Of a stretch of DNA of 60,767 bases, positions 1 to 60,767 are shown piece after piece. How positions within the stretch are numbered: the stretch's first letter is position 1; every line of letters starts with the position of its first letter. The stretch comes from a virus (taxonomy: Duplodnaviria > Caudoviricetes). A model generated the notes under the pieces. That model saw nothing but the letters and a program-made list of their open reading frames with translations. It did not search any database and was not told the DNA's origin. The position numbers and the translations under genes were made by a program. Location of the stretch: positions 1 through 60,767 of the IMG/VR virus record IMGVR_UViG_3300033993_001964. One strand, 5' to 3'.

Positions 1-35
1 GTTGTCCAACCCACGCAGCCGTTCAAGTTGTCGAG

Positions 36-425
36 TCAGTTGCTGATAGTCTTGAGGATCCCGAAGTCGTTGTATTTTTCGATGGACCGGAACGTCACCC
101 ATGCGCCCTGTGCTCTGGCGACTGGAACGCACATGACGGCACGCGTCCCGGTGTGAACGAGAATAAAAGCGTCGACGTGCTTGGGAGAGTAGGACTCAAC
201 CTTGCGAGCGCCTCTGCGTATTCGGATTCGATTGCCGTTGCGGCCCGCCGATGCAGTGGCTTTGACTTGCAGGCGCCAGTGCCGGCGGCCCAAGAACGCG
301 ACGAGGTCGTAGCCGTCGTCGATGACTGGGAGGGCCACGTGATAGCCCTCCCGGAGCAATCGCTCCACCGCCATCGACACCCCGATTTCCGCGATGAATC
401 GCCCATCGTTAGCATCCTTGCTCAT
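36..425 (-). CDS. PD-(D/E)XK endonuclease (group I intron-associated/homing-like family)
   Basis: Motifs AEIG..A...L...GY.V..P...GYDLV...LQVKAT and YSPKHVDAFI; start moved to ATG 425 (MSKDAND), just after the helicase stop. Confidence 0.75.
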   Translation of the reverse strand: MSKDANDGRFIAEIGVSMAVERLLREGYHVALPVIDDGYDLVAFLGRRHWRLQVKATASAGRNGNRIRIRRGARKVESYSPKHVDAFILVHTGTRAVMCVPVARAQGAWVTFRSIEKYNDFGILKTISN

Positions 426-433
426 CTGGCCCC

Positions 434-1939
434 CTATGCGGCGGCGGTCTTCCTGCGGTCCAGTTCCTTCTGAACTGCCTGCTTGAACGGACTGTCCTTC
501 TTGTTCGACTCGTGCACCCACTGCAGGTAGCCTTCGGGAAGCGAGTCGAGTCGCTGGCCCTTGTACTTTCCGTACAACATTCGCCAGGCTCGGCCCTTCT
601 TTTCCTCAGGCTCCGAGAACAGGTCACGCGAGTTGTGATCGAACGTCACGCCAACCAGTAACGCCCTCCGCTTTTCGCGTAGTTCGGCGGCCTTCGCTTC
701 CATCTCGGCCAGGTCGAACTCGTCAGCTTCGCGGATGGCATCAACGGCGTCCGTGCCGTCCATCGACAGGCCTGAGCTTATGCGCTCTCGCCTTTTTGCG
801 CAAGCACGAGACTTGGCATCGAGCACGTCCAAGGCGCTCAGGAGTTGGTGCGACCGGCTGCTGTCCGTGATGTCGTAGATGTTGAAGTGCGGCTTGCCGG
901 ATGCGGCAATAGCGGCCAGCCGTTCCTCCTTGCTCATGTCCGGGTGGATGACTCCTGGCAGGGCACGCGTCCCACGACCCAGACGCTGCTCGTACCGGGA
1001 CAGGCTGCGGGTTGGGGCTGCCATGTAAATGTTTCGCAGCTCGGGATGATCCCATCCGTACCCCAGAATGCCCACGTTGACAATGATCTTGGTTTCGCCC
1101 TTGAGGAAGGCGTCCATGTTGTCCTTCCGTTCGACCAGGTTCTGCTTGCTATGAACAATGCTCGTCTTCTTGTCATAGCGCTCGAACACTTCCGTCAGGA
1201 GCTTGGCCTGCCGGACGTTACATGCGTAGACAACGCTGGGCTGGTGGTTGTGAGTCTGTAGTACCAGCGACGAAACCTCCTGGACGTAATGCTCGGCCGT
1301 GAGTACGGCGGCGAGCTGCTTCTTGTCCCACTCCCCGCACACTTCGTCCACCAGAGTCATGTCCAGGCTCTTGGACTCTGACATAAAGCACTTGGGCGGC
1401 ACGAGGTAGCCATCCTCGATGCCCTCCATTAGGGAGTACACGACCTGCGGTCTCGGCCAGTACCTCAGCGCCTTTCCCTTGCCCTTGTATGGCGTGGCAC
1501 TGAAGCCCACGATCGTCGCACCCTGAGCCTCGAAGTGCTTCAGCATTTCCTCGAGTCGGGGCGTGATACCGACATGGCATTCGTCCACCAAAACGAGGCT
1601 GACCCTGTCGTACCCGGAGGCCTTGTACCTGTTGCCTGATAGCAGGCTGTCTCGTGAGCCGACGATGATGCGTCGACGCAGGTCGGCCCGCATCAGTCCC
1701 TGCTCAATGTCGCAGCGTTCGTCCAGCCGCAGCTCCAGCCGGTCTCTGGCCTGCTTCATCAGGTCGATGAGCGGGGCAATGACCAGCGGGTGCTTGGCCA
1801 AGCGGCACAGCTCGGACATGACTTCAGTCTTGCCTGAGCCGACCGGCTGGCAGACCACGATCCTGCGGTCGCCAGCCTTAGCGGCACTGCAAACCTTGCT
1901 AACTGCGGACTTCTGGTAGTCGCGGAGCTTGACGGTCAT
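434..1939 (-). CDS. Superfamily 2 DExH helicase with C-terminal DUF3820-like domain
   Basis: LRDYQ Q-motif, QPVGSGKT Walker A, VDECH, SATP, GWDHP, QRLGRGTR; C-terminal MLYGKYKGQRLDSLPEGYLQWV; ATG 1939 overlaps upstream TGA (ATGA). Confidence 0.9.
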   Translation of the reverse strand: MTVKLRDYQKSAVSKVCSAAKAGDRRIVVCQPVGSGKTEVMSELCRLAKHPLVIAPLIDLMKQARDRLELRLDERCDIEQGLMRADLRRRIIVGSRDSLLSGNRYKASGYDRVSLVLVDECHVGITPRLEEMLKHFEAQGATIVGFSATPYKGKGKALRYWPRPQVVYSLMEGIEDGYLVPPKCFMSESKSLDMTLVDEVCGEWDKKQLAAVLTAEHYVQEVSSLVLQTHNHQPSVVYACNVRQAKLLTEVFERYDKKTSIVHSKQNLVERKDNMDAFLKGETKIIVNVGILGYGWDHPELRNIYMAAPTRSLSRYEQRLGRGTRALPGVIHPDMSKEERLAAIAASGKPHFNIYDITDSSRSHQLLSALDVLDAKSRACAKRRERISSGLSMDGTDAVDAIREADEFDLAEMEAKAAELREKRRALLVGVTFDHNSRDLFSEPEEKKGRAWRMLYGKYKGQRLDSLPEGYLQWVHESNKKDSPFKQAVQKELDRRKTAAA

Positions 1940-2205
1940 CTGTTTCGCCTGCCTTTCTTGCGCTTCTTCCTTTTCTTGTCCGGCTCTTGGGCCGGCGGCA
2001 GGTCGAAAGGCAGGTCCGCGTCCACGATCACGGGCTCCGGAAGCCGCACCGCCTCCAGGATCCGGCTCAGAATGTCGAGCTCGGCCAGCAGCTGGGGGAC
2101 GATGTGGATCAGGAGCTTGCGAAGCGTGGGTGCATCGAAGTTGTCCGTCTCTTGGACGGCCCCAATGACCGTCTGGCAAAGCTCAACGAGTTCACGATTG
2201 ACCAT
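1936..2205 (-). CDS. Hypothetical protein with very basic C-terminus
   Basis: MVNRELVEL... ending KKRKKRKKGRRNR; translationally coupled to the helicase. Confidence 0.6.
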   Translation of the reverse strand: MVNRELVELCQTVIGAVQETDNFDAPTLRKLLIHIVPQLLAELDILSRILEAVRLPEPVIVDADLPFDLPPAQEPDKKRKKRKKGRRNR

Positions 2206-2288
2206 GTGACGTCCTTGTGTGTGAAAAACCCCCTGTGCTGAAGGCTGGAGGGTGCAGCCCGGAGAAGCGGCCAGCACTCCGTGTCTCA

Positions 2289-2981
2289 CTAGGCAGGAAC
2301 GGGCTGCTTTTTCCGTGCGGCTGCAGACTTGTTGGCGTCGTCGGCCATGCTCGCCAGGTCTTCGTAGGCAGACTTGCGAACAGTGCCGGACTTCACGTGC
2401 TCAGCCACCCGATCGAGGATCGCCTTGCGCCGCTCAGGGTCGGCTGCGTCGTTCAGGCTCTTGATGGCCATGTCAACGATCCGCTTCTCGCCAGATGCAG
2501 CCTGCTCTTTGGCCAGCTCCTCTGCTGTCGTGCCATCGTCGTCGTCGTCGGCAGCCAGACCGACCAGCGCACAGTAGGCGGCACGACGTGCGTACGTGAT
2601 CGCCGCCGCCAGCCTCTGAGGATCGGCGGTCGAGGCCTTGATGGGCAGGTTGCTGTCGATGAACTCTCCGCTGCTGTGCAGAAGCTGCGTGCACAGGACG
2701 ATGTCGCCGTCCGTGTTGTTCGTCAGCGTCTGGACAACGACCAGCCCATGCTCGGCGAGCGCTCGGCTTGCCGCCTTGTGGCATTGGGCAAGGTCGGCGT
2801 AGTCCTTGACTGGCTTGCCGTCCGGTCCCTTCTTGGCGAAGTGGCTGGACCTGTTGCGAACCAGCGGCTCCATGTTGGGGATGGACTTCGCCAGAGCCTC
2901 AGCAAGCTTGGCCGTGCCCATCGGGCAGCGGTCCATGAGGGTGTAGATCTTCTTCTGCGGATACATCGTTCCTTCGATCAT
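2289..2981 (-). CDS. erf: ERF-family single-strand DNA annealing protein
   Basis: YADLA, LAEHGLVVVQ, TQLLHSSGEFI, DPQRLAAAITYARRAAYCALVGLAADDDDDG signature. Confidence 0.9.
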   Translation of the reverse strand: MIEGTMYPQKKIYTLMDRCPMGTAKLAEALAKSIPNMEPLVRNRSSHFAKKGPDGKPVKDYADLAQCHKAASRALAEHGLVVVQTLTNNTDGDIVLCTQLLHSSGEFIDSNLPIKASTADPQRLAAAITYARRAAYCALVGLAADDDDDGTTAEELAKEQAASGEKRIVDMAIKSLNDAADPERRKAILDRVAEHVKSGTVRKSAYEDLASMADDANKSAAARKKQPVPA

Positions 2982-3883
2982 GACATTCTCCTGATGTGTG
3001 CCGGGACTGGCAGTTCAACGACCTCGCCGTGCTGGTCCGGCATCCAGTAGTCGAGGTCCATGCGGATCCGTATGTCCGCGAGAGAAGCCATTAGGCGTCG
3101 TCGTCCATCGGAGACGAGGTCCAGTGGCAAAGTCACAACGTGGCACTGATGCGGCCACACTGTGCTGACAACAACAAAGTTCAGCGGTCGGGGATCCATC
3201 CCCAGCGCTTCCATGCCCCACTGGTAATGCGCATCCTGCGCGTGGTAGCCGTACGTAACGACGGACTTCCAGAAGGAGTCGAGGATGTCTGCTTCTTTGG
3301 TGGTCTTGAGATCCACCCACGCAGACTGAGAGATGAGGTCGGGCCGGCACCTGAGCAGCTGTCCATCTGGGCCTTCCCAGCGGACGCTGACCTCGTGGGC
3401 CACCGCTTCCTCGATGAGCTTCCGGGCAGCCCGGTGCTCCATGACGGCGTCGATCTCACGCCGGAGCTGCTTGATCTCCTTGCCGGAAACCAGCTCCATG
3501 CCGGGTGCGTTCTCGAGGGCCCATTGCTGGGCCTTTTTCCCGACCTGCCCCGTTTCCGTCAGAGTGTCCTCTGGCGGGGCGACCAGCTCCTCGAAGAGCC
3601 GTTCGCCTACCTCCAGCCACCTGTGCAGCCGGGTTCCATGCGCTAGGGCGGCCGACTCTTCCGACTGTATGGACCGGGCAACATGGCGAAGGTAGAAATA
3701 CCTAGCACCCCGCGAGGCGTGATCCCAGAGCTGGGACTTCGACCATCCTGCGGAGGCGTGATAGGCCGAGTTGGCCTCACCCTCCGCAGCGGATGGGAGT
3801 TCCGGGAATGGGCGATACTGGGCTCGAACCAGTGACCCCCAGCTTGTCGAGCTGGGGGTAGACAACGCCTGATCGCGGGGCAT
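2978..3883 (-). CDS. Exonuclease VIII-like PD-(D/E)XK nuclease (DUF3799-like); start uncertain (ATG 3883 or 3907)
   Basis: NSAYHA..SKSQL, ALAHGTRLH, LRCRPD, DLKTT, YGYHAQDAHY; sits directly upstream of ERF as in RecET-like pairs. Confidence 0.85.
   Translation of the reverse strand: MPRDQALSTPSSTSWGSLVRAQYRPFPELPSAAEGEANSAYHASAGWSKSQLWDHASRGARYFYLRHVARSIQSEESAALAHGTRLHRWLEVGERLFEELVAPPEDTLTETGQVGKKAQQWALENAPGMELVSGKEIKQLRREIDAVMEHRAARKLIEEAVAHEVSVRWEGPDGQLLRCRPDLISQSAWVDLKTTKEADILDSFWKSVVTYGYHAQDAHYQWGMEALGMDPRPLNFVVVSTVWPHQCHVVTLPLDLVSDGRRRLMASLADIRIRMDLDYWMPDQHGEVVELPVPAHIRRMS
3809..3855 (-). mobile_element. attP core: 3' half of tRNA-Val(GAC)
   Basis: Minus strand CCAGC-TCGACAA-GCTGG (anticodon arm, GAC), GGGTC, ACTGG-TTCGAGC-CCAGT (T arm), ATCGCCCA (acceptor 3' strand); D arm and 5' acceptor strand absent; about 50 bp upstream of a tyrosine integrase. 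Confidence 0.85.
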
Positions 3884-3886
3884 ACT
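3859..3886 (+). promoter_or_regulatory. Possible sigma70-type promoter for the integrase
   Basis: TAGACA-N16-CATACT followed by AAGGGGG RBS-like sequence and ATG 3906. Confidence 0.35.
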
Positions 3887-3905
3887 GCCTATTAAGGGGG
3901 TTGTC

Positions 3906-4715
3906 ATGTCACCGAAGTCTCTGGTGTTGGAATACCTGGACGGCCGCGAGTGCCATCCTGAGTACCGCCGGGCGATGATTGCTCTGGCAAGTCGGCTGTC
4001 CGACCTGACCGCAGCAGCAGTCAACGCGCATCTCCGTATGCGTGCAGAATCCTGTTCGGCAACCACCGTCGCCAATGAGCGGCGGATGGTGCTTACCTTG
4101 TGGCGATGGGCTTGGGAGGAAGGCCGGATCGACTCGGCGCCGCGAGGCGTCATGAAGATCAAGAACCACCAGAAGCCCGTTCGTGCCTGGACTATCGCCG
4201 AGTGCCGCGAACTCGTCAAGGGGTCGGAAAAGTTTTTTGGCCAGCGACTTCGCAACGGAGCAGACGTTGGCAAGTTTTTGCAGTGCTGGGTGCTGCTTGC
4301 CTACGAGACGGGAGCCCGCTACGGCGACGTGTTTGCATGGAAGAAGGGGAACTTTGCGGGGTCTACGGTGAGTTGGGTTACGTCCAAGACGGGAGTGCCG
4401 TGCACGCGAGTGGTCTCGCCCAAAGCAATGGAACTGGTCGCGGACATGCTGAACGCCAGCCCGGACGATCGAGTGCTGGGCTGGGCGTGCTGCCGTCGCC
4501 AGTCGTTCCGTCTTATGCGCAAGCTAATAGCCTCCTGCCTGCCTGGCGGCAGCGGTAGGTGGCTTCGGAGGTCAGCCGCCACCCATCTGGAACTTAATCA
4601 GCCCGGAAAGGCGCAATGGTTCCTAGCACACAAGACAGCAGGATTGGCGGCCAGGCACTACCTGGACCAGTCCCAGCTGGTATCGGAAACCCTCAAGCCT
4701 CCGAGCATCTACTGA
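3906..4715 (+). CDS. int: Tyrosine recombinase / phage integrase
   Basis: LAYETGARYGDV (box I R), SKTG (K), RWLRRSAAT (variant HxxR), LAHKT (H), RHYLD (catalytic Y); adjacent attP. Confidence 0.85.
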   Translation: MSPKSLVLEYLDGRECHPEYRRAMIALASRLSDLTAAAVNAHLRMRAESCSATTVANERRMVLTLWRWAWEEGRIDSAPRGVMKIKNHQKPVRAWTIAECRELVKGSEKFFGQRLRNGADVGKFLQCWVLLAYETGARYGDVFAWKKGNFAGSTVSWVTSKTGVPCTRVVSPKAMELVADMLNASPDDRVLGWACCRRQSFRLMRKLIASCLPGGSGRWLRRSAATHLELNQPGKAQWFLAHKTAGLAARHYLDQSQLVSETLKPPSIY

Positions 4716-7700
4716 ACAACGAATGGGTTGCCGCCAAATACTCCGGGCCCAGCGCCTGCCTTCTTTCCATCACGGCGGGCCTTCTGGATCTCGGAGCGCT
4801 TTTGGCGCGCCAACTCAAATGCGTCCAGAGCGTTCTTCGGCACCATCGCGCGTTGACTCTCCGGGATGTACGGAATCGAAACGTCCTTCGTGTACGGAGC
4901 CGCAAGCTCCTGGAGCCGCTTGATCTGGTCTTCGGCGATGCGGTCCTTTGACATCGCACGGAAGCGACCGAGACCCATTTGGTTGAACGTCGTGTCGAAT
5001 GCACGAGAGCCGAACGAGCGATCCTCGTCGTTGCCGATCAAGCTGGCGGCAAGCCTGGCCGGCTGCGAAGCAAAAGGGATCAGATCAATAGCGCGGTCAA
5101 GGCCAGCAGGGATTCTCCCGGTGCCCGCATCAGGACCAGCAACAGCTCTGGCAATCTTGCTGTACGGTCCGTAGCCTTTGGCAAGGTGGCCGATCGGTTC
5201 CTTAGTAAAGGCGTCTTGACCAGTGAGCAACTCGCCGCCGACGCGAATCAGCGGCGACATGCCCTGCAATACGTTGCCGAGCGTGTTGCTAGCGGACGAC
5301 GGGTCAAACATCTGCAGCTGGTCGTAGCCAGGCAAGTCCACGTCAGTGAAGTAGCGCGTGTAGTTGGGGTCGTCGCTACCCAAGAAAGGCATGTTGTCCG
5401 GGATCGGAACTGCAAACTGCGACCGAAGCTGCTCAGGGATGTACGGCTCGTCGTCAGTTGGGTTCTGCAGGTTCTCGTACACCCGCAGGCCCTGTCCGTA
5501 CCGCCCGCCCGGCCGCTCAAGCAGCTGCCGACCAGCCTCAGCTGTGATGCGTGACGTGTACGCGTAGAACGGCATGAAGGAATCGCGGAACTGCTTTTCG
5601 ACAGTGGTCAGAGAGTCGTAGTCGACGTGCGCGCGTTTCATGCGGCGAGCTGCTTCCTCTGGCGATATGCCCTGAAGCAGCAGGGAGTTGTAGCCTGTTA
5701 GTCGGTTAATCGTGTCCGACAGGTTTCCAGCCCGGCCGCCGGCAGCGGCGATCGGATTCTTGTCCAGGTTCATGAAGTTGGCCCAGTTGTCCGCCTTGAA
5801 AAGCGGCGAAGCAGCGTCGGACCAACTCATTGGATTGACGCCTGGCATCAGCTCCGTCATCGGCGTGCCTGCCGACTCCAGACCTACGTCGCGTAGGTAT
5901 CCTCCGCCCAGCAATCCTTCTGCTGCGAGGTCAGAGTAATACCGCGCGGCCCTGTCTGAGGCTGGGTAGCTGGAGTATCGCGGCATCTGCCCTAAGAACG
6001 CAACGAACTCAGGATCAAACGCAGACTTCTTGGCCAACTCTCTTGCTGTGACGTACGGCTTGCCAGAGAACAGATCAACGATGTGCCGCATTATCGGCAT
6101 GGCGCGCATGTCCAGCGCACCCTCAAGCCAGTTGGAGAACATGCCGCTGTAAAGGTCGCGCACTATGCGTCGCGGCATAGCAAGAACGCCGGCCTTCCAT
6201 CCCCGATTGAACCATCGCAAGGGCTTGAGCAATGTCTCAACGGACTCGGGCTTAGAAAACGCATCCTGAACCTTGAGCATCCGGTTGATGTCATCTTCCG
6301 GAACAGAGTATTTGGCTAGCTCAATCTTGTCTGCCTGTTCGCCGGTGACCTCAGCCAGCCGGCGGCGCATCTGCTGGCGTGCGCCCTCTTCTCCGAGCTC
6401 GCCCTGCACGGTGCGAGCGCCGAATCTCTTGAGGGCCTCGCTGAGCGGAATGCTCTTGCCGCCTTCTACAAAAGGTGCGGGCGTGGGCTTGGCAATGGCG
6501 GCGATCGAGTCGTAGATCGACTTCTGCACGGCGCCTGCGCCAGCACGCCCGGACACGTAGTCCATGACCGTCTTGGTGGGATGCTGAGCGTACAGCTGGG
6601 TCGGACCTGCCGCCGTCTCTGGCAGCAGATGCAGGAGTCTGGCTAGCTGAAGCCCTTGCTTCTTGCCTTCGTCGGTGACTTCGCCGTACAGCTTCTCGGC
6701 GATGTGAATGGCAGCAGCGTCGTCGGTAGTTGCCGTACGCTTCGGGCCAGCCACGACAGGGTCAAGGCTAAGGTCAAAAGCAATCGTGTCTCGACCGCCC
6801 GGAACCTTAAGTGCGTCAGTGCGCGCCATCTGGTCTGGCGTCATGGTGCCAAGCACGCGCCCCAGAGAAGACGACGATCCCTGCTCACGACCAAGCACCC
6901 CATCCAGGCGGCGCGGCAGGTAGCCAGCCACATTCGGGTCATCCAGCGTGCCGCCATTCAGGCCGAGCTCGCGGAACTCTGGCGGCAACTCTGCGGCCTT
7001 CTCGTCCCACCAGTTCAGGTAGTTGCGAATCGCAGGGCTGCTGTCCGCTTTAGCGGCGTCGGCAGCTGCGTTCGGGTTCTCAAGAGGCTTGTCCATTAGG
7101 CGGCCAAGCGTGCGGTTGCCCTCTTCTGAGAAGACCTCTGGCGCACCCTGATACAGCTTGGAGGCCTGGTAGACAGCCTCCCTCCTGGCTTCTTTCTGGG
7201 CGGCCTTTCGTGCGTCGTCTGCCCCAGCAAACGCCGCCTGCTGCGCTGCGTCAGTGCCGCCGCCAACAGCGTTGTTGGTAAGAGACGCAAGCACTCGGCC
7301 AGGTCCGGACCAGCGAGCGATGTCGTCCACCTTGTCCATCGCGTCGGTGTACATATCGCCGACGAACGGGATGTTGAACGTGGCTCGAGCATCGTGCATG
7401 AACGACGGCGCCAGGCCAACATCCCCACCGAGACGCTGGGTGCGGAGTACGTCGTACTGGCCCTCGATGCCCTGCTTGCGCAGCCAGTCCCGGACCGACC
7501 TCTGCGCCTCCTCCGGATTGGGCGCGTAGTCGATCAGGTTGCCAAGCGTCCCGTACTTGCGTGCCGCACGGCGCCCGACGAGCGGTCGGCCCACCACGTC
7601 CGTCTCGCTCAGCGTCTCACGGCCCAGCTTCTGACCCAGCTTGGTGGCGTAGGCCGTAGCCCGCTCCGTGAGCTCGGGCGCCAGGTCTTCGGCGGAGTTG

Positions 7701-8149
7701 ACGAACGCACGAGACAGCGTTTGCGGCGCGCTCTTGAGCAGGCCGGCTGCGTCCGCCGCTCTTCCTGCCGTGCCAAGCGCACGTATGGCGCCAGTGGCGT
7801 AGTTCAAGGGGTCGGTGAGAATCTCAGCCCCGACGCCGGCGCTCCAGTTAGCCCAGTTGTCTTCGTCGCCAACGAGTCCGTGCTCACGCAGCAGCTCGCG
7901 ACCGGACGTGCGATCGTCCTCTGATGCGAACACCTCGCTCAGCCCCCTGCCCAGCCCGCCCGCCAGCGTGCCTCGAGCAAACGCGCCTGGCGTATCGAGC
8001 GCCCACAGCAGGCTGGACAGAGTGCCGCCTGTGGTGTCCTTCACGTAGCCCAGCAAGTCTTGCTCGGACTGTGGATCGACTACGTACTTCGGCTTAGTGC
8101 CAGTCGGTACGGCAAACGGATTAGGACCAAAGACGTCGACGCCAGCCAT
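4709..8149 (-). CDS. Large virion protein, probable internal/ejection protein
   Basis: 1146 aa, Ala/Gly-rich, last gene of a podovirus-type structural operon; C-terminal region (DYDSLT..EKQF..FMPFY) resembles large podoviral ejection proteins. Confidence 0.55.
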   Translation of the reverse strand: MAGVDVFGPNPFAVPTGTKPKYVVDPQSEQDLLGYVKDTTGGTLSSLLWALDTPGAFARGTLAGGLGRGLSEVFASEDDRTSGRELLREHGLVGDEDNWANWSAGVGAEILTDPLNYATGAIRALGTAGRAADAAGLLKSAPQTLSRAFVNSAEDLAPELTERATAYATKLGQKLGRETLSETDVVGRPLVGRRAARKYGTLGNLIDYAPNPEEAQRSVRDWLRKQGIEGQYDVLRTQRLGGDVGLAPSFMHDARATFNIPFVGDMYTDAMDKVDDIARWSGPGRVLASLTNNAVGGGTDAAQQAAFAGADDARKAAQKEARREAVYQASKLYQGAPEVFSEEGNRTLGRLMDKPLENPNAAADAAKADSSPAIRNYLNWWDEKAAELPPEFRELGLNGGTLDDPNVAGYLPRRLDGVLGREQGSSSSLGRVLGTMTPDQMARTDALKVPGGRDTIAFDLSLDPVVAGPKRTATTDDAAAIHIAEKLYGEVTDEGKKQGLQLARLLHLLPETAAGPTQLYAQHPTKTVMDYVSGRAGAGAVQKSIYDSIAAIAKPTPAPFVEGGKSIPLSEALKRFGARTVQGELGEEGARQQMRRRLAEVTGEQADKIELAKYSVPEDDINRMLKVQDAFSKPESVETLLKPLRWFNRGWKAGVLAMPRRIVRDLYSGMFSNWLEGALDMRAMPIMRHIVDLFSGKPYVTARELAKKSAFDPEFVAFLGQMPRYSSYPASDRAARYYSDLAAEGLLGGGYLRDVGLESAGTPMTELMPGVNPMSWSDAASPLFKADNWANFMNLDKNPIAAAGGRAGNLSDTINRLTGYNSLLLQGISPEEAARRMKRAHVDYDSLTTVEKQFRDSFMPFYAYTSRITAEAGRQLLERPGGRYGQGLRVYENLQNPTDDEPYIPEQLRSQFAVPIPDNMPFLGSDDPNYTRYFTDVDLPGYDQLQMFDPSSASNTLGNVLQGMSPLIRVGGELLTGQDAFTKEPIGHLAKGYGPYSKIARAVAGPDAGTGRIPAGLDRAIDLIPFASQPARLAASLIGNDEDRSFGSRAFDTTFNQMGLGRFRAMSKDRIAEDQIKRLQELAAPYTKDVSIPYIPESQRAMVPKNALDAFELARQKRSEIQKARRDGKKAGAGPGVFGGNPFVVQ

Positions 8150-8161
8150 GAGACTTACCTC

Positions 8162-10678
8162 TTACGGCCCGCCGGTCGTCATGTCTGGAGTGAACGCCTG
8201 TGGTGCAGGTTGCGCGGCCTGCTGTTCACCGCCGCCAATCCGCTGCGCTTCCTGTGGTTGATTAGCTTTCAGCCAGTTGAGTGCGTCGGCTTCGGTGACG
8301 CCGAGATTCTGCACGCAGTTATTGATGAACTGCCTGCCGTACTTCTCCGTGCTTGCTGGCGTTGTGCCTTCCCATTCGTTTCGCATGCACTCCTGCATGA
8401 CGGGGTGTGCTGCGCTCGCACCTGGCTGCCGCATGAATTGACGCGCAAACACACGACGACTCTCGGTTGGCTTCATGCCTGCCGCCGTACCGACACGCTC
8501 GGCTTCCTTGACGGCCCCAATACCAGGCTGCTGCAATGCGCCTGCCGCGACTGGTGCGATCATCGCGTCCACTGCCTGGATGGCGTTTTGCTGCGGTTGC
8601 TCCCGGCCCTTAGGGAAGTCCGCTTGCTGCTGGTCGATGTCGAGCTTCCTGTCGCGAGCGGCTCGGGAGTCCGCGATGCCAGCCTCCTGCGCCTGCAGCT
8701 CCATTACCCGGTTGGCCTCGTCCGCCATGCCGTACATGCGGTACACGGCAGCCTGCGCCGCAGGGTCGTCGCCGGCATCTCGCATCGCAGATGCGAACAC
8801 TCCGCGATTAATCTCGGGGTCTTCCATCTGATACTGCATGGCGCGCATCTTGCGTCGCTGCACCAGCATGGCGCGCTGTCCCTGAATCTCTGCACCTCGC
8901 AGCTTCTGACGTATGGCCTGGTAGGTATCCATGTCACCAGACGCAGCAGCGTCGAGCAGAGCAGTGTGCAGGTCAACTGGGTCGTTGAGCTCGCCGTCTT
9001 CGTTTTTGTCAATTGTGCTATTGACTGTTACGCCCTGCAGCGTGTCCGGCATGGGGTGACTTCCCATGTACTCATGCGTACGTCGGGTAAGGTCGCGGGT
9101 CTCTCGAGCCTTCTTTGCCTCAGGTGTTTCGGCGTACCGGTAAGGATTGTCTGGATTGTCGCTGGCTACGATGCGCTGCTTGCCGGACGCTCCGTCGACC
9201 CCAACGCGGCGCTGATGTTCGCGAACCATGCGCTTCGCTTCGTGCAGCGCCATGCCCTGACCGCGCGGCGTGTTGTCGAACTTTGACAGGTCCAGGCCCA
9301 TCTGGTGAGCTGCGAACAGGATGATGTCCTTCTCGCGCCCGGTGTGCTCCGGTGCGTCAACGTCAACGCCCTGCAGGATATCGTTGGTGCTCGGGGCAGG
9401 TGCTGCGCGGGGGCCCATAGCGCCGTCGAACGTGTCAACGTGCTGAGGCAGGCGGCGAGGTGCGCCAGTGTCGATGTCTTCCATCGGCGAGCGCGGAGTG
9501 CCGTTCGGCTTACCTGGCCCCTGGTCGTAATCACTGCGAGGCTGCGTGCGGTTGGGGGGCATTAGCTGAGTGCCCTTGCGCCCCATGCCGCCACGAGTGC
9601 CGCGAGACAAACCAACGACCTCAGGCTGGGATGCGGCCAGCCGCTGCCCCGACACGGTCATGGCCTGGAGCCGTTCCTCCGGCGGCATGTCGGAGAAGTT
9701 GGCGTTCAAGGAGTCTGGCGGCAGGGAATCAAGGGCTTCTGCTGCCGCCGGATCGGCCGCCCTTACCTTCTCCAGCGTGACGTCAACTGACTCCTGGATC
9801 TCCTCAAGCGTCTGGCCGCCAGTGGCTTCGAGGTCAGGGCGTGGCTGCTTGGGCTCTGCGGCTGCCAGCCTGGCCTGGAGTGGCTGGTTGCCGGTGTCGA
9901 TGGCGTGGTCCATCTGGGACTGCCATGCCTGATGCTCAGCCCACCATGCCTCCTGAGCGGCTCTGGCGCGCTCTGTGGCGCGCTTCTGGCCGAGAGCCTC
10001 TCTTCGTCCCTTCTGTTCTTTCCGGCCCTGAGCAACGTCTCCGGCTCGCTGCTTGGCCTTAGCGGCCATGTCGTCGGAGTCGTCCTGTGCGCTCTCTGGG
10101 GTGACCGCCTGGTCTTCTCGGCGCTGCTCGGTCATTTCCTGACGCTGCCGCTGCATGGTGGCTGCGGGGGTTTCGCCACCTTCGGCCAGCACTACGCCGG
10201 AATCGCCCTGACGGGCAGGAGATCTCATCGGGCCGGAGGCTGGTGCTTCAGTTCGGGCGGCGTTTGCCTCTCGCTCAGTTGCAGCCTTCTCGGCAGCCAA
10301 TGACCTTTGACGCTCTACGGCGGACATGGCATTTCTGGCCGCCTCGCCACGAGATGCGCCAGCAACCCTCTGCTGCATCGGGTTTGGCAGTCCCGCAGTC
10401 GGCTCGGATGGCCTGGCTGAAGACGGGGCGGATGGGATGCCAGGAAGAGTCAGCCCCTCGTCTTGCGTCTCCGGCAGCTGAACCGCTCCTGGCGGGAGCA
10501 TGCCTGGAGGACTGGCTGCGGCTCGGGCGTCGAGCGCTTCACCGCTGAGGCCGCCCGGAAGCTCAAGGCTTGGGACCATAGACTCGTCCTGCGCCTCCCC
10601 GTAGCGGTCGGTCGGCCCATTAACGATGCGGCGCAGCTCACGCAGACGATCCTGGCTGCTCATTTCTACGGGGGGCAT
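8162..10678 (-). CDS. Large low-complexity protein, probable internal virion protein
   Basis: 838 aa ORF, Ala/Pro/Gln/Glu-rich, closely spaced between two other giant genes. Confidence 0.5.
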   Translation of the reverse strand: MPPVEMSSQDRLRELRRIVNGPTDRYGEAQDESMVPSLELPGGLSGEALDARAAASPPGMLPPGAVQLPETQDEGLTLPGIPSAPSSARPSEPTAGLPNPMQQRVAGASRGEAARNAMSAVERQRSLAAEKAATEREANAARTEAPASGPMRSPARQGDSGVVLAEGGETPAATMQRQRQEMTEQRREDQAVTPESAQDDSDDMAAKAKQRAGDVAQGRKEQKGRREALGQKRATERARAAQEAWWAEHQAWQSQMDHAIDTGNQPLQARLAAAEPKQPRPDLEATGGQTLEEIQESVDVTLEKVRAADPAAAEALDSLPPDSLNANFSDMPPEERLQAMTVSGQRLAASQPEVVGLSRGTRGGMGRKGTQLMPPNRTQPRSDYDQGPGKPNGTPRSPMEDIDTGAPRRLPQHVDTFDGAMGPRAAPAPSTNDILQGVDVDAPEHTGREKDIILFAAHQMGLDLSKFDNTPRGQGMALHEAKRMVREHQRRVGVDGASGKQRIVASDNPDNPYRYAETPEAKKARETRDLTRRTHEYMGSHPMPDTLQGVTVNSTIDKNEDGELNDPVDLHTALLDAAASGDMDTYQAIRQKLRGAEIQGQRAMLVQRRKMRAMQYQMEDPEINRGVFASAMRDAGDDPAAQAAVYRMYGMADEANRVMELQAQEAGIADSRAARDRKLDIDQQQADFPKGREQPQQNAIQAVDAMIAPVAAGALQQPGIGAVKEAERVGTAAGMKPTESRRVFARQFMRQPGASAAHPVMQECMRNEWEGTTPASTEKYGRQFINNCVQNLGVTEADALNWLKANQPQEAQRIGGGEQQAAQPAPQAFTPDMTTGGP

Positions 10679-10685
10679 TCTTCAC

Positions 10686-13600
10686 CTACCAGGGAACTGG
10701 GTTCATGGGGGTCATTAGCGTGTATCGGCGCTGGCGCGCCCGGCGAACTTGGTCGCCGACGGTCTCACTACTCTGATTTGTGTCCTCTTCGGGGCTGCCG
10801 GAAAGCCCGAAATCGCCGGCCATAGCCTCAGAGTCCTCGTCGCCGCCGAGAAGTCCGTATGCACCGCCGGCGCTGGCAATGGCTGCCAGGCCGATGTTGC
10901 GGCGGGTCTTGGCCCTGCGCACCTTGTCGGCCTTGTCCTTGAGGGCGACGTCCTTGTCCACCTGGCGCTGCATGTTCTCCAGGTCTTCCTTTGACCTGGC
11001 TGTCGGGCCCTCTACAACGCCCGCAGTACGCCCGGACGGCTTCGCTTCGGCGGCGTCGACCGACTCCTGGTGTGGGTTCGTGTCCTCTACGAAGGCCTCG
11101 CCCTCGTACGTCTGCCGCCTGTTGACGCCGGCGCCGTTGTAGAACTCGTCGTCCGAGACCGCCTCTTCGGCCTGGCGCTTCGGCTTTTGGCCGATGATCG
11201 GAACCTCCTCAAACGACTGATTCACTCCTCGCAGGTCTCTGGTCTGCACGGAGGATGCGCGCCTGACCTGGATCGGCGTACCGGTTTCGTCAAAGTCGAC
11301 CGCCGCAAGGCCGGCTTCTGGTGATCCGAGACGAAGACGCCCTTCTCCGAGCTGTTCGGCGTCGATTCGCCTGCCGTTCAGCTGTTTGCTAACGGTGACT
11401 TCCTTCATGCTGCCGTCAGGCTGCGATGCCATGTACGTCTGCTTGATGGTGATGATGGAGGACGGGCGGCCGTCCTTGTCCGTGCCGTTCGTGACGGAGA
11501 TTTGCGGAGGGCCCTTTGGTGTAGCGCCAGATGGCTTCGCACTAGAAGAGAGTCGGCGCTGCTCAGACTCGGCAATGCGAGCCACTGCCGTCTGTCGCTG
11601 CTTAGGCCGCATGGCCACAAGGCGCTGCGACAACAACTCAGCGTCCGACATATCTTGCGCAGAAGCTGAGTCGGGCGAGATGCCGCGCAGGCGCAGGATC
11701 GCTGCAACGCGATCGTCCTCAGGAAGCTGGTCGACAGTGTCGGCAAACTCCGCCACGCTTCGAGCAAACTTGGCAGACTCCGTCTCCTCTGAGCCATCAA
11801 GCCTTCCTGACAGCCAGTTCTTCAGCTGGTCCGCCTGATCAGACGGAACTTCTATAGAGCCGGCAAAGCCCTTAGGTAGCTCAAGGTCAGTCGCTTCCGA
11901 TAGCGATACGGGCTTAAACGCAGGAGTGCGCGGCTGTCGACCCTGCGACGGCTGCGGTTCAGCGGCCGGAAGAATGTCAGACTCCTGGAATCCGAGAGGG
12001 CCTTGCTCAACGCTGGGCGGCGTGTAGTCGGCGTCCGGCTGCTGCATGCGCCTGGCCAGATGGCCTACTCGCGCCTCCAGTTCGCTATCAAAGCGCGACA
12101 TGTCCGTGCCAGAGACGGATGCATGGTCGGCTGCGTTCTGCCTGGCGGTGTTGATGTTTGCGGAGATGCGATCCAGCTCGCCGCCCTTAGCGGAGTAGAT
12201 CTCTTCGCGAGTGGGCAGTGTGCTGATCAGGTACTCGTTGGCGTCGACGTCCTTAGGCTCTGCCGGCGCGGCTGGTGCGTTGGGATCCAGGCCTGTAATG
12301 ACACGGCCGGCTTGAGACATGGCGTCCGTGACGCGCTGGATAGCCTGGCGAAGTGGGCTCATCGGCTTCGGCGGCCCGGCAACTTCCTGCACGGGCTTCG
12401 GCAGGATTCGAGCAGGACCGGACGCGACGATGCCCATGTCGCGAACTGCGTCGCTGGCGGCCTGGCGCAGAGCCTCCGGAGTGGAGCCATCTAATGCGCT
12501 GTCTTCAACCAGACCGCCTTCTTGATCAACAGCGCCACGCTGAGCCTGAGCAAACTCTAGGCGGCGAATGAGGGCGTCGTAGATGATGTCTTCAGCGGAG
12601 CCCAGACGACCGTCGGCAGCAAGCTTCTTCAGGTTTTCCAGTCCGTCCGACAGGTCGTTACCGCTGACCCGCTCAGAGAACATCTCTCGCAGGGCGGCAA
12701 CCCGATCTGCCGGAGACTCTGCGGTCATGAAGCGACGAAGAAGGCGGTTCTGGTTTACTCCAGACGGCTCGAGCAAGTTAATGCCACCGGCCTTGCGGTT
12801 GTATCGCTCACGCATGCCGTCGCCGAACGAGCGCTGCACCATCGCCTGCATCTCGGACTCGAGCTGCGCCCTCTCGGCCGGGTCGGTGGCGGCGTCTACT
12901 CGCGCCTGCAGCTCGCGCACGTCGTCAACTGCGGACTCCGAGACGCCACCTTCGTGAGTGTCAAAGTCACGGAACACAATCGGCATGACCGGCGAGCGCG
13001 CCGACCGTGCGCCTTCTTGCTTGGCCCAGTTGGACGCAAGCACTTCCCTAACTACCGCATTCCTAGCGTCGGCGGACATAGCAGGCCGCACGCCAAGAGC
13101 TGAGGTGGTTGCTTGACTGCCAGCAAACTGCCTGTCGGCAGCACGCTCGGCCTCTGCAGCCTCCGCCTCGCCTCGTGGGTTCTGGGTGCGCGGCCCGGCC
13201 TCAGTCGACATGCCGTTGACGTCGATGACAGTAGTGGCTTCGTTCTGCGCCTGCATTGCGTCGCTCGCAAAGGCGGCGTCGTCTTTAGCCTGATCAAGCC
13301 CACCCCTAACCTCGCGCCGCTGGGGCGCCAGCTGCTCGGACTGCGCCTTGAGCGTCTCGTACTGCTTCTGCGCAGGCTCGAACATCACGTCAAGCTCGCC
13401 ACGAGAAGCGTTGAGGATCTGAGCCTGCATCTCTTTCGGCAGCCGGGTGAACGGCCGGAACGTCATGATGCGAGCTTGCGGCGCCATCGTGCGCTGCTGA
13501 CCAGTCCAGGGATTGATGTTAGTGGACGGATCGGCGGCCTTGTCTACGTACTGCCTCATCATGTCGATGGAGTACGCGAAGTCGTCGGCAAGCTGCTTCT

Positions 13601-16274
13601 GTTCGTCCAGCTGCCGAGATCCCTGCGCCGCGCCTCGAAGCGTGGTCTGCGCATCGCGGGCCTGTCGGGCGATTTCGTCCAGCGGGGCCACGCGAGAGCT
13701 CATCGGGCTGGCTGCCACAGGTGTGACGCCATCCGCAGCCGGGCCAGCTACCGCGCCATTGGAAAACGATTCCGACAGAGCGGTCGCCTGGTCGGCCAGA
13801 GCGCGCATCTGATCGTCGGGCATCGCGGCGTACTGCTGAATGCGCTCGTACGGCACGTCAGCAAACTCTGGCCTCTTTGCCAGAGACATCTCAACAGCTT
13901 CGGCGGAGTAGCCTCCGGTGGCTGCAGTCAGCCTGGCGCGCACGCCCAGCGCAATACTGAGCCTACGGGACTCTAGGGCCGCAGTCTCCGGAGACGAAAC
14001 GCCGGACACGTCGGACGCAGAGGCGGACGCAGGCGACCCCACGTCGATCGAGAACGGCTGCGGTGCAGCAAGGATCGGCTCCTGGATGCGAGACGCCCAC
14101 GAGCCAGGTTCGGTCTCAAATGCAAGCGCACCAGATCCAGCCATGCGAGAAGCAGGAGACCCTCCGAACATCCCGCGCAGGCGATCAAGAAGCGACAAAT
14201 CAGGAGACGCCGGCTCGGGGGCCATGTCCATCATGATGGACGACATGGGCTCGCTGGGGACGGGGTCGTCAAACACTTGTGCGCCACCCCCCGCAGCGGC
14301 GTCAACGACCATAGATGGCCCTGCGCCGGCTTCGACCTTAGTGGGAGGGGTGGATCCGTACCTGGCAAGTCGAGTGCGCACGCCGCCCCAATCGACTCCC
14401 TGCGGGGGAGCCTCCGGATCCACAGACTGCGTCACGTCCATAGCGCCAGACCCAACAGTGGACCCAGCGTTAGCTTCGAACGACCCTGCTTGCGGCGGCG
14501 CCGACTCAGGAACCATCGACTTGGCGCGCTTGTAGAGGTCGTACCCCTCAGAGAAGGCGCCGACAAAGCGATCGACGATTGCGCTCTGGGCCGGATTTAG
14601 CGAGGCAGCTGCGAGCAGCTCTTGCTCAGGCATTGAGGCATAGGCGTCTATCTCTGCGGGGGTCTCGTTGGCGAAGGCTGGGTGCTGCTCGAGGTATCCG
14701 GCGACCATATCCGGACTCTCGGCGCCATCCATGCTCTGGCTGACGATCCTCTGCCGAATCTCTGCTGCCGCCGTCGCCTTTCGCTGGCGGCGCATAAGGT
14801 CCATTGCGACCTGCGCCGTGTCTGCGTCGCCTTTGCCTGCAACTACCATTGCCTGAGCAAACCGGTCGCCGCCACCGGACGTCTCAAGGATGTTCAGCGA
14901 GTCGAGCGTCTGCCGAAGCAGCTGCGGATTCGGAAGGTCAGCGTCAGTATTGAGCGTCTCGAGAAGACGACGACCAGACACCTCAACGAACGACGGGTCG
15001 GTAGAGCCTGGTCGCGGGCCAACAATGTCCGGGCCGGTGACCGGCGTGTAGCCCTGCGTCTCCAGCAGGTCGCGAACAGCCGCTTCGGACATGAGCCTGC
15101 CGTTGGCAGGATCCATCGGATCGACCGCCTGGTAGGTGCCGTCCGGCCTGGCCAGCAGATATATTCGGTCGGTGTTGTCTCCGCCAGACCCGCGCTGCAA
15201 GACAGTTAGCTCGCGAGAAAAGTCCGTCGTGCCTGCGCCAGCCTCGTCTACCGCTGACGCGTAAAACCTAGAGCGCCCAAGAATTGGACGGTAGGCGCTT
15301 CGCTTGGCGTTGGTTGGGTTGTAGATCTGCGATCGCATGCGCGGCTCTGACGTGGCGCCGCCGCTTGGGCTGTTGGTGGAAGGAATCTCAAACCCGTAGC
15401 TGTCCAGCATCGGCTTGCCGGTAGTCGGATCTACCTGCACGACTGGTTCGGTGATGTAGGGCTTGGTTGCCGCAACCGTTAGCCGCTCAAGCGGAGGAGC
15501 TGGCATGTCCACCGCAGCGACGCCGTTGCCCGTCGCTATTTCTGGAAGGGCCGGACCGCCAAGCTGTCGTGGCGGGGTGCCCGGCTGGGATCCTGGCTCC
15601 CCGCTTGCATATCTGGGCGCACCTCTGAGGCGGCCAGCAAGGGTGGAGTCGCCAATGACGCGGCCACGATCATCAATCTGGCCCTCAAGATCGTTTGGCT
15701 CGCCGGCCATCCTGGCGCTGGCTGCCGCCCGATCGCCGATCTGCTGGTTGACGATCGCGTTGACGATCTGCTGCCTGTACTGGCGCTCGTTGCCGGAGTT
15801 GACAATGCCGTACTTGGCGGCCAGCTGGTCAATCACCTCGTACATGGCACCGTCTTCGGCCGCCCTGTCGAGCAGGTTGTATCCCGCGAACACGTTGTCG
15901 GTGAACTTGCCGTCAGCGTCCGCCGTCGGTGTCACGCTTTCCAGGATGCTGCGTTCAAGCTGTGCCTGAAGTGAGTATGCGGCCCTGTCGTCGAGCTGCG
16001 TTTTCAGAGCCGGCCGTTCACTGCTGCTCCAGCGCTGGCGCGCCGGCCCTGTTGGGGCAGTGTCTATCGTGTACGCCGACCCGTCCGCGAGCTGCCTGAC
16101 TGCGCCCCGCACGCTTTCGCCTGGAGCGGCCTGCTGACCAAGACGCTGGGCCCTTCGCTGCTTGGCCAGCTCAAGCTCGGCGTTCAGCCGTGCGGCTGAG
16201 TCCGCAGCGGCACCTCCGGACACTCCGCGATAGCCGGCCACCAGTCCACTAAGCAGCTCTCCAAATGTCGCCAT
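10686..16274 (-). CDS. Very large (1862 aa) probable internal virion/ejection protein
   Basis: Uninterrupted 5.6 kb ORF, Ala-rich and probably helical/disordered, hydrophobic Gly/Ala stretch near the C-terminus (IGLAAIASAGGAYGLLG); no enzyme motif recognised. Confidence 0.5.
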   Translation of the reverse strand: MATFGELLSGLVAGYRGVSGGAAADSAARLNAELELAKQRRAQRLGQQAAPGESVRGAVRQLADGSAYTIDTAPTGPARQRWSSSERPALKTQLDDRAAYSLQAQLERSILESVTPTADADGKFTDNVFAGYNLLDRAAEDGAMYEVIDQLAAKYGIVNSGNERQYRQQIVNAIVNQQIGDRAAASARMAGEPNDLEGQIDDRGRVIGDSTLAGRLRGAPRYASGEPGSQPGTPPRQLGGPALPEIATGNGVAAVDMPAPPLERLTVAATKPYITEPVVQVDPTTGKPMLDSYGFEIPSTNSPSGGATSEPRMRSQIYNPTNAKRSAYRPILGRSRFYASAVDEAGAGTTDFSRELTVLQRGSGGDNTDRIYLLARPDGTYQAVDPMDPANGRLMSEAAVRDLLETQGYTPVTGPDIVGPRPGSTDPSFVEVSGRRLLETLNTDADLPNPQLLRQTLDSLNILETSGGGDRFAQAMVVAGKGDADTAQVAMDLMRRQRKATAAAEIRQRIVSQSMDGAESPDMVAGYLEQHPAFANETPAEIDAYASMPEQELLAAASLNPAQSAIVDRFVGAFSEGYDLYKRAKSMVPESAPPQAGSFEANAGSTVGSGAMDVTQSVDPEAPPQGVDWGGVRTRLARYGSTPPTKVEAGAGPSMVVDAAAGGGAQVFDDPVPSEPMSSIMMDMAPEPASPDLSLLDRLRGMFGGSPASRMAGSGALAFETEPGSWASRIQEPILAAPQPFSIDVGSPASASASDVSGVSSPETAALESRRLSIALGVRARLTAATGGYSAEAVEMSLAKRPEFADVPYERIQQYAAMPDDQMRALADQATALSESFSNGAVAGPAADGVTPVAASPMSSRVAPLDEIARQARDAQTTLRGAAQGSRQLDEQKQLADDFAYSIDMMRQYVDKAADPSTNINPWTGQQRTMAPQARIMTFRPFTRLPKEMQAQILNASRGELDVMFEPAQKQYETLKAQSEQLAPQRREVRGGLDQAKDDAAFASDAMQAQNEATTVIDVNGMSTEAGPRTQNPRGEAEAAEAERAADRQFAGSQATTSALGVRPAMSADARNAVVREVLASNWAKQEGARSARSPVMPIVFRDFDTHEGGVSESAVDDVRELQARVDAATDPAERAQLESEMQAMVQRSFGDGMRERYNRKAGGINLLEPSGVNQNRLLRRFMTAESPADRVAALREMFSERVSGNDLSDGLENLKKLAADGRLGSAEDIIYDALIRRLEFAQAQRGAVDQEGGLVEDSALDGSTPEALRQAASDAVRDMGIVASGPARILPKPVQEVAGPPKPMSPLRQAIQRVTDAMSQAGRVITGLDPNAPAAPAEPKDVDANEYLISTLPTREEIYSAKGGELDRISANINTARQNAADHASVSGTDMSRFDSELEARVGHLARRMQQPDADYTPPSVEQGPLGFQESDILPAAEPQPSQGRQPRTPAFKPVSLSEATDLELPKGFAGSIEVPSDQADQLKNWLSGRLDGSEETESAKFARSVAEFADTVDQLPEDDRVAAILRLRGISPDSASAQDMSDAELLSQRLVAMRPKQRQTAVARIAESEQRRLSSSAKPSGATPKGPPQISVTNGTDKDGRPSSIITIKQTYMASQPDGSMKEVTVSKQLNGRRIDAEQLGEGRLRLGSPEAGLAAVDFDETGTPIQVRRASSVQTRDLRGVNQSFEEVPIIGQKPKRQAEEAVSDDEFYNGAGVNRRQTYEGEAFVEDTNPHQESVDAAEAKPSGRTAGVVEGPTARSKEDLENMQRQVDKDVALKDKADKVRRAKTRRNIGLAAIASAGGAYGLLGGDEDSEAMAGDFGLSGSPEEDTNQSSETVGDQVRRARQRRYTLMTPMNPVPW

Positions 16275-16298
16275 AGCTGTGTCCCTTTACCGTCGAGG

Positions 16299-16604
16299 CT
16301 ACGACGACTTCTTCTTCTTCGCGAGCTTATCTCCGATGCCTGGAGGCAGATCGTCCTTGGTGACTGCTACCTTCGGCGAAGCGCCGCGCTGCTCCTCTGC
16401 AGCGTTGGAGAGCTTCTCGCGCTCCTCTTCGGCTGCATCCTCGTCATCAGCAAGCATGTCCTCTGGGTCGCAACCCTCTTCGTCGCAGTCGGCTTCGTCC
16501 ATCTTTTTCTTGGCGCGCTTGCCCATGCTGGCGCGAATGATCTTGCGAAGCAGCTTCGGCGGAAGCTCTTCAAGGTCCAGGTCCAGATCAAAGTTACTGC
16601 TCAC
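16299..16604 (-). CDS. Small acidic/basic hypothetical protein
   Basis: GTG start after GAGGAG RBS; fits the operon. Confidence 0.65.
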   Translation of the reverse strand: MSSNFDLDLDLEELPPKLLRKIIRASMGKRAKKKMDEADCDEEGCDPEDMLADDEDAAEEEREKLSNAAEEQRGASPKVAVTKDDLPPGIGDKLAKKKKSS

Positions 16605-16614
16605 GGTCTACTCC

Positions 16615-17136
16615 TCAGGAAAACAGGCTCTGCAACAGCGGGCTGTAGTCCAGGCCGATCTGATCCAGCCCAAACTGGCCACGACGAATGGCCTCGTAGA
16701 TGTTCTGACTCATTCCGCGCTTGGAGAGTTGCTCCATTGCGGCCGAGCTGCGCAGGCCTTCGAGCAGTCCGGAGTTGCCGGTGCGCTCGCGCTCGAGAGT
16801 GTTGGAGTAGGCGCGGTTCGCCTCCGAGTCAGCCATGCCAGCGTCCTGGCGAGACTTATTGACTGCAGCCTGTGCGTCAGACTGAGACGACGCCTCCGCC
16901 AGGTCGGCCGCATACTGCTGCCCCTTTCCGCGAGAGACGCCAGCTCGGTCCATGCTGGTGAGCGCAGCGCGCCCAGCGCCAGCGCCAGCCGCCATCTGAT
17001 TGTTCTCGAGGTCGCCGAGAGCCTTGTCGTTGACGGCAAGCGGCCGGAAGCCGGTGGATTTCTGCGCAGGCTTAGCAGCTGGGGGCGCAATGGCGGATGG
17101 CTGCTTGTAGCGCAGGCCGGAGTCTGAGCCGATCAT
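16615..17136 (-). CDS. Hypothetical virion (ejection-type) protein
   Basis: Ala/Gln-rich, coupled by TGATG overlap. Confidence 0.55.
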   Translation of the reverse strand: MIGSDSGLRYKQPSAIAPPAAKPAQKSTGFRPLAVNDKALGDLENNQMAAGAGAGRAALTSMDRAGVSRGKGQQYAADLAEASSQSDAQAAVNKSRQDAGMADSEANRAYSNTLERERTGNSGLLEGLRSSAAMEQLSKRGMSQNIYEAIRRGQFGLDQIGLDYSPLLQSLFS

Positions 17137-17492
17137 CAGTACCCCCTAGCTGCGGTATTTAGGAGGGCCTGCTGGAACGAGTTCCGCTTTTGTGCGTTGG
17201 CCTGCGCGTAGTTGTAGTTCATGCCCAGATCAAACACGGTGCGCTGATTGTCAAGCTGCCTGCCCGCAGTGCGCTCTTGAGCCTCATTGCCAGCTCGGGA
17301 GGCGTAGTTCTGCGCAGTCTGCTGGCGCTGCTGGCTATCCTGCTGCATCTGATCCACGCCGACCTGCTGCTGCTTCTGGGCCCGATCCATGCCAAGCTCG
17401 GCCCGGCGAGCCATCTGGCTGCCGCGCGCAAACGCGGAGACGTTCGGGTTCTTTGAAAGCCCAGAAAGCAGTCCGCCAGACGGCTGGTTCAT
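17136..17492 (-). CDS. Gln-rich hypothetical virion protein
   Basis: ATGA-coupled ORF, QQ-rich helical composition. Confidence 0.55.
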   Translation of the reverse strand: MNQPSGGLLSGLSKNPNVSAFARGSQMARRAELGMDRAQKQQQVGVDQMQQDSQQRQQTAQNYASRAGNEAQERTAGRQLDNQRTVFDLGMNYNYAQANAQKRNSFQQALLNTAARGY

Positions 17493-17806
17493 CGGCGGCC
17501 TCCAAGCCTGCGCGGACCGCCAAGAAGTCCAGCCAGGACGTTGCTTTTCTGCTGTTGAGCCTCACGAGCGGTCTGCGAGTCAAACTCCCGTCGCTGCTGC
17601 TCCCGCTGAAGCATGCTCTGCTCGTCTCTGTAACGCGAGGCTTCCTGCTGTTCGTACGGGTTGGGGCCGGAAGACGACTGCGCCATCTTCTCCCAGTTGG
17701 CTTTCATCTGAGATCCGGCGTCTTTGGCCGCGAGGCCGTACATGCCAGTGCTGGCCCGCTCGATCTCGTCGGGCTGCCACATCTTGATACTTTGCTGCCA
17801 GGCCAT
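17489..17806 (-). CDS. Gln-rich hypothetical virion protein
   Basis: RBS AGGGAG; coupled to the next gene. Confidence 0.55.
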   Translation of the reverse strand: MAWQQSIKMWQPDEIERASTGMYGLAAKDAGSQMKANWEKMAQSSSGPNPYEQQEASRYRDEQSMLQREQQRREFDSQTAREAQQQKSNVLAGLLGGPRRLGGRR

Positions 17807-17821
17807 TCTCTCGCTCCCTTG

Positions 17822-18238
17822 TCAGACGGTTACGGTTCCGGGCTTCTTTTTCGGGTCGTCGCCCGGCGCGCGTCGCGGCGCGTTCATGGACACATCGGTG
17901 ACCTGAGCCTCTTCGGCTGGCTTTGGCTCAGCGGCCGCAGGCTTGGTGGCTGTCAGCTTGGGCCCGTCCATGTCGGTAACCAGCTGAGAGGATTCGGCCT
18001 CGACCTTTACTGGGGTGATGCCAGAGATCGAGTCGCGCAGCGCCCTAATGCGCTTGCTGGCAGCCATAGCCGCCATGATGTCGCCCTCGTACAGGGCCTT
18101 GAGCTTCTGGTTGGTCATCTCCGAGATGGCGTCCTGGCGCTTCCGGATCTCCTGCTCGCCGCTAAAGTCATAGCGCTTGCTAGACGCCGAAGACGTCTTG
18201 CTGGACGGGAAGTCGACGCGGTATTGCTGGCCTGCCAT
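17822..18238 (-). CDS. Hypothetical protein
   Basis: RBS GAGGG; preceded by the GGGACATAAA motif. Confidence 0.6.
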   Translation of the reverse strand: MAGQQYRVDFPSSKTSSASSKRYDFSGEQEIRKRQDAISEMTNQKLKALYEGDIMAAMAASKRIRALRDSISGITPVKVEAESSQLVTDMDGPKLTATKPAAAEPKPAEEAQVTDVSMNAPRRAPGDDPKKKPGTVTV

Positions 18239-18248
18239 TGGGTGCCCT

Positions 18249-18713
18249 CTACCCGTTTATGTCCCCAGATGGCTCCCGGCGTGCGGATTTCCGGGCCCTC
18301 CTGATGGCAAGTTTGACCGCTTGCTCGGCGGCAAACCGCACAAACGGCAGGCCGCGACGGGTGGCCTCCTGCTCTAGCCATGCCAGAATCTCGGGCATTC
18401 TGCGCTCGCACTCATCGGGCCCCCACTCGTCCATCTGTTTTGCTCGTGCGTTACAAGAGCATGTAGGGGAGGAGGTGATCCCGATTAGTTTGAGAAGCCC
18501 CTTGAGTTCTGTGCCGGGACCAATGGCTGGCGGCACGTATTCAACGGCGGCGTGTGGAGGCGTGGCTGGGCGCACTCTCGGATAGGCGGGATGGTTCGTA
18601 TCCACCTCCACCCACACGTCATCGTATCTGTGAGTGATGGCGGACTCTGCTGCGTCGGGGTCAAACTTGCGGCCTGTGGCGGTAGCCCGCAAGCCAGAAA
18701 TAGTCATTCTCAT
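18249..18713 (-). CDS. Hypothetical protein with CxC motif, partner of the Cys-rich protein
   Basis: GPGTELKGLL...PTCSCNARAKQMDEWGPDEC; ATG 18713 overlaps upstream stop (ATGA). Confidence 0.65.
   Translation of the reverse strand: MRMTISGLRATATGRKFDPDAAESAITHRYDDVWVEVDTNHPAYPRVRPATPPHAAVEYVPPAIGPGTELKGLLKLIGITSSPTCSCNARAKQMDEWGPDECERRMPEILAWLEQEATRRGLPFVRFAAEQAVKLAIRRARKSARREPSGDING
18256..18265 (-). promoter_or_regulatory. GGGACATAAA motif, candidate late promoter (copy 1)
   Basis: Identical 10-mer also at 40874 and 60106, each shortly upstream of a minus-strand start codon. Confidence 0.45.
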
Positions 18714-20293
18714 GGTGGAAGTGTAATAGTTACGGTCGGCTCGCCAGCGCAGCCACATGCTTCATCACCGAATGTACGGATGAGAGTCAGTGTAGCCTCG
18801 CCGCCCTGATCGTCCTCAAGGTCCAAAAGATATTCCCATTGATACCACTTGGATAGGAAGCATGTGTTGGTTCCGTAGCTAACAACAAACACCCCAGAGA
18901 GCCCGTTGCCGACCGCCAAGCAGCCCAGTATCCCTTCAGACGGAAAGCCACTTTTTTCGATAGCCTTAATAGTGCCTTCGCCGTCGAATGAGTATGTGAA
19001 CGGAAACCCCGTCATGTCGCACCATTCAATAGTCAGGATCGCTTCGGCCACGTTTTCTTCTATGCCGAATGGATACGCAAAACATCCAACGTCGGGGCGG
19101 AATGTCCCGCACACGCATGGGCATTCGGCGTCTGGCAGCGTCACGCATGGGCCGCACGCAACACCTATTTGCCATTCGTTTTCGTCGCATTCGGTGCGAA
19201 CCTGCACCTCAAACGTAGTCACTCCCTTTTGCTTTGTTCGCCACTTGACGAAACCCTTCGGGCCGCCCTTAAAGCCGCCGGGCGCATCGAAGTCACAGTT
19301 GCAACGCTCAAGACCCCGCCATCCGGAGTCCCCCTTAATAGTCCTGTCGGCGATCTGAGAGCATCCGCTGCTTGCCATGTCGGGCGACCAGATTTGCACA
19401 CGTATCGGTCGCGAGTTGGTTGAGACGTACGACACGCAGAGTTCTTGCCCGGAAAAATCAAACGCGGCTGGATCGACCGTGAAGTAAAAACTCCGCACTC
19501 CACCACCGACTCCGGAGGCAGTGAACGGGCTTGCCGGGTCGATTGCGCACTTCCCGGTGGAGGGGTCATCGCAGTTGGCTTGGCACTCCTCGTTCGTAAT
19601 GTAAACGCCGCCATCATCTGGAACACACGAGTAGCCGCCGCAGGCATCAGGCGTGCAGTTGTGTTTACGGCAGTTGTCGGCACATGCTTCAGCGCTGTCG
19701 TATGGGCCTCCGGCTGTGCGCCATGCTTGGGGAACAAACACATTGTCGATCATCGTTCCGCACGGCCCGTTGAAGCAGTACGTGGACGTGACGCCATCAC
19801 GAGGCTCTTCCGGGCTTCCGGGACTTACGGTGTCGTCGTACTCGTAACAGCAGTAGTAGGTGCCTGGCGGCGGAGGCGGATCGCAGTCGGGACCGCTGCA
19901 ACACACGCCATCCACGCACTCGTAGCCACTGGGGCACGGGACGCACTGGCCGTCAATGCAAATCTCGCACTCGCCGCACGCGGACTGGACGGTCCCGTTC
20001 ACGCACTCTTCGCACCCGCCATAGTTTGGCTCGCACACGCCATCGACGCATTCAGAGCAGCCGTCGCAAGGCGGGTCGCATTCGCACGGCGGAGAAAGCG
20101 GACACAGTCCGTCGCAGTTGGGGGTGGTGTACTTGCCTCCGGTTGTCACCTTCTGGCATTCAACGACGGAACGCCCGCAACTATCGACGCCAGTCGTGAC
20201 GCAGTCGTACTGCTTTTTCGGGCCGCAGCAGCAGGCGTCCACAAGGCGACCAGCGATTGCGAGCAGCTTGCCGCCTACGCTTTTTAGCCCCAT
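18710..20293 (-). CDS. Cysteine-rich putative tail/fibre protein
   Basis: Dense CxxC/CC pattern with repeated ECVDGVC-like units; ATG 20293 overlaps upstream TGA. Confidence 0.65.
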   Translation of the reverse strand: MGLKSVGGKLLAIAGRLVDACCCGPKKQYDCVTTGVDSCGRSVVECQKVTTGGKYTTPNCDGLCPLSPPCECDPPCDGCSECVDGVCEPNYGGCEECVNGTVQSACGECEICIDGQCVPCPSGYECVDGVCCSGPDCDPPPPPGTYYCCYEYDDTVSPGSPEEPRDGVTSTYCFNGPCGTMIDNVFVPQAWRTAGGPYDSAEACADNCRKHNCTPDACGGYSCVPDDGGVYITNEECQANCDDPSTGKCAIDPASPFTASGVGGGVRSFYFTVDPAAFDFSGQELCVSYVSTNSRPIRVQIWSPDMASSGCSQIADRTIKGDSGWRGLERCNCDFDAPGGFKGGPKGFVKWRTKQKGVTTFEVQVRTECDENEWQIGVACGPCVTLPDAECPCVCGTFRPDVGCFAYPFGIEENVAEAILTIEWCDMTGFPFTYSFDGEGTIKAIEKSGFPSEGILGCLAVGNGLSGVFVVSYGTNTCFLSKWYQWEYLLDLEDDQGGEATLTLIRTFGDEACGCAGEPTVTITLPP

Positions 20294-20991
20294 CACGACA
20301 CCGGACAGTCGGAGACTGGGATGGTCTTCTGCGTGCCAGTTGATGCGAGCCATGCCCCAATGGTTGCGTACTTCACGACGATACCCACGCCCTCCTCGTA
20401 GGTAACGTCCGTCACCACCTGCACGCTTCCGACGTTGGTGGTAGACAGTCGGAAAACCATTTCGTCAGCGCGGGGCTCTATAAAGAACTGTATTCGAGAC
20501 CGGTCGTCGCCGCCGCATTCGGCTCGCAACTTCTTGGCGACAAGCATGTTGGCGGACTGATCGCGGAATATGCAGTCTCCGGAGCCATTGACGCGCAGGT
20601 TGACTTTTGCAGTGTCGCCAGCAGACTCGACGTTTGTGTACTCGCCAGAGGAGATTCGATATGTGGATTGCGTCTGCTGCGGGGGCAGCGTCGTGTTCAC
20701 CGTAGACTGCGGCACTGGCCTCTCGGCACGCTCGCTGTCCTGCCCCCGTTGGCGGCGGTAGTCGGGATCTCCGTCCCGAAAATCGAGGTTGGTCAGGCGG
20801 TGCGAGCGGTCACTGGACGTGACCTGACGCATCCCTCGCGGAGTCTGGTCGTGGATGACCTCGCCGCCCTGACGCATGGTCTGGACGCTGTTAGCAAATA
20901 TGTTCGCGATGATCGTGGCGGCATTGGCGGGAAGGCCCGCCTCGATAAGGCTGCCCCGCAACTGCCCGCCTTGATTGGCGTAACTGCTCAC
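20293..20991 (-). CDS. Hypothetical tail-region protein
   Basis: GTG start overlapping upstream stop; beta-rich C-terminus (VQVVTDVTY). Confidence 0.6.
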   Translation of the reverse strand: MSSYANQGGQLRGSLIEAGLPANAATIIANIFANSVQTMRQGGEVIHDQTPRGMRQVTSSDRSHRLTNLDFRDGDPDYRRQRGQDSERAERPVPQSTVNTTLPPQQTQSTYRISSGEYTNVESAGDTAKVNLRVNGSGDCIFRDQSANMLVAKKLRAECGGDDRSRIQFFIEPRADEMVFRLSTTNVGSVQVVTDVTYEEGVGIVVKYATIGAWLASTGTQKTIPVSDCPVS

Positions 20992-23918
20992 TTGCCGGCC
21001 CCGTTTGCATCTAGCGTGTACACAACAACAGGCTCGCTCGTCTTTCGCGCTCCTGATAATTCTACCGCCACAGCCCGGTCTGCGGATGCAATGTCGTCAA
21101 GGGTTTTTCCGGATAGTAGCGCCCGCGCCACGCCTGAGTCTGCGCCGTACTTTGTGGTGTTGGCTGCCATGTCAAGTCGAGCGCCGCTGTCCACTGTGTT
21201 GCTAACAAACCCAACACCCCTGTCTCTTGCTGCCGCATTTGGGCGCGGGTGCGGTGAGTTGTTGTAGTAGAGCCTCATGGCGACCTCGCACGTCGACTGC
21301 TGTGGCTTGTACTGGATGCTGATGTTGCGGGCAGTGGTGCTGGCAGCTTTCGGGTCTTGCGAGTCCGATGTGTACTCCATAGCCCCTGTCTTGAATCGGT
21401 ACGGCACGTACACGGGTGTGTCGGCAGACATCGACGTGGCGGTGTAGGTGGCGACTGCCGATTGAGAACCGACTTCAGGCGGCGAGATGTACAAGGTGCC
21501 GCTCGTGTAGCCGTACCCCATAGAGGTGATCCAGATTGCAGTTACGGCGCCATTGAGGTCGATCGACGCCTGAAACTCTGCGCCGCTGCCGCCCGATGCT
21601 GTAACAGTCGGCGGCTTCTTGTACCCCGAGCCAGCGCTCGTCAGAACAGTCTGAATCACTGCGCCTCTGGCAAGGTCTGAAGCGCCCTCGCCGAGCAGGT
21701 ACACTCCGCCCTTGCCGGCGTACACCACGCGATAGTCGCCGTTAGATAGCCTGGCGGCGCACGCAGATGACAGTCTCTGAGGATACCTCTCTTGCCACCA
21801 CGTTTTGCTATCTACGTGATAGCAGTAGGCGCGCGTCGGGAAGCCACCCGAGCCGTCCCCTTTCAGCGCCACAAACGCACGAACGATGCGGGTAATCGGG
21901 TCAGACGCCAGGAAGTACCACTTGCCGTTGGCCTTGTCTACCTGCTGCGTAAAGATGTCGTCAATCGACTGGGACAGCGCTGAAACCTGGCCACCAGAAG
22001 TTACGGAGTACACGCCGTACTGGTCTAGAACGTACGCGACACCGTCGAGGATATCCCAGCACCGCTGATTCAGGGCGCCGCGATACGCGACTGGCGTTAC
22101 CTGCGCGTCAAGCACTGGCTGCTTGGCAAACGTCATGGCGTAGCAGGCCCGAGACTGCATAATGAGCATCGTCGGCCCGTAGGGCACAAGGGCCGTGACG
22201 GCGTCGGAGTCTCTGGAGTTTTGCTGCAACACAATTTCGTTGACGTCTGGGACGCTTTCCGGCTCGTCCACTTCCGAGTACAGGATGGTGTTGGGCTTCG
22301 TCCCGGACGTGTCTACCGCATACCAATGGCGGTCCTGAAACCGCACGACTGCGGCTTTGTCGCCTGGAGGGATTCCAAATCGGTTGGCATTGAGCTGCCC
22401 GTTGGGCAGGACGATTGGCATGGCGGAGTACCCATCGCGATCGGGGTTGCGCAGCTCTTCGTCGGTGAGGTCGTCTGCGTACACAGCGACACCCGCAGCG
22501 ACGGCCTTGACGCGATACAGAGTGGTCGCCTGATTGCTAGTAGTTCGCCAGAGCTCGCACTGCGCAGCGCGGCCAGACGCAGCTGCAAACGACCAATCTA
22601 GCGACTTGGCCCCCTCGCCCGCATCCACCTCGAGTACTGGCGACAGGTTGCTCGGGATAGGTCCGCCGCGATCTTCTGGGGTGGCGTCAACGTATCTCGT
22701 GTAGCACTGGTATTTGCCACGCAAGTGCGGGCGAGACACGGCAAACACTTCCGCACCGCCTGCCAGCACCTCCACGACAGGGGGCTTCTTGTAGCCCCCA
22801 CCTCCGTTCTCAAGCGTGACGGTGTCGATAGCCCCGTTCTTCACCGTGCAGGTGGCATAGGCCCCGAAACCGCTGGGGGACGTGATCTTCAGTTGCGGTG
22901 CAACCAGAAAGCCACTTCCCTTCTTAGTGACGGCAATGGAGCCTACTCCAAACCTTTGCCCGGTTGTGTTCTGAGTGTTGCCGGACGTAATGCCGTTAAG
23001 GATGATGTCCCTCGACGAATCGCCAGAGCCGGATGGAATTCGAAGCGTTACGATGTCCGTGTCGGAGTATCCTGAGCCGTAGTTGACGGGCTCGACCGAA
23101 AGCAACTGCCTCGCTCCGCGCATGTAAAAGTAGTTGACGCCATTCGACAGAACCTCTGAACACTGATACGTGGCAGGGCTAAACGTGAGCTTTACTGTAG
23201 CGCCAGAGCCAACGCCGCCGGACACGGTGTAAGAAAACCCTCTCTTTGCTCCAAAGGACGTGCATTGAATCATGCCTTGCCACAGGCCACCTGCCGGTGG
23301 AGGAAAAAAGAAACTGAAAGAAGCCGACCCGCTGGCGGCAGGCACTGTCGTGGAGCCGCTCGCGTAGTACCACGTCTTGCCGTCATCACCTCCTGCGGAG
23401 TCGAGATAGTCCGGAGCCTGCACGATCTTCCATTCGGTGATGCCGGTGTAGGGGTCGCCGCCGCCGCCTGCGGTTGGCGTGCCGTCGAGCGTGGCGGTGA
23501 GTTCCGCCCCCTTGCCATACGTGTCACCCAACTCAACGGACGGCTGGTCGAGGTAGTATTTTCCGCCGTCGTCTATGCGAACCTCAGACAGCGATGACTG
23601 ACCAAGAAACGCTTGGGCTTTTGCCTCCTTGCCCAGTACGGGATCGCGTCCCTTCTCGGAGGTGAACGTGATGGGCGGCGGTGCGTAATAGCAGGAACCA
23701 GACTTGTACACGTCCGCACGAGCGATGTAGTAGCAGGCGGGCGTTATGGCGGTGACCGCAGGCGCAGCAGTCGGTGCGTCCATGCCAGCATCTACAGCCG
23801 CAGCGGTGCCGTACACGCGGGCAGGACGGACCCCGCCGCCTTGAACGACGATGAGTTCTCCGTTACGCCCTTGCGAGCAGGACACGGGACGGTCAGGGGA
23901 GAATCGGTTGGTAATCAT
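20988..23918 (-). CDS. Tail nozzle / tubular protein B-like (main part) with inserted GSGY-repeat modules
   Basis: Propeller-like core (ELWRTT, RFQDRHWYA, ILYSEVDEPESVP, DAVTALVPYG, YVLDQYGVY) typical of P22 gp10/T7 gp12-like proteins; several GSGY..PP.V..GG.GA modules. Confidence 0.6.
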   Translation of the reverse strand: MITNRFSPDRPVSCSQGRNGELIVVQGGGVRPARVYGTAAAVDAGMDAPTAAPAVTAITPACYYIARADVYKSGSCYYAPPPITFTSEKGRDPVLGKEAKAQAFLGQSSLSEVRIDDGGKYYLDQPSVELGDTYGKGAELTATLDGTPTAGGGGDPYTGITEWKIVQAPDYLDSAGGDDGKTWYYASGSTTVPAASGSASFSFFFPPPAGGLWQGMIQCTSFGAKRGFSYTVSGGVGSGATVKLTFSPATYQCSEVLSNGVNYFYMRGARQLLSVEPVNYGSGYSDTDIVTLRIPSGSGDSSRDIILNGITSGNTQNTTGQRFGVGSIAVTKKGSGFLVAPQLKITSPSGFGAYATCTVKNGAIDTVTLENGGGGYKKPPVVEVLAGGAEVFAVSRPHLRGKYQCYTRYVDATPEDRGGPIPSNLSPVLEVDAGEGAKSLDWSFAAASGRAAQCELWRTTSNQATTLYRVKAVAAGVAVYADDLTDEELRNPDRDGYSAMPIVLPNGQLNANRFGIPPGDKAAVVRFQDRHWYAVDTSGTKPNTILYSEVDEPESVPDVNEIVLQQNSRDSDAVTALVPYGPTMLIMQSRACYAMTFAKQPVLDAQVTPVAYRGALNQRCWDILDGVAYVLDQYGVYSVTSGGQVSALSQSIDDIFTQQVDKANGKWYFLASDPITRIVRAFVALKGDGSGGFPTRAYCYHVDSKTWWQERYPQRLSSACAARLSNGDYRVVYAGKGGVYLLGEGASDLARGAVIQTVLTSAGSGYKKPPTVTASGGSGAEFQASIDLNGAVTAIWITSMGYGYTSGTLYISPPEVGSQSAVATYTATSMSADTPVYVPYRFKTGAMEYTSDSQDPKAASTTARNISIQYKPQQSTCEVAMRLYYNNSPHPRPNAAARDRGVGFVSNTVDSGARLDMAANTTKYGADSGVARALLSGKTLDDIASADRAVAVELSGARKTSEPVVVYTLDANGAGK

Positions 23919-24619
23919 GCGAGAGGTAAACCGGAGGCGAGGACAGAGTCCGGATAGTCAGGCGTGGACGACGATCCGCCAAAGTACGTCACTTCGTCTG
24001 GCGTGGCCGAATCGTCCCTGTACAGTCGCCACTCACCGGCATTGTTTCCTCCGGGAACGGGTCCATTCGTGTCATCCTGTGTGGCAATCCACAGTTTCCC
24101 AACGTGTCGCACAACATCGTCTGTGGTGTACTGCCCGTCCACCCAGTCACCTCGCCAGTTAGCGTTGCCTGTAAGAAGTCGAGTCCACGAGGCGGTGGAC
24201 GAACTACCGCCGAACAACTCACCGACATAGTCCGCCGCTGGTGGCTGAGGCGGAGGAGGTTCGGTCGTCTGTCCAGCAACGAATCGCTGCGTATACGTTG
24301 TCCCGGTCTGGCCGGACGTGAGAGTGAGCGGAGGTTCGCTTGGGGCAGGCGTCTCGGGCCCATAGGCGGGGCTTGGCAGCGCCACCAGTTCGCCGCTCGC
24401 AGTCAGCGCGAGCAGGACTGTATTTCCTCCAGATTCATACGGGAAGCAGTCAAGAACGTCGCTGGCAGCAACAGTCGAGGCTACTCGACGCATGCCGTCT
24501 CTGGTGGTGAGCTGACCAGGAATGGTCAGGGATAGGTTGACCTGATCAACGGCCGCGCCGGCGGGAAGGATGTACGGGCTAGCTTGAGTTACCAGCCCGG
24601 CCCATTGGTCGGCTTTCAT
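23915..24619 (-). CDS. Nozzle N-terminal-like protein with carbohydrate-binding-like module
   Basis: N-terminus WAGLVT..SPY.LP.GAA....N.....GQLTTRDG resembles podoviral nozzle N-termini; C-terminal WRGDWVDGQYTTDDVVRHVGKLWIA is CBM5/12-like. Confidence 0.5.
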   Translation of the reverse strand: MKADQWAGLVTQASPYILPAGAAVDQVNLSLTIPGQLTTRDGMRRVASTVAASDVLDCFPYESGGNTVLLALTASGELVALPSPAYGPETPAPSEPPLTLTSGQTGTTYTQRFVAGQTTEPPPPQPPAADYVGELFGGSSSTASWTRLLTGNANWRGDWVDGQYTTDDVVRHVGKLWIATQDDTNGPVPGGNNAGEWRLYRDDSATPDEVTYFGGSSSTPDYPDSVLASGLPLA

Positions 24620-24622
24620 GGG

Positions 24623-25516
24623 TCACACTCCCGTGTCGGGGCCGGATGGCGAGTAGTACCCCAGAGCTCGCGCGACACTGGAGAACCTCCCCTCACTGCG
24701 GCTGCCGGATATTGGAGCGACGCCGTCCGCCTCGAATGCAAGCCGCATGTCGCGACTATGCACTGCCATTGCACCTTCGACGTTCTTTCCAAGAAGGCGG
24801 GCAAGCCACGCCTCAGCTCCGGACAGTACGGCCGTGTACATCCCGTCTGACACGTCTAAGTAGTCGGACCAAAGCGCCTTTCCGGCGTCGACGGTGCCGC
24901 GACTGCTGCCGGCGATGCCCATCAGCTTTGCTCCCACGTAAGGGTTGCGCCCAAACGAGGACGTGGGGAAGTTGGTGTTGCCGCTGTATCGCACGACGGC
25001 TCCCGTCGGAGGAGCAGGCGAACCGGTGATGGTCAGGCATATTGGCTCAAAGCCCATATACCGCAGCATTGGCGGACGGCGGCGGAACGTGTACTTGTAC
25101 GTCACGGACTGCGGGGTTCCCGCAAGCTTAAGAAGCCAGCGATCCGCCGCCGCCGGGTCGCGCATTACAGTCCAGTACACTGGCGAGTTCAGCTGCGGGA
25201 ACCGCACGTCCACGCGAAGCCAGTCTGTTGGCGGCAGGTACATGACTGGCGTAGAGGAGGTTTGCGGGGGTATGAGTGCGTCTAAGTTCTTGACGTTCTC
25301 CGGAAGCGTGAACGTGTCGACCCCGTTGCCGCTTCCAACGGCAGGGTCGTCAACCAGCGTGGCTTCAGCAACGTGCCAGTTCCAGTCGCGAGCGTTGATG
25401 ACATCACGGTAGGCGTTGTGCGCAGCCGCCCGAAGCGAAGTGTGTTCGCTGTCCTGTGCGCCGCCGCCAACGGACGCCATGAGGTATTCGATGATGTCTT
25501 GGGCTGCGTAGTACAC
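24623..25516 (-). CDS. Head-tail adaptor / tail tubular protein A-like
   Basis: AQDIIEYL...AAAHNAYRDVINARDWNWH, FTLPENV; position upstream of the nozzle genes; GTG start after AGGA. Confidence 0.6.
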   Translation of the reverse strand: MYYAAQDIIEYLMASVGGGAQDSEHTSLRAAAHNAYRDVINARDWNWHVAEATLVDDPAVGSGNGVDTFTLPENVKNLDALIPPQTSSTPVMYLPPTDWLRVDVRFPQLNSPVYWTVMRDPAAADRWLLKLAGTPQSVTYKYTFRRRPPMLRYMGFEPICLTITGSPAPPTGAVVRYSGNTNFPTSSFGRNPYVGAKLMGIAGSSRGTVDAGKALWSDYLDVSDGMYTAVLSGAEAWLARLLGKNVEGAMAVHSRDMRLAFEADGVAPISGSRSEGRFSSVARALGYYSPSGPDTGV

Positions 25517-25523
25517 GGTGTTC

Positions 25524-26645
25524 CTACTTGAGTTGGACGCCAGCGGAAGCAGCACTCGGCTCGCCCACGCCAGCGGAGTTCACAGCGGACACGCGGAAGG
25601 AGTAGACAAATCCGACTCGCATGGCGAATGTGAGGGTGGACGGCTGTCCGATGCCAACTACAGCGTTTGTAGTGGGGGTGGTAGTTGTGCCCACAAGATA
25701 TGCGGTAGACCCCACCATGCTCTCGATCCTGTACCCCGTGATGGACCCGCCACCGTTGCCGGTCGGCGCAGACCAAGACAGGGCGTATGCCGTGTTGTAG
25801 CCACCGCCAGACGAACCGCTGCTGACGATGTAGTTGGTCGGAGTCACCTTCAGGTTGTATGGCGCGGTCGGCGGCTGAATGCTGGGAGTTACCGGAATGG
25901 TCACTTGCGACCACGAGCCAGTGCCGCTGGCGTTGACTGCGGCTACACGAAAGACATACGTGGCTCCGTTGGCGAGGCCAATTACCGTTTTGGAGTACGG
26001 CTCGCCAGTTCCTACCCCAAACGACGTCGCCTGCGTCCACGTGGAGCCATTGTTAGGGCTATACTGAATCACGTAATCCGAGATGGGCGATGTGCCAGAA
26101 GACGCTGGGGGAGTCCACCAAACGCGAACACGCGCATTTAGCGCCAAAGCGCCGACGTTTTGCGGAGCCGACGGAGAGCCTGATGGTGCGGCATCCGACG
26201 CGACATCAATCGGTATGCACGTCACCTGACCGCCCTGCTCAAGCAGCAGGATCTCTGTGCCGCTCGACGCCCAGCAGTTCACGGCATCCGTTAGTCGCGT
26301 CACTCCAAGCCTTTGGTTCACAAACTCAGGATATGTGCCATTATCGCCCGCCACAATCTTTTCGTATGACGTAACCTGAGTATCAATGCCCCACACTGTG
26401 CCGCCGTTCACAAACAGCGGTATCTCTCCCACGACACGTTGCGTGCCATACGCGCCCCACGTCTTGCCGTTTTGCGAAATGCACGAAACCCGTTGGCTGT
26501 CGTGAAACGCCACAAATCCCACGTTTGGCACGTAGGCCACTGAGTTCATTTCGTGATTTGTAATCCCGGTGCCACTAGACCCCCCTAAAATTGCACCGGT
26601 GCTTCTGAATCCCGAGCGCCAATCGTAGCCGTTAGAGATTGCCAT
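25524..26645 (-). CDS. Fibronectin type III domain protein (two FN3 repeats)
   Basis: PSAPQNV..VWWTPP..SGTSPISDYVIQY..GLANGATYVFRVAAVNASGTG and PTAPYNL..LSWSAP..GGGSITGYRI..YSFRVSAVNSAGVG; N-terminal SQNGKTW Asp-box-like motif. Confidence 0.85.
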   Translation of the reverse strand: MAISNGYDWRSGFRSTGAILGGSSGTGITNHEMNSVAYVPNVGFVAFHDSQRVSCISQNGKTWGAYGTQRVVGEIPLFVNGGTVWGIDTQVTSYEKIVAGDNGTYPEFVNQRLGVTRLTDAVNCWASSGTEILLLEQGGQVTCIPIDVASDAAPSGSPSAPQNVGALALNARVRVWWTPPASSGTSPISDYVIQYSPNNGSTWTQATSFGVGTGEPYSKTVIGLANGATYVFRVAAVNASGTGSWSQVTIPVTPSIQPPTAPYNLKVTPTNYIVSSGSSGGGYNTAYALSWSAPTGNGGGSITGYRIESMVGSTAYLVGTTTTPTTNAVVGIGQPSTLTFAMRVGFVYSFRVSAVNSAGVGEPSAASAGVQLK

Positions 26646-26660
26646 CTCTTGCCTCCTGTG

Positions 26661-29600
26661 CTAAACGCGTGGACGTCGGGTGTCGATAATGGTCCGCGTA
26701 ATAGTGCGGAGCGATGCGCCGCCCGAAACGCCAGTTGTGGTCGTGTCGGCTATTTGGAGTGCGCCAAGACCTGCCGACAGGTCGCGATAAAGCAGAAACC
26801 CCTTGCGTTCATATGCGCCAGTGATGCCACCCGGAGAAGTAAGGCCGCTACCGTCTCCCGCAGCCTTGTAAGAAAACCCTTGATAGCGGGATGTGCAGAC
26901 GAGTAAGCCGGTAGGACTCATTGCCATGCTTGTAATCGCAGGGCAGGCTGTATCTTCTACAGAGACAAGACTTTCCCGTGCAGACGCAGGCAGTTCGTAT
27001 CGCGCCCACGAGTCGCCAGAACCGTTGTTGTAGTTGTACGCGATGTAGTGTCGGCCAAACCTTTTCCCCACAAACTCGCCGTACTGTGCGCTCTGCCACG
27101 TGCCTTGATTCGCGGCTGGAATGGTGGTGGATGACCTGTCTCGGTACGTGGCAATAAGCACGTTGTTCCATGGGAACGACCACATGCGAACCATCGACCC
27201 CATAAAAAAGGGCGGCACGGCGGTGTCCCACGTCAAGCCACCGTCGAAACTGCGGGCCACGAGCGCAGACGACTCAGGTTGGTCTACACGCCACGAGTAG
27301 ATTGCCGTCGAGTTTTTGAACTCACGGGTGGGCCACCACGTCCCGCTGTCGCCGCTGCTGTAGGCGATCAGCACGCCCTGCGACGTCGCAACGATTCCAT
27401 CCCAGTATCGCGTCGCCGGAAGCCAACTAATCGACCACGTGTTTCCGCCATCCGTAGACCTGCGAGCGACGTTTGTCTGGTCGGACGGCAGTGCGACGTA
27501 GGCTCCCCTAGCGTATGCAATCCCAATAAGGTCAGCGTCGTTAGACAGTGAGTTGACGACCTTGATTGATGTGGCTTTGTCAACGGTCAGCGTGGCGACG
27601 TTGCTGTACAGATTGTCGCCTGGAAACGAGATTTCCACTCGCCACTCGGTGTTGTGGTGGAATCCAGCGACGGCTGTGAACGAAATGGACTGCTCAGACT
27701 CCCCCTGCCGTGTGTAATACGACCATTCTGCGCTGCCGATACGACGCATTTGCCATCTGGCGGGGTATGCCGACGCGGAAAAAATACCCTGATACGCCAT
27801 TGTTACCGTAGCACCCGCAACAACGCTCTGGCTTGCGGGCTGGGACGTAAAGAACTGATACGACGGCACGGTGAGCGTGGCCTCGCTTGTGTAAAGCGTC
27901 ACGTCGCTGCACGTCACAGATGCCCGATACAGCCACCCGCTGCGTGCAGAGGTCAAGCCCACCAGCGAAAGAAGTTTGCCGGTCGCTCCAGCAACTGGCC
28001 CCCACGCCGTGTTAGATGGAGGTCGGCTCTCCCACGAGATGGAGGGACTGCCGCATCCAGTGCTAGAGAAGTCAAATGAGAAGGATGCCGATCCGTTGAC
28101 CGCGCGTGCGTCCGAAGGGTTGAGCGTAATGGTCGCCCCTCCCACCGTCAGGACGGCGGAGCGAGTTGTTGCGGTCTGCGTGCCAACGGTCACGGTGGCC
28201 CGATACTGCGAGCCGCTGAGTTGCGAAGTGAGGCCAGAGATCACGAGAGACGTCTGGGTGGCTCCGCTTACCGTTGTCCACGTCGAGCCAGAAAGCCCAG
28301 CAACCTGCCTCTCCCACTTAATAGAGGCAGTGCTGCCGTCGCCTCCGCTGTACGCAAATGTCAGCGTGGCGGTTGTCGAAGCGGTGGAAACGTCGAGCGG
28401 CTGGGTTGAGATGACAAGAGGCGGCGGAATAACCGTCAGAGTTGCTTCCCGCGAATACGCCGTGACGTTGCACGCCGACACAACAGCGCGATACTTGTAG
28501 TTGTTGTAGGCAGAGGTAAGTCCCGATGAGATGCTGTAAGTGGCGCTTGTGGCACCAGAAATGTTCGTCCACGAAGAGTCCGCTGGAGCTTTATATTGCC
28601 ACTGGATGGAGGCCGAAGACGAGCAGGACGTCAACGAGTACACAGTTGTGAAGGAGGCAGATCCCGTCGTCGCAGTAGCGTCCGCAGGAAGCGAGCCGCT
28701 TAGTCCGACTCCCGGAACCGTGAGCGTTGCGGGGTTTGTGAATACCGAAGCGGCGCCCTTTGTCACGACGCCCCTCACTCGCGCGCCATCGTATCCAGTT
28801 GCCGACAGGCCCAAGAACGCCTGGAGTCCAGAAAACGAATAAGACCTAGTGGTAGTGCTGCTTGTGGTGGCCGACCCTGCGATGGGTGTCCATCCATCTG
28901 CCCCCGATCCGGCCGGGCGCCACTGCCACGAGACTGTTGCATCGCCAGAGGGTCCGCCGCTGTACGTGAGCGAAAACGACGCAGCCCCGTTGTTGGACGT
29001 GGCGTCATCAGGGTGGGCGGAAATCGTTAGCGCGGCAGGCGCAACAGACAGGGCGGCTGCATTGCTGTAGATGGTCTGGCCGCTGTACGAAAGGCCGCAC
29101 CTAAACAGGTTGCCGTCGTTGTGGGTGCCGCCGCTATAGTTGACCGTGATCGAGCCGTAGGTCGCGGACGTGGCGCCAGAGATGTTTGTCCACGTTGCGC
29201 CTGCGTCGGTAGACTTCTGCCACTGATACGTTATGGTTCCGCCTGCGGTTCCTGCTACCGAGAACGCGGAGCTTGCAAGCGTGGCGCCGTTCGCAGCCGA
29301 CACGTCGCTTGGCTGTGTCGTGATGACTAGGGTAAGCGTCTCGAGAGTTGCGGATGCACTGTACGCGACAAACCCGGTGGAGTCAGTGGCCTTGAGTCGG
29401 TATCGGGACAGGTGATTAGACGAACCCAGCCCAGTAAGCGATAGCAGGATCGTTGCCTGCCCAGACGCCCCAGAGGTGCCGTCAGCAATGTCCGCGAAGT
29501 CACCTGTGGCGTTGGCCTTCTGCCAGCGGTAGGCAATCGCCCCTGTGCCTCCCGATGCAGACGCACTGAAGTCGGCGGCACCACCAGAACTGGTAGCGTC

Positions 29601-30686
29601 TTCGGGTTGCGATAGGAACGCAAGCGACGATGGCAGCGCTGAGACGGTCGCTGTTCGCGAATACTGAACAAGACCAAGTGCGGAAACGGCGGCGCGGTAT
29701 TGCGTGCCAGTCGAGGCCGATGAGGGCACGAAGGAATAAGTGGCCTGTGTGGCATTGCTGACAGACGACCAATCCACAGTGGAGTCAGGTCGCGATTGCC
29801 ACTGGTACGAAACAGCGGACGACCCTGCGGTGGCCGACACGGCGAGCGTCACCAACTGACCGACCGTAACGGAGATGTCCGGCGGCTGGGCAGTAATCAC
29901 GATGGCGGGAAGACGAAGGGTGGCAGGGAGCGAGTACACCGTCTCAGTGCCTGCCATAGCCTTGAGCCGGTACTTCCGACCGTCATCCGCACCCGACAGT
30001 CCGGATAGGGCGAGAGACGTGCCGGTAGCGCCAGCCACGTCACCCCACGAAGTGCCGCTGTCGGAGGAGGACTGCCACTGATACGAGATGGCACCGGATC
30101 CGCCGATAGCCTTTGACACGAACAGTGCCGAGCCGTCAGTAGACGTGGCGTCTCCCGGATCAAACGAGATGGTCAGAGGCGTCGTCCCGACGGTTGTGCT
30201 GCTGATCGTGATCGTCCGAGCAACGGGATCAAGCGCCGCCGTGACGTTAGAGCCCGCCTTGATGGACGCACTGATTTGAGCGAACACCGCCGCCGAGAAG
30301 TCATTGATCTCGGCGGTTGAGTGCCGGTGGGAGCCGCCCACCAAAGCACCAGTCACAGTGAGCGACCCACCTACTGTTGCGTCTCCAGTGGTGGAGACTG
30401 ACTGAAAGGAGGGTGCGGTCGGCAGTGAGTGCGTGTGGTCAGCCCGTGCAGCCAGCGTGCTAGTTCCGACAGCCCCAGTCCCGGCAGCAGGCGGAGTTGT
30501 TGTGCCTAATGCAACACCTGACGAGTACGGCAGGGTCGCCCAGTTGCGGACGCCGTCTCCGTACTTGATCTTGCCGGTGTCGAGCTCGAGGCCCGGCTCA
30601 CCAGCAGCCAGAACGGGATTGGACGCCGACCAGTTGGCCGCCGAATCCTGACGAACACGAAATCGCACTAAGGCCTGAGTTGGCAT
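26661..30686 (-). CDS. Fibre/adhesin: Mtd_N-like N-terminus, about 9 Ig-like repeats, BNR/Asp-box C-terminus
   Basis: RQDSAANWSASNPVLAAGEPGLELDTGKIKYGDG; repeated ITxQP...YQWQ...W.NISGAT...YR...S..ATL; RSTDGGNTW and RSFDGGLTW. Confidence 0.85.
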   Translation of the reverse strand: MPTQALVRFRVRQDSAANWSASNPVLAAGEPGLELDTGKIKYGDGVRNWATLPYSSGVALGTTTPPAAGTGAVGTSTLAARADHTHSLPTAPSFQSVSTTGDATVGGSLTVTGALVGGSHRHSTAEINDFSAAVFAQISASIKAGSNVTAALDPVARTITISSTTVGTTPLTISFDPGDATSTDGSALFVSKAIGGSGAISYQWQSSSDSGTSWGDVAGATGTSLALSGLSGADDGRKYRLKAMAGTETVYSLPATLRLPAIVITAQPPDISVTVGQLVTLAVSATAGSSAVSYQWQSRPDSTVDWSSVSNATQATYSFVPSSASTGTQYRAAVSALGLVQYSRTATVSALPSSLAFLSQPEDATSSGGAADFSASASGGTGAIAYRWQKANATGDFADIADGTSGASGQATILLSLTGLGSSNHLSRYRLKATDSTGFVAYSASATLETLTLVITTQPSDVSAANGATLASSAFSVAGTAGGTITYQWQKSTDAGATWTNISGATSATYGSITVNYSGGTHNDGNLFRCGLSYSGQTIYSNAAALSVAPAALTISAHPDDATSNNGAASFSLTYSGGPSGDATVSWQWRPAGSGADGWTPIAGSATTSSTTTRSYSFSGLQAFLGLSATGYDGARVRGVVTKGAASVFTNPATLTVPGVGLSGSLPADATATTGSASFTTVYSLTSCSSSASIQWQYKAPADSSWTNISGATSATYSISSGLTSAYNNYKYRAVVSACNVTAYSREATLTVIPPPLVISTQPLDVSTASTTATLTFAYSGGDGSTASIKWERQVAGLSGSTWTTVSGATQTSLVISGLTSQLSGSQYRATVTVGTQTATTRSAVLTVGGATITLNPSDARAVNGSASFSFDFSSTGCGSPSISWESRPPSNTAWGPVAGATGKLLSLVGLTSARSGWLYRASVTCSDVTLYTSEATLTVPSYQFFTSQPASQSVVAGATVTMAYQGIFSASAYPARWQMRRIGSAEWSYYTRQGESEQSISFTAVAGFHHNTEWRVEISFPGDNLYSNVATLTVDKATSIKVVNSLSNDADLIGIAYARGAYVALPSDQTNVARRSTDGGNTWSISWLPATRYWDGIVATSQGVLIAYSSGDSGTWWPTREFKNSTAIYSWRVDQPESSALVARSFDGGLTWDTAVPPFFMGSMVRMWSFPWNNVLIATYRDRSSTTIPAANQGTWQSAQYGEFVGKRFGRHYIAYNYNNGSGDSWARYELPASARESLVSVEDTACPAITSMAMSPTGLLVCTSRYQGFSYKAAGDGSGLTSPGGITGAYERKGFLLYRDLSAGLGALQIADTTTTGVSGGASLRTITRTIIDTRRPRV

Positions 30687-30689
30687 TCG

Positions 30690-31022
30690 CTAGCTCTTTA
30701 CGCAGAGGCGGATGGTGGCGGTGCCCGAGTTGGCGACGCCGACAATGAACTGACAGCCGTACAGCGCATCCGGAAGCGGGTACGCCTTGCCGGTCGTGAT
30801 CGTGCTGGAGACGTCAGCCGATCCATCATTGAGCTGCGCTGGGGTGCCTTCCGGCCCAAACGCTGCGTACCAGCTCACCGACGTAGGAGATCCGGTGACG
30901 GCATCCACCACAAACACACCGCCAGCGGCTCCACCAAACGGGATCTTTGGGCTGGTGCTGGCCGATGCCGTCAGCGTGTAGGTGTTGGTGATCGCCGAGA
31001 CTCGCTCAATCTGCCTGCCCAT
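30690..31022 (-). CDS. Small beta-rich virion protein
   Basis: MGRQIERV..., TAATG coupling with the upstream gene. Confidence 0.65.
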   Translation of the reverse strand: MGRQIERVSAITNTYTLTASASTSPKIPFGGAAGGVFVVDAVTGSPTSVSWYAAFGPEGTPAQLNDGSADVSSTITTGKAYPLPDALYGCQFIVGVANSGTATIRLCVKS

Positions 31023-31564
31023 TATTTCTTCCTTTTCCAGCGGGGTACGATCCGGTCCTTGACTCGCTCGATTGCGTCGCCCTTCTTGAGGGTCGGGTTG
31101 GACAGCATTTCCTTCCGGACGTTCTCCCGGAGGATGTCTGGCGCGATGTCGACGCTCTTGCGTGGCGGCTTCTCCGGAGGCGTGTGCTCCACGATCCCGG
31201 TGACGTGGAGGTCGCGCTGCTGCGCTACCCTCTTTATGTCTGCCACGCTGTCGATCCACGCGGCCGGATCGCGGTGGGCCCGCTTGTCAGCCAGCCCTCC
31301 CATGTAGAATTTCCCGGCCACATTGATGCCGGAGGCCTTAGCCTCTCGGATCATCCGCCTGGCCAGCGGGGCAGGCATGCTGTCAAAGAACTGGCTGTTT
31401 AGGCGCCCCTCCATAAAGGAGCGGTCGGTGCCTCGAGTTCCAGGAGCCACCTGGAGGGCGCACATCTCGGCAAAGCGCGGATTCTGCCCATCAGCCACCA
31501 TCTTGCGGTAGTGGTCCTGAGCGTCCTTGCTGGCTGATTGCAGGTCAAAAGGCAGGTCGTTCAT
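31022..31564 (-). CDS. Hypothetical phage protein downstream of portal
   Basis: Coupled at both ends (ATGA, TAATG). Confidence 0.7.
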   Translation of the reverse strand: MNDLPFDLQSASKDAQDHYRKMVADGQNPRFAEMCALQVAPGTRGTDRSFMEGRLNSQFFDSMPAPLARRMIREAKASGINVAGKFYMGGLADKRAHRDPAAWIDSVADIKRVAQQRDLHVTGIVEHTPPEKPPRKSVDIAPDILRENVRKEMLSNPTLKKGDAIERVKDRIVPRWKRKK

Positions 31565-33615
31565 GCTTGCGGCATCATCTCTACGGGGATCTGCGGGCCA
31601 TCTGACGGCGGCGGCATGGCAGCGTCCGGCGGAGCGCCTTCTGGCGGCATGGCCTCAGGCGGCGCGCCAGGCCCCTCAGGCGGCATTCCCGGAGGCGCCA
31701 TTGGTGGCGGGGGTGGCGGCTGGGGAACCAGGTAAGGCGTGGCGTCCAGGTCGAGCGAGTCCGCCCAGTCGGTGATTAGCGCATTGAAAGGATCCACTAC
31801 CCCAGCACCGATCAGGCCGCTGAGTACAGGACCAAGATTCTGCAGAGCTGCCGACATCTGCTCAGCCCTCGTGGCCTTGTTCGGCTTGCGGGCGCTACCA
31901 GACTCGATCCTGTAGTCGTACTCACGAGCGATCTGGATGGGCTCCTGCGGCATGACGTGCGCCTGCCACGCCATAGCGCCAAGAGGCCCAACGATCGGGG
32001 CCACGTCCTCAGCTGTCAGCAACCACCTGGCGGCCATCGCCTCTTTGCGGGCGATGTTCGTCATGCTGTTCTCGACGCACTCCGCCATGTCGTCCGGGCG
32101 GATGCTGATCTGCTCGCTGCGGACGCTAGCCTCTGTGGCTGACCTGATCTGTGTATTGGTCATGCCGTACACGAGCTCAGTCAGGCCGAGACGCTTCTCG
32201 AGCATGGTCGTGACGGCGTCGATGACCTGCCAGATCTCGTTGGTGGCGTTGGGTAGCTGGAACACGGAGATTACGTCGCTGACGCTGCGGCCGAGAATCT
32301 CGCTCAGCTCTACGATCTTGAAGCCGCCCTGCGACTGGGACAGGATCTGGTCCTTGATGTCCTGGTCGGCGGCCTTGCTGACGCCAATGATCGTTTCGCA
32401 GCTGACGGCCACGCGCTGCGCCAAGAACGAAAACGCCCAGCACAGGAACCGCAGCTCTGGGATGCCTGGCTTAATGTGACTGATCGGCCAGACGTAGTTG
32501 GGCTTGCGGTGGAACGACAGCATCTCGAACGGCCAGCCAGCCGACTCAGCCCAGAACGGGATCGGCCATTGCACGGCACGGAACAGAGACTGCGGCAGGC
32601 CGGTCTGCTCGTCTACCTGCTCCTCTAGGATCGCCGGCGGTGCATTGAGTGGGTAAGGCACGCCGTCCGCCACGACGATGTATGCGTTTTCGCCGATGGC
32701 GTCGAATGACCCTCGCTGATCCTTCGGGGATCCCTTGAGTCGGTCCCCGAAGCCGGTCTTAGACCAGATCTTCCAGTAGGTGATCAGGTCGTTTGTGCGC
32801 CCTACCTGCCGGAGCCCACGCTTGCCCTCATCCGCGAAGCGGTGGCCGAAGTTGGGGTCGTCTGCCCTGATCGACTCCTTGCCCTCGAGGTTCTTGCGGA
32901 GCTCTTCGGCGTCGATGCCGTATTGCTTGGCTACCACGTCGATCGGGTGCACGCAGCGCCGGGCGCACCACATGATGTCCTCGATCTCTGTGGCGTCCGG
33001 GTCCAGCACCAGGTTGTCGACGCTGTCCGCAAAGCTGCCGACGGCCCGCATGCCAGAGCCAGGATCCTGGACGAGCTCCGTCCACCAGATACCGGCGCCC
33101 TTGATGATCGCCTCGTCCACGACTCGGCGGCTGTGCACCTTGAGGTTCAACTCGCCAGGCGTGTAGTTCAAGTACGCCGACATCAGCTTGGACACCACGC
33201 CCCTGATGCTGTCGCGAAGCCCGGCCTCCATCATGATCTGGTCGTACTGCTGGGCCATCATCGGGTCGTTCACGTCCACGCCGAGAGCCTCTGGCGGTAT
33301 GGACGGGAACTTCTTTGGCGTCACCTCGCGCACCGGGTTGCGGTGGTAGATGACGCTGGCAAACAGCTTGACGGCCTCGAACACCCGGTTGATCTGCATC
33401 CGGAATCCGGGAGGCGAGATCGAGCGGTTGTAGCCAAACTCGTTCCTGGAGTACTCGTCCTTCCAGAACCAGTTGTGCGGACCGTCGAAGAAGTCCATTG
33501 CCTCGCGAGCGTCGTCCGTGAACGGACGCTTGTGCTTGAGGCCGAGCTCGATCTTCCGGAGCCAGCTCCCTGAGATCGCCTTGAGGACGTCTTCTCCAGT
33601 GTCGTTCTCGGCCAT
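31561..33615 (-). CDS. Portal protein
   Basis: 684 aa; early AREAMDFF.G, INRVF, NPVREVTP, VVDEAIIKGAGI, SATEA, IESGSARKP and Pro-rich tail, typical of podoviral portals; follows terminase. Confidence 0.8.
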   Translation of the reverse strand: MAENDTGEDVLKAISGSWLRKIELGLKHKRPFTDDAREAMDFFDGPHNWFWKDEYSRNEFGYNRSISPPGFRMQINRVFEAVKLFASVIYHRNPVREVTPKKFPSIPPEALGVDVNDPMMAQQYDQIMMEAGLRDSIRGVVSKLMSAYLNYTPGELNLKVHSRRVVDEAIIKGAGIWWTELVQDPGSGMRAVGSFADSVDNLVLDPDATEIEDIMWCARRCVHPIDVVAKQYGIDAEELRKNLEGKESIRADDPNFGHRFADEGKRGLRQVGRTNDLITYWKIWSKTGFGDRLKGSPKDQRGSFDAIGENAYIVVADGVPYPLNAPPAILEEQVDEQTGLPQSLFRAVQWPIPFWAESAGWPFEMLSFHRKPNYVWPISHIKPGIPELRFLCWAFSFLAQRVAVSCETIIGVSKAADQDIKDQILSQSQGGFKIVELSEILGRSVSDVISVFQLPNATNEIWQVIDAVTTMLEKRLGLTELVYGMTNTQIRSATEASVRSEQISIRPDDMAECVENSMTNIARKEAMAARWLLTAEDVAPIVGPLGAMAWQAHVMPQEPIQIAREYDYRIESGSARKPNKATRAEQMSAALQNLGPVLSGLIGAGVVDPFNALITDWADSLDLDATPYLVPQPPPPPPMAPPGMPPEGPGAPPEAMPPEGAPPDAAMPPPSDGPQIPVEMMPQA

Positions 33616-33618
33616 CTA

Positions 33619-33951
33619 CTACCCCTTGTTTACCTTGCTCCGCTCGTGGGCAATGGCGACCGTCGAAGCCGCAGACACAGCCCTCTGCATGTCTTTATGG
33701 GCCGGACTGAAGTCCCAGCAGCCCCAAGATCTCCAGGCCGGGTTCTCGAGCAGGCCGGGATCGTCCTTGTGGCGAACGCTGGCCTTCTCCATAAAGCCCA
33801 CATCAGGCGTAAAAACCAGGATATTTACGGTGTATTCGCCCGGAGTGCGGCTGATCCAGCCGACCAGCGGATTGGTCTGGGTGACGGTGTCGGCGTACCA
33901 ATAAACCTGGTCGCCAAGACGGGCGCCGTGCTGCTTGCTCTCACTGGCCAT
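33619..33951 (-). CDS. Small hypothetical protein between terminase and portal
   Basis: ATG 33951 after AGGAG; LGDQVYWY...WGCWDF. Confidence 0.65.
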   Translation of the reverse strand: MASESKQHGARLGDQVYWYADTVTQTNPLVGWISRTPGEYTVNILVFTPDVGFMEKASVRHKDDPGLLENPAWRSWGCWDFSPAHKDMQRAVSAASTVAIAHERSKVNKG

Positions 33952-35635
33952 CGGAGTCTCCTGTGCGCGGGCCCAGATAGATGAATCCGTCGCCGCCGGC
34001 CCGCTTTTTTCGGCGCTTGACCCACTCAACGTACCAAGGCTCATCCTTGATCACGACCTTAGGTTTGTGGTACTTCGGCCTGTATGCGCAGAGGTACTCG
34101 AGGCACTGGCAGGCGTGCACTTCTCCGCGCGTGTTAGGCACGTCAGTGACGATGTAGGTGCCGGCCATGTAGTTGACCTTCTTCTTGTAGCGCTTCAGCT
34201 CGCGCTCCAGGTCAGGCACTGCGCCCCTAAGCAGCCTCAGGGTTGGCGTCCCGCACGGACGTATGTGCATGTAGGTCTGGGTGGCCGACATGCGCGCCGG
34301 AATGTCATCACAGCCAGCAAGAAAACTAGACCCGGTCACCTCGCTAGTTATTGACCGATTCCGCAGCTGTTCGGTGTATTGCTCCACAGGCAGCCGGCCA
34401 GAGCCGATGTCCCGCAGTCGACCGCCGTGCATGTCGATGATGAAGGCGTGGAATGCCTGGCCTCTGGCCTTTTCCGCAAACTTCTCGCCAAAGATCACGG
34501 CATTGCACTGGCGGATGTACAGCTGGTCGTATACCAGGAGCATGGACTCGTCTGGCGGGACGGCCGCAAACAGCACGGACGTGACGGCGTGTCCAGGGTC
34601 AATGACTGCGTATCTTGTCCAGTCATCCGGAACTACGTTCTTTGGCAGATCCGCCCTCTCGTAGCCGTGCACCGTCATCGTGAAGCTGGGGTAGCAAAGG
34701 ATCGAGTCGGTGACGAACTCGCCCTCGCTGCGCATCCTGAGCACGTCCTCGCCCAGCGCCGCCCAGCGCTCGAGGTTCTTGCGCTTTTCGTCTGGGTCGA
34801 TGTGAGGGTTGTCCAGGAACCTCAGGACGAACTTAACAATGTCTGGCTTCTCCTTGCCGGCCAGCAGCTCGTTGTCGGCGCGCTCCGACAATCCGGCCAA
34901 AGAGTCGTTCTTGGAATGGGGCATGGCCGACCAGCACAGGCAGCCTTTACGGTCAGCAAGCCTCGCCTGCATTTCGGGGAGCCATGCCTCAGAAGACAAG
35001 TCTTCGTCGATGTGTACCCTATCTGCCTGAAAGCCCTGCGGCGGCTCGCCCTCTGAGCTGAAGAAGTAGATCGTCCAGCCGTTGGTCAGCTCGCAGGACT
35101 GGATGTACCTGGCGCTCTTGAGCAGCCAGGAGATCTTCTTGATCATTCGAGGAGGGATCATCGGCGGCGCTGGCTTGGCCTGTGCCGACCGCTCTACGTC
35201 GCCCAGCAGTGCAGGGTTGTAGGCGCGCCACTGCCCTGTGGTCCGGTCCTTGATGATCTTGAATGCGCCAGCACGAAACAGCATGGGGTATACCACCATG
35301 CCGATGTGCTTCCAGTCCCGGCCCACAATCACAAGGTTCCCGTCCTTGAGCGGGTACTTGTTGTGGGGATCCTGCCCGGTTACGGCTCGGGCGTCCTCAA
35401 TAAACGTGGACAGGGACTTCCCCGACCGATTGCCACCGAGAACAACTATTTCACTTGCCTTGCACGCGTGCATCTCCGCCTGGTTCGGCGTCGGGCTGTA
35501 CAGCTTTAGCGCCTCGATTCTTCGGTCGGCGAGCTCGGCCTGGATCTCCTTCAGCTGGTCCGCCTGGAACCCGCTCATCCGTGAGACCGACGGCAGGGGC
35601 GGTGGCGCCTGCGGCTTCTTCCGTGAACGTCCCAT
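33941..35635 (-). CDS. terL: Terminase large subunit
   Basis: YSPTPNQ, VLGGNRSGKS Walker A, VHIDE Walker B, FLDNPHI, AVIDPG RNase H-like nuclease, HACQCLEY. Confidence 0.9.
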   Translation of the reverse strand: MGRSRKKPQAPPPLPSVSRMSGFQADQLKEIQAELADRRIEALKLYSPTPNQAEMHACKASEIVVLGGNRSGKSLSTFIEDARAVTGQDPHNKYPLKDGNLVIVGRDWKHIGMVVYPMLFRAGAFKIIKDRTTGQWRAYNPALLGDVERSAQAKPAPPMIPPRMIKKISWLLKSARYIQSCELTNGWTIYFFSSEGEPPQGFQADRVHIDEDLSSEAWLPEMQARLADRKGCLCWSAMPHSKNDSLAGLSERADNELLAGKEKPDIVKFVLRFLDNPHIDPDEKRKNLERWAALGEDVLRMRSEGEFVTDSILCYPSFTMTVHGYERADLPKNVVPDDWTRYAVIDPGHAVTSVLFAAVPPDESMLLVYDQLYIRQCNAVIFGEKFAEKARGQAFHAFIIDMHGGRLRDIGSGRLPVEQYTEQLRNRSITSEVTGSSFLAGCDDIPARMSATQTYMHIRPCGTPTLRLLRGAVPDLERELKRYKKKVNYMAGTYIVTDVPNTRGEVHACQCLEYLCAYRPKYHKPKVVIKDEPWYVEWVKRRKKRAGGDGFIYLGPRTGDSDGQ

Positions 35636-36131
35636 CTACGATCCTCCCTTGATACTGAACGGCAATGACCTTGAGCCGGGCGTCCAGCTCGGACTCCAGC
35701 TCGTCGTCAGACCACTGCCCAAGCGGCTTCTTTGCCCCTCCCTGCTCTGTGTTCTTCACGACCAGGCGAAGGATGGCCTCGAGCATCTTGGCCCTCTGGG
35801 AGCTTCCTGGAGGGCTGTCGAAGTACTGCTTGACTAGTAGCGACGAGAACCCCGACACGCCGCCGAAGTACTCCATGACACGCTCAAGAACCTCGCAGCT
35901 GTGCGGGATGTTTTGCCCGCCTGCGATGGCATTGGCCGTGAACGCCGTAATGGCTCCGGCCTCGATGTCGTGCATCGTCTTGGTGCGCTCGGCCTTGCGC
36001 TTAGCAGACTTCTTTTCTTTGCGGCAGGAAGCGCAGCGTGCGCTGGTTTTTCCAGATTCCTGAAGCTGGAAAGCCTCAGCCGGATAGGCCTTTCCGCAAT
36101 CGTGGCACACGCCGCTTGTGGTAGCGCACAT
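35451..36131 (-). CDS. Putative terminase small subunit / Zn-ribbon protein
   Basis: N-terminal CxxC...CxxC; LGQWSDDELESEL motif common in TerS C-termini; directly upstream of and overlapping terL. Confidence 0.5.
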   Translation of the reverse strand: MCATTSGVCHDCGKAYPAEAFQLQESGKTSARCASCRKEKKSAKRKAERTKTMHDIEAGAITAFTANAIAGGQNIPHSCEVLERVMEYFGGVSGFSSLLVKQYFDSPPGSSQRAKMLEAILRLVVKNTEQGGAKKPLGQWSDDELESELDARLKVIAVQYQGRIVDGTFTEEAAGATAPAVGLTDERVPGGPAEGDPGRARRPKNRGAKAVQPDAEPGGDARVQGK

Positions 36132-36175
36132 TTGTTCAGTCCCTCAGGACTATTGTAGCGCCGCTGCTAACGAGA

Positions 36176-36209
36176 CGGGGCGCATGGGAAACTCGCCCCA
36201 TGCGCCCCG
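36176..36209 (-). terminator. 13-bp stem-loop after the capsid genes
   Basis: CGGGGCGCATGGG / CCCATGCGCCCCG perfect inverted repeat just downstream of 36236; weak U tract. Confidence 0.6.
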
Positions 36210-36235
36210 CTTTCGAACCATGCTTGCGCTACTGC

Positions 36236-36769
36236 TTAGTAGCCTTCGACCGTCCGCACCAGGATCCGGCTGCTCGTGGTGTTGCTGGTCTCAAGCGCAT
36301 AACCGAGCAGCGGGTTCGTGCTGACGGCGGCGGCAGAGCCAGCGGTTGCAGACAGACCAAAACCACCGCCAGCAGCAACCGACGTCGACGTCTTGGTTAC
36401 GGTCGCAGGGCCACTAACAACCAGCCAGAACACTTCGCCGTTGGCCACGCCGGCCGCCGGGAGATACTCGTCGACGATGCCCATTCGCAGGCTGGAGGTG
36501 GTTGCCAAGCCGTCCACCTCAGTCAGAGAACCGTCCTTAAACTTTGCCACCGCTCCGGGCAGCAGGGCGCTGCCGCTCGAGTTCTTTACGGCCACGCAGC
36601 TGACCGTGCGGTTCGAGTTCAGCTTGCCGGTCGCCGGAGTCGTGTCGAGGAATTCCTTGAAGGCGCCGGTGACGTGCGAGCCGTCACCGTTCTCGGCGTC
36701 GTAGGCCTTCCAGAGAATGCCAAGAACCGAACCACGTGCGAATCCAGGATCAGCAGTCAGAGTGCTCAT
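36236..36769 (-). CDS. Capsid decoration/cement-like protein
   Basis: Directly after the major capsid gene; Gly/Ala/Val beta-rich (GIVDEYLPAAGV..GEVFWLVVSGP). Confidence 0.6.
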   Translation of the reverse strand: MSTLTADPGFARGSVLGILWKAYDAENGDGSHVTGAFKEFLDTTPATGKLNSNRTVSCVAVKNSSGSALLPGAVAKFKDGSLTEVDGLATTSSLRMGIVDEYLPAAGVANGEVFWLVVSGPATVTKTSTSVAAGGGFGLSATAGSAAAVSTNPLLGYALETSNTTSSRILVRTVEGY

Positions 36770-36787
36770 GAGTTCCTTTCCTTAAGA

Positions 36788-37939
36788 TCAGGCGATAGCC
36801 GCGAACTTGATGAAGTTGCGCGGGCTCTTCATCTTGATGTTTGCCAAGACCGACACCGCGTACCGGTGGCTTTGGAGCTCCTCGTTGTAGAAGGGCCCTT
36901 CAGCCGTCATGAGCTGGCCTTCCATGCACTTCAGCTCCATGTTCCCGATCGAGAGGCCGTAGCCGACACCCGGAGGAACAGCATATTCAGTCGAAACCTC
37001 GATTCCGTCGAGCTCCACGACGTCCCCGAATCCGTAGCTGCGGAGGCCGTTGCTCTTCGAGACGATGGCTCGCTCGCGGGCATCGAGCCGGTTGAGGAAC
37101 TGGATGTAGAGCGCACGATCCAGGAGGATCATGTCGATCTGGTTTTCCTTCGTGTCATTCCGCTTTGCGTGGTTGACCGCCTCGCGGATGGCCTCGACGC
37201 AGTTGCCCTGCCACGAAGCAGCCAGACTCGTGCCGGTCGAACCAGCAAAGTAGGTGCTCGTGTAGTTGCAGATGATCGGCGAGTAGTAGTCATACTCAGG
37301 ATCAGCTGGCACAAGCGGCCACGAGTTCTTCGACGGCGTCGGCGAGACAGGCTTGAGCGAGCCGGCCAGGTAGCCAAGATTGGTGTCCAGGCCAGCGTAC
37401 ACGTCCGACGGGAAGGCGAACGGGTCGGCGGCGTTAGCTGTGCGCTTGGCGCCGCTGCCCACGTTGATCGTCCCGTCGTAACCAAAGATCGACTCGAGTC
37501 CGTGAAACCGGTTCTCGTTGCCGGTCGCATTGCCGTCGACGTAGACCTCGCTCGACAGGTACTGCTCCATCGACTCCTGAAGGCGGCTCGCCATCTTGCC
37601 GGCCACGTCGATGAGAGCCTGAGCACCACGATTTTCCAGCATCTCCCGCTTGCTTACCATGTCCGTGACGCTGTAGCCACGATAGGGGAGGTTGGCACGC
37701 TGCCACAGGTTGTGGCGAGCAAAGATGCGGGGCGACTCACCATTGTTCGAGGTCACAGGCTGGTTCTTAAAGCGAACCTGCCAGTCGAAACCTCGTCCGC
37801 CCTGGTTCATCGCGACCTTGCCGTTCGCTTCGAGAGCGGCGAAGACCTTGAACTTACGGAAGGTCGTCAGCTCCTCCTCCTTGAGGTGATTGACGAGAGT
37901 CGTCCCGATCGTACGTGCCCAGTCGGTGTTGCTGGCCAT
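36788..37939 (-). CDS. Major capsid protein
   Basis: 383 aa, strong AAAGG RBS, HK97-like features (GG..FDWQV, NRFHGLE, GFGDVVELDGIEVSTEYAVP, NIKMKSPR); follows scaffold-like gene. Confidence 0.8.
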   Translation of the reverse strand: MASNTDWARTIGTTLVNHLKEEELTTFRKFKVFAALEANGKVAMNQGGRGFDWQVRFKNQPVTSNNGESPRIFARHNLWQRANLPYRGYSVTDMVSKREMLENRGAQALIDVAGKMASRLQESMEQYLSSEVYVDGNATGNENRFHGLESIFGYDGTINVGSGAKRTANAADPFAFPSDVYAGLDTNLGYLAGSLKPVSPTPSKNSWPLVPADPEYDYYSPIICNYTSTYFAGSTGTSLAASWQGNCVEAIREAVNHAKRNDTKENQIDMILLDRALYIQFLNRLDARERAIVSKSNGLRSYGFGDVVELDGIEVSTEYAVPPGVGYGLSIGNMELKCMEGQLMTAEGPFYNEELQSHRYAVSVLANIKMKSPRNFIKFAAIA

Positions 37940-37949
37940 TTGCTGCCTT

Positions 37950-39065
37950 TCACTCGATGCCGTCGCGTCTCATTTGAGAGCGCAGGCGTTGTTCGAAGGT
38001 CATTGGTCCTTTGGGAATTCGAGGGTCCGTTGCCGGCTGTGACCGACTCGGGTTCCTGCTCGCTTCCCTTCTCAAATATTCTATGTCCTTCTCTGCTTGA
38101 TTTTGTGCCGGCGGTGTTGCTGATGGCACAGCAGATGCAGTCGGCGCAGGTAGGCCGAGTTGCTGCGGAGCTGGCAAGCCTTGCGGCTGTGGCGCAGCGA
38201 ACTGCGGCGCTTGCTGTCGCGACTTCTGGATGTCCATCGCTTCGCGCAGCAGGTCGCGCTCGACCATGTCGCACGCGTACTGCCAACGACCCTGAGGAGT
38301 TGAGTAGCCGTTCTGCGCAGCCTGGTCGATGTACTTCTGGATCATCAAGCCTTCGCGCGTGGGCGTGGTTCCGTCTTTTTCGTAGAGCCAGTCGGAATTG
38401 TCTTTCTCCAGAGTGGAGACGTATCCGGCTTCGCCGACTTCGCGGAGCTGCTGCTCAACGATCTGCTTGGCACGCTCGGCGGCGACCTGCTCGACCATTG
38501 GGCCAATAGCGGCCTGCGGGTCGGAGAGGAACTTCTGGGCGAAGTCCGCGCGGTACTTCATGTACTCGTACAGTTCTTCGCGCGCCGACGGTGGTGCGTT
38601 CTGGTCGATTGTCTCGCGACCCTGCTCGTCCTTGACGATGAACCGCTTGTAGCTGTCGCGGAGCTGCGGGGGATTCCACCACTTGGACTGCTCTGGTTGC
38701 TGCGGCTGGGCGGGGGCCTGCTGCTGCGGCGCGGGCGTCTGCTGGCTCTTGAGGAACGCCTCAAATTGCGGGCGGTGAGTCAAGTACTCTTGGGCGTACG
38801 GGATGAGCTGCTGGTATTGCTGGAGAGCTTTTGTTGCTGCTTTCTCTCGCTCGAGAGAAGCGTAGAGCCTCCCAGCAATTTGACGGTCGTCTTGCCCCTG
38901 GAAGTCAGGCAGAGCACGGAAGGAGGTCCAGATGGTCGGCTCGGCCTGCGCGGCCGGCGAAGTGGCTTGCGACGTCGCGGGCTCGCTTGCTTGCGATTCG
39001 CCGCCGACATCTTGCGTTACCTGTGATTCTGGGGCGTCGGACTCGAGAAGTGCTTCGTCGGACAT
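37950..39065 (-). CDS. Capsid scaffolding protein
   Basis: Acidic disordered N-terminus, helical middle, Gln/Pro-rich linker, basic C-terminal helix (TFEQRLRSQM); directly upstream of MCP. Confidence 0.65.
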   Translation of the reverse strand: MSDEALLESDAPESQVTQDVGGESQASEPATSQATSPAAQAEPTIWTSFRALPDFQGQDDRQIAGRLYASLEREKAATKALQQYQQLIPYAQEYLTHRPQFEAFLKSQQTPAPQQQAPAQPQQPEQSKWWNPPQLRDSYKRFIVKDEQGRETIDQNAPPSAREELYEYMKYRADFAQKFLSDPQAAIGPMVEQVAAERAKQIVEQQLREVGEAGYVSTLEKDNSDWLYEKDGTTPTREGLMIQKYIDQAAQNGYSTPQGRWQYACDMVERDLLREAMDIQKSRQQAPQFAAPQPQGLPAPQQLGLPAPTASAVPSATPPAQNQAEKDIEYLRREASRNPSRSQPATDPRIPKGPMTFEQRLRSQMRRDGIE

Positions 39066-39105
39066 GCGACTCTCCGCAGGTTTGTGTGCTGGACCTGCGA
39101 AATAG

Positions 39106-39119
39106 TGTACGTGCGTGCA
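39106..39119. promoter_or_regulatory. TGTAC-N4-GTACA-like operator (1 mismatch)
   Basis: TGTACGTGCGTGCA in the intergenic gap upstream of scaffold/MCP. Confidence 0.4.
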
Positions 39120-39134
39120 TGCCAGCGCGCGACG

Positions 39135-40466
39135 TTAGTACATTGCCCCCACGTCGGCTTCTCGAGCTACGGGCATCGGCAGCGGGTTGTAGCGATTGCG
39201 TGACTGCCAGATGTCCTGCGGGCTGTTGCGCTTGAGTGAGTCCAGGATGTTGGCTGCCCTTGTCGTCACCTCAGGGTTTCTCTGCTCCGGCCGACCGGCG
39301 CCAAACAAGTAGTCCTGCCAGGTGCGCTCTGCCGGCATGGAAGCCTGCGCCGCCCACTGCGGAGCTGCAAACATGGCCTCAGGCTTCAGCTCCCCCACTG
39401 CGCTGCGCCCAAACGCACCAGCAGCAGTTGCTGCTTTAGCGGCCAGGCTGGGTGCCGTCTTCAGCCCGGCCAGCATTCCAGGAGCGCCAGTAATAGAAGA
39501 TGCGATTACCGACGGATCAATCATTTCCCCAAAGAAACCTACGGTATCGGCCACTACGGGAGGTGCTTTCCCAACCACGTGCTGCCAGCTGGGTGGCGCC
39601 ACGTCTTGCGCTAGCTTTTCCACTTCAGCGGCGCGCTGTCGGTACTGCTCTGGGGTGGCATCCGACGGCAGGTCCATGACAGCTACAGGACCGAGCCGGA
39701 ATCGGTTGGTGAAGTTGGTCTGTCCCAGCGCATTGGCTGCCGCCGTGCTGGCGCTGTCCGCCGTGCTGCGGATGGTGGACGGAATATAGTTCGACGTGCG
39801 CAGATACCAGGCCACTGGGGACGTGGGGTCGCTGAAGAAGTCCTGCGCCACGCTGCCGTCGCCGAACCGCTCGTAGTTGGCAATGTTCAGTCCGTCTCTG
39901 GCGAGGGGCTGCTTGTAGCTGTTCTTGTAGGTGGATGTGGAGGTGACCGGCGTGTCCTTTAGGCCCCTGAGCAGGTCGACTGTGCGCCCTACATCCTGCA
40001 TGTAGGCGTACCGCTCTGGGGAAAGCAGCTGCCTGGAGGCGGTATAGGCCTCATCTACTGATCCGTAGTGCTGGCCGGCGTTGGTCTTGGCGTACTCGGC
40101 ACCGGCTTTGGCGTAGTCGTCTGCGTTTCTCCAGCTTGGCTGGTTCTCGAACGTGCCGTACCGGCGCTCGATGGTGTCGGCCACGCGATTGGCGGCGTTG
40201 TCGTCCATGAAAGACATGGGCTCGCCGTACTCATTGACTCCAGGCTGAAAGCCGTAGCGCACCTGGTCGGCCATCTCGGGGCGGATCTTGGCCGGCACCG
40301 CCCTGCCCACCATCTCGTCCGGCGTCTGCGCAACGTGCGGCTGATTCTCGGCAAGCCGTGAGATGTCGGCAGAGATGTAGTTTGCGGCCAGCCTCTTGGC
40401 CTCAGCAATGCGCCGTGCGGCCTCAGGGTCCGGAGATCCGGTGAATGCCTCGATGAGTCCTTCCAT
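39135..40466 (-). CDS. Hypothetical protein (possibly virion-associated)
   Basis: 443 aa ORF, AAGGAG RBS, Ala-rich C-terminal half. Confidence 0.65.
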   Translation of the reverse strand: MEGLIEAFTGSPDPEAARRIAEAKRLAANYISADISRLAENQPHVAQTPDEMVGRAVPAKIRPEMADQVRYGFQPGVNEYGEPMSFMDDNAANRVADTIERRYGTFENQPSWRNADDYAKAGAEYAKTNAGQHYGSVDEAYTASRQLLSPERYAYMQDVGRTVDLLRGLKDTPVTSTSTYKNSYKQPLARDGLNIANYERFGDGSVAQDFFSDPTSPVAWYLRTSNYIPSTIRSTADSASTAAANALGQTNFTNRFRLGPVAVMDLPSDATPEQYRQRAAEVEKLAQDVAPPSWQHVVGKAPPVVADTVGFFGEMIDPSVIASSITGAPGMLAGLKTAPSLAAKAATAAGAFGRSAVGELKPEAMFAAPQWAAQASMPAERTWQDYLFGAGRPEQRNPEVTTRAANILDSLKRNSPQDIWQSRNRYNPLPMPVAREADVGAMY

Positions 40467-40468
40467 CG

Positions 40469-40867
40469 CTAGGCTCCTTCACCGGGCATCATGGGTCCGC
40501 CGCGTGATGCCCGCAGGCCGTCTAGCGCTCTTGGCCGCCTGTTCAGCAGCAGGCTCATGTCGCCGGTGGAATCTGGCTCCCATCGCGCCGGGCTGCTCAG
40601 AACCTCAATGTCTTGGCTAGTGGGGTTGCGAGGAAAGATCTCGTTCTCCGCGTATCGTGGCGGAGCGGTGAGCCCGGACAGCAATGGGTTGCTGCCGATG
40701 ACGGCTGCGTTGCTGATCAGCGATCCGGGCCCGCGAGACAGGTCGGCGAAAGGCAGCGTCACTCCAGTGAGCTGCTTGACGGCGCCCTCAACGCTCGGGA
40801 CTTCTCCTCGAGTGAACTGCTGGGGAGGCACCGGGCGCACTGCGCCGTACTTGTCTTCGTTAGCCAT
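40469..40867 (-). CDS. Hypothetical protein
   Basis: ORF abutting the next gene; ATG 6 nt after the GGGACATAAA motif. Confidence 0.55.
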   Translation of the reverse strand: MANEDKYGAVRPVPPQQFTRGEVPSVEGAVKQLTGVTLPFADLSRGPGSLISNAAVIGSNPLLSGLTAPPRYAENEIFPRNPTSQDIEVLSSPARWEPDSTGDMSLLLNRRPRALDGLRASRGGPMMPGEGA

Positions 40868-40873
40868 GCAGGA

Positions 40874-40883
40874 TTTATGTCCC
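40874..40883 (-). promoter_or_regulatory. GGGACATAAA motif, candidate late promoter (copy 2)
   Basis: Intergenic, at the head of the capsid/packaging operon. Confidence 0.5.
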
Positions 40884-40900
40884 GCAGGCAGGCGACAGGG

Positions 40901-41044
40901 CTACTTGGCCACCAGGTACAGCCCGACATTGGCAAAGGCGTACCCCATGTACGCGATACCCAAGCCTGGATTCCCGCGAAAGAACTGCTCCGCTGAGACG
41001 TAGGCGTAGATGCAGCCAGTCAGGGCTATGAGGTGGCTACTCAT
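40901..41044 (-). CDS. Small membrane protein (47 aa)
   Basis: MSSHLIALTGCIYAYVSAEQFFRGNPGLGIAYMGYAFANVGLYLVAK; two hydrophobic segments. Confidence 0.7.
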   Translation of the reverse strand: MSSHLIALTGCIYAYVSAEQFFRGNPGLGIAYMGYAFANVGLYLVAK

Positions 41045-41090
41045 ATTGGAATGTGTTCGCTTTTCGTCGCTTTTGACATACGTTCGGGGC

Positions 41091-41468
41091 TTATGTCGCT
41101 GGCGGCGACAGGCGTTCCCGTTCGTCCTCGCCTTTTGGGAGAGACACCCTTTCGCAGCACGCAAATGACTCTGCCAATCTTGACGCCCAAAACCTAAGTC
41201 CGTCTCGGTTGCGGTGATGGACAATAAGGGTAATGCGGTCAACCCTTAGCGGAGCCGTAGTTGCCTCCTGCTCCGCGTCGGTAAGCGTGGCCCCGTTGAC
41301 CAGCAGTTCCTTTTGCCGCTGGCACTCCGCGACCAAAACGGAAACCTCGCGATTGAGCCGCTCAATCTCGGCTGCCGCCTCGTCCATGAGGTCGGAAGCG
41401 GGCACTGAGCCGGCTTCGATTGCCCAGCGATCTAGACGCGTGACGATGTCGCTGTCTTTGGTTCCCAT
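41091..41468 (-). CDS. Hypothetical phage protein
   Basis: DIVTRL...SDLMDEAAAEIERL and LTDAEQEA, motifs typical of small phage proteins; GAGGAG RBS. Confidence 0.6.
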   Translation of the reverse strand: MGTKDSDIVTRLDRWAIEAGSVPASDLMDEAAAEIERLNREVSVLVAECQRQKELLVNGATLTDAEQEATTAPLRVDRITLIVHHRNRDGLRFWASRLAESFACCERVSLPKGEDERERLSPPAT

Positions 41469-41647
41469 TCGCCGCACCACTCCTCGATTAGTACTTGTGG
41501 CCATAGCGCGTCCACATTGCGCAGCTCGGCGTCCTCGAACACTGTTGGGGACGGCGCATGGCGCCTGCATTCCCCAAGCTCACTGTCGTCCGTCGCTCTG
41601 GAAAAAAACCTGCACGTCAGGCAGGCTTGCTCATGATCGCAACTCAT
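41432..41647 (-). CDS. Small Cys-rich protein
   Basis: CLTCRFF...GECRRHAP...WP......WCGEW; GGGAG RBS. Confidence 0.7.
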   Translation of the reverse strand: MSCDHEQACLTCRFFSRATDDSELGECRRHAPSPTVFEDAELRNVDALWPQVLIEEWCGEWEPKTATSSRV

Positions 41648-41691
41648 TGTGGTGCTCCCTGTCTGCTGCCACTAGATAAGCCAACGCTAAC

Positions 41692-41721
41692 ATTGTCTCC
41701 CGCCCAGTTTGGGGGTGTCAA
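41692..41721 (-). promoter_or_regulatory. Possible sigma70 promoter
   Basis: TTGACA-N18-GACAAT on the minus strand, intergenic, upstream of 41647. Confidence 0.4.
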
Positions 41722-41829
41722 CGCTCTGTAGTAGCGATTCTAACGAAATAGACAGGGTTGCCGCGATCAAGCATTCTTGGCAGCCGCCGAACGGGCATCC
41801 CTTCCCATTCGGACAGCTGCGCAGAATGC

Positions 41830-42186
41830 CTAGAACCCCACGAGCTCTTCTTCGTGGTTCTCGGAGCGGTCACGCTTGCGCCACCGCAGGCTCTTGCCAA
41901 CCTCGTTGGCCAGCAGGCGCAGCGACGTGCCAGTCGTGCCGTCCTTCTTCGTGTACTGCTCGAGCTGCAGGTTGCCGCGAATCACCACCCGGTCTCCCGG
42001 CTGAAGCGACTCGGCGACGATGTCGGCCTGCTCATCGAACACCACGACGTCGAGCCAGGTGGTCTGCTCTCCGGTTGGGGTCTTTGAGCTAGAGGCGACC
42101 GAGAAGTTCGCCATCTGCTTGCCGGTCTTGGTCATCCGCACCTCAGGCATGCGGCCTACGTTTCCTGTGACTGTGGCCTCAATCAT
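41830..42186 (-). CDS. ssb: Single-stranded DNA-binding protein
   Basis: VTGNVGRMPEVR, ANFSVA, TTWLDVVVF, GDRVVIRGNL, YTKKDG; acidic tail ending in F; AAGGAGG RBS. Confidence 0.92.
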   Translation of the reverse strand: MIEATVTGNVGRMPEVRMTKTGKQMANFSVASSSKTPTGEQTTWLDVVVFDEQADIVAESLQPGDRVVIRGNLQLEQYTKKDGTTGTSLRLLANEVGKSLRWRKRDRSENHEEELVGF

Positions 42187-42219
42187 GAGAGCCTCCTTGC
42201 GCTAGGGTTATCGAACTAG

Positions 42220-42233
42220 CGCACGGTTGTACA
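42220..42233. promoter_or_regulatory. Degenerate TGTAC-N4-GTACA-like operator upstream of ssb
   Basis: CGCACGGTTGTACA (2 mismatches), about 35 bp upstream of the ssb start. Confidence 0.3.
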
Positions 42234-42289
42234 CGCCTCAGGAGAAGCGCGCAAGGCCCCATTCGTCGTCGAACAGGAACCAGAACGGG

Positions 42290-42703
42290 CTAACCACCAA
42301 GTCCGACGGGGTTGCCACCTGGAGACTGCGGCTTACCGTAGCCCTTCCACATGGAGTTGTGGCGCATCTGGTTGCCGATGAACTTGTCCTGGCTGGCATT
42401 GGCCTGACGCACGTCTTTCCAGGAGTCATTGAGGTAGCGGTCGCCAGCGGCCTCGCCAAGAGGGTCATGGCCGTCACCAGCCACAGGCGGACGAGGCAGC
42501 AAGCTCGAGCTACCGGACGTCATGGCGCCAAGCACCGACTCACGGCCGGCTGGAGTGTGCAGCTGGCTGGCTGGCACCTGGCTGGGGTCCATGTCCAGGA
42601 CCATCGGGTCACCGTCGCCGGCGTGCATGTCCAGCGTCATAGGGCGATTAGCGTTCGTCAGGTCACGGATGCGGGACTCGGTGGTGGATTTGTTCGTTGG
42701 CAT
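42290..42703 (-). CDS. Hypothetical protein, first gene of the leftward arm
   Basis: AAGGAG RBS; preceded by a GACCCATAAA variant of the late motif (42721-42730). Confidence 0.6.
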   Translation of the reverse strand: MPTNKSTTESRIRDLTNANRPMTLDMHAGDGDPMVLDMDPSQVPASQLHTPAGRESVLGAMTSGSSSLLPRPPVAGDGHDPLGEAAGDRYLNDSWKDVRQANASQDKFIGNQMRHNSMWKGYGKPQSPGGNPVGLGG

Positions 42704-42944
42704 GGGGACTCCTTGCTTGTTTTATGGGTCGGGGCCTTTCGAAAACGGGAAAAAATCCAGGGGCTGCATTTACATGAGGGGCGGGCGCGAAAGGGGGGCT
42801 CGGGGCCTTTGATCTGTCGCCGTAAGTCCTTTGCCAGCGCGGGCTTGCGTTGTCGGACAAGGAACACGCGGTCGTGAAGGTGGCCCGAGCCAATTAAATC
42901 TGGGTCGCTCTTCCCCGCTTGCCCGCAGTTCGCGAATTGCGAAC

Positions 42945-42978
42945 GCCCCTGTTTTCAGGCACCGGCGAGTAACAGTGT
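42945..42978 (+). repeat. Early cassette motif copy 1 (degenerate)
   Basis: GCCCCTGTTTTCAGGCACCGGCGAGTAACAGTGT. Confidence 0.7.
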
Positions 42979-43029
42979 CAGCAGCAACCGCAGCACTTCG
43001 CTGAGGACTGACTGGCACGGAGGATTCGC

Positions 43030-43185
43030 ATGCTGTGCTGCAGCTGCTGTGGGAACGTCTTCGCCAACGAGGTCGCTGACCCGGCGTTTGTCTGCGACCT
43101 GTGCGATGCCGAGCGTCGTGAGGCGTACCTGGAAGAGATGAAGGACGCCGAAGACGACCCGTTTCCGGGAGTCGTCGATTGGTGA
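43030..43185 (+). CDS. Small Zn-finger-like acidic protein (51 aa, not in ORF track)
   Basis: GGAGG RBS; MLCCSCCGNVFANEVADPAFVCDLCDAERREAYLEEMKDAEDDPFPGVVDW. Confidence 0.6.
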   Translation: MLCCSCCGNVFANEVADPAFVCDLCDAERREAYLEEMKDAEDDPFPGVVDW

Positions 43186-43275
43186 GGGCTCGCGAGGCCG
43201 CCCAGTGACTTCGGTTGCTGGGCGAGCTCCTGCGCCTTTGCAGGCTGTTCGGGTCTTTCTCTTGGAGGATTGGAA

Positions 43276-43386
43276 ATGCTTTGGCTTCTACGCGCGGCGA
43301 TGCGTGCTGTGCTGGTCCTTGTGCTCTTGGACTGCGCCGCCAACGTGGTACTGGCGCTGCTCCGTGCTTGGGTCGCTTCACACTGA
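43276..43386 (+). CDS. Small hydrophobic peptide (36 aa, not in ORF track)
   Basis: GGAGG RBS; MLWLLRAAMRAVLVLVLLDCAANVVLALLRAWVASH. Confidence 0.5.
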   Translation: MLWLLRAAMRAVLVLVLLDCAANVVLALLRAWVASH

Positions 43387-43398
43387 AGTGACAGCAAA

Positions 43399-43432
43399 CC
43401 CCTTGTTTTCAGGGGTCGGCGAGTATCAGTAG
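43399..43432 (+). repeat. Early cassette motif copy 2
   Basis: CCCCTTGTTTTCAGGGGTCGGCGAGTATCAGTAG. Confidence 0.9.
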
Positions 43433-43528
43433 CAGGTCAGCGGCACCTCCCACCAACCGCATTTCCTGCTCAGTCTTTTAGTCGGCAGTCAGCCGGCGGA
43501 CTGGGCGGGAGTCTTGTGGAGGTGTCCC

Positions 43529-43951
43529 ATGTCCTTTCGTAAGGGTGACCTGTTTGTTGTCTCGTGTGCTTTGGTTGCGGTCGGGTTCATGGTCTCGATG
43601 TTCGTTGCGTCTGGTAGTGCCAACACGTGGCTCTACGGCGTCTCGGAGTCGGTGACCAGCTACCTGGCTGCACCACAGCGAATAGCTCGGCTCGAGGCTG
43701 AGGTCAAGGAGTGCGACGGCTTGCTGGCTGTGGCACGACGCGATCTCAAGTCGGCACACGAGCGGCTGGACTCTGATGCCACGCAGCACCGCCACGTGCT
43801 GGATGCTGCGAAGGTACAGATTGCTGTGGCTGAGGGGGAACGCGACCGGCTCTTTGCCGAGCTGGCTTCGCTGCGTTCCCGCCATGCCACGCTGTGCCAG
43901 CAGCTGCTCGAGCTGGGCAATGACGTGCCTAGTGTTCTGGCTGGAGAGTAG
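43529..43951 (+). CDS. Membrane-anchored coiled-coil protein
   Basis: GGAGGTG RBS; N-terminal hydrophobic helix followed by heptad-like region. Confidence 0.75.
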   Translation: MSFRKGDLFVVSCALVAVGFMVSMFVASGSANTWLYGVSESVTSYLAAPQRIARLEAEVKECDGLLAVARRDLKSAHERLDSDATQHRHVLDAAKVQIAVAEGERDRLFAELASLRSRHATLCQQLLELGNDVPSVLAGE

Positions 43952-44002
43952 CCCGAAACCCGCTTCGGCGGGTCTCACCGTGATGCGGTGACTGATGAGG
44001 GC
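43951..44002 (+). ncRNA. Type II hammerhead ribozyme
   Basis: GCCC-GAAA-CCCGC-UUCG-GCGGG-UC^-UCACCG-UGAUG-CGGUGA-CUGAUGA-GGGC: all conserved core residues and three perfect stems; predicted cleavage after C43974. Confidence 0.92.
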
Positions 44003-44035
44003 AGTTCCCCTGTTTCTTGGAGGGAGGAATAAAAG

Positions 44036-44317
44036 ATGACGCTCGTGACCCTGAGTGCAGCTCAAGGCTGTGCCATCCTGGCTGTGATAGCCAGCGTGTA
44101 CGTGACCTGGAAGATGGCCGCGTCTGCCCGAGACCGGGTCGACTGGCTCAAGGATGACATGGACGACCGCGAGTCTGCCATGTCCGTGATGGTAGACGGC
44201 ATGAGTCAGAAGGTTGACGCCCTGTCTGCTCAGGTCGAGCGGCTGGCGGCTAAGTTGCAGGACCGCACGCTCGATGCGGCCCGTGTCCGGATGAAGAAGA
44301 TCAAAGGAGGTGCCTGA
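44036..44317 (+). CDS. Membrane-anchored coiled-coil protein
   Basis: GGAGG RBS; N-terminal hydrophobic helix, coiled-coil C-terminus. Confidence 0.75.
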   Translation: MTLVTLSAAQGCAILAVIASVYVTWKMAASARDRVDWLKDDMDDRESAMSVMVDGMSQKVDALSAQVERLAAKLQDRTLDAARVRMKKIKGGA

Positions 44318-44658
44318 TGCCATACGCTGATGCCAAGTACCCCAAACCCAAGCAAGAAAGAGGTGAGTCAATGCACGACTGCCCACTGTGTGGCGCACCC
44401 AAGCCCAACGAGGACTGGGACTGGTCCAAGTCTGTGTCGGTGATGGTGGATAGCGGCGAGCGGATCATCAGGCTCGCAGACAGCGACGCGCACTCGCTGT
44501 ACGCAATGCTTAGTAAGTCGTGGAGAGAGGACGGCAAGCCAAAGGGCGACTGGCGGGACGGAGTGCTCGACCTGCTGTTCGCTCAGTTTGGGATAGACCA
44601 AAGGATGATCGACGCCCAGCTGGACGACGAGCCGGAGGACCAAGCGAAAACCCCCTGA
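44317..44658 (+). CDS. Hypothetical protein with CPLCG motif (start may be 44371)
   Basis: TGATG coupling; its stop codon lies inside cassette motif copy 3. Confidence 0.65.
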   Translation: MPYADAKYPKPKQERGESMHDCPLCGAPKPNEDWDWSKSVSVMVDSGERIIRLADSDAHSLYAMLSKSWREDGKPKGDWRDGVLDLLFAQFGIDQRMIDAQLDDEPEDQAKTP

Positions 44659-44684
44659 TTTCAGGGGCCGGCGAGTAGTAGTAG
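44651..44684 (+). repeat. Early cassette motif copy 3
   Basis: CCCCCTGATTTCAGGGGCCGGCGAGTAGTAGTAG. Confidence 0.9.
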
Positions 44685-44694
44685 ACGGTTCGAT

Positions 44695-44729
44695 AGCCCT
44701 GCCGGGCACCCTACCCGGCGGGGCTTTTT
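44695..44729 (+). terminator. Stem-loop plus U tract after motif copy 3
   Basis: AGCCCTGCCGGG...CCCGGCGGGGCT TTTT. Confidence 0.65.
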
Positions 44730-44753
44730 CATTTCTCTAACCCGGAGTTTCAC

Positions 44754-45140
44754 ATGGCTATGCCAGCGTGGCCCCCTTACCTGGTGATGCAGTATCGGTG
44801 CGGAAAGGTCAAGAAGAATCGTGTCTACGCTCTGGTCCGCACCAAGAGCGAGGCAAAGGAGCTCGTGATCTCTGCGTCAGTCAAGCGACGCAGGGAGAAC
44901 GAGTTCTACGTAGTGATCGACGGACCCAAGTCCGCACGAGACCCAGACCACACGTACTTCGTCGGTGCTCTGTGCCATGCCGGCCGTGAGATTGTTCTCA
45001 TGGAAGGCGAGGAGCATCCGATCCTCATGCCTGTCGAGGTCGCTCGGATGTACGAGGGCGATGAGTCGGTCAAGTTCCTGACCCAGAATCGCCAGGCCCT
45101 TTCCGCTCCCGCACAGCAGGAGGAGGGGCAGCAGGAATGA
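44754..45140 (+). CDS. Hypothetical protein
   Basis: GGAG RBS; coupled to the next gene. Confidence 0.7.
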   Translation: MAMPAWPPYLVMQYRCGKVKKNRVYALVRTKSEAKELVISASVKRRRENEFYVVIDGPKSARDPDHTYFVGALCHAGREIVLMEGEEHPILMPVEVARMYEGDESVKFLTQNRQALSAPAQQEEGQQE

Positions 45141-45391
45141 GACTGCACACGGTCACCGCACGAGGGGTGGCAGTGTCATTCCTCATGGACGAGTTGAGAT
45201 CTTACGACGACGCGCTCGATGCGCTAGTCTCCAGCAAGGACGGAATGGGCGAGTTCACTGACGCCCACATGGAATCAGTGACCAGTCTCTACACCAAGAT
45301 CAGGACCGCAATCCTGATCGCAACAGAGGGGGAAACCCTCAGGAGGGAAACGCGTGAGCGACTCACTTACGACTGTGAGCCTGACGAATGA
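45137..45391 (+). CDS. Hypothetical protein
   Basis: ATGA overlap with the upstream gene. Confidence 0.6.
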   Translation: MRLHTVTARGVAVSFLMDELRSYDDALDALVSSKDGMGEFTDAHMESVTSLYTKIRTAILIATEGETLRRETRERLTYDCEPDE

Positions 45392-45578
45392 CCAGCTCGA
45401 GGTCGTGCTGGACGCACTGGATCAGTACCGGCAGGAGAACCACGACCTGCTGATGCTGTCCGACTTCGACGACGAGACGTTTGGCGTAGTCGCTGGGCGT
45501 GTCGAGATCGCAGTCAATTTGATGCGTGATCTGGGCGTGGACATCGGCACCGACTCTGAAGAGGAGGTGGTCGAATGA
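45354..45578 (+). CDS. Small acidic hypothetical protein
   Basis: AGGAGG RBS, GTG start; very Asp/Glu-rich. Confidence 0.65.
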   Translation: MSDSLTTVSLTNDQLEVVLDALDQYRQENHDLLMLSDFDDETFGVVAGRVEIAVNLMRDLGVDIGTDSEEEVVE

Positions 45579-45946
45579 ACGTAGCCACAGGGAATCGTGT
45601 GACCGCACAGGATCTTGTGCGTGTCGAGAAGCTGGAGGCTCAGGTCGGCGTGCTTGAGCTCGCGGCGCAAGAGGTTGTTGCCAGCATTCACAACCTGCGT
45701 ACTGACCAGCTTGCGAGTGCGAAGCGCTGCATAGCCACAGGCACGAAGGTGTTTGCCAAAGAGGAAGACACCCCAGTGCAAGAGCTCGAGCGAGAGATCG
45801 CCTTGCTCAGGGCCCGCCTGCAGTGCGAGCTGTGGGAGGGATGGTGGACTGAAGTTGAGCAGGAGTTGGCCAAGCTCAACGCTGCGTTCGCTGAGTTCCG
45901 GGCAACGAAGAGCCTTGCGTCAGTGCTCGATTGCTGCAGCGATTGA
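45575..45946 (+). CDS. Coiled-coil hypothetical protein
   Basis: GGAGGTG RBS, ATGA overlap; stop abuts motif copy 4. Confidence 0.7.
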   Translation: MNVATGNRVTAQDLVRVEKLEAQVGVLELAAQEVVASIHNLRTDQLASAKRCIATGTKVFAKEEDTPVQELEREIALLRARLQCELWEGWWTEVEQELAKLNAAFAEFRATKSLASVLDCCSD

Positions 45947-45979
45947 CCCTTGATTTCAGGGGTCGGCGAGTTAATTCGG
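45946..45979 (+). repeat. Early cassette motif copy 4
   Basis: ACCCTTGATTTCAGGGGTCGGCGAGTTAATTCGG. Confidence 0.85.
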
Positions 45980-46022
45980 GAGGCCGGTGACCACGTTGGC
46001 GCCGGCCTCCCTTTTCTTTTTT
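45978..46022 (+). terminator. Stem-loop plus U tract after motif copy 4
   Basis: GGGAGGCCGG...CCGGCCTCCC TTTTCTTTTTT. Confidence 0.7.
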
Positions 46023-46035
46023 GGGAGGTGTTCCG

Positions 46036-46356
46036 ATGGGGAGTTACGTGTTCAGTCTGTATGTCGTTGAGCTGGATCCCGCCGTGCTTGATCACGGCCG
46101 AGTCCGGCGAGCCAACCCTAAGGGTGGTGCCCGCTGCCTGTATGTAGGCAGCACTGCCCATGACCCCGAGTATCGGTACGCCCAGCACAAGCAGGGTGTA
46201 CATGCGAACAGGGGATACGTTACACAGTACGGACGCGGGCTGAGGACGGACCTCAGCGATGGCCGCACGTACACAACCAGGCAGGACGCCGAGCGGGCTG
46301 AGGCACAGCTTGCCGAGCAACTCAGGAAGGAGGGCTACTCAGTATGGTCACGGTGA
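46036..46356 (+). CDS. GIY-YIG nuclease family protein
   Basis: SLYVVEL...CLYVGST..PEYRYAQHKQG...AERAE..LAEQLRKEGYSVW; GGAGGTG RBS. Confidence 0.8.
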   Translation: MGSYVFSLYVVELDPAVLDHGRVRRANPKGGARCLYVGSTAHDPEYRYAQHKQGVHANRGYVTQYGRGLRTDLSDGRTYTTRQDAERAEAQLAEQLRKEGYSVWSR

Positions 46357-46742
46357 AACAGGTGCCGCCAAAGGAAGTGCTAGACGAGGTGATGGACAAG
46401 GCAATCCGTGCACATCGCTTTGCCTCGTACTTGCACGGTCGCTCCGCTGCAGATGTTGTCAGGTCACAGCCAATGCTCAAGGCTGCGTTTGCCGAGAGGT
46501 CCCAGCTGTCTCGTCTCAGAAACGAGCGCAGTAATTACTGCGAGTGCCCTGACTGCATTGCAGATGGACGTCACGCAGAGGACCTTGCCTTGATGGACGC
46601 CAAGTCTGCGCTGGCGTATCGAAATCTTCGCCGCAGCCTTGCTGAGCTACAGCACGTGCTGACTCGCGCTAAAGATGAGATCGACGAAGCGGTCAACCTG
46701 CTTCAAGTTCAGTCCCTGCTCTCCGTTTGTCCAGACCAATAG
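46344..46742 (+). CDS. Hypothetical protein with CxCxxC motif
   Basis: YCECPDC; overlaps the upstream stop. Confidence 0.6.
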   Translation: MVTVKQVPPKEVLDEVMDKAIRAHRFASYLHGRSAADVVRSQPMLKAAFAERSQLSRLRNERSNYCECPDCIADGRHAEDLALMDAKSALAYRNLRRSLAELQHVLTRAKDEIDEAVNLLQVQSLLSVCPDQ

Positions 46743-46750
46743 GAGGCACG

Positions 46751-46996
46751 ATGGACGAAGACCCAATCGGTGCATCGCTACTAGCATCAGCAGAGTTGGC
46801 ATACCAGCTGCGAGTGCTCGTATCTGACGTGATCTACGTACACCAGCGCGGCTACTCAGCCGACGAGGTTGGCAACGTGCTTGACTACGCAGAGGAACAC
46901 TGCCATCGGATCCTGTCGGAACTCAACGCCGTGCAGGACCACTTGGCTGTCGTGAAGGCAATCGACCGCATGGCCGACGTGTCCTGCGGCGACTGA
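46751..46996 (+). CDS. Hypothetical protein
   Basis: AGGAGG RBS, ATG 46751. Confidence 0.65.
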   Translation: MDEDPIGASLLASAELAYQLRVLVSDVIYVHQRGYSADEVGNVLDYAEEHCHRILSELNAVQDHLAVVKAIDRMADVSCGD

Positions 46997-47002
46997 CGTA
47001 AA

Positions 47003-47036
47003 CCCCTTGTTTTCAGGGGTCGGCGATTACTTGTAG
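47003..47036 (+). repeat. Early cassette motif copy 5
   Basis: CCCCTTGTTTTCAGGGGTCGGCGATTACTTGTAG. Confidence 0.9.
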
Positions 47037-47076
47037 AGGGCTGGCAGCGCCGGGCTGTCAGTCCTCTTTTCTTTTT
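47035..47076 (+). terminator. Stem-loop plus U tract after motif copy 5
   Basis: AGAGGGCTGGCAGC...GCTGTCAGTCCTCT TTTCTTTTT. Confidence 0.65.
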
Positions 47077-47101
47077 CCCGGCGTGCTTAGGGAGGTGTCC
47101 C

Positions 47102-47305
47102 ATGTCGAGCGAGAACCGTGAGTCGAAGGCCCCAGCTGTGGCGGCCATGCAGTTCATCCGTTTGGATGAGTGCCGTGACCGGCTGTGTGCCGGCCCGGTG
47201 GAGGTTGATCGGTCTGCCTTTGTCCGTGCGTTGGCTCACTGCACCAACGGCGAACGACGCGAGGTGGCTGACATGCTCCTCGCCGAGAAGTTCGGGGAGC
47301 TGTGA
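47102..47305 (+). CDS. Hypothetical protein
   Basis: GGAGGTGTCCC-ATG leader identical to that of 43529. Confidence 0.65.
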   Translation: MSSENRESKAPAVAAMQFIRLDECRDRLCAGPVEVDRSAFVRALAHCTNGERREVADMLLAEKFGEL

Positions 47306-47472
47306 TGAACTACAACTTCAGCGAGTTGCTGGGTCTTATTGACCCGGCGTTCAAGCTGGCGTTCGGCCTGGCCGGGATGGTGCAAACCCACCCGGACCAG
47401 GTCACTGCCTGCTGTGCCCTGTATATCGCAGGTGCCAGGTTTCTCACGGTCCTCCGCCGCCGGCGGATCTGA
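47305..47472 (+). CDS. Small hydrophobic protein with basic tail (55 aa, not in ORF track)
   Basis: TGATG coupling; MNYNFSELLGLIDPAFKLAFGLAG...LRRRRI. Confidence 0.5.
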   Translation: MNYNFSELLGLIDPAFKLAFGLAGMVQTHPDQVTACCALYIAGARFLTVLRRRRI

Positions 47473-47531
47473 CCAGACGCATGGGTCGTGCGACCCACGT
47501 CAATCTCTTCTCTCCATTCTGGAGGTGTTCG

Positions 47532-47765
47532 ATGGCTGATCCTGTCACGGATGATGGCCCGAAGGTGATCGACGTCTTGCTTGATAGCAAGGTTGTCGGC
47601 CAGGTATTCGGCGTGGGTCGACGGTTCTACTTCATCCTCACCGACGAGCGCGACGACAAGCCGCGCGGTTGGTATCGCAATGCCGACGCTGCCGTCGAGG
47701 CGGCATGGCATCAGGCGAAGGTGCTCGAGCAGGCAGAGTTCTGGGAGATCATGCTCGACACCTGA
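47532..47765 (+). CDS. Hypothetical protein
   Basis: GGAGGTG RBS, ATG 47532. Confidence 0.65.
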   Translation: MADPVTDDGPKVIDVLLDSKVVGQVFGVGRRFYFILTDERDDKPRGWYRNADAAVEAAWHQAKVLEQAEFWEIMLDT

Positions 47766-47789
47766 TCTAGGCAAAGTGCAGCACTGTGC

Positions 47790-47803
47790 TGTACGTTAGT
47801 ACA
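47790..47803. promoter_or_regulatory. TGTAC-N4-GTACA palindromic operator
   Basis: TGTACGTTAGTACA, intergenic, upstream of 47876. Confidence 0.55.
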
Positions 47804-47810
47804 CCTCCCG

Positions 47811-47857
47811 GCAGGCGGGCCGCTTCAGTCGCAAGGCTGGGCGGCCCGTCTGCTTTT
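47811..47857 (+). terminator. Long stem-loop with GCAA tetraloop plus U tract
   Basis: GCAGGCGGGCCGC..CAGTC-GCAA-GGCTG.GCGGCCCGTCTGC TTTT. Confidence 0.65.
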
Positions 47858-47875
47858 CACACTGAAAGGGAACCG

Positions 47876-48715
47876 ATGACGATTCAGATTGCTGGCTCTG
47901 CGGCGATTGCCTTCGGGCAGAACAAGCCGCACCTCCGCTCACTGTTGCAGACAGCCTGCGACAATCAGGGGTGGGGCAAGATGGTCAACCGCCCACCGTC
48001 CAAGCACAGCTCGCTCGAGCGTGCCATGCAGACGGTGTGCAAGGGGCTCTCGATCGAGGCCGACGCGGTGTTATCCGTGCGGGCACTCGAGCCTGAGCTT
48101 TCGTTCGAGGCGACGCGTGTCCGCAAGGGCACGACGCGCAACACGGTGACGCACCTCGCTTCCGCTCAGGTGGACGAGGCTGCTGGCCGTGTGACACTGG
48201 TCAGCTGGAACCCTCAGGCCGACAGCCTTCAGCTGTCTACCGATTTGGATGCGGAGTACCAGAGCAACCTGCTCTATGTAACTCCGGCCCAGCTGCACGG
48301 TGTCATCGCCAATGTAGTAGCCAAGCTCAAGGGCGTGGAGCTGGGCGGACGGAATGTCTTCTACATCCCACAGTCTGGGGTGCAGACGTTCAGTCAGTGG
48401 CAGTCCGATGCCCAGATCTCTAGCTACCACACCGTGCCTCTCGAGACTGCCAAGTCTCCGGACACAGTGAAGCACATCCTCGACCAGCTCAACGAGGAGG
48501 TGACGCGAGAGGGTGCGGCAGTGCTAGAGGCAGCGGCCTCTGGTTCTGTCGAGCCGCGATCGGCGAAGGCTATGGCCAAGCGTGCTCGTGCACTAGTCGA
48601 CAAGATCAAGTCGTACGAGTCGGCGCTTGGTCAGTGCCTTGACTGGATGCGTGAGCCGCTCGAGCAGGCAGAGAGTGCACTGGCCGTCACCACCCTGCTG
48701 TCGGTGTCAGCATGA
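47876..48715 (+). CDS. Hypothetical protein of the type found beside AAA/VWA modules (DUF3150/DUF6744-like)
   Basis: GVELGGRNVFYIP motif and helical C-terminus (KIKSYESALG); gene context. Confidence 0.55.
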   Translation: MTIQIAGSAAIAFGQNKPHLRSLLQTACDNQGWGKMVNRPPSKHSSLERAMQTVCKGLSIEADAVLSVRALEPELSFEATRVRKGTTRNTVTHLASAQVDEAAGRVTLVSWNPQADSLQLSTDLDAEYQSNLLYVTPAQLHGVIANVVAKLKGVELGGRNVFYIPQSGVQTFSQWQSDAQISSYHTVPLETAKSPDTVKHILDQLNEEVTREGAAVLEAAASGSVEPRSAKAMAKRARALVDKIKSYESALGQCLDWMREPLEQAESALAVTTLLSVSA

Positions 48716-48930
48716 GATACCGAGCCGGAGACAGGGTGACTTTGGTTGCGATGGGTGCTGACATTGACCCGGTCCCTTCGGGCTCTGAGGGGACGGTGAC
48801 TCACGTAACAGAACTGCAGTTCGCGGGCGAAGACCAGCTGCAGGTAGGCGTCCAGTGGGACAACGGCCGAAGCCTGTCGTGCATAGTCCCTCCGGACGTC
48901 CTTGTTCGGACAGATCCATACGCCCCCTGA
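48712..48930 (+). CDS. DUF4314-like protein
   Basis: GDRVTLVAM..D.DPVPSGSEGTV...VQWDNGRSL; stop lies inside motif copy 6. Confidence 0.75.
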   Translation: MRYRAGDRVTLVAMGADIDPVPSGSEGTVTHVTELQFAGEDQLQVGVQWDNGRSLSCIVPPDVLVRTDPYAP

Positions 48931-48956
48931 TTTCAGGGGCCGGCGATTACTAGTAG
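48923..48956 (+). repeat. Early cassette motif copy 6
   Basis: CCCCCTGATTTCAGGGGCCGGCGATTACTAGTAG. Confidence 0.9.
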
Positions 48957-49006
48957 AGGGCAGCGCGTGCTGCTCCGTTCTTTCAGTTTCTAACCAGGAG
49001 ATTTCT

Positions 49007-50119
49007 ATGGCCACTCATACGGCCAACGAGTCCTTGTTCATTGCATTGCAGGTCGTTCCGTCCATTGTGTGGGGCGGCACCGGCGTTGGTAAGACGACGG
49101 TCATCGGCCAGTTGGCGAAGGCGCTCAAGCGTAACTTCCACCTGCTGATTGGCTCGACTCACCTGCCTGAGGATTTCTCCGGTTACCCGGACGCTGACCG
49201 CGAGGCCGGCGTGATCCGCATGATGCCCACCTCGTGGGTGCAGGACTTCAAGGACGGGCTCGGGTTCCTGTTGCTTGACGAGTTCACGTGCGTGCCGCCG
49301 ACGACGATGGCTGCAGAGCTGTCGCTCATCACGGAACGACGCGTTGGTGACGTGACTCTGCCAGAGTCAACGATCATCGTGGCTGCTGCCAATCCTCCGG
49401 AGCTTGCTCCAGGTGGCAACGCACTGCCGCCGTCGATGCGCAGTCGGTTCTTCCATTACCGGTGGCAGGTCGACCGCAACGAGTTGTTCAAGGGTTATCG
49501 GGCTGGCCTTGAGTGGTCGGCTCCGTCGTTCCCGACAGTGCCCGCAGATCATCGCCAGCTGTATCCCAAGTACGGCGCGTTGGTCGAGGCGTTCCTGCGG
49601 TCGGCTCCCGACTGCATGGAGAAGCTGCCGGACAGCGACGAGTGCCTGAGCTTTCCTAACCCACGCACGTGGTCGTACGTGGTCAAGGTGCTCAGTGCTG
49701 CCGAGTCGGTCGGGCACCAGCCCGGCAGCGGCGTGTTCCGCGAGCTGATCACTGGCTGCGTTGGCGACGCTGCCGGCGGTGAGTTCATGCGGTACATGGC
49801 GACGCTGGATCTGGTCAACCCAGCTGCGATCCTCGATGGCAGCGAGAAGTTCAAGTACAAGCCCGGCCGCCCGGACCTGTGCATCTGCTTGCTCACTGGC
49901 CTGGTCAAGGAGCTCCGCTCCGACACCGACCAGGAGCGTTGGACGCGTGCCGCTCACGCGTTCATTGAGATCGGAGAGAACGAGATCGAGACGTTCCTCT
50001 CCCAGTTCAAGCCGCTCTGGGCGACCGTGTCTCAGGGTGGTGTTCGACCGGACGGATGGATGCCGGCTACTGGCCTCATGAACAAGCTAATGAAGCTCGT
50101 GCCGCAGGGCCTCAACTGA
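49007..50119 (+). CDS. MoxR-like AAA+ ATPase
   Basis: WGGTGVGKT Walker A, PEDFSGYP, LLLDE Walker B, AAANPP sensor 1, LPPSMRSRF, FPNPRTW; AGGAG RBS. Confidence 0.9.
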   Translation: MATHTANESLFIALQVVPSIVWGGTGVGKTTVIGQLAKALKRNFHLLIGSTHLPEDFSGYPDADREAGVIRMMPTSWVQDFKDGLGFLLLDEFTCVPPTTMAAELSLITERRVGDVTLPESTIIVAAANPPELAPGGNALPPSMRSRFFHYRWQVDRNELFKGYRAGLEWSAPSFPTVPADHRQLYPKYGALVEAFLRSAPDCMEKLPDSDECLSFPNPRTWSYVVKVLSAAESVGHQPGSGVFRELITGCVGDAAGGEFMRYMATLDLVNPAAILDGSEKFKYKPGRPDLCICLLTGLVKELRSDTDQERWTRAAHAFIEIGENEIETFLSQFKPLWATVSQGGVRPDGWMPATGLMNKLMKLVPQGLN

Positions 50120-50146
50120 TTCTTACTCTCACGAAAGGAGGTGGCC

Positions 50147-50515
50147 ATGGGCCACGACGTTAAGTGGATTGACGGTGGTGATCAGAAGGACTATCCGGGC
50201 GGCATCGCTCTCCGCAATGCGGACGATGCCAAGCAGATCCTTCTCCAGACCGTGCGGCAGATCTGTCCAGACTGCCCGCCGGGTGACTTCAACAGCCGTG
50301 CTCGCGTGCTTGCTCAGGCGATCACGATCCTGACGGCGACTGTCCTTCGCAGTGGCACGACCGCCATTGCCGAAGGCAGTGCCACTGTCGAGGAGATTGC
50401 AATGTCCAGTGCATACGCCACGCACATGCTGTGCCAGGCGGTGGCTGACTTGCTGACCCAAGACGTGGAGATCCTGGTTTCTGACCGACTCAACCCCGAG
50501 TTCTCATCGAACTAG
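50147..50515 (+). CDS. Hypothetical protein between AAA and VWA genes
   Basis: AGGAGGT RBS, ATG 50147. Confidence 0.7.
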   Translation: MGHDVKWIDGGDQKDYPGGIALRNADDAKQILLQTVRQICPDCPPGDFNSRARVLAQAITILTATVLRSGTTAIAEGSATVEEIAMSSAYATHMLCQAVADLLTQDVEILVSDRLNPEFSSN

Positions 50516-50525
50516 AGAGGAGCCG

Positions 50526-51890
50526 ATGACACCAAGAGACAAGCTGGCTCAGGGCCGGGTGCGTACTTTCGAGTACGCCCCCTACCTGGCCAGCTACATC
50601 TATTCGCTCAAGCAGCAGGAGACGCCAGGCTCTGGCACCTGCGGCGTGACGAAGGACGGGATCCTTTGCTGGGATCCCAAGTTTGTTGACAGCCTCGATC
50701 GGGACTCACTTGCTTACGTGATCCTGCACGAGGCTTTGCATCTCATCTTCCGCCACCACGTGCGGGCCGGTGAGGTGTACGGCGAGACGCCTGACCCCCA
50801 GTTGCAGCTTGCGATGAACATCGCCGGCGACCTGGTGATCGAGCAGACGCTGGGTTTCATGCGGCCACTGCGTCCGCCTGGAGCTGTGTATCTGGGGGCG
50901 CCGTGCCCTCAGTTAGGTATCGAACTCAACTTCCCGCCCAACCTGGACATGCTCCAGTACTACGGGCTCATCACCTCAGCGTTACGCGACAGGCCCAAGC
51001 GGCCGGGTGGTAGTCCAGGCGACGAGCAGGAAGACGAGAAGGATGGCAGTGACGAGGGCGATGGGGTCGGCAACAGCCGGGTCCAGAACAAGTCACCTCA
51101 AAAGCAGGGCGGCAAGAAGGGCTCATCCAACCAGCCCAACGGCCGTTCTGCTGCGTGCCAACCCGGATCGGGTGGCAGTGCAGGTGACGGGGTACGACGC
51201 CCGTACGAAGCGGAAGACGAATCTTGGCAGGCCTTCCAGGAGCTGGTGAATGCCGGCAACCTAGAACAAGCCATCGCCAAGCACGAGGCTCAGCATCCAG
51301 GCAGTGTTCCCGGCTTCATCAAGGAGCAGATCAGACACTTCCTCAGACCACAGCCCGATCCGTTCGAGCACCTACGCAGTGTCGTGGCAAGCGCCACTGC
51401 TAGTCCGCTCGGCGGGAGGGCGGCTTCGTACCGCAGGCTGTCGCGTAAGCAGCCAGCGGACATCGCCAGACTGCGTGGCCTGCTTTCAACGCAGGCTTCA
51501 GCAGTTGTGATCGTGGATACGAGCGGGTCGATGGGTGATCGGGAGACAAAGGAGAAGGCACTTGAGGTAGTGGCGAAAGGACTACGCAAGCTCAAGTCCG
51601 TCAAGGTTGTCTGTGCCGACACCAGGATCACCAGTTCGCAGCGACTCACAAGCGTTGCGAACTTCGAGTGGACGGGCGGCGGCGGCACCGACATGGCCGC
51701 AGCCCTCGAGGAAGTTGACCGGACCGACAGACCAGACAGCATCGTGCTCATCACTGACGCGATGACTGGCTGGCCTGCTCGGCAGACGCGGGCCAGGGTG
51801 GTCGTTGCCCTCACCTGCGACAGCTGCTACCGCGAGAGTATCCCTCGCTGGTGCAAGACAGTTCCCCTTTACCAAAGGAGCGACGCATGA
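50526..51890 (+). CDS. DUF2201-like metallopeptidase plus VWA domain protein
   Basis: ILHEALH (HExxH), NIAGDLVI, disordered linker, VIVDTSGSM MIDAS, GGGGTDM, LITD. Confidence 0.9.
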   Translation: MTPRDKLAQGRVRTFEYAPYLASYIYSLKQQETPGSGTCGVTKDGILCWDPKFVDSLDRDSLAYVILHEALHLIFRHHVRAGEVYGETPDPQLQLAMNIAGDLVIEQTLGFMRPLRPPGAVYLGAPCPQLGIELNFPPNLDMLQYYGLITSALRDRPKRPGGSPGDEQEDEKDGSDEGDGVGNSRVQNKSPQKQGGKKGSSNQPNGRSAACQPGSGGSAGDGVRRPYEAEDESWQAFQELVNAGNLEQAIAKHEAQHPGSVPGFIKEQIRHFLRPQPDPFEHLRSVVASATASPLGGRAASYRRLSRKQPADIARLRGLLSTQASAVVIVDTSGSMGDRETKEKALEVVAKGLRKLKSVKVVCADTRITSSQRLTSVANFEWTGGGGTDMAAALEEVDRTDRPDSIVLITDAMTGWPARQTRARVVVALTCDSCYRESIPRWCKTVPLYQRSDA

Positions 51891-52216
51891 GTCGTCCGTC
51901 GAAGTCGGGCATGACGCCCGCACTGTTTACCCAGCTCTACATGGAGAGCTGGAAGGCCGGGCATTCTGTCCGGCAGTTTGCGGAACGCATCAAGACCACA
52001 GTGGGGCGTGTCCACTCGCGGGTCCAGTACTACCGCAAGAAGGGCGCTGCCCTGCCTGACCTTCGCAGGGTTCCGCCCGGCGGGTCGAGCGGCAATGCCC
52101 TGCCGGTCGCTGACATGAACGCGATCATCTCGCGTGCGATGGAGTATAGGGGCACGGTTCCGGACGCTGTCCGCCCGGCCCCGAGCAACGGCCGATTGGT
52201 CGGCAACGTGTCCTGA
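51887..52216 (+). CDS. Small putative helix-turn-helix DNA-binding protein
   Basis: SVRQFAERIKTTVGRVHSRVQYYRKKG; AAGGAG RBS, ATGA overlap. Confidence 0.6.
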   Translation: MSRPSKSGMTPALFTQLYMESWKAGHSVRQFAERIKTTVGRVHSRVQYYRKKGAALPDLRRVPPGGSSGNALPVADMNAIISRAMEYRGTVPDAVRPAPSNGRLVGNVS

Positions 52217-52223
52217 TTCATTT

Positions 52224-52275
52224 GCCTGGAGGGTGGGGCTGCGTATGCCCTGCCCTCCAGGCTCTCTCTTTTTTT
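52224..52275 (+). terminator. Intrinsic terminator-like hairpin
   Basis: GCCTGGAGGGTGGGGC...GCCCTGCCCTCCAGGC then TCTCTCTTTTTTT. Confidence 0.7.
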
Positions 52276-52286
52276 GGAGATACAGC

Positions 52287-53294
52287 ATGCTTGTGATGGA
52301 ATCTGCTGCACCAGAAAAGGTACAGCTCAACAAGAAGATCTACGGGTGGGGCGAGCTCGATGCCGCCGTCACCGACAAGGCTCGCCTTACGAAAGAGACG
52401 CCGCTTAGCCAAGAGGCTTTGGCTCGGTGCCTCAAGTTCTTTGGTCACGCTCGGATGGCCCAGATCGAGGAGCGAGTGCTGGCTGTTGCCTGCGGAAGCC
52501 ACATCAGCCTCGTGTACACCCACACCTCTCCAGGATGCGGGCTCGAGAGCCTCGAGATTCAGCGCCATGTCAATGTCTATCCGGCACAAGGCGGTCGCAC
52601 CTCGTACGAGATAGACATGAAAGTCAACGGGTACTTTGCCAACAAGCACCTGCCGATGCGTGCAAAGGATCGCGGCGGCAAGTCCATATACCGCAATACC
52701 AAGTGGTACTACGGGCAGAGCGGCATGTACCAGCCCGGAGTAGGTCCGCTGTACTGTGACATCGGCCCCACCTGCCAGGCCGCAACGCACGAGGAGATCG
52801 TGCAGAAGATCACGGCTGCCGACTGGATCGCTGAGTCGTGGCGCGACAGGGCCGTGTCGTTCCTCGACAAGGTGACGGCGGCAGTCGCACCCTTCGGCGA
52901 TGCGGTTGTTCGGTTCGAGGTAGACGGCTTGGACCGCCAGAAAGATGGCGATCCTATTTACGACTTCTCCCTGCAGTCGTGGGTCAGCGGGTACGAGACT
53001 GTTATCCGCAGTGAGTATGGTGCCCTTGTGAAGATCAAGCACCCGGCACGCAAGGACTCTGGAGGGTGGGAGCACCAGCCGGACCTGGTCGTGGCCGTGA
53101 CTGGCCCGCCAGCTGGCTGGCAGGATCCAGAAGATCTTCTGTACATGGTGTCAAGGGCTCACGGTGGCGGAGGTCGTGTGCCGTTGCGCGACCGCGCGCC
53201 ACAGGGGACAATGAACGCCATCTACCGGAAGCAATCGTCCATCGTGGACGTTGTCCGGCAGTGGTGCGGTGAGCACATCAACATCCCTGCATAA
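52287..53294 (+). CDS. Hypothetical protein (335 aa)
   Basis: GGAG RBS, ATG 52287; no recognised motif. Confidence 0.7.
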   Translation: MLVMESAAPEKVQLNKKIYGWGELDAAVTDKARLTKETPLSQEALARCLKFFGHARMAQIEERVLAVACGSHISLVYTHTSPGCGLESLEIQRHVNVYPAQGGRTSYEIDMKVNGYFANKHLPMRAKDRGGKSIYRNTKWYYGQSGMYQPGVGPLYCDIGPTCQAATHEEIVQKITAADWIAESWRDRAVSFLDKVTAAVAPFGDAVVRFEVDGLDRQKDGDPIYDFSLQSWVSGYETVIRSEYGALVKIKHPARKDSGGWEHQPDLVVAVTGPPAGWQDPEDLLYMVSRAHGGGGRVPLRDRAPQGTMNAIYRKQSSIVDVVRQWCGEHINIPA

Positions 53295-53304
53295 GGAGCA
53301 ACTC

Positions 53305-53550
53305 GTGAAAGTTATTGTCCACATCCGAAAGGCAGTGGAGGTTGAGGTGCCTGACTGCCTGGTGCCCACGCGCCAGGACAGGTACAGCAACCACGCCATG
53401 CAAAGCTTTGCCATCGACTCGGCACTTGCCACGCTGCACGACAGCCACTGGGAAGAGCGTGAGGGATGGGGAGGCAGGAAGTACACCCAGCACGGTGCGT
53501 TGGGATACATCGAGTATCCGAAGAAGGACCTCACGTCCGGAGCAATCTGA
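53305..53550 (+). CDS. Hypothetical protein
   Basis: TAAGGAG RBS, GTG start, TGATG coupling to the recombinase. Confidence 0.65.
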   Translation: MKVIVHIRKAVEVEVPDCLVPTRQDRYSNHAMQSFAIDSALATLHDSHWEEREGWGGRKYTQHGALGYIEYPKKDLTSGAI

Positions 53551-54281
53551 TGGCCACCGTGTTTGGGTACGGCCGTCACTCCACCGACAAGCAGGGCCTC
53601 ACCGAAGAGGCTCAGCAGGTCAAGGTAGAGTCGTACATACGGTCCACCCTGCCGCACCTAGCGTACGGCGGGTGGCTGTATGACTCGGCCGTGAGTGGGA
53701 AGAAGCCTCTGTTCGAGAGGCCGAAAGGGCGGAACTTACTTGCGCTCGCACAGCCAGGAGATCACCTGGTGTGGGCCAAGCTAGACCGCGCCTTTCGTTC
53801 TGTTGTCGACGGCGCCAGCACTCTCGCAATGCTGGCACACAAGGGCGTGTACGTGCACAGTCTCGATCTGGGGCTGGACACAAGCACTGCCGTTGGCCGT
53901 TGCGTATGCACGGTCATGCTCGCATTCGCCGAGCTTGAACGTGAGTACGCAAGTGAGCGAACCCAAGAGGCGTTGGGTGCGAAGAAGCGAGCCGGCCTGC
54001 CCTATGGAGGGGGCGTCCCGATCGGATGGAAGAAGATCGGAAGGGGAAAGGACGGCCGGTTTGTTCCTGACCCAGTTGAACGTAGCCAGGCGATAGCCAT
54101 CGCCGAGATGAGGGCTGAAGGATCCAGCCAGGAAGACATAGTCACTGAGCTTCGTGGACTACGCCGGCCCTGCGGCCGGGAGTGGCACCGCGAGTCAGTG
54201 AGGAGAGCTATCCTGGCGGCAAGTCTTCAGTTCCCAAAAGCTGTGACAGAGTCCGAACTGCAATCTTTAGTCGCGACCTGA
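53550..54281 (+). CDS. Serine recombinase (resolvase/invertase family)
   Basis: VFGYGRHSTDKQ (catalytic Ser), DSAVSG, RP, GDHLVWAKLDRAFR, AFAELERE..SERT..AL, PIGW. Confidence 0.9.
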   Translation: MATVFGYGRHSTDKQGLTEEAQQVKVESYIRSTLPHLAYGGWLYDSAVSGKKPLFERPKGRNLLALAQPGDHLVWAKLDRAFRSVVDGASTLAMLAHKGVYVHSLDLGLDTSTAVGRCVCTVMLAFAELEREYASERTQEALGAKKRAGLPYGGGVPIGWKKIGRGKDGRFVPDPVERSQAIAIAEMRAEGSSQEDIVTELRGLRRPCGREWHRESVRRAILAASLQFPKAVTESELQSLVAT

Positions 54282-54735
54282 CCAGCTTCTCGTTCAGCTG
54301 AAACACTACGGCGATCTCACGGATCGACATCCCGTAGACATATCTGCTCGCAACCAACCGCCTCTCTGCGGCAGGCAATACGCTCAGGGCGGCCGGTAGC
54401 ATTTGGCTCCGGCCGCTCTGACGTTGCGCCATTCTTTCTGCGAGCTCGTACGGCACCCGGTCAGGGCTGTCGTACTTCAACCTCTGGCTTCGAGCCAGCT
54501 CTTTTAGCAACGCGTTCCTGATGGCCGACGAGAAGTAGGTAGTGATCTTGCTCTTCGTCTCGTCGTACGTCTGGGCTGCACGGCAGATCGCCATGTACGC
54601 CACTGACTGTCCGTCAATGCTACGCAGCTTCCGCTTGATTCCCGGATAGGACTTGCCCATAGCGTTGATGACTACCGGCACTATGGCCATAGCCTCTTCC
54701 GCTAACGCGCGCTCCCGATCCGTCATTGGCCGCAT
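54208..54735 (-). CDS. Phage-encoded sigma70-family RNA polymerase sigma factor
   Basis: Region 2 (AYMAICRAAQTYDETKSKITTYFSSAIRNALLKEL) and region 4 (ALSVLPAAERRLVASRYVYGMSIREIA...VRSRLKIAVRTL). Confidence 0.85.
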   Translation of the reverse strand: MRPMTDRERALAEEAMAIVPVVINAMGKSYPGIKRKLRSIDGQSVAYMAICRAAQTYDETKSKITTYFSSAIRNALLKELARSQRLKYDSPDRVPYELAERMAQRQSGRSQMLPAALSVLPAAERRLVASRYVYGMSIREIAVVFQLNEKLVRSRLKIAVRTLSQLLGTEDLPPG

Positions 54736-54763
54736 GCTGTACCCGCACGGTTCACGCGCGTTC

Positions 54764-54792
54764 TGCGCGTACGTACAGTGTACCTGCGTACA
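54764..54792. promoter_or_regulatory. Tandem TGTAC-N4-GTACA operators upstream of the sigma gene
   Basis: TGCGCGTACGTACA (54764-54777), G, TGTACCTGCGTACA (54779-54792); five GTAC within 54739-54791. Confidence 0.55.
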
Positions 54793-54801
54793 TGCCTGGC
54801 C

Positions 54802-54834
54802 GTGAGCTTAGTGGCTACCAGTCCACTAGCTCAC
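54802..54834 (-). terminator. Stem-loop between the LamG operon and the sigma gene
   Basis: GTGAGCT(T)AGTGG / CCACTAGCTCAC inverted repeat overlapping the stop at 54826. Confidence 0.45.
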
Positions 54835-55143
54835 AGGGCTAGGGGACTCTGGCAGCAGGGTAATGGCGTCAGCCAGCGGGATGACTTCGATCTGCTGCAT
54901 CATCTCTGGCGTTACAAACGCAAACCCGCCCGCCAGAATCCCGCCTTCTCCCACCTCGCTGAGAACGTCGCCGCAGAGCATCCAGCGGCCATCGGTGAGT
55001 TGCCGACCGGCTGGAACGTGGCGAGGGTCGCCGTGCTCCTCCTGCACGCCGTACAGCGCGACGGCGATCTCGTAGGGGTAGACCAACGCAAGGTCTTTGC
55101 AGTCGGCGTAGGGCACTGGGAGTGTGAGTTCGGAGAGCAGCAT
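54826..55143 (-). CDS. Hypothetical protein (possible chaperone/partner of the LamG protein)
   Basis: TGATG coupling; QLTDGRWMLCGDVLSEVGEGG. Confidence 0.7.
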   Translation of the reverse strand: MLLSELTLPVPYADCKDLALVYPYEIAVALYGVQEEHGDPRHVPAGRQLTDGRWMLCGDVLSEVGEGGILAGGFAFVTPEMMQQIEVIPLADAITLLPESPSPVS

Positions 55144-57425
55144 CAGACGTTCCTCGTCAGGGCGGTTTGGAATGCCTGCATGGCGTTGTAGTAGGCGGCG
55201 GCTTGCGAGTCGGTCATGCCAAGACCGACTGAGTAGCCTCCCGAAGTGCCGCCGTATCTGTCCACATTCGCAGGCAGACTTGCTCTGTTGATTCCGAAGA
55301 TGTGCATCTCAGACGCGGTCGGTGTTGCTGCCGTGAGTGTTCCGGTGCCGTCTGACACGCCGTTTTTGTAGACGATTCCTGCGGTGGACGTGCCGTGCAC
55401 GCCAAGCCAGAACGCTCCCGTAGAGACCGATCCAGCCGATGCAATCGAAGACGTTGAGGCACCAAAACTAAACCGTACATCACTTGCCGAGACCTGATGG
55501 CCTAGAGCGAACTGATGCGAAATTGATGCGGCAGACTCAGACCCCATGAATATGTCGTAGTCTGCATTTACAAATGTCCTTGCGTAAAAAGCCAAATGCC
55601 TGTCGCCAGCCGTCAGCGTACTTGTAGGGAAGCCAGTGTTTAGGTATTTGCTTCTTCCAGTATTGGCCAACCCACCACTCGCCCCCGTCTCATTGTAGTC
55701 GCCAGTGACAAACGGCCCGACGTTGGTATCGGTGGTGTTGCCGTACTGCGTTCCGCCCAGCGACGGCCCCCGATAGAGCGGCACCAGTGCGGCGTTGAGA
55801 TTTGAGCCGCAGAACAGGTTGAGACGGTAGAAGCGATCCCGCAGCGATGCCGCGTCCAGTGAGTCGCACAGCGTATTCACTGCCGCCGCCGTGCTGGCAC
55901 TCACCGTGCCGCCGTTGGTGTAGACCCTATCAATCCAGTTCTGTGCGTCGGCGTTGCTGACTTGCGGGGCGAGGGTGATGCCCCAGCGGCTAGACAGATA
56001 GCGGGCCACGCGAGTCACTTCGGTAGCCGTCAACTGCCGGTCGTAGTAGAGTAACTCTGCGATGCCGCCGTTGAGGCCGTAGATGTTTGACGGCAGTGAC
56101 AGAAGCCGCAGTTCCTGATCGCCGGAAAACGTCTGCGAGTCGGTTGTGTCGGTTCCGTAAACACCATCTCGGTATGTTCGCCCAAGAGATGTGTTGAACA
56201 GCGTTGCGCCGATTGTCCACTGGGAAAGAGCGTAGCCAACCTCAGAGTGCGTCTGCGCCAACACGCTGCCGCCCCTGGTGCCGCGAATCGCAGCAACCCC
56301 GTTGGCCCCCGTCTGAATCGCCATGCGAGGCTCGTCGTTTAGCGAGCCACGCTGGATGATCCCTTGGTTGATCGCTGACGCATTGAACACAGCAAACTGC
56401 GTGTTGCCTGCCGTGTACGGCCATGCTGCAACCTGGAGGGCGACCGTGCCGGTGCCGTTGTTTCGTACCGCGTTCTTGCCAGCCGCCGAAGAAGCCCCAA
56501 CGGTCGGCCTGCTCCCCGCCGTCGCCTGCGTTGCGTGCCTCGCGTTTCCAGACTTGTCCAGCCATGCGCCCACCGGATCGCTCGTCGCGGTGGCGGGAGC
56601 GTGGACGCCAGCGATGCCCCACTTGGTGGCGAGGAGAGCCTCCACCTGGGCCAGTTCGCTGCGAGTTAGAACGCGGTTGTAGTGAATGACTTCCGCGATG
56701 TAGCCGTTGAGGTACTCGCTGCTATCCCGAGAGCCGACCATCACTCGCTGAACAAGGCTGTGGTCTGCGGTGCTTGCACCAGTCGACGACGACAGACCGT
56801 CCAGATAGCCGGTTGCACTGGATGACGAAGTAACTGAGTAGATTCTGGCCTGCGTCGTCGGGTTCGCGGAACTCGTCAGAACCTGCGCTGCGCCTGCGTT
56901 CTTTTGCAGTAGCCAAATCTGCGGGTCAGATCGTACCGCCAGACCAAAACCATTAGTCCCCGCGCTGGCGTTGATTTTTGTGTAGACGCCTTTGTTCGCT
57001 GCTGCGGCTTGCTTAAAGACAATGATGTACGTCACATCGCTGGTGTTGAAAGCCGCATTGGCAGCGATCTGCATGGCATTTGCTGTGCCGTCAAACGTCA
57101 CTACGCTCTTTCCGTTCAGTCCGCTGCTAGTGAGCGTTGGCCTTGCGGTTCCTGTTGCAGTTGCATTGTTTCCGCTGCCGCTCTTGTCCTTCCACGTTTC
57201 GACCAGCGATCCGTTCAGCGTCATGCTCGCAGTAGACGAGTCGGCCCCGTCCAGCCACAGCACACACCCGCTGATGTCCGTCGGCTCCCTCACCGCCGTC
57301 ACCGGCCCAGCGTCGGTGGTGTAAAGCGTGTCGGCCGAAGAAGCGTCAAGCCAGAGGGCGAGGCCGCTGATGGAGCGCGGCGTGAAGTTGTTCGCAGGGC
57401 GAAGGAGGCGTGGTGACTGTGCCAT
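55143..57425 (-). CDS. LamG/concanavalin A-like multi-domain protein, probable receptor-binding virion protein
   Basis: ISGLALWLDAS, ISGCVLWLDGAD, WKDKSG.GNNA, LNGYIAEVIHYNRVLT, LNGGIAELLYYDRQLT..YLSSRWGI; C-terminal lectin-like domain ending FQTALTRNV. Confidence 0.8.
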   Translation of the reverse strand: MAQSPRLLRPANNFTPRSISGLALWLDASSADTLYTTDAGPVTAVREPTDISGCVLWLDGADSSTASMTLNGSLVETWKDKSGSGNNATATGTARPTLTSSGLNGKSVVTFDGTANAMQIAANAAFNTSDVTYIIVFKQAAAANKGVYTKINASAGTNGFGLAVRSDPQIWLLQKNAGAAQVLTSSANPTTQARIYSVTSSSSATGYLDGLSSSTGASTADHSLVQRVMVGSRDSSEYLNGYIAEVIHYNRVLTRSELAQVEALLATKWGIAGVHAPATATSDPVGAWLDKSGNARHATQATAGSRPTVGASSAAGKNAVRNNGTGTVALQVAAWPYTAGNTQFAVFNASAINQGIIQRGSLNDEPRMAIQTGANGVAAIRGTRGGSVLAQTHSEVGYALSQWTIGATLFNTSLGRTYRDGVYGTDTTDSQTFSGDQELRLLSLPSNIYGLNGGIAELLYYDRQLTATEVTRVARYLSSRWGITLAPQVSNADAQNWIDRVYTNGGTVSASTAAAVNTLCDSLDAASLRDRFYRLNLFCGSNLNAALVPLYRGPSLGGTQYGNTTDTNVGPFVTGDYNETGASGGLANTGRSKYLNTGFPTSTLTAGDRHLAFYARTFVNADYDIFMGSESAASISHQFALGHQVSASDVRFSFGASTSSIASAGSVSTGAFWLGVHGTSTAGIVYKNGVSDGTGTLTAATPTASEMHIFGINRASLPANVDRYGGTSGGYSVGLGMTDSQAAAYYNAMQAFQTALTRNV

Positions 57426-57622
57426 TACTTCTTCGCGGCCGGCTTCTCTGGCTGCGCCTCCAAGCTTTCCAGGCCATCACGAATATCAGCCTGACCCACA
57501 ACGGCTGCCCTCGCAGCAGAAACTGCAGCGGCTGCTCGAGCGGGTTCAGTGGCGAGCCGGCCGGTGTCAGCAGAAAGCCACACCAGTAGCGAGACGACCA
57601 TTCTCCACAGCAGGGCGATCAT
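57425..57622 (-). CDS. Small membrane/secreted protein
   Basis: MIALLWRMVVSLLVWLSAD..EPARAAAAVSAARAA; coupled at both ends. Confidence 0.6.
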   Translation of the reverse strand: MIALLWRMVVSLLVWLSADTGRLATEPARAAAAVSAARAAVVGQADIRDGLESLEAQPEKPAAKK

Positions 57623-57870
57623 TCTTTTACCTCGTTGATCTTGCGCCAGACGAACATGCACAGCAGCGCGCCCACCACGCTCATCACCACGCCGGCTGGC
57701 TGGTAGTAGCTGCCAGTGATGACCGACCCAACCAGGCCGCCGACCACTGAGCCGGCAACGCCGATGCCAATGGTCTGCATCTTGCTGCCGGGCACAGCCG
57801 GAGGCCACACGGCCTCAGCGATAGCACCGGCAATCCACCCGAACACAACCCACAACACAAGCGAGATCAT
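57619..57870 (-). CDS. GlsB/YeaQ/YmgE (transglycosylase-associated) family membrane protein
   Basis: WVVFGWIAGAIA....P....TIGIGVAGSVVGGLVG......PAGVVMSVVGALL; three TM helices. Confidence 0.85.
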   Translation of the reverse strand: MISLVLWVVFGWIAGAIAEAVWPPAVPGSKMQTIGIGVAGSVVGGLVGSVITGSYYQPAGVVMSVVGALLCMFVWRKINEVKE

Positions 57871-58142
57871 TACCATCCCTCCGCGTGACACACGTTAGTC
57901 TTGTCCGGAACATGCTTGGCTGAGTACCGGCGCTCGAACGATGGCGGCTGCGGCTCAGCGAACACTGCGACCCACAGCCCGAACTTGGCCAGCCTGCGCA
58001 ATAGCGCAACCACCGGGCGGTCTGGTCGTGGGTTGAATGGGTTGATCGGACTGAAGCCGGCGACTGTGGAAGCTAGGTAGCCCACCACAAGGCAGGCCAG
58101 GCACGACACGATCAGGGTTTTCTTTGACATGGTCTGGCTCAC
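57870..58142 (-). CDS. Small membrane protein
   Basis: N-terminal TM helix, PRPDRPV..LLRRLAKFGLWVAVFAEP, C-terminal HAEGW. Confidence 0.7.
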   Translation of the reverse strand: MSQTMSKKTLIVSCLACLVVGYLASTVAGFSPINPFNPRPDRPVVALLRRLAKFGLWVAVFAEPQPPSFERRYSAKHVPDKTNVCHAEGW

Positions 58143-59269
58143 AGCGCCACCGCATGGATAACTCGACGGCTGTCTTTAGTCGTCGCCTCTGGCGGGGCTG
58201 GGTGCAGCCACTCCTTATGCTCAAGGTCGCGGTACTCGAAGCCACCAACGCCGCCGATCGCGAACGAGTCGCCTTGCCGGAGGATTGATTCGATGTCGGA
58301 GCGCGAAGCCCAGAAGCTTCCGTCTGGCTGGTCGGCTGGCCACTTAGGACCGGCGACCCACGTCTTGCCCCATGAGTTGACGACGAGAGCACCGTCTCGC
58401 TTGCCTGGCCCGTCGGCGTGGCGAGTTGCCACGATGACCATGCAGTGGCCCCAATTGCCGCCTCTCGGCAAGAAGCCGTCCTTGTCTCTGGTGCTGGTGG
58501 CTGCGAACCCAACGTCCGAGCAGACTGGAACGCAGTAGCCCGACCCGATGGCGGCGACGAGCTCGTCCCATGTATCCACGAGCGCCACCGCCACCGCCTT
58601 GTGGAGGTTGGCCTGTGCGCCCAGCTCTACCGGCACGCCGTATGCACCCCACTGCCTACTCAGGGTGATGCTGTAGTCGCTGAGGTCGATGCCGTTACTC
58701 TGCTTTTCTCTGTACAGGATGCCGCCCTGTCCGTTCTTAAGCCCGCTCACCCAGCGCGCAGCGGCCGCGCCATAGGATCCGTCCGACCATCCGGCAAACG
58801 TGATCGGCGGCAGGCGACCCGCCGTCCTCGAGCCACCGTAGATAGGCTCAGTTGCCACGAGCTTGGGTGGCTTCGGTAGCTTGCCGGTCTTCCAGTCCAC
58901 TGACTGGGATATGTAGCTGCCCATCCCCCATCCGAACGACACGCAGGTTCCGGCAGACCCCTGATTCCAAACCTCGAACGGCTTGCCGTACACGGCGCGG
59001 CTTGCTTCGTCTGCGTAGCGCCACAGGAATGTGTCGACCGGCTTGGACTGCGCCATGCAGTCGGCGCCTGCCTCAGCAAAGCGCGGCTTGTCCAGCTGCT
59101 CCAGGAACGCAGCCGTACCGATTGGGTCGGGCCGGTAACCGTAGTTGCCCTCGAGCCTGTCGGCCAGTCGGCTTACGTACCTGCTGACCACAGTCCCCAG
59201 AACTGCGGCAAACACCACGAACGCAATCGCCGAGATCGTCCACTGACTGGTGGAGTCATCGCGCCGCAT
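58139..59269 (-). CDS. Membrane-anchored papain-like (C1) cysteine peptidase
   Basis: NQGSAGTCVSFG (Q, catalytic C), WGHCM (H), VNSWG (N), DGSFWA; N-terminal TM helix. Confidence 0.85.
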   Translation of the reverse strand: MRRDDSTSQWTISAIAFVVFAAVLGTVVSRYVSRLADRLEGNYGYRPDPIGTAAFLEQLDKPRFAEAGADCMAQSKPVDTFLWRYADEASRAVYGKPFEVWNQGSAGTCVSFGWGMGSYISQSVDWKTGKLPKPPKLVATEPIYGGSRTAGRLPPITFAGWSDGSYGAAAARWVSGLKNGQGGILYREKQSNGIDLSDYSITLSRQWGAYGVPVELGAQANLHKAVAVALVDTWDELVAAIGSGYCVPVCSDVGFAATSTRDKDGFLPRGGNWGHCMVIVATRHADGPGKRDGALVVNSWGKTWVAGPKWPADQPDGSFWASRSDIESILRQGDSFAIGGVGGFEYRDLEHKEWLHPAPPEATTKDSRRVIHAVAL

Positions 59270-59804
59270 CACTGGCAGCCCTCCCAATGTCGCGGTACGC
59301 GCTGACCCAAGCGGCGCGCGACTCTGCGGTGAGAGGCCCGCCGTCCGTGCCTACGCTGCTCTCGAGGTAGGTGGCAATTGCGTCTCGCGCCTTCGGCTGC
59401 CGGTCTCCAATCGAGGCGCCCTTGCACCGAAGGATCCGCGCTGCCTTGCGCAGCTCGTCCACTGAGACGCCGGTCTTGAGGTAGGGCTGGGGCTGCTCGC
59501 CGTCGTACTCGATCTCGTCAGCCAGCTCGGAGCACAGAGCCCCGACAATCGAGGCGTCGTCGCTTGCAGTCGGGCCAGAGAACAGGCCGTGCAGATCGAG
59601 AGGGCCGGAGTCTGGGGATGGCGTGGGTACTTCTGGCTGGCGTACAGCAGGCATCAGCAGCAACGCCAGCAGGACCAGGCCTACGGCGGCCGCCTTCTTG
59701 GCGTCAACCTTCAATGCCACAGACTTCCAGAGCTTGGTGAGCTGGGATACGTCCACCCCAAAGAACATCGCAGCCGCAGCCAGTACCAGCAGGACCGATA
59801 GCAT
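59256..59804 (-). CDS. Membrane-anchored hypothetical protein
   Basis: Two N-terminal hydrophobic helices, PTPSP linker, helical domain. Confidence 0.7.
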   Translation of the reverse strand: MLSVLLVLAAAAMFFGVDVSQLTKLWKSVALKVDAKKAAAVGLVLLALLLMPAVRQPEVPTPSPDSGPLDLHGLFSGPTASDDASIVGALCSELADEIEYDGEQPQPYLKTGVSVDELRKAARILRCKGASIGDRQPKARDAIATYLESSVGTDGGPLTAESRAAWVSAYRDIGRAASDAAR

Positions 59805-60064
59805 TAGTCCTCACTCCTGTCCGAATTGAGTTCTGATAGGTAATTAGCCAGGCGCCTGGCCTCAACGGTCTCGCTGACCGCCCGTGCCATCTCGGCCAGC
59901 TTTCCGCCGCCTGTCCACTGTCCGGCCCGCTCCAGCATCCTCAGGGCTTTCGTTGCATCGTGGGCCAGGTACATGGCTTCCGCAGTGTCTCGAGCTTCCA
60001 AGACCACGCCAGTCAACTCGGACCTCTCGACAAGGGCGTGGAGCTTTTCGTTTAGGCTTGGCAT
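59804..60064 (-). CDS. Hypothetical protein
   Basis: GGGAG RBS, TAATG coupling, downstream of GGGACATAAA. Confidence 0.55.
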   Translation of the reverse strand: MPSLNEKLHALVERSELTGVVLEARDTAEAMYLAHDATKALRMLERAGQWTGGGKLAEMARAVSETVEARRLANYLSELNSDRSED

Positions 60065-60419
60065 TCCAGGTGTCTCCCGCCGCGATAATGCGGTCCACTA
60101 CCTGGTTTATGTCCCCAGCCGGGCGGCAGTCGGCGAGGATTTTGAGCCTCACAGACCGGGTGCTGAAGCCCAAAGTCTCGCAAACTTCGGGCAAAGACAG
60201 CTCGGACTCGGGCTCCCAGAACACCCAGCGCCAGGCTATGGCAGCTGAGTACATGCGGTCGCTAGGCCCGGACTTAATGCGTACGTGGATCCCGCGCCTG
60301 GACCTGGCTGAGATCCACCGGCATAGCCTGACGGTGTTGGCCATCATGGCCACGAGAAAGTCCCGCCACTTCTGCTCGAGCTCGTCAGGAGGATTCCATT
60401 CCTCTCCGTCGATGATCAC
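59862..60419 (-). CDS. Hypothetical protein, possible DNA-binding (3' part overlaps next gene)
   Basis: GTGA coupling to upstream gene; AWRWVF....LSLPEVCETLGFS. Confidence 0.5.
   Translation of the reverse strand: MIIDGEEWNPPDELEQKWRDFLVAMMANTVRLCRWISARSRRGIHVRIKSGPSDRMYSAAIAWRWVFWEPESELSLPEVCETLGFSTRSVRLKILADCRPAGDINQVVDRIIAAGDTWNAKPKRKAPRPCREVRVDWRGLGSSRHCGSHVPGPRCNESPEDAGAGRTVDRRRKAGRDGTGGQRDR
60106..60115 (-). promoter_or_regulatory. GGGACATAAA motif, candidate late promoter (copy 3)
   Basis: About 40 bp upstream of ATG 60064, at the head of the peptidase/LamG operon. Confidence 0.45.
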
Positions 60420-60766
60420 TGTTTAGGGGCCTCGCAGAAGCCGGTACGAAGCGTGTTCTCATTGATGTCCGGCCACACCTCAAGAGAATGGATTGCCGCC
60501 ATCAGGCCCCACGCAGCGTGGCCAAGATGCTCCTCGCTGCGGTCGCCTCCCAAGAACATGTAGATGTGGCGGATGGCATGGTTCAGCAGGTCGTTGACCG
60601 GCATGCCCCGCTCCCAGTTGAAGTCGCCGTATTTCTGAGCGCCCTCTGCGCACGCCTCCGCTACGGCACGGAGGCCGATCGGACTGATGAGGTCGTACCT
60701 CGTCTGCTCTGCGTCCGACGAACGCACAGCCCCAGACTCGAACGTAACCTGAGAACCTTCTACTTC
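60416..60766 (-). CDS. dATP/dGTP diphosphohydrolase domain protein (DUF5664-like), 5'-truncated by the window
   Basis: FESGAVRS, RYDLISP, GAQKYGDFNWERG, NHAIRH, EEHLGHAAW; frame open to the window edge. Confidence 0.85.
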   Translation of the reverse strand, partial: EVEGSQVTFESGAVRSSDAEQTRYDLISPIGLRAVAEACAEGAQKYGDFNWERGMPVNDLLNHAIRHIYMFLGGDRSEEHLGHAAWGLMAAIHSLEVWPDINENTLRTGFCEAPKQ

Positions 60767-60767
60767 A

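Follow-up and report, generated by a model that had tools for sequence, protein, structure and literature searches.

A tRNA-Val-derived putative attP core in frame within a RecE-like exonuclease gene of a lake-water phage

SSV1-type integrases and Myxococcus phage Mx8 carry attP inside int, and phage lambda displays sib retroregulation. A related organization is found in the mycobacteriophages BPs, Brujita and Charlie, which have integration-dependent immunity (Broussard et al. 2013). In the part of PMC9262239 that deals with these phages, the attP core, carrying a tRNA 3' end, is described as translated within the repressor gene; the latter is co-transcribed with int, and integration drops its 3' end, a degradation tag, so that the protein becomes active. 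For Tn916, the passage on transfer in PMC5812530 states that transfer-gene expression requires circularisation (Celli and Trieu-Cuot 1998). Burkholderia phage JC1, as outlined in the relevant section of PMC9144972, uses a serine recombinase and inserts into the host gene rimO, in its 5' end. Finally, tRNA-dependent lysogeny, in the portion of PMC10865867 that introduces it, involves a core of about 10 bp that does not restore the tRNA, the loss being made good by a phage tRNA.

Here we analyse a DNA stretch of 60,767 nucleotides (IMG/VR record IMGVR_UViG_3300033993_001964), hereafter the window, which is probably the free (attP) form of a lake-water phage of roughly 61 kb. The window contains an attP-type tRNA fragment of 47 nt (3809-3855, minus strand) located in frame inside the ORF of a RecE-like exonuclease.

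The tRNA-derived core and its neighbours

The putative attP core (3809..3855, minus strand) corresponds to about positions 27-73 of a tRNA-Val(GAC), and is composed of an anticodon arm with GAC, a variable loop, a T arm, the 3' strand of the acceptor stem and the discriminator A. ARAGORN detected no complete tRNA and no tRNA gene in the window, and the Rfam tRNA model, with the D arm deleted, scores only 18.7 bits on the core, below its gathering threshold of 29 (E 0.33). Judged by its sequence, the core is a tRNA 3' fragment devoid of a complete cloverleaf, as an attP core would be. Its tRNA-Val identity is indicated by several observations. The same stretch in relatives is called tRNA-Val(gac) by ARAGORN, and 30 identical nt of the Val fragment occur in two unrelated viral contigs, L061 and L062, whose likeness to the window begins at about tRNA position 28-30. 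In lake metagenomes, foreign tRNA contigs stack on the bin 3796-3859, with a summed depth of 332-1564 against 5-9 alongside. Furthermore, the differences in the T stem between the window and its relatives are compensatory pairs.

The core extends over the 3' part of the tRNA to the discriminator, lies beside int, with 50 nt between the core and the int ATG in the window, and is oriented so that integration would rebuild the tRNA. These features recur among 31 distinct relatives, whose tRNA fragments are of three types. The anticodon loop TCGACAA (3844..3850, minus strand), situated between the two sides of a dyad-symmetric anticodon stem, is the likely strand-exchange region, which we presume from the general behaviour of tRNA-targeting tyrosine integrases. 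Four sequencing runs were compared with the window in the form of contigs. Run X7 physically bridges the attP form, and the phage unitigs of runs X4 and X5 break within the core, at 3811/3840, as expected at a place where the phage has words in common with bacterial tRNA sequences.

The neighbouring gene (3906..4715, plus strand; SD AAGGGGG at 3894-3900) encodes a tyrosine recombinase of 269 aa without an arm-binding domain, whose role in attP x attB recombination is putative. In an alignment of 14 sequences, residues R138, K161, R221, H242 and Y252 do not vary, and K/R218 occupies the first His position; alignment to lambda Int (1ae9) places the catalytic residues on R212, K235, (H308), R311 and H333. 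The protein matches the PHROG integrase family phrog_1 (5.7e-15) and, in a PDB profile search, the catalytic domain of lambda Int (1ae9, 4.5e-5), and no Pfam family was obtained at E<=0.01. The integrase gene was found beside the core in 48 of 54 distinct regions, that is, in every relative with enough upstream DNA; of the remaining six, five are situated about 230 nt or less from the end of their contig, and the sixth, L116, is an outlier with 25% identity that lacks int.

Int is divergent from an operon on the minus strand, in which the exonuclease gene is followed by those of an ERF-family single-strand annealing protein (2289..2981; Pfam ERF, 52.4 bits) and, further downstream, of a ResIII/DEAD-type helicase (434..1951; Pfam ResIII 74.4, DEAD 45.6 and Helicase_C 44.9 bits). 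The ATG of ERF overlaps the exonuclease stop codon (ATGA) and is preceded by its own strong SD, AGGAGA, located 6 nt before ATG 2981.

A promoter-consensus scan found two sites against 0.2 expected in shuffles. TAGACA-16-CATACT (3859..3886, plus strand) matches the consensus and is a candidate P_int, its CAT being the complement of the exonuclease ATG 3883. The second site, TTGACG-17-GATAGT (4191..4219, minus strand), lies inside int codons 96-105, points towards the exonuclease operon and is a candidate P_exo. TTGAC is kept in 11/11 integrase genes of the Val group, with a hexamer xAxxxT 17 nt further on; the synonymous-codon identity in int is highest at this place (0.73 versus 0.465 overall), and the equivalent site in L007 scores 10/12. 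We regard this predicted promoter of the exonuclease operon at 4191-4219 as suggestive only. A conserved TATTAT/CAGTAT motif in front of CCCC[AG]C was also considered as a -10 box of the exonuclease gene and was dropped in favour of an SD-plus-ATG arrangement, given the sequence GGAGGTATTATG in L026 and the in-frame conservation; it possibly doubles as the opposite-strand -10 of P_int.

The exonuclease reading frame across the core

The RecE-like (DUF3799, PD-(D/E)XK) exonuclease ORF (2978..3883, minus strand; 301 aa) has a conserved Met-Pro-Arg/His start, and it is also open from ATG 3907 (309 aa). Its product matches Pfam DUF3799 (PF12684; 49.7 bits, cut-off 26) and PDDEXK_1 (PF12705; 26.8 bits, cut-off 22), as well as the PHROG family phrog_412, exonuclease VIII (1.6e-45), with a match that begins at residue 43. 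Residues P181, D182, D191 and K193 of the PD...(D/E)XK motif are invariant in 17 sequences. The AF2 model has a mean pLDDT of 83, and its best PDB match in Foldseek is E. coli RecE (3h4r, E 4.7e-12). The pLDDT is below 50 at residues 1-22, with confident folding from about residue 31 onwards. Comparison of homologue N-termini shows that proteins of cultured phages begin 3-21 aa before the conserved YH motif, against 40 aa in the window exonuclease.

The tRNA fragment and the exonuclease gene are co-oriented. The codon view of the minus-strand ORF 2978..4273, which includes ...MTTPLIGSMPRDQALSTPSSTSWGSLVRAQYRPFPELPSAAEGEANSAYHA..., confirms that the fragment is in frame, as had been noted in a preliminary description made from the sequence alone; 3809-3855 translates as (P)SSTSWGSLVRAQYRP, and the peptide predicted for the exonuclease read through the core is MPRDQALSTPSSTSWGSLVR... 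The same description held that no ATG, GTG or TTG exists in frame between 3809 and the conserved motif. Indeed, none is present in the linker of 45 nt (3764..3808, minus strand) that connects the tRNA 3' end to the Y codon (3763) of YH, and manual codon reading added CTG, ATT, ATC and ATA to the list of absent starts. The start codons are instead found on the int side of attP (3863..3907, minus strand). Beyond ATG 3907 and ATG 3883, the latter with a weak SD, AGG, which had both been correctly placed across the att core, this stretch contains TTG 3865, previously unmentioned. The palindrome CATG proposed to join ATG 3907 with the integrase ATG 3906 is likewise present, at 3905-3908 of the plus strand.

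By manual reading, none of the three forward frames of the tRNA fragment is closed by a stop. An open core alone therefore proves nothing, and the evidence has to come from the flanks and the relatives. After collapsing identical sequences, we compared the N-terminal parts of 31 distinct tRNA-type regions (14 Val-GAC, 10 Met-CAT and 7 His-GTG-like), the His-like isotype resting on manual reading, since the Rfam tRNA model gave no match on the core of L098. The preliminary description had left open whether relatives keep the frame open through attP. They do so in 30/31 cases: upstream of the core, an ATG, GTG or TTG is present in frame, and the codons from there to the core include no stop; the exception, L031, is cut off by a contig edge. 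No start lies between the core and Y in 24/31 of these relatives, and TTG or GTG is found just past the core in 7/31. Starts close to the domain are missing in 10/10 Met, 6/7 His-like and 8/14 Val regions, whereas in 17/24 of the non-tRNA ('QAAC') relatives a start is no more than 51 nt away from Y. As the core-type groups are clades, few independent events lie behind this contrast.

The linkers measure 42, 45 or 51 nt in the Val type, 29, 32, 35 or 41 nt in the Met type and 59, 68, 71 or 74 nt in the His-like type. At least eight length changes occurred within core types, and every one is a multiple of three. The three kinds of tRNA core are read in three frames among the relatives; L014 carries the same tRNA in the +1 frame, and a linker of 46 nt restores the frame. 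As a coding signature, synonymous changes flank the core, namely Leu TTG/CTG and Ala GCG/GCT/GCA directly after it and Leu TTG/CTT before it. On the upstream side, 33 of 47 Val-type protein clusters have the motif MP[HR] in frame, the spacer length varying among them, and in-frame stops directly precede the MP[HR] start in L002, L007 and L009. An SD combined with an ATG occurs upstream of the core as GAGGAGG-N10-ATG in L045 and L050 and as GGAGGTATTATG in L026. Collectively, the upstream starts without intervening stops, the linkers changing by multiples of three and the compensated +1 shift lead us to conclude, on sequence grounds, that the exonuclease is translated through the putative attP. 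Upstream initiation is not universal in the family, since some relatives have starts beside the domain.

The family is large: at E<=1e-20 it comprises 92 protein clusters, from contigs of many lake metagenomes. In 8 of the 92, the N-terminus as called is short, for example MEEGESN or MIRRGE. IMG-type pipelines call pseudo-tRNAs at the core and trim the exonuclease, giving 213-aa calls, and other gene callers read through. A core that is read through matters for annotation, as these pseudo-tRNA calls cut the exonuclease gene short.

A co-occurring metagenome contig with a tRNA-Val(TAC) carries a canonical D arm, GGTAGAGC. If continued through such a D arm, the frame of the window would meet a TAG at positions 20-22.

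Predicted effect of integration and alternative explanations

No prophage form and no attL/attR junction was found across about 95 loci in the viral, genome and metagenome contig collections searched, and no collection contained an attB or a host tRNA-Val with a matching 3' half. In the MAG holding L002, the core pattern occurs only on the phage contig itself; it is absent from 40 relatives of this MAG and from the other 130/131 genomes of its phylum. Record 22 of run X6, with 117 unlike nt followed by 3809-4800, could be an attR or a diverged variant. The 'complete' tRNAs called by ARAGORN in L006, L012/13, L015-17, L028, L032-37 and L039 were considered as attL junctions and rejected, int being directly upstream in each. 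Among 20 ORFs between 40.9 and 55.2 kb, Pfam recognised no HTH repressor.

We consider it rather probable, as the best overall explanation, that the exonuclease gene is intact only in the circular genome and is split by integration. The core would lie inside a translated 5' extension of the exonuclease, its 16 tRNA-derived codons forming, together with the linker, a disordered N-terminal tail. On the sequence evidence, the ribosome site and the start (ATG 3883, possibly 3907) lie towards the integrase, and so, probably, does the promoter; the core separates them from the catalytic domain. Int would recombine the core with the tRNA-Val gene of the host, the anticodon loop being the probable place of exchange. 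At one prophage end, the rebuilt tRNA would be followed 45 nt later by the start-less body of the exonuclease, and the SD, ATG and promoter of the latter would be left about 60 kb away, beside int, at the opposite junction. An intact exonuclease gene would then be limited to the genome in its circular state, following infection or excision. As a likely consequence, both the exonuclease and the transcription of the operon from its own promoter would depend on excision; read-through from a strongly transcribed tRNA gene would not give exonuclease translation in lysogens.

Given integration, loss of the exonuclease start is a topological necessity of a crossover within the core. Silencing need not extend to the whole operon, since ERF has its own SD. 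The preliminary description had proposed that integration decapitates the operon, separating the exonuclease from its start and placing the replication genes behind the host tRNA, as an on/off switch that excision resets. The underlying anatomy is strongly supported by the relatives, insofar as the start and the catalytic domain flank attP and the frame is kept, but it lacks a counterpart in prophage junctions, attB or host, of which none was found in the collections searched. Loss of the exonuclease start follows if the crossover is in the core, and silencing of the rest of the operon is made less certain by the SD of ERF and by the TTG or GTG codons past the core in 7/31 relatives. An on/off switch function of the split appears plausible from the sequence.

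It is possible, though we would put it forward only tentatively, that the recombination/replication operon was deliberately built across attP and selected as an excision-gated early operon in this large lake-phage clade. If so, the operon would not fire from the integrated prophage, excision would precede replication and recombination, with no replication in situ, and a nuclease gene placed behind a strongly transcribed tRNA would be shielded from read-through translation. In that case, the repeated loss of proximal starts in tRNA-type lineages, and not in non-tRNA ones, would be a signature of selection.

A simple overlap without adaptive function could account for the same organization, and deserves similarly guarded credence: in the packed int-attP-exo region, the exonuclease gene's own start would have decayed and an upstream start would have taken over. 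The N-terminal tail, predicted to be disordered and lacking in homologues, would be unimportant to the enzyme, and the exonuclease would anyway be needed only after excision. The wide variation of start position among lineages, some of which kept or regained a domain-adjacent start, and the SD kept by ERF are consistent with such tolerance. On the other hand, a proximal start missing in three core types and present in most non-tRNA relatives hints at a link with the tRNA gene.

It is improbable that the fragment is not a working attP and represents a relic or a tRNA-like RNA element, such as one acting at the 5' end of the operon mRNA in RNase P/Z processing or in stability, with a recombinase serving another purpose, for example multimer resolution of a plasmid prophage. 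The total lack of prophages among the loci examined and of a recognised repressor would fit such an explanation, as would the near-complete cloverleafs with a partly paired acceptor stem that several relatives carry with int right upstream. However, the acceptor stems in the ARAGORN calls pair at 4-6 of 7 positions, which is easily obtained by chance in GC-rich DNA. Moreover, the match of the fragments to tRNA 3' halves continues as far as the discriminator, and their isotype varies by lineage (Val, Met, His-like), as would be expected if they follow host genes; unrelated phage contigs with their own int bear the same Val fragment, and a site beside a tyrosine integrase is the textbook place for attP. 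The three kinds of core, the compensatory T stems and these unrelated contigs indicate that the core tracks real tRNAs.

Least credible is downstream initiation by an unconventional start, which would turn the core into a 5' untranslated leader and let integration remove at most a promoter: L002, the L003 group, the L006 group and L008 have TTG right behind the discriminator, L014 and L045 have TTG or GTG a few codons past the core, and an SD-like GGAGGGTGAGG is present inside the window's linker, but this linker is free of in-frame ATG, GTG, TTG, CTG and ATH, the homologous Leu codon is CTG in L007 and L009, and indels by multiples of three and a compensated frameshift would be senseless in an untranslated leader.

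Comparison with described systems

With the exonuclease gene split by integration as the preferred explanation, we read the arrangement as a variant of known attP-in-gene and circularisation-gated layouts. It shares with SSV1-type integrases, Mx8 and lambda sib the principle that integration splits a phage gene or regulatory site, or changes its context, and thereby its expression; those systems, in contrast, affect the integrase gene or its 3' regulatory site and not a recombination/replication gene. As in RecE/RecT and ERF modules, the exonuclease has a RecE fold (3h4r, E 4.7e-12, TM 0.74 normalised to target) with an invariant PD...D.K, and the gene of a single-strand annealing protein follows. 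Unlike in RecE/RecT, the partner is of the ERF family and not RecT, and an N-terminal tail of 30-40 aa is encoded by attP.

The closest likeness in gene layout is to the BPs type, as it appears in the part of PMC9262239 on that system: an attP core with a tRNA 3' end is translated in a phage gene, integration changes the product, the tyrosine integrase acts on the core sites alone and needs no arm sites, and the phage and prophage forms of the gene differ, the last three points being predictions in our case. Compared with the same account (PMC9262239), the gene encodes here a RecE-like exonuclease divergent from int, and not a repressor; the part lost is the 5' end (SD, start and probably promoter), which should switch the gene off, and an ssrA-like tail is not evident at the C-terminus of the window Int. 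Resemblance to JC1, within the section of PMC9144972 that describes it, lies in a coding sequence that has an att at its 5' end and receives its start codon from across the junction. The situation is nevertheless a mirror image, since JC1 splits a host gene and supplies a replacement ATG that keeps rimO functional (PMC9144972).

With tRNA-dependent lysogeny, as presented in the corresponding portion of PMC10865867, the locus has in common a tyrosine integrase, a presumed attB overlapping a tRNA gene and a core position with unusual consequences. It differs from that account (PMC10865867) in that the core of the window holds the whole 3' half of the tRNA, which should restore the host tRNA, and in the lack of a tRNA gene in the window. 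Finally, as in Tn916 according to the passage in PMC5812530, genes at one end would meet a promoter from the far end, here a predicted one, only in the excised circle. Tn916 is, however, a conjugative transposon whose transcripts, in this passage (PMC5812530), cross a joint that no coding sequence spans, whereas the joint of the window lies inside an ORF.

Location of attP in a gene is already known for repressor genes, in BPs-type immunity, and for integrase genes, and excision-gated expression is known for Tn916. Our interpretation, if correct, would mean that an att core derived from a tRNA can serve as coding sequence whichever of the three frames is used. The separation by integration of the start and body of a replication or recombination gene, if true, would represent a third logic, in which recombination orders the events of induction.

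The exonuclease gene and its tRNA-Val fragment

The phage record (60,767 bases, 61.3% G+C), complete-looking (99%) and classed as linear, has close copies in contigs from several lake-water metagenomes. Its minus strand carries a run composed of a RecE-like exonuclease (DUF3799/PDDEXK_1; 2978-3883, open also from ATG 3907), an ERF-family annealing protein (2289-2981), a 117-aa ORF and a ResIII/DEAD helicase (434-1951). The ERF gene has its own Shine-Dalgarno sequence, AGGAGA, and its start overlaps the exonuclease stop (ATGA). The divergent 269-aa ORF (3906-4715, +) had no Pfam match at E ≤ 0.01. Since it matches the PHROG integrase family phrog_1 (5.7e-15), keeps R138, K161, R221, H242 and Y252 invariant in an alignment of 14 relatives and, as a profile, retrieves the catalytic domain of lambda Int (1ae9, 4.5e-5), we conclude that it encodes a small tyrosine recombinase that lacks an arm-binding domain. 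The phage also encodes a second recombinase at 53466-54281 (+), a small serine recombinase of 271 aa that scores 100.7 bits against Pfam Resolvase and matches phrog_95/phrog_125 (integrase/DNA invertase); it is a candidate invertase, resolvase or alternative integrase. Elsewhere, 48902-51890 (+) holds a pair of genes, for a MoxR-like AAA ATPase (AAA_5) and then, with one small ORF in between, for a DUF2201 metallopeptidase/VWA protein.

At 3809-3855 (-) lies the 3' part of a tRNA-Val: the anticodon arm, with GAC, is followed by the variable loop, the T arm and the 3' strand of the acceptor stem, up to the discriminator. As the preliminary description had claimed, and as the sequence and codon view confirm, this fragment is read in the exonuclease frame, giving SSTSWGSLVRAQYRP. 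Equally borne out was the lack of an in-frame ATG, GTG or TTG in the 45-nt linker that separates the end of the tRNA from the conserved YH motif (counted to its Y codon); manual reading found neither CTG nor ATH there. In-frame starts lie on the integrase side only: to the two ATGs correctly reported before (3883 and 3907), TTG 3865 has to be added. ATG 3907 indeed shares a CATG with the integrase ATG (3906).

Taken by itself, the tRNA call is weak in the window (Rfam 18.7 bits, E 0.33), and ARAGORN predicted no tRNA anywhere in it. The identity of the core is secure, since ARAGORN reports tRNA-Val(gac) at the corresponding spot in relatives, 30 identical nt occur in two unrelated viral contigs (in one, a distant integrase of its own lies about 900 nt off), foreign tRNA contigs stack on the 47-nt core in four lake metagenomes, and the T stem differs by compensatory pairs (ACTGG/CCAGT in the window versus GCAGG/CCTGC in most relatives). 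In the unrelated contigs, L061 (2479-2508, -) and L062 (5296-5325, +), the 3' fragment of tRNA-Val(GAC) has a T stem of the window type, so several phage types seem aimed at one host tRNA gene. ARAGORN also detected near-complete cloverleafs, with acceptor stems of 4-6 of 7 pairs, in relatives: L032 (3911-3986), L035 (1603-1678), L016 (2420-2496), L006 (5313-5382) and L012 (6021-6093). These loci are attP forms with the integrase directly upstream; such phages seem to bear a decayed 5' half of the tRNA too, possibly acquired through imprecise excision.

Conservation of the open frame across the core

The tRNA fragment is stop-free in all forward frames, so an open core is no proof of translation and the evidence has to come from its flanks. 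After identical sequences were collapsed and loci L045 and L050 added, 31 distinct regions carried a tRNA 3' fragment between integrase and catalytic domain. Fourteen are Val(GAC), thirteen of them reading SSTSWGSQVR... and one (L014) read one base over as LARQARGHRFESYIAH; ten are Met(CAT), read HRLHKPGVAGSSP; and seven were taken manually as His(GTG), QIVILGVAGSSPVSHP, an isotype that Rfam did not confirm. Whether relatives keep the frame open, a check proposed earlier, was answered in favour for 30 of the 31, in which it runs stop-free from an upstream in-frame ATG, GTG or TTG into the fragment; the last (L031) breaks off at a contig edge. No start occurs from the fragment to Y in 24 regions, and in the other seven a TTG or GTG lies just past the core. 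The linker from tRNA end to Y measures 42, 45 or 51 nt in the Val group, 29, 32, 35 or 41 in the Met group and 59, 68, 71 or 74 in the His-like group, with differences within each type in multiples of three only; the +1 shift of L014 is compensated by a 46-nt linker. Thus, at least eight independent length changes have all kept the frame. Codons directly next to the core change synonymously: Leu TTG/CTT on its upstream side, Leu TTG/CTG and Ala GCG/GCT/GCA on its downstream side.

The protein has a conserved beginning, Met-Pro-His/Arg, whose codons stay in frame in 33 of the 47 protein clusters of Val type even though spacers range over about 6-17 residues. In-frame stops just upstream make this ATG the first start in L002, L007 and L009; ATA or ATT replaces it in L012, L014 and L006, whose frame is open from an ATG farther upstream. 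In L045/L050 (GAGGAGG) and L026 (GGAGG), the upstream ATG has a clear Shine-Dalgarno sequence before it. Among 92 protein clusters (E ≤ 1e-20), sorted first by script and finally by eye, 64 contain a tRNA-derived peptide, 8 are fragments, 8 were called with short N-termini and 12 have long N-termini without a T arm; such gene calls show the spread of the open frame, not its translation. Clusters P0100-P0106 include JGI calls of 213 and 149 aa, some on long contigs, where exonucleases otherwise have 303-305 aa; as a guess, a pipeline tRNA call at attP may have trimmed the overlapping CDS, in which case the short calls would be annotation artefacts of att cores that are translated.

In the comparison of homologue N-termini, proposed earlier as a check, cultured-phage proteins start 3 (KBS-S-2A), 11 (KLEP18-1) and 21 (phiARM81mr) residues before YH, compared with 40 in the window, and one E. 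coli phage homologue has a long RecE-type N-terminus. In an AF2 model built from a 17-sequence alignment (mean pLDDT 83; best PDB match E. coli RecE, 3h4r, E 4.7e-12), residues 1-22 score below 50 and the confident fold begins at about residue 31. Together, the upstream starts, frame-preserving linkers, synonymous flanks, Shine-Dalgarno sequences, homologue starts and model argue that the exonuclease is quite probably made with a disordered, attP-encoded tail.

Of 24 relatives with a 15-bp inverted repeat, ACAAGCAGCATGTAG, in the spacer in place of a tRNA fragment, 17 have a start no more than 51 nt from Y. The ancestral start therefore probably adjoined the domain, the upstream start being a derived state. 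The contrast in proximal starts (7/31 versus 17/24) fits selection against proximal starts downstream of a tRNA gene, although it rests on few events because the groups are clades. In more distant relatives with 'QAAC' N-termini (L108, 2540-2620; L066, L071, L085, L092 and others), the inverted or repeated 15-mer sits at the core position, also within the open exonuclease frame, and could serve as an operator or as an att site not derived from a tRNA. Met-group relatives (L016, 2300-2420; L015, L032-L035, L039) keep an inverted repeat between integrase start and core that takes in the integrase Shine-Dalgarno sequence, e.g. CTCTCCC...GGGAGAG or CCTTCTCCC...GGGAGAAGG; possible roles are those of an operator and of a hairpin that sequesters the SD.

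Form of the site and predicted effect of integration

Protein-pattern scans recovered one locus from species-representative genomes, on a phage contig within a MAG, 20 from viral contigs and 17 from metagenome contigs; a core-pattern scan added two, and two further proteins, more distant ones, brought in another 35 and 21 loci. The integrase is divergent and upstream in 17 of the 21 loci of the first set (the remaining four begin at or within the exonuclease), in 12 of the 17 metagenome loci (in the remaining five, upstream DNA extends for 222 nt at most) and in both core-pattern loci. The pooled analysis excluded L001, L023, L041, L057-L062 and the duplicate contigs L042-L056, hence also L045/L050, which were analysed separately, and lost eight rows (five with the N-terminus outside the locus, three without a recognisable YH); it placed the integrase divergently upstream in 48 of 54 distinct N-terminal regions. 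Since the integrase adjoins wherever upstream DNA suffices, all informative loci are attP forms. The search for a prophage form, called for in the preliminary description, accordingly returned no attL/attR junction among these loci, and no prophage, attB or host in the genome, viral-contig and metagenome-contig collections searched. Assemblies tend to break at the core (L008 starts 18 nt before it, L031 ends just before it, and unitigs of runs X4/X5 end at 3840/3811), as expected where phage and bacterial tRNAs share words, and junction forms may be hidden thereby. Runs X17 and X20, whose label is that of one organism ('organism A'), contain 13-16% of the sampled words of 2978-4715; a related prophage may be present in them, or just the tRNA.

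The tRNA fragment and the exonuclease are co-oriented. Dyad symmetry is typical of core-type sites; the anticodon stem of the core is dyad-symmetric, and similarity to unrelated phage cores begins at about tRNA position 28-30. A crossover within or close to the anticodon loop would leave at attL the host tRNA 5' half, the phage 3' half, the 45 nt, the exonuclease domain, ERF and helicase, and at attR the integrase with the Shine-Dalgarno sequence, start codons and all upstream sequence. Given integration, the topology is sound: the start would be separated from the exonuclease body, as previously proposed. Silencing of the rest of the operon need not follow, because ERF has its own ribosome-binding site and overlapping start. 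A co-occurring tRNA-Val(TAC) contig, not the target tRNA, has the usual GGTAGAGC D arm; by manual reading of this loose contig end, that arm would place a TAG three codons before the core in the window's frame. No repressor was recognised by Pfam in the 20 ORFs tried. The split may plausibly have a regulatory meaning, and the observation extends to a large clade.

Two promoter-like sites match the host-type consensus, which may not fit all phage operons, against 0.2 expected. A candidate P_int (TAGACA-16-CATACT; 3859-3886, +) lies in the 50-nt spacer, its CAT being the complement of ATG 3883. The single site on the exonuclease strand, a candidate P_exo (TTGACG-17-GATAGT; 4219-4191, -), falls in integrase codons 96-105. 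All 11 Val-group integrases examined retain its TTGAC and, suitably spaced from it, an xAxxxT hexamer, which they achieve via rare AGT/ACT codons; synonymous-codon identity peaks there (0.73 versus 0.465 overall), and the L007 equivalent has 10/12 matches. Met-group relatives each have one promoter-like site on the exonuclease strand inside the integrase gene, at different codons. These features are no more than suggestive of an operon promoter at 4191-4219 (-). If it is one, the two promoters would face each other, so that integrase and exonuclease transcripts would overlap, and integration would strip the operon of its promoter too. A phage sigma-factor-like protein (54208-54735, -; phrog_351/phrog_1740, E 8.9e-10) is the reason for caution about the consensus. 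A 1146-aa structural-type gene (4709-8149, -) converges with the integrase gene; their 7-nt overlap (4709-4715) leaves no space for a terminator, and late minus-strand transcripts could run antisense across the integrase into the exonuclease operon.

Comparison with known systems

Searches of the literature outside subscription journals brought up, among the matches listed, no description of an att site within a recombination exonuclease gene, which does not prove that none exists. In Tn916, expression across the joint is gated by excision (PMC5812530), and JC1 is a mirror case, a split host gene there receiving its ATG from the phage (PMC9144972). Nearest in logic is the integration-dependent immunity of BPs-type mycobacteriophages, correctly cited earlier as a precedent for attP within a gene, there the repressor; as here, that system has a core-only tyrosine integrase and a tRNA-containing core translated within a phage gene (PMC9262239). 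The BPs type differs in that the split gene is the repressor, the integrase is co-transcribed and a 3' tag is lost (PMC9262239). The att-in-gene logic is known from the BPs type, and what differs here is that the gene encodes an exonuclease and would be split at its 5' end.

Follow-up and report, generated by a model that had tools for sequence, protein, structure and literature searches.

Motif copies and gene organization of the early arm

The window analysed here covers the entire genome of an uncultured lake phage (60,767 b) and is a complete virus record (CheckV 99%). Its ORFan-rich arm contains a motif of 34 nt in six copies, located at 42945..42978, 43399..43432, 44651..44684, 45946..45979, 47003..47036 and 48923..48956 (copies 1 to 6), with successive spacings of 454, 1252, 1295, 1057 and 1920 b. 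All six lie on the plus strand and none on the minus strand, as the initial annotation had reported, and they differ from the core given there by 3, 0, 0, 1, 0 and 0 mismatches. No match to the motif occurred in 100 shuffles (expected by chance, 0), and no further copy with up to four substitutions was found on either strand of the 60,767 b. The motif represents the sole sizeable repeat family of the genome, and its sites are limited to 42945-48956, with the late genes devoid of copies. Its strings had no match in literature text except for one unrelated primer, and a keyword search of the literature retrieved no similar repeated elements.

Most copies are closely associated with the end of the preceding gene. 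The TGA stop of gene 44317-44658 (44656-58) falls inside copy 3 and that of gene 48712-48930 (48928-30) inside copy 6, which stands 5' of a conserved ATPase operon; copy 4 is adjoined by a TGA stop at 45944-46, while the upstream stop lies 6 nt 5' of copy 5 and 12 nt 5' of copy 2. The proposed placement at or over an upstream stop codon thus holds for copies 2-6 but not for copy 1, which has no plus-strand gene upstream and sits in the sole divergent intergenic gap (42704-43029), 61 nt 5' of the first gene. Copy 1 is also degenerate (CAGGCACC, with GGCA for GGGG), and the terminal GTAG is present in only four of the six copies. Each copy is followed by an unrelated stem-loop, an RBS and small genes, in agreement with the two to five genes per unit described initially: the five units hold 2, 3, 4, 3 and 5 genes, giving 17 small plus-strand ORFs (43030..48930), almost all of them ORFans. 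Units 1-4 have no ORF in common with a sister lineage of the phage, and only four arm gene families are common to the window and that lineage.

The same arm contains a candidate type II hammerhead ribozyme (43951..44004, plus strand) between genes 43529-43951 and 44036-44317. It exhibits the core elements CUGAUGA and GAAA, a GUC cleavage triplet and three stems, with stem II open. All 75 of 75 cells in its alignment are paired, and four pairs are changed on both sides; its Rfam score of 30 bits is below the gathering score of 37. The motif matched no Rfam family at E <= 5. The hammerhead may represent another kind of intercistronic punctuation in this arm. Upstream of gene family F01, the window has a hammerhead where the related genomes G001, G002 and G005 have a motif module.

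Hairpins and leaders downstream of the motif

A second, unrelated hairpin follows every copy in the window on the plus strand, with z values from -1.5 to -4.7. The hairpin after copy 1 (42975..43018) lacks a T-run and starts with GTGTC, a start common to the first-copy leaders of all eight lineages aligned. Copy 2 is followed by a long structured leader with two hairpins (43432..43509), which is kept in related contigs. Terminator-like structures are found after copy 3 (hairpin plus TTTTTCATTTC, 44695..44725) and copy 5 (hairpin plus TTTCTTTTTC, 47035..47067), while copy 4 is followed by a hairpin plus T-run (45978..46011), one of a family of hairpins whose loop is conserved (CCACGTTGG), and copy 6 by a weaker hairpin and then CGTTCTTTCA (48956..48975).

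This arrangement extends to copies from other genomes. Among the 20 copies folded with their full leader, the hairpin starts 2-9 nt 3' of GGCGA, and at 7-9 nt in 15 of them. A hairpin with dG <= -10 was present after 36 of 39 distinct copies, compared to 176 of 300 random windows, and a hairpin with at least five T in 10 after 17 of the 39, compared to 7 of 300. The first copies of three lineages have the hairpin and lack the T-run.

Relatives and lineage variants

A search with a single protein returned nothing, whereas an alignment query recovered relatives; no phage DNA match to the window was detected among 50,697 phage records. Its terminase shares 22% identity with the terminase of Arthrobacter phages; there is no relationship to T4. 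The same module, on one strand in each genome, occurs in six copies in G001 (complete, 61.6 kb), six in G002, four in G004, three in G005 and one in G003, and it is also present in further lake contigs. In the sister lineage, a different core (CCGCTGCGGAGTC) appears in 5-10 copies per 7 kb, yet the order of elements is the same: stop, core, T/G-rich spacer, hairpin and RBS. The sister core is 13-15 nt long, partly palindromic (CCGC-T-GCGG), intergenic and of single orientation. Two more core variants were found in addition.

The initial annotation had also pointed to a 5' dyad in the motif. This dyad folds in all six window copies (stem of 6 bp, loop of 4 nt), and the lineage A core includes a dyad of 2 x 7 bp around TT, but it is missing in the sister lineage. 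One dyad pair varies as C-G / U.G / U-A between copies and contig L108, and no covariation was found beyond this single wobble pair, in a test that is weak since the searches fixed most stem bases. The motif stem shows no conserved pairing across lineages, in contrast to the compensatory pairs of the adjacent hammerhead; it is the sequence and not the structure that is conserved, which fits a site read as sequence.

A first alternative explanation is an RNA-level element within one long early transcript, either a processing or stability signal or a nut/put-like antitermination site ahead of terminators. In the processing version, a cut would fall in the A/U-rich linker between the two hairpins, and a protein would do what the hammerhead does alone. 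The element lies just 5' of terminator-like hairpins, so that upstream transcripts should run into it, the lineage A dyad can fold with its one variable pair, and hammerheads fill equivalent slots, as at F01. According to PMC3088659, hammerheads next to phage genes are considered to cleave long transcripts. Copy 1, however, has nothing upstream to separate from, the motif hairpin is not conserved in the sister lineage, the Rfam search was negative as noted above, and long-range pairing of the core with the stretch past the T-run is not recurrent. The linker of G001-type copies (GCTCTTA / GTTCTTTG) is reminiscent of boxA, but the window's own linkers are not boxA-like. Compared with lambda nut, where boxA and a conserved boxB hairpin act with an N-like protein, the boxA-like linker is restricted to G001-type copies and the hairpin is not conserved. 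Taken together, an RNA-level role is considered unlikely.

A second alternative is that the core, instead of being the promoter itself, serves as the site of a phage regulator. This could be a repressor that stops elongation there, making the core an operator or 'stoperator', or a Q-like antiterminator that loads there and allows passage of the hairpin and T-run. The short, partly palindromic, intergenic and singly oriented sister core would suit such a role, and the stoperators of cluster A mycobacteriophages are described in similar terms (PMC5721134, PMC9283540). That the core differs from lineage to lineage points to co-evolution with a protein of the phage, and regulated passage would account for a terminator-like hairpin 7-10 nt past the site. 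By contrast with stoperators, the sites occupy a single 6-kb arm instead of the whole genome, each has a hairpin at a fixed distance, and no cognate immunity repressor was found; nor was any HTH protein or Q-like protein detected in the phage. The hairpin distance is fixed even at copy 1, which is without a T-run, and this reading would still require promoters, either one per unit or one serving the whole arm, with none of sigma-70 type seen. A regulator site is regarded as an unlikely explanation.

Search for a putative reader of the motif and for the host

No sigma-70-type site was detected on the plus strand of 41500-56000, which bears out the earlier proposal of a non-sigma-70 signal and leaves the motif as the only recurrent candidate start signal of the arm. 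Inspection by eye revealed no A(-11)/T(-7) hexamer common to the copies. Sigma-54, ECF, FliA and Bacteroidetes-type promoters were also tried by eye on the alignments, and none fitted.

Searches of the 69 ORFs against Pfam and PHROGs found no RNA polymerase, sigma factor or repressor. The three giant proteins of the phage have no PDB sequence match and no D.D.D motif, and they bear no likeness to the N4 mini-vRNAP (hhalign probability 0.2%). The 1146-aa protein resembles LPD38-bearing injected proteins by language-model features only (0.95); it has no match among the 50,697 phage records and belongs to a family of ~1,900 clusters without a named relative. As the ORFs of units 1-4 are not conserved between lineages, an early-made reader is not encoded there.

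A 20-mer scan of one genome per species yielded 11 single matches, approximately the number estimated by chance, including two from Gemmatimonadota MAGs, where they fall in a tRNA spacer, and one from Pseudoxanthomonas, located between rpsG and fusA. None of the 11 is part of an array, making a CRISPR-repeat mimic unlikely and identifying no host. One partial ATPase homologue labelled as a Betaproteobacteria MAG provides a weak hint that the host may belong to that group.

Gene exchange and recombination

Motif-plus-hairpin modules are joined to different genes in the relatives. Comparison of the window with a ~90% relative revealed seven differences with 14 ends, of which four lie inside genes, two in the divergent gap, four at motif-bearing junctions and four at motif-free junctions. 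Three gene differences end at the motif 5' edge (43388-43403, 44306-44650 and 48719->48926), and all five gene differences seen touch a module; outside the seven differences, there is a deletion that ends at copy 6. One motif-carrying indel spans RBS to RBS. No clean copy-to-copy excision joint was seen in the contigs, and the two joints between copies had sides of 24-29 nt or other letters in between. Gene F09, an insertion in G002, is not bracketed by two copies.

The phage encodes an ERF protein and an exonuclease, as well as a small serine recombinase (53550..54281, plus strand) whose nearest solved structures are the Gin invertase and the gamma-delta resolvase. This gene lies at the end of the arm, starting 4.6 kb past the last copy, and is conserved in 26 of 29 sister-lineage loci; the search for an invertible segment nearby gave weak inverted repeats only. 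The hypervariable ORFans between copies, the conserved recombinase, the lineage A dyad around TT and the three differences ending at the motif edge might suggest that the copies are sites of this enzyme, forming the integron-like cut-and-paste array envisaged in the initial annotation. However, if all six direct repeats were active sites, the arm would be lost by deletion, ends at motif-free junctions equal those at motif junctions in number, and neither the F09 insertion nor the RBS-to-RBS indel has the form of a site-to-site event. Integron attC sites are also conserved in structure and variable in sequence and lie beside their integrase, whereas here the sequence is conserved, the dyad is missing in the sister lineage, and the recombinase is of the serine type. 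A recombinase-driven array, for which no site-to-site cassette events were seen, is thus very improbable.

A promoter and hairpin cassette as the preferred explanation

The explanation preferred here, which is given about an even chance of being correct, is that each copy acts as a start signal, joined to a 5' hairpin or terminator, for one short early transcription unit, resembling the PeSLs of T4-type phages but without their sigma-70 features and with lineage-specific 'dialects'. It starts from the anatomy, conservation, lineage variants and hairpins of the modules and the lack of sigma-70 sites, as observed directly, and extends them to a putative promoter activity, start site, hairpin roles and role in recombination. 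A sequence-specific reader would bind the ~24-bp core (CCC-YTG-WTTTCAGGGGYCGGCGA-KT), the DNA would open in the next 7-8 A/T-rich bases, and RNA would start at the G at the hairpin foot, placing the hairpin at the 5' end of the message, where it may stabilize it. At internal copies, the hairpin and T-run would also halt polymerases arriving from the upstream unit, making each group of ORFans an insulated cassette. The reader would be distinct from the host machinery that recognizes the sigma-70 consensus; given the different sister core in the same layout, it is probably lineage-specific and phage-borne, or else a factor supplied by the host and varying from one host to another. The identical 24-34-bp repeats and the hairpin families in common would incidentally provide homology patches, which general recombination by the ERF protein and exonuclease could use to swap neighbouring ORFans. 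The location of all six copies on the coding strand, the fixed hairpin distance and the retention of the module in relatives argue for a promoter. Against it, a hairpin and T-run starting at +1 would be expected to terminate transcripts of the cassette itself as well, the 13-15 nt of the sister core correspond to the size of an operator, and the 69 ORFs include no recognizable polymerase, sigma factor or repressor.

PeSLs combine a promoter and a stem-loop terminator between ORFans (PMC2839356, PMC4122927). The earlier suggestion of PeSL-like behaviour is supported to the extent that the element behaves as a regulatory cassette, intergenic and directional, within an arm rich in ORFans, and that its modules are re-associated with different genes in relatives. 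In both systems, small intergenic modules occupy the space between the upstream stop and the next RBS, occur in many copies in a plastic region rich in ORFans, join a start signal (here putative) to a stem-loop that can terminate (here terminator-like by sequence), and adjoin the differential ORFans. The modules of this phage, unrelated to T4, differ in lacking -35/-10 boxes of sigma-70 type, in having a contiguous, lineage-specific conserved block (24 nt), and in carrying a strong hairpin 3' of this block rather than inside the promoter. In PeSLs, indels and replacements among close relatives end in the element, and mini-circles arise by exchange between adjacent elements; here, the ends are divided between motif junctions and other places as given above, and the contigs showed no clean joint.

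A further possibility, considered rather unlikely, is that the motif is the promoter of an unrecognized transcription system, in which a large group of uncultured freshwater phages carries its own promoter-specificity factor or polymerase into the cell and its lineages use distinct 'dialects' in the manner of T7, T3 and SP6. One of the giant unannotated virion-type proteins, in which no known polymerase fold is detectable by sequence, might be this factor. The promoters of T7, T3, SP6 and K11 differ in the middle of the block, and related lineages here also differ mid-block. Like T7-group promoters with 5' stem-loops or RNase III sites, the motif forms a compact, contiguous, promoter-sized block followed by an A/T-rich stretch, a G-rich start (here presumed) at the hairpin foot and an RBS; the T7 promoter is laid out from -17 to +6 (PMC4496689). 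Unlike in the T7 group, no single-subunit RNA polymerase gene was found, and the copies are confined to the early arm. The early hairpin promoters of N4 are similar in their few copies limited to the early region and in the small GC-rich inverted repeat within the conserved block. However, the N4 hairpin has a stem of 5-7 bp and a 3-nt loop centred at -11, compared with the 6-bp stem and 4-nt loop here, which lie ~24 nt away from where RNA is presumed to start. In a complete relative with terminal repeats, moreover, the arm does not occupy a genome end. As the sister lineage lacks the dyad and no virion RNA polymerase was found, the N4-type hairpin promoter considered initially is not supported.

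Biological implications

If the modules are promoters, a widespread group of uncultured lake phages would begin early transcription at signals not accounted for by any known sigma factor or phage polymerase, and the lineage-specific cores would offer a direct handle for finding the reader. In that case, the modules and hammerheads would also indicate that the 'regulatory cassette plus ORFan' plan of T4-type phages arose independently from different parts. If they are instead RNA elements or regulator sites, they would constitute a control element of a new, repeated type. In both cases, the copies show where transcription units begin and end in genomes of which ~80% is otherwise unannotated.

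The repeat and its setting in the genome

The six-copy repeat described in the initial annotation (42945-48956, plus strand) is real: six plus-strand matches were recovered, whereas the minus strand and 100 shuffles gave none, and allowing up to four substitutions yielded no further match in the window. It is the sole notable repeat family of this genome, a whole virus record of 60,767 bases with an estimated completeness of 99%. Two stretches of leftward genes, 42703-36 and 60727-55146, encode a helicase, an ERF protein, an exonuclease, three giant proteins lacking annotation, tail proteins, portal, terminase, capsid protein and SSB. The rightward arm extends from 43030 to about 55190, opening with 17 small ORFs whose family matches are weak or at DUF level only and closing with a conserved block of DUF6744, DUF4314, an AAA_5 ATPase, a VWA/DUF2201 protein and a small serine recombinase. 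The window DNA had no match among 50,697 phage records, its terminase shares 22% identity with the terminase of Arthrobacter phages, and its DNA was found in metagenomes from lakes and freshwater. At 60419-60727 (minus strand), a match to a dATP/dGTP diphosphohydrolase N-terminal domain (MazZ-like, E 1e-19) hints that nucleotide use may be altered.

The reported association with upstream stop codons, the folding and the unit sizes of two to five genes were all borne out. Copies 3 and 6 contain the upstream gene's TGA stop, copy 4 adjoins its stop, and copies 2 and 5 lie 12 nt and 6 nt behind the stop of the upstream gene, respectively; copy 1 is degenerate and sits in the only divergent gap of the genome. 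The dyad in the 5' half folds in all six copies, each of which has a second, unrelated hairpin (z -1.5 to -4.7; three of the six pass a simple terminator screen), and the units contain 2, 3, 4, 3 and 5 genes.

Other elements occupy the same region. A perfect inverted repeat, GTTCGC-N5-GCGAAC (42928-42944), adjoins copy 1 and, from its sequence, looks like an operator; the window and its relative G002 carry it, and the relatives G001 and G005 lack it. Within the divergent gap, the block CGGGAAAAAATCCAGGGG (42746-42763) is kept in four of four lineages aligned and starts with CCCCTGGATTTT on the minus strand, motif-like, ahead of the leftward genes. Behind copy 2 lies a long two-hairpin leader (43432-43509) with a conserved stretch, ACCGCATTTCC, common to several lake contigs.

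Conservation of the module in related phages

An exact scan of viral contigs returned 30 stretches in 22 distinct contexts, 13 with the whole module (a motif copy plus the hairpin behind it) and nine with an isolated core match in unrelated sequence. Related lake phages carry their copies on one strand: six each in G001 (61.6 kb, terminal repeats, ~70% DNA identity in shared genes) and G002 (~90% identity), and four, three and one in the fragments G004, G005 and G003. A metagenome scan returned 43 stretches and supplied additional copies; the pooled set, including the earlier genomes, comprises 43 distinct contexts, and seven metagenome loci are unrelated. Over 38 distinct copies, the information is concentrated in one contiguous block, cCC.TG.TTTCAgGGGtcGGCGAgT, behind which come a weaker A/T-rich stretch and, often, TAG. 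In the 20 copies with the full leader folded, the hairpin starts 2-9 nt past GGCGA (7-9 nt in 15). Hairpins of dG <= -10 follow 36 of 39 copies versus 176 of 300 random windows, and hairpins with at least five T in the next 10 bases follow 17 of 39 versus 7 of 300. The first copy of each lineage precedes a conserved hairpin starting GTGTC (eight lineages aligned), without a T-run (three lineages).

A hairpin family with the conserved loop CCACGTTGG (window 45978-46011; L063, L080, L081, L101 and L108) shows one compensatory stem change and stands behind motif copies preceding different genes. Exact 20-mer matches also occur in bacteria, in the tRNA-Pro/tRNA-Ser spacer of two Gemmatimonadota MAGs (L049/L051 401-420) and in the rpsG-fusA spacer of Pseudoxanthomonas helianthi (L050 401-420), at one copy per genome and a total about equal to chance.

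A search with an alignment of the ATPase following the last motif copy retrieved 80 loci, each taken with the 7 kb upstream. Where the ATPase is 66-79% identical, the loci have this motif or a near variant of it, whereas in about 25 loci with 52-60% identity the motif is absent and 3-10 copies of CCGCTGCGGAGTC occur instead; two more loci have GATCCGGAGTC or GATGCGGAGTC as the core. All cores share one layout, namely a stop codon (often the TGA of TGATTTCCCC), the core, a T/G-rich spacer, a hairpin often with a T-run, an RBS and a start codon. TGATTTC and G[CG][CG]GAGT are common to the lineages while the middle of the core varies, and the dyad of the window is not kept in the sister lineages, which have a 9-nt palindrome only and a conserved core of 13-15 nt (n=120). 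In a distant relative with an ATPase 36% identical (L140 1500-1750), at least eight GGGTTCACAG repeats within 230 b look, by sequence, like replication-origin iterons.

A candidate hammerhead ribozyme in the arm

A candidate type II hammerhead (43951-44004, plus strand) lies directly behind a stop codon between two early genes, with the full catalytic core (CGAAAC, GUC, CUGAUGA) and an Rfam score of 30 bits, under the gathering score of 37. Pairing holds in 75 of 75 cells (five distinct copies from four genomes), with both-side changes in four pairs; the compensatory changes fall in two stems. It also occurs in G001 (two copies), G002, G004, G005 and L108, and a model built from the copies gave eight matches, all in loci with the window's own motif type (lineage A). 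According to the available text of PMC3088659, hammerheads have been proposed to cleave long phage transcripts into messages of gene length, and this candidate would fit that proposal. It also shows what appears to be RNA-level punctuation in use in the same arm.

Gene exchange around the motif

Conserved families keep the same order across the window, G002, G001 and G005, but the position of the modules among them varies: family F01 is preceded by the hammerhead in the window and by a module in the other three, and F03 directly follows a module in the window but comes second behind one in G001. Lineage A keeps a small protein showing a weak GIY-YIG match (46036-46356, plus strand), whose position relative to the motif differs between the window and G001. 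Hairpin families move with the core to different genes, and only four arm families persist between lineages, none from the ORFs of units 1-4.

Seven structural differences separate the window from G002: two have their right end at the 5' edge of a motif, one begins directly past the copy 1 leader, one, an indel carrying a gene, a motif and hairpins, extends from RBS to RBS, two lie inside genes and one in the divergent gap. In lake contigs, a further variant lacks the gene at 48712-48930 and ends on the right at copy 6. Many of the loose ends at motif edges may simply mark an island of conserved sequence in distant relatives. No joint running cleanly from one copy to another was observed, and the G002 insertion F09 is not bracketed by two motif copies. 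The motif is therefore plausible as a patch of homology, whereas a role as a dedicated site-specific recombination site is unsupported and very improbable.

Possible function of the module

No sigma-70-like site was found on the plus strand of the arm (one lies on the minus strand, 41721-41692), and inspection by eye revealed no A(-11)/T(-7) hexamer or sigma-54 or ECF spacing common to the copies. Pfam and PHROGs searches of 69 ORFs detected no polymerase, sigma factor or repressor, and a polymerase-type D.D.D motif occurred in none of 52 ORFs scanned. Three adjacent giant proteins of 1146, 838 and 1862 aa (4712-16274, minus strand), with no family assigned and no PDB sequence match, may be injected virion proteins; the 838- and 1862-aa sequences appear low in complexity on reading. 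The 1146-aa family comprises 1,904 representative clusters from metagenomes, with no match in Pfam, PHROG, PDB profiles or cultured phages and no likeness to the N4 mini-vRNAP (hhalign 0.2%). Its sole lead is a language-model likeness of 0.95 to an LPD38-bearing cluster.

The favored reading is that the module would be a promoter with a 5' hairpin/terminator cassette, because position, strand and fixed spacing hold, copy 1 included, no other candidate start signal is present, the block is contiguous, lineage-specific and without structural covariation, and an A/T-rich stretch leads into a G-rich start at the base of the hairpin. Since no factor reading the core was detected, the hairpin and T-run would stop the module's own transcript, and the sister core is operator-sized, this reading is given only about an even chance. 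A regulator or antiterminator site, with which the operator-sized core would agree and for which the same searches detected no repressor, is a minority explanation, slightly ahead of an RNA-level signal as the role of the module, and the remaining probability falls to other roles, such as a nick site. The module is similar in shape to T7-type promoters that carry 5' stem-loops. The T7 and N4 layouts used for comparison derive from the accessible part of PMC4496689. If the promoter reading holds, RNA would start at the G-rich foot of the hairpin, past the A/T-rich stretch, and the module would share its promoter and stem-loop logic with the promoter-early stem-loop cassettes of T4-type phages, as far as these are described in the portions available of PMC2839356 and PMC4122927.

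Follow-up and report, generated by a model that had tools for sequence, protein, structure and literature searches.

A type II hammerhead ribozyme lacking the loop I–tail pseudoknot at a gene boundary of an uncultured phage genome

Results

Genes and transcript layout at the locus

The window analyzed here is the whole stretch of 60,767 nucleotides. It comes from a virus record that is rated 99% complete and contains portal and terminase genes. The terminase matches only Arthrobacter phages, with about 23% identity, which does not point to a host, and a blastn search with window positions 42000–46000 against the phage collection gave zero matches. The features of the region are listed below.

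43392–43528, + strand: leader of gene A, with a copy of a repeated intergenic element and the gene A ribosome-binding site
43529–43951, + strand: gene A, 140 amino acids from ATG (open reading frame and translation)
44036–44317, + strand: gene B, 93 amino acids, with a hydrophobic N-terminus and a helical part
44317–44658, + strand: gene C, 113 amino acids, its start overlapping the gene B stop by one base
44695–44735, + strand: intrinsic-terminator-like hairpin (12 bp, 10 of them G-C, followed by a T run), a call from the consensus scan alone

The translated product of gene A has a hydrophobic N-terminal segment followed by a long helical or coiled-coil part. Homologs of gene A are present in two related loci, L002 (57% identity) and L006 (a distant one), and the leader is kept upstream of the gene in both. 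The core of the repeated element within this leader (43407–43425) is 19 nt long and has six occurrences on the + strand of the window, compared to 0.03 expected. This leader may mark where the ribozyme-bearing transcript begins, or a point at which it is controlled. A homolog of gene B in another locus (L003) is 98% identical.

Genes A and B were described in the original prediction as membrane coiled-coil genes. The hydrophobic N-terminus and the heptad-like helices make this plausible, but family support is limited to coiled-coil-type Pfam matches, all of them below threshold. A PHROGs search with nine neighboring small proteins, including that of gene A, found nothing, and a comparison of genes A and B detected no kinship between them.

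The element is located on the coding strand of a phage gene cluster, between the stop codon of gene A (TAG, 43949–43951) and the start of gene B on the same strand. We infer that gene A, the ribozyme and genes B and C are co-transcribed. Gene C is probably on the same downstream cleavage product as gene B, as its start overlaps the gene B stop, and the sequence of the terminator-like hairpin makes it the likely 3′ end of the transcript. The intrinsic-terminator scan called none at the ribozyme itself, and a terminator at this place was rejected.

Anatomy of the element

A complete type II hammerhead is located at positions 43951–44002 (+ strand), with all the core bases, three stems, and a GUC cleavage triplet. 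Its parts are given here with the hammerhead position numbering (C3 to A9, G12 to A14, 15.1–16.1, and 17), which we take to apply to the window bases as follows.

43950, + strand: base directly 5′ of stem II and second letter of the TAG stop codon, a candidate for the 3′ A of loop 2
43951–43954, + strand: stem II, 5′ strand GCCC, paired with GGGC at 43999–44002
43955–43957, + strand: core G12, A13 and A14 (GAA)
43958–43973, + strand: stem III hairpin ACCCGC-UUCG-GCGGGU, the A15.1-U16.1 pair plus 5 bp, with a UUCG loop
43974–43975, + strand: cleavage site as placed by the hammerhead consensus, with C17 at 43974 and GUC at 43972–43974
43975–43991, + strand: stem I hairpin UCACCG-UGAUG-CGGUGA, 6 bp, with the 5-nt loop UGAUG at 43981–43985
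43992–43998, + strand: core C3, U4, G5, A6, U7, G8 and A9 (CUGAUGA)
43999–44002, + strand: stem II, 3′ strand GGGC, paired with 43951–43954
44003–44035, + strand: 3′ tail, serving as the gene B 5′ UTR; its first base, A44003, follows stem II and is conserved
44019–44027, + strand: Shine-Dalgarno sequence GGAGGGAGG, 8 nt before the gene B ATG

The hammerhead core is thus made up of CUGAUGA (43992–43998), GAA (43955–43957), the A43958-U43973 pair, and C43974. The core-adjacent pairs (C43954-G43999, U43975-A43991, and A43958-U43973) are all standard, with no mispair beside the core. Stems I and III each end in a loop and stem II is open, which is the type II permutation. The calculated energies of the stem III and stem I hairpins are −10.4 and −8.5 kcal/mol, respectively. 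The stems, core and GUC triplet all lie where the original prediction had placed them, as do the ends of the element: the G of the gene A stop codon (43951) doubles as its first base, and 33 nt separate its last base from the ATG of gene B at 44036. The element belongs to an already known class of hammerheads.

Occurrence, folding and covariance scores

A strict type II descriptor (4-bp stem II, GAA, stem III hairpin closed by an A..U pair, non-G cleavage site, stem I hairpin, and CUGAUGA) has one match in the window, counted over both strands, and none in 300 dinucleotide shuffles. There is no enrichment of CTGATGA alone, a heptamer with 7 occurrences in the window and a shuffle mean of 8.0. 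The minimum-energy structure of the 52-mer is the hammerhead (−25.1 kcal/mol, z = −2.9). In a 131-nt context, the minimum-energy fold exchanges part of stem II for pairing with the coding region, and the fold energies of longer contexts are no better than those of shuffles.

One check proposed with the original prediction was an Infernal search with the Rfam hammerhead models. The best match is Hammerhead_II (RF02276), over its full length (model positions 1–66, window 43951–44010), with 30.0 bits and an E value of 1.8e-4 on 251 nt. As the gathering score is 37 bits, a default Rfam scan of the window lists nothing. In the alignment, the missing bits trace to loop I, which is short, to a non-consensus tail, and to the longer stem II. 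At E ≤ 10 the same model also has matches in 11 of 14 control genomes, none of them above the cut-off. A covariance model built from the element's own family (model R1) scores the window copy at 80.3 bits and the next best site in the window at 13.5 bits (filters off). This search found no further hammerhead copies in the window; the single copy would therefore divide the transcript rather than flank a gene.

Relatives and covariation

Relatives were collected by pattern scans of viral and metagenome contigs and with model R1, giving 121 distinct sequences. Alignments made with R1 tend towards the structure of that model. In 45 distinct rows, 97.2% of the 681 cells are paired, and compensatory changes are found in 14 of the 16 pairs. 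The covariation score of these rows is 0.706, compared to 0.152 in shuffles (0 of 500 reach 0.706), and slid-alignment controls are 30–47% paired. Among 10 relatives of the same length, all of the 160 cells pair, with compensatory changes in 8 of 16 pairs. The three helices around the core thus have covariation support. In the 45 rows, 100% of the stem III cells and 99.6% of the stem I cells are paired, with compensatory changes at 5/6 and 6/6 pairs, respectively, and stem II has the compensatory variants GGUC/GACC, GAGC/GCUC, and AGUC/GACU among relatives. The closest relative is identical in the flanks, core, and stems II and III, and three of its stem I pairs are altered on both sides.

The retrieval patterns fixed the core and either stem II or stem III, and conservation there is partly built in. 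With this provision, substitutions in CUGAUGA among the 121 relatives are confined to position 7 (U 110, C 9, A 2, counts that include three copies with one extra base before stem II). GAAA is found in all 120 complete distinct relatives, most of which were retrieved with patterns that fix GAAA; the remaining one ends at a contig edge. The cleavage-site base is C in 112, A in 3 and G in none of the 115 parsed relatives.

R1 has 44 matches in 22 viral loci, of which 13 reach the Rfam cut-off (1/13 with a 17-nt stem I). Six loci found in viral contigs with the pattern GTC-N17-CTGATGAGGGCAG (L031–L036) were rejected, as no recognizable hammerhead is present in any of them; five fall within sequence that appears to be protein-coding, and both GAAA and stem III are missing from L033. 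The scan of genome contigs gave three stretches (a Polaromonas MAG, a Sulfotelmatobacter MAG, and Actinorhabdospora), and only that of Sulfotelmatobacter is hammerhead-like by eye, which again does not point to a host.

That an intact type II hammerhead lies between the two genes, on their coding strand, as the original prediction has it, is supported by the anatomy, the shuffles, and the covariation in relatives. It is still conceivable that the element is a chance look-alike or a decayed copy, with its two GC hairpins serving solely as RNA stabilizers or as an RNase site. The score below the Rfam cut-off, the matches in most control genomes at E ≤ 10, and a missing pseudoknot (see below) would fit such a non-working element. 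However, none of the 300 shuffles matches the descriptor, the core bases are all intact, the changes relative to the closest relative are compensatory, the R1 score is far above that of any other window site, and invariant bases are found outside the helices. We consider a non-working element very improbable, and continue with a functional ribozyme as the preferred reading.

A short-loop subclass with a candidate loop-loop contact

The window copy belongs to a short-loop subclass that has no pseudoknot between loop I and the tail. With a pseudoknot taken as at least 4 bp formed by loop I with the nucleotides that directly follow stem II, the best pairing in the window copy is 3 bp, two of them G-U, and a pseudoknot was rejected here. 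Within the short-loop class, one tail co-occurs with many different loops. In comparison, the long-loop relatives L021, L030, L022, and L023 have a 4–7 bp pseudoknot at tail position 1. The pseudoknot is reported in the majority of type II copies but not in all, and to be needed for fast cleavage in the type II examples tested there (PMC3088659).

Three bases outside the helices are conserved in the short-loop copies. The first position of loop I is U in 91 of 91 copies (U43981 in the window), the base directly 5′ of stem II (−1) is A in 93 of 93 distinct contexts (A43950), and the first tail base (+1) is A in 84 of 91 (A44003). The same invariance of the −1 A holds for those 41 contexts that have it outside the stop codon. 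None of the three was specified by any search pattern, and the −1 A was not specified by model R1 either.

Natural hammerheads have a reverse Hoogsteen U-A contact between their loops (PMC2632901). The bases of this loop 1–loop 2 motif are in place in the window (U43981, A43950, and A44003), with loop 2 open. By analogy, stems I and II probably dock in parallel through a contact between U43981 and A43950 instead of a pseudoknot, and A44003 would close the open loop 2 as its second A. That A43950 of the stop codon and A44003 appear to be part of the ribozyme was overlooked in the original prediction. An extension of stem II into the coding region and the tail can be drawn by eye in the window and in L002; it was rejected, as the −2 and +2 bases pair in only 34 of 93 contexts.

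Placement relative to the stop codon

Among the 93 short-loop contexts, 90 have a callable stop codon, and in 84 of these it lies within −1 to +7 nt of the element (a gap of −1 or 0 in 49, and 1–7 in a further 35). The stop codons are TAG in 42 cases, TAA in 41, and TGA in 7. Across 44 contexts of all classes the gap from the stop codon ranges from −2 to +17, and the distance from the hammerhead to the start codon is mostly 17–38 nt, with a ribosome-binding site between them.

These spacings could mean that the ribozyme is gated by translation. Stem II, GAA, part of stem III, and A43950 would be hidden under a ribosome that terminates on gene A. Cleavage could then take place only until the first ribosome reaches the site, or while translation of gene A is poor, and the cut would not be constitutive but would report on translation of the upstream gene or respond to it. 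The close spacing in both sets of contexts, the scarcity of TGA, and the fact that in 49 of 90 contexts the stop codon itself supplies the invariant −1 A are consistent with this, and regulated cleavage of phage hammerheads has been raised as a possibility (PMC3088659). However, genome compaction alone also predicts tight packing and an A before stem II, and the invariance of the −1 A outside stop codons indicates that the stop codon is not required. Moreover, hammerheads usually cleave during transcription, ahead of ribosomes. Gating by translation therefore seems unlikely to us, and self-cleavage of the transcript remains the preferred reading.

Pairing between the tail and the ribosome-binding site was not significant in window folds compared to shuffles. 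A switch in which cleavage would act through tail/Shine-Dalgarno pairing is unsupported: the pairing is seen in some folds, with energies no better than those of shuffles, and is not conserved.

Copies at the borders of small genes

Two further observations were overlooked in the original prediction, the absence of the usual type II pseudoknot and the fact that the element joins different genes in relatives. In syntenic relatives, near-identical copies lie between unrelated gene pairs, and the open reading frames compared are about 50–78% identical. In L005, two copies (a and b) flank a single gene for 59 amino acids. This gene is missing from L010, where a chimeric copy has, on one side, the 5′ half and upstream flank of copy a and, on the other, copy b's stem I and downstream flank. 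For stem III and for stem I there are two alleles each, found in all four combinations, and L002 has an extra gene for 58 amino acids after the ribozyme, with the other stem I allele.

Such arrangements raise the question of whether the main evolutionary role of the element is that of a cassette joint, a shared homology block of 50–60 nt at gene boundaries, with self-cleavage secondary or tolerated. Recombination between copies would then insert, delete, and swap small genes, as with the PeSL motifs of T4-type phages, which provide a precedent (PMC2839356, PMC4122927). Among the 10 papers listed of 214 matches, none treats hammerheads as recombination joints, and the idea may still be in print. 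Any conserved repeat recombines, however, with no need for a selected function, and if the element were a homology block and nothing else, its 11 core bases would not stay invariant across 121 copies in which the stems covary. A joint as the main role seems unlikely to us, and the joint reading is more a complement to a role in cleavage than a rival of it. The chimeric and re-assorted copies suggest that ribozyme repeats take part in phage gene shuffling.

Discussion

Proposed cleavage and role

The explanation that we favor, and hold to be fairly probable, is that positions 43950–44003 form a catalytically competent type II hammerhead in a polycistronic phage transcript that runs from gene A through the ribozyme to genes B and C, and which would cut itself into separate mRNA pieces. 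On transcription the element is predicted to fold and to cleave its own chain between C43974 and U43975. The link left between the two pieces would be the 4-bp stem II alone; by energy calculation this inter-fragment duplex is weak, and the pieces should separate. The upstream mRNA would keep its stop codon and end 23 nt later, with the GC-rich UUCG hairpin of stem III and a 2′,3′-cyclic phosphate. In the downstream mRNA, the stem I hairpin would begin at the 5′-OH itself, and a 61-nt leader would carry a Shine-Dalgarno sequence of its own. The products named in the original prediction, a UUCG-hairpin 3′ end and a hairpin-capped downstream piece with a 5′-OH, follow directly from the sequence.

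The two parts of the operon would in this way probably gain separate, hairpin-protected lifetimes and separate translation, with no host RNase site. That cleavage would uncouple the two genes without host RNases was also put forward in the original prediction, and the same hypothesis is already in print for prophage hammerheads (PMC3088659, PMC6765202). The likely role is the cutting of polycistronic mRNA into hairpin-capped pieces, as proposed by Perreault et al. (2011). The role of bacterial and phage hammerheads is described as still open (PMC6765202). Several observations count against the favored explanation: the 30 bits against a cut-off of 37, the absent pseudoknot, the alternative fold of the 131-nt context, the built-in part of the conservation, and the single copy in the window.

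A broader reading, which we offer as tentative and more doubtful than not, is that short-loop type II hammerheads are a distinct, under-annotated subclass, in which an open loop 2 supplied by the mRNA docks on the U of loop I, folding competes with translation termination, and the copies double as crossover joints for single-gene cassettes. The docking bases would be an A that belongs to the upstream stop codon or lies just past it, together with the base that opens the next 5′ UTR, and phages would gain, lose, and swap ribozyme-delimited single-gene cassettes through the copies.

None of these findings overturns current views. The window copy is a clean case, a single ribozyme that would split a short transcript in an apparently complete genome of an uncultured phage, and its relatives show how the stop codon, ribozyme, and ribosome-binding site are placed within about 90 nt. 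The invariant A-U-A bases provide a testable tertiary contact for type II hammerheads free of the pseudoknot. Default Rfam annotation misses most of the short-loop copies, and intercistronic ribozymes in phage metagenomes are therefore probably undercounted.

Comparison with known systems

The catalytic core and permuted topology of the window copy are like those described for type II hammerheads (RF02276; Perreault et al. 2011, PMC3088659), as is its intergenic position on the coding strand of phage gene clusters. The Rfam consensus also has an unpaired A on each side of stem II. On the other hand, the stem I loop is 5 nt in the window copy and about 10 nt in the model, its stem II is 4 bp, the pseudoknot is absent, and the score is 30 bits against 37. 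Pseudoknot-free type II examples may already be present in Figure S5 or Dataset S1 of PMC3088659. According to that work, type II hammerheads that flank prophage genes cleave in vitro and in vivo, several copies flank single genes of non-constant identity, and a role in processing long phage transcripts is proposed.

For the loop motif of natural type I and III hammerheads, Dufour et al. (2008, PMC2632901) describe as conserved the U that begins loop 1, the 3′ A of loop 2, and a purine:A opposition by which loop 2 is closed. The subclass of the window copy has an invariant first U of loop I, an invariant A 5′ of stem II, and mostly A on its 3′ side. The difference is that loop 2 is open here, its ends being the upstream and downstream mRNA, with the 3′ A often in a stop codon; the contact is suggested here by conservation.

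Three type II hammerheads near phage-like genes are reported to cleave in Desulfovibrio vulgaris cells, where cyPhyRNA-seq captured fragments bearing 2′,3′-cyclic phosphate and 5′-OH termini (PMC8782182). They are likewise of type II and near hypothetical or phage-like genes, with two of them close together, but in another organism and with other sequences. HHphage of the haloviruses HF1 and HF2 also lies a few nucleotides upstream of a start codon in an early polycistronic transcript, and the mapped 5′ end of the transcript is within three nucleotides of its cleavage site (PMC3088659). It differs, as described there, in that it belongs to an archaeal virus, is a structural variant that requires high Mg2+, and is separated from the start codon by 13 nt.

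The PeSL cassettes of T4-type phages are short conserved intergenic motifs that border small variable genes and are said to mediate modular shuffling (PMC2839356, PMC4122927). The setting here is similar, as borders of this kind hold copies of the hammerhead and also a second repeated element. PeSLs are described as promoter/terminator signals and not ribozymes, whereas the element here is a hammerhead, for which one chimera and the allele combinations suggest a possible role in shuffling.

Structure of the hammerhead

At the sequence level, the element between gene A (43529-43951, + strand) and gene B (44036-44317) shows every hammerhead feature tested here. Loops close its stems I and III, and stem II is the open one, an order that makes it a type II hammerhead. 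Reading the sequence of 43800-44160 placed all the elements named in the original prediction where it had located them. The ribozyme also begins, as proposed, on the last base of the upstream stop codon (TAG, 43949-43951), the G being common to both. The likeliest start codon of gene A is ATG 43529, with GGAGGTG just ahead.

Features of the ribozyme and its downstream flank
43951-43954 and 43999-44002, + strand, stem II, GCCC pairing with GGGC
43955-43957, + strand, core GAA
43958-43973, + strand, stem III, A-CCCGC, UUCG loop, GCGGG-U
43974, + strand, site base C
43975-43991, + strand, stem I, UCACCG, loop UGAUG, CGGUGA
43992-43998, + strand, core CUGAUGA
44019-44027, + strand, Shine-Dalgarno region of the downstream ORF, GGAGGGAGG, followed by ATG 44036

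With both strands of the window scanned, a strict structural descriptor finds this site alone, and it has no match in 300 dinucleotide-preserving shuffles of the window. On its own, the heptamer CTGATGA occurs no more often than in shuffles (7 in the window, shuffle mean 8.0). The hammerhead is the minimum-energy fold of the 52-mer (-25.1 kcal/mol, z = -2.9).

A default Rfam scan of the window reported no match. The expected agreement with the Rfam hammerhead models was found only in part: the best match is a full-length Hammerhead_II (RF02276) that passes the E-value threshold, but its 30.0 bits lie below the gathering score of 37. The shortfall is due to the 5-nt loop I (about 10 nt in the model), a 3' tail unlike the consensus, and the 4-bp stem II. 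Two features of the RF02276 family that are not universal, a score above the cut-off and the pseudoknot, are absent from the window copy.

Conservation and covariation among relatives

A search guided by protein similarity turned up one closely related contig (L002/L003), which matches the window exactly in the core, in stems II and III and at the end of gene A. Stem I is CUGCCG/CGGCAG, compared to UCACCG/CGGUGA in the window, with three pairs changed on both sides. More copies came from three exact-pattern scans of viral contigs. In ten copies of the same length, 100% of 160 cells are paired and 8 of the 16 pairs are compensatory; the covariance model R1 was built from these ten.

R1 has 53 matches in 28 sources totalling 318,847 bases. 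It scores the window copy at 80.3 bits and the next best window site at 13.5 (filters off); the window holds one hammerhead copy. In the 45 distinct R1 rows, from alignments biased towards the R1 structure, 97.2% of 681 cells are paired, compared to 30-47% in a control with the partners slid by 1-3 columns. Both-side changes occur in 14 of 16 pairs. Covariation scores 0.706, compared to 0.152 for shuffles, none of 500 reaching 0.706.

A metagenome pattern scan (99 stretches, at least 80 loci) contributed at least 106 further R1 matches. Among the matches listed, which comprise 121 distinct sequences overall, GAAA is present in all 120 complete copies, and position 7 alone varies in the 3' core of the 121 copies (U 110, C 9, A 2; three of the copies counted have an additional base ahead of stem II). 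The site base, among the same matches, is C in 112 of 115 parsed copies and A in three. Conservation of the core and of stem II or stem III is partly built in, as the search patterns fixed these parts; stem I, loop I and both flanks were unspecified in every pattern. That the window element is a look-alike or a dead copy is unlikely, given the chance tests and these conserved, covarying relatives.

Predicted cleavage products

The cut is predicted between 43974 and 43975, after which the 4-bp stem II would be the sole pairing common to both products. Stem III (hairpin energy -10.4 kcal/mol) would form the 3' end of the upstream product, 23 nt past the stop codon, and stem I (-8.5 kcal/mol) the very 5' end of the downstream product, leaving no 5' base unpaired. 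The ends generated by hammerhead ribozymes are a 2',3'-cyclic phosphate and a 5'-OH. Hairpins at the 3' end hinder 3' exonucleases, while decay that depends on the 5' end is impeded by 5'-terminal hairpins and by the absence of a 5' phosphate. Termination should proceed normally with 23 nt of tail past the stop codon. Together, the predicted ends and these general effects suggest that the operon would yield two separate messages, A and B-C, each with stability and translation of its own. Genes B and C share one base, the start of gene C (44317-44658) falling on the last base of the gene B stop.

Self-cleavage of the window copy, splitting A from B-C, is the most likely reading. Passages of PMC3088659 and PMC8782182 describe cleavage in vitro and in cells by type II hammerheads near phage genes. 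Operon splitting, the idea of the original prediction, also appears as a hypothesis in passages of PMC3088659 and PMC6765202.

Placement relative to genes

In 44 distinct viral-contig contexts, the upstream ORF ends -2 to +17 nt from the element, and its frame is open for at least 54 codons in 43 of them. A start codon with a purine-rich ribosome-binding site lies mostly 17-38 nt past the element.

Gap between stop codon and ribozyme in 93 contexts of the short-loop subclass (17-nt stem I), among the matches listed
-1 nt, 28 contexts
0 nt, 21 contexts
1-7 nt, 35 contexts
10-18 nt, 6 contexts
uncallable, 3 contexts

The adjacent stops, counted from these 93 contexts alone (loci L002-L119), are TAG in 42, TAA in 41 and TGA in 7. 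In 28 short-loop contexts, stem II begins with the G of a TAG stop. While terminating on gene A, a ribosome would occupy the first (5') third of the ribozyme, and cleavage could then be gated by translation. The tight stop-codon spacing is consistent with such gating, but genome compaction accounts for it equally well.

In five virus records searched whole, the copies are clustered on one strand (2 in 0.3 kb, 8 in 3.1 kb, 3 in 1.8 kb, and one each in two partial records). Dense arrays are seen in L021 (3616-6700, + strand; 8 hammerheads in 3.1 kb) and L030 (1661-5374, + strand; 6 hammerheads in 3.7 kb, or 7 with one extra Rfam hit). Almost all small genes in these two arrays are bracketed, and the copies are mostly of the long-loop pseudoknot class. 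The viral contig L016 carries a short-loop hammerhead beside a match to the Rfam CyVA-1 RNA (RF02965; 3780-3859, + strand; 52.4 bits, gathering score 41.4).

Probable recombination within the element

Syntenic relatives, with only about 50-78% identity between the ORFs compared, carry near-identical copies between differing gene pairs. Four loci (L005, L007, L008 and L113) have two hammerheads 258 nt apart around a 59-aa gene.

Hammerheads flanking the 59-aa gene in L005
11314-11365, first copy
11572-11623, second copy

L010 is without this gene, and its single hammerhead (788-840, - strand) is a chimera of the 5' half of the first copy and stem I of the second. By sequence comparison, the difference between L005 and L010 points to a cassette gained or lost through a crossover within the ribozyme. 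Two stem III alleles exist, each combined with either of two stem I alleles, and in L002 an extra 58-aa gene directly follows a copy bearing the other stem I allele. These patterns give good indication of recombination within the element. As a joint at gene borders, the element may serve a selected function; its strictly conserved core with covarying stems argues that selection maintains catalysis. A literature search on hammerheads as recombination joints found no relevant publication among the 10 listed of 214 results.

Proposed tertiary contact in the short-loop subclass

According to passages of Perreault et al. (PMC3088659), the majority of type II hammerheads have a pseudoknot that pairs loop I with the nucleotides immediately 3' of stem II, many hammerheads are without it, and fast cleavage of the tested examples requires it. 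Long-loop copies (L021, L030, L022, L023 and one of L020) have 4-7 bp of loop I-tail pairing from tail position 1. The best such pairing in the window copy is 3 bp, two of them G-U. Among copies with the 17-nt stem I, a given tail is found with many different loops, which indicates that the tail is part of the downstream gene rather than of the ribozyme.

Among the matches listed, all 91 distinct short-loop copies have U as the first base of loop I. A G-C pair closes the loop in 84 of the 91, and A follows stem II in 84 of the 91. Stem II is preceded by A in every one of 93 distinct contexts. This last A, a position absent from all patterns and models, is also invariant in 41 contexts where it lies outside the stop codon. 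Dufour et al. (PMC2632901), in the part covering the loop 1-loop 2 motif of natural hammerheads, describe a reverse Hoogsteen contact of the conserved first U of loop 1 with a conserved A at the 3' end of loop 2, and a conserved purine:A opposition that closes loop 2. The open ends of loop 2 in type II are the bases before and after stem II, making these candidate docking bases. From this analogy and the conservation, we infer that A43950, U43981 and A44003 supply stem I-stem II docking in the window copy. The functional element would then span 43950-44003, taking in two of the three stop-codon bases. The proposed use of stop-codon bases within a tertiary motif, and the proposed ribozyme-delimited cassettes, are possibly new.

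In 22 viral loci, 13 of 44 R1 hits reach the Rfam cut-off, one of the 13 having a 17-nt stem I; one further Rfam hit is absent from the R1 hits. Default Rfam annotation would miss most short-loop copies.

The phage and neighboring elements

The virus record (60,767 bp) is rated 99% complete and encodes a portal, large terminase, HNH endonuclease, ATPase and virion protein. There is no nucleotide match to it in the phage collection and the best terminase identity is only about 23%, so the window is from an uncultured phage. The ribozyme sits within a + strand series of small genes, nine of which, tested near the ribozyme, have no PHROG family. Genes A (140 aa) and B (93 aa) had been described as coiled-coil membrane genes. 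A hydrophobic N-terminus and a long helical part are present in both, but the Pfam coiled-coil matches are sub-threshold only. The two genes have no detectable relationship to each other.

A second intergenic repeat lies on the strand that carries the small-gene cluster; it consists of a short hairpin followed by a conserved box.

Copies of the 19-nt core TTTCAGGGGTCGGCGAGTA of the second repeat (up to 3 mismatches)
42953, 43407, 44659, 45954, 47011 and 48931, + strand

These 6 occurrences compare with 0.03 expected. Downstream of three of them (44659, 45954 and 47011) come a GC-rich hairpin and a T run. A strong intrinsic-terminator-like hairpin with a T run (44695-44735, + strand; 12 pairs, 10 of them G-C) lies directly 3' of one repeat copy and 5' of the next gene. 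By eye, the repeat does not resemble a sigma-70 promoter. Candidate roles are a promoter specific to the phage, a signal for antitermination or attenuation, and a promoter-terminator cassette like PeSL.

The leader of about 137 nt ahead of gene A (43392-43528) is highly conserved. This holds even for L006, whose gene A homologue has only about 28% identity.

Leader copies in relatives
L002, 2855-3003 and 3700-3846, the second more diverged and after the extra gene
L006, reverse strand, after a 59-aa gene

The leader has no Rfam match and is a candidate cis-regulatory RNA or promoter region.

Comparison with known systems

The window hammerhead is real and tidy but expected, and adds a copy to a class already described. 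The short-loop, pseudoknot-free subclass may already be among the examples of PMC3088659. The nearest concept to a ribozyme joint is the PeSL promoter-terminator motif of T4-type phages (PMC2839356, PMC4122927). The genomic arrangement in the window is that of the prophage hammerheads in the relevant passages of Perreault et al. (PMC3088659).
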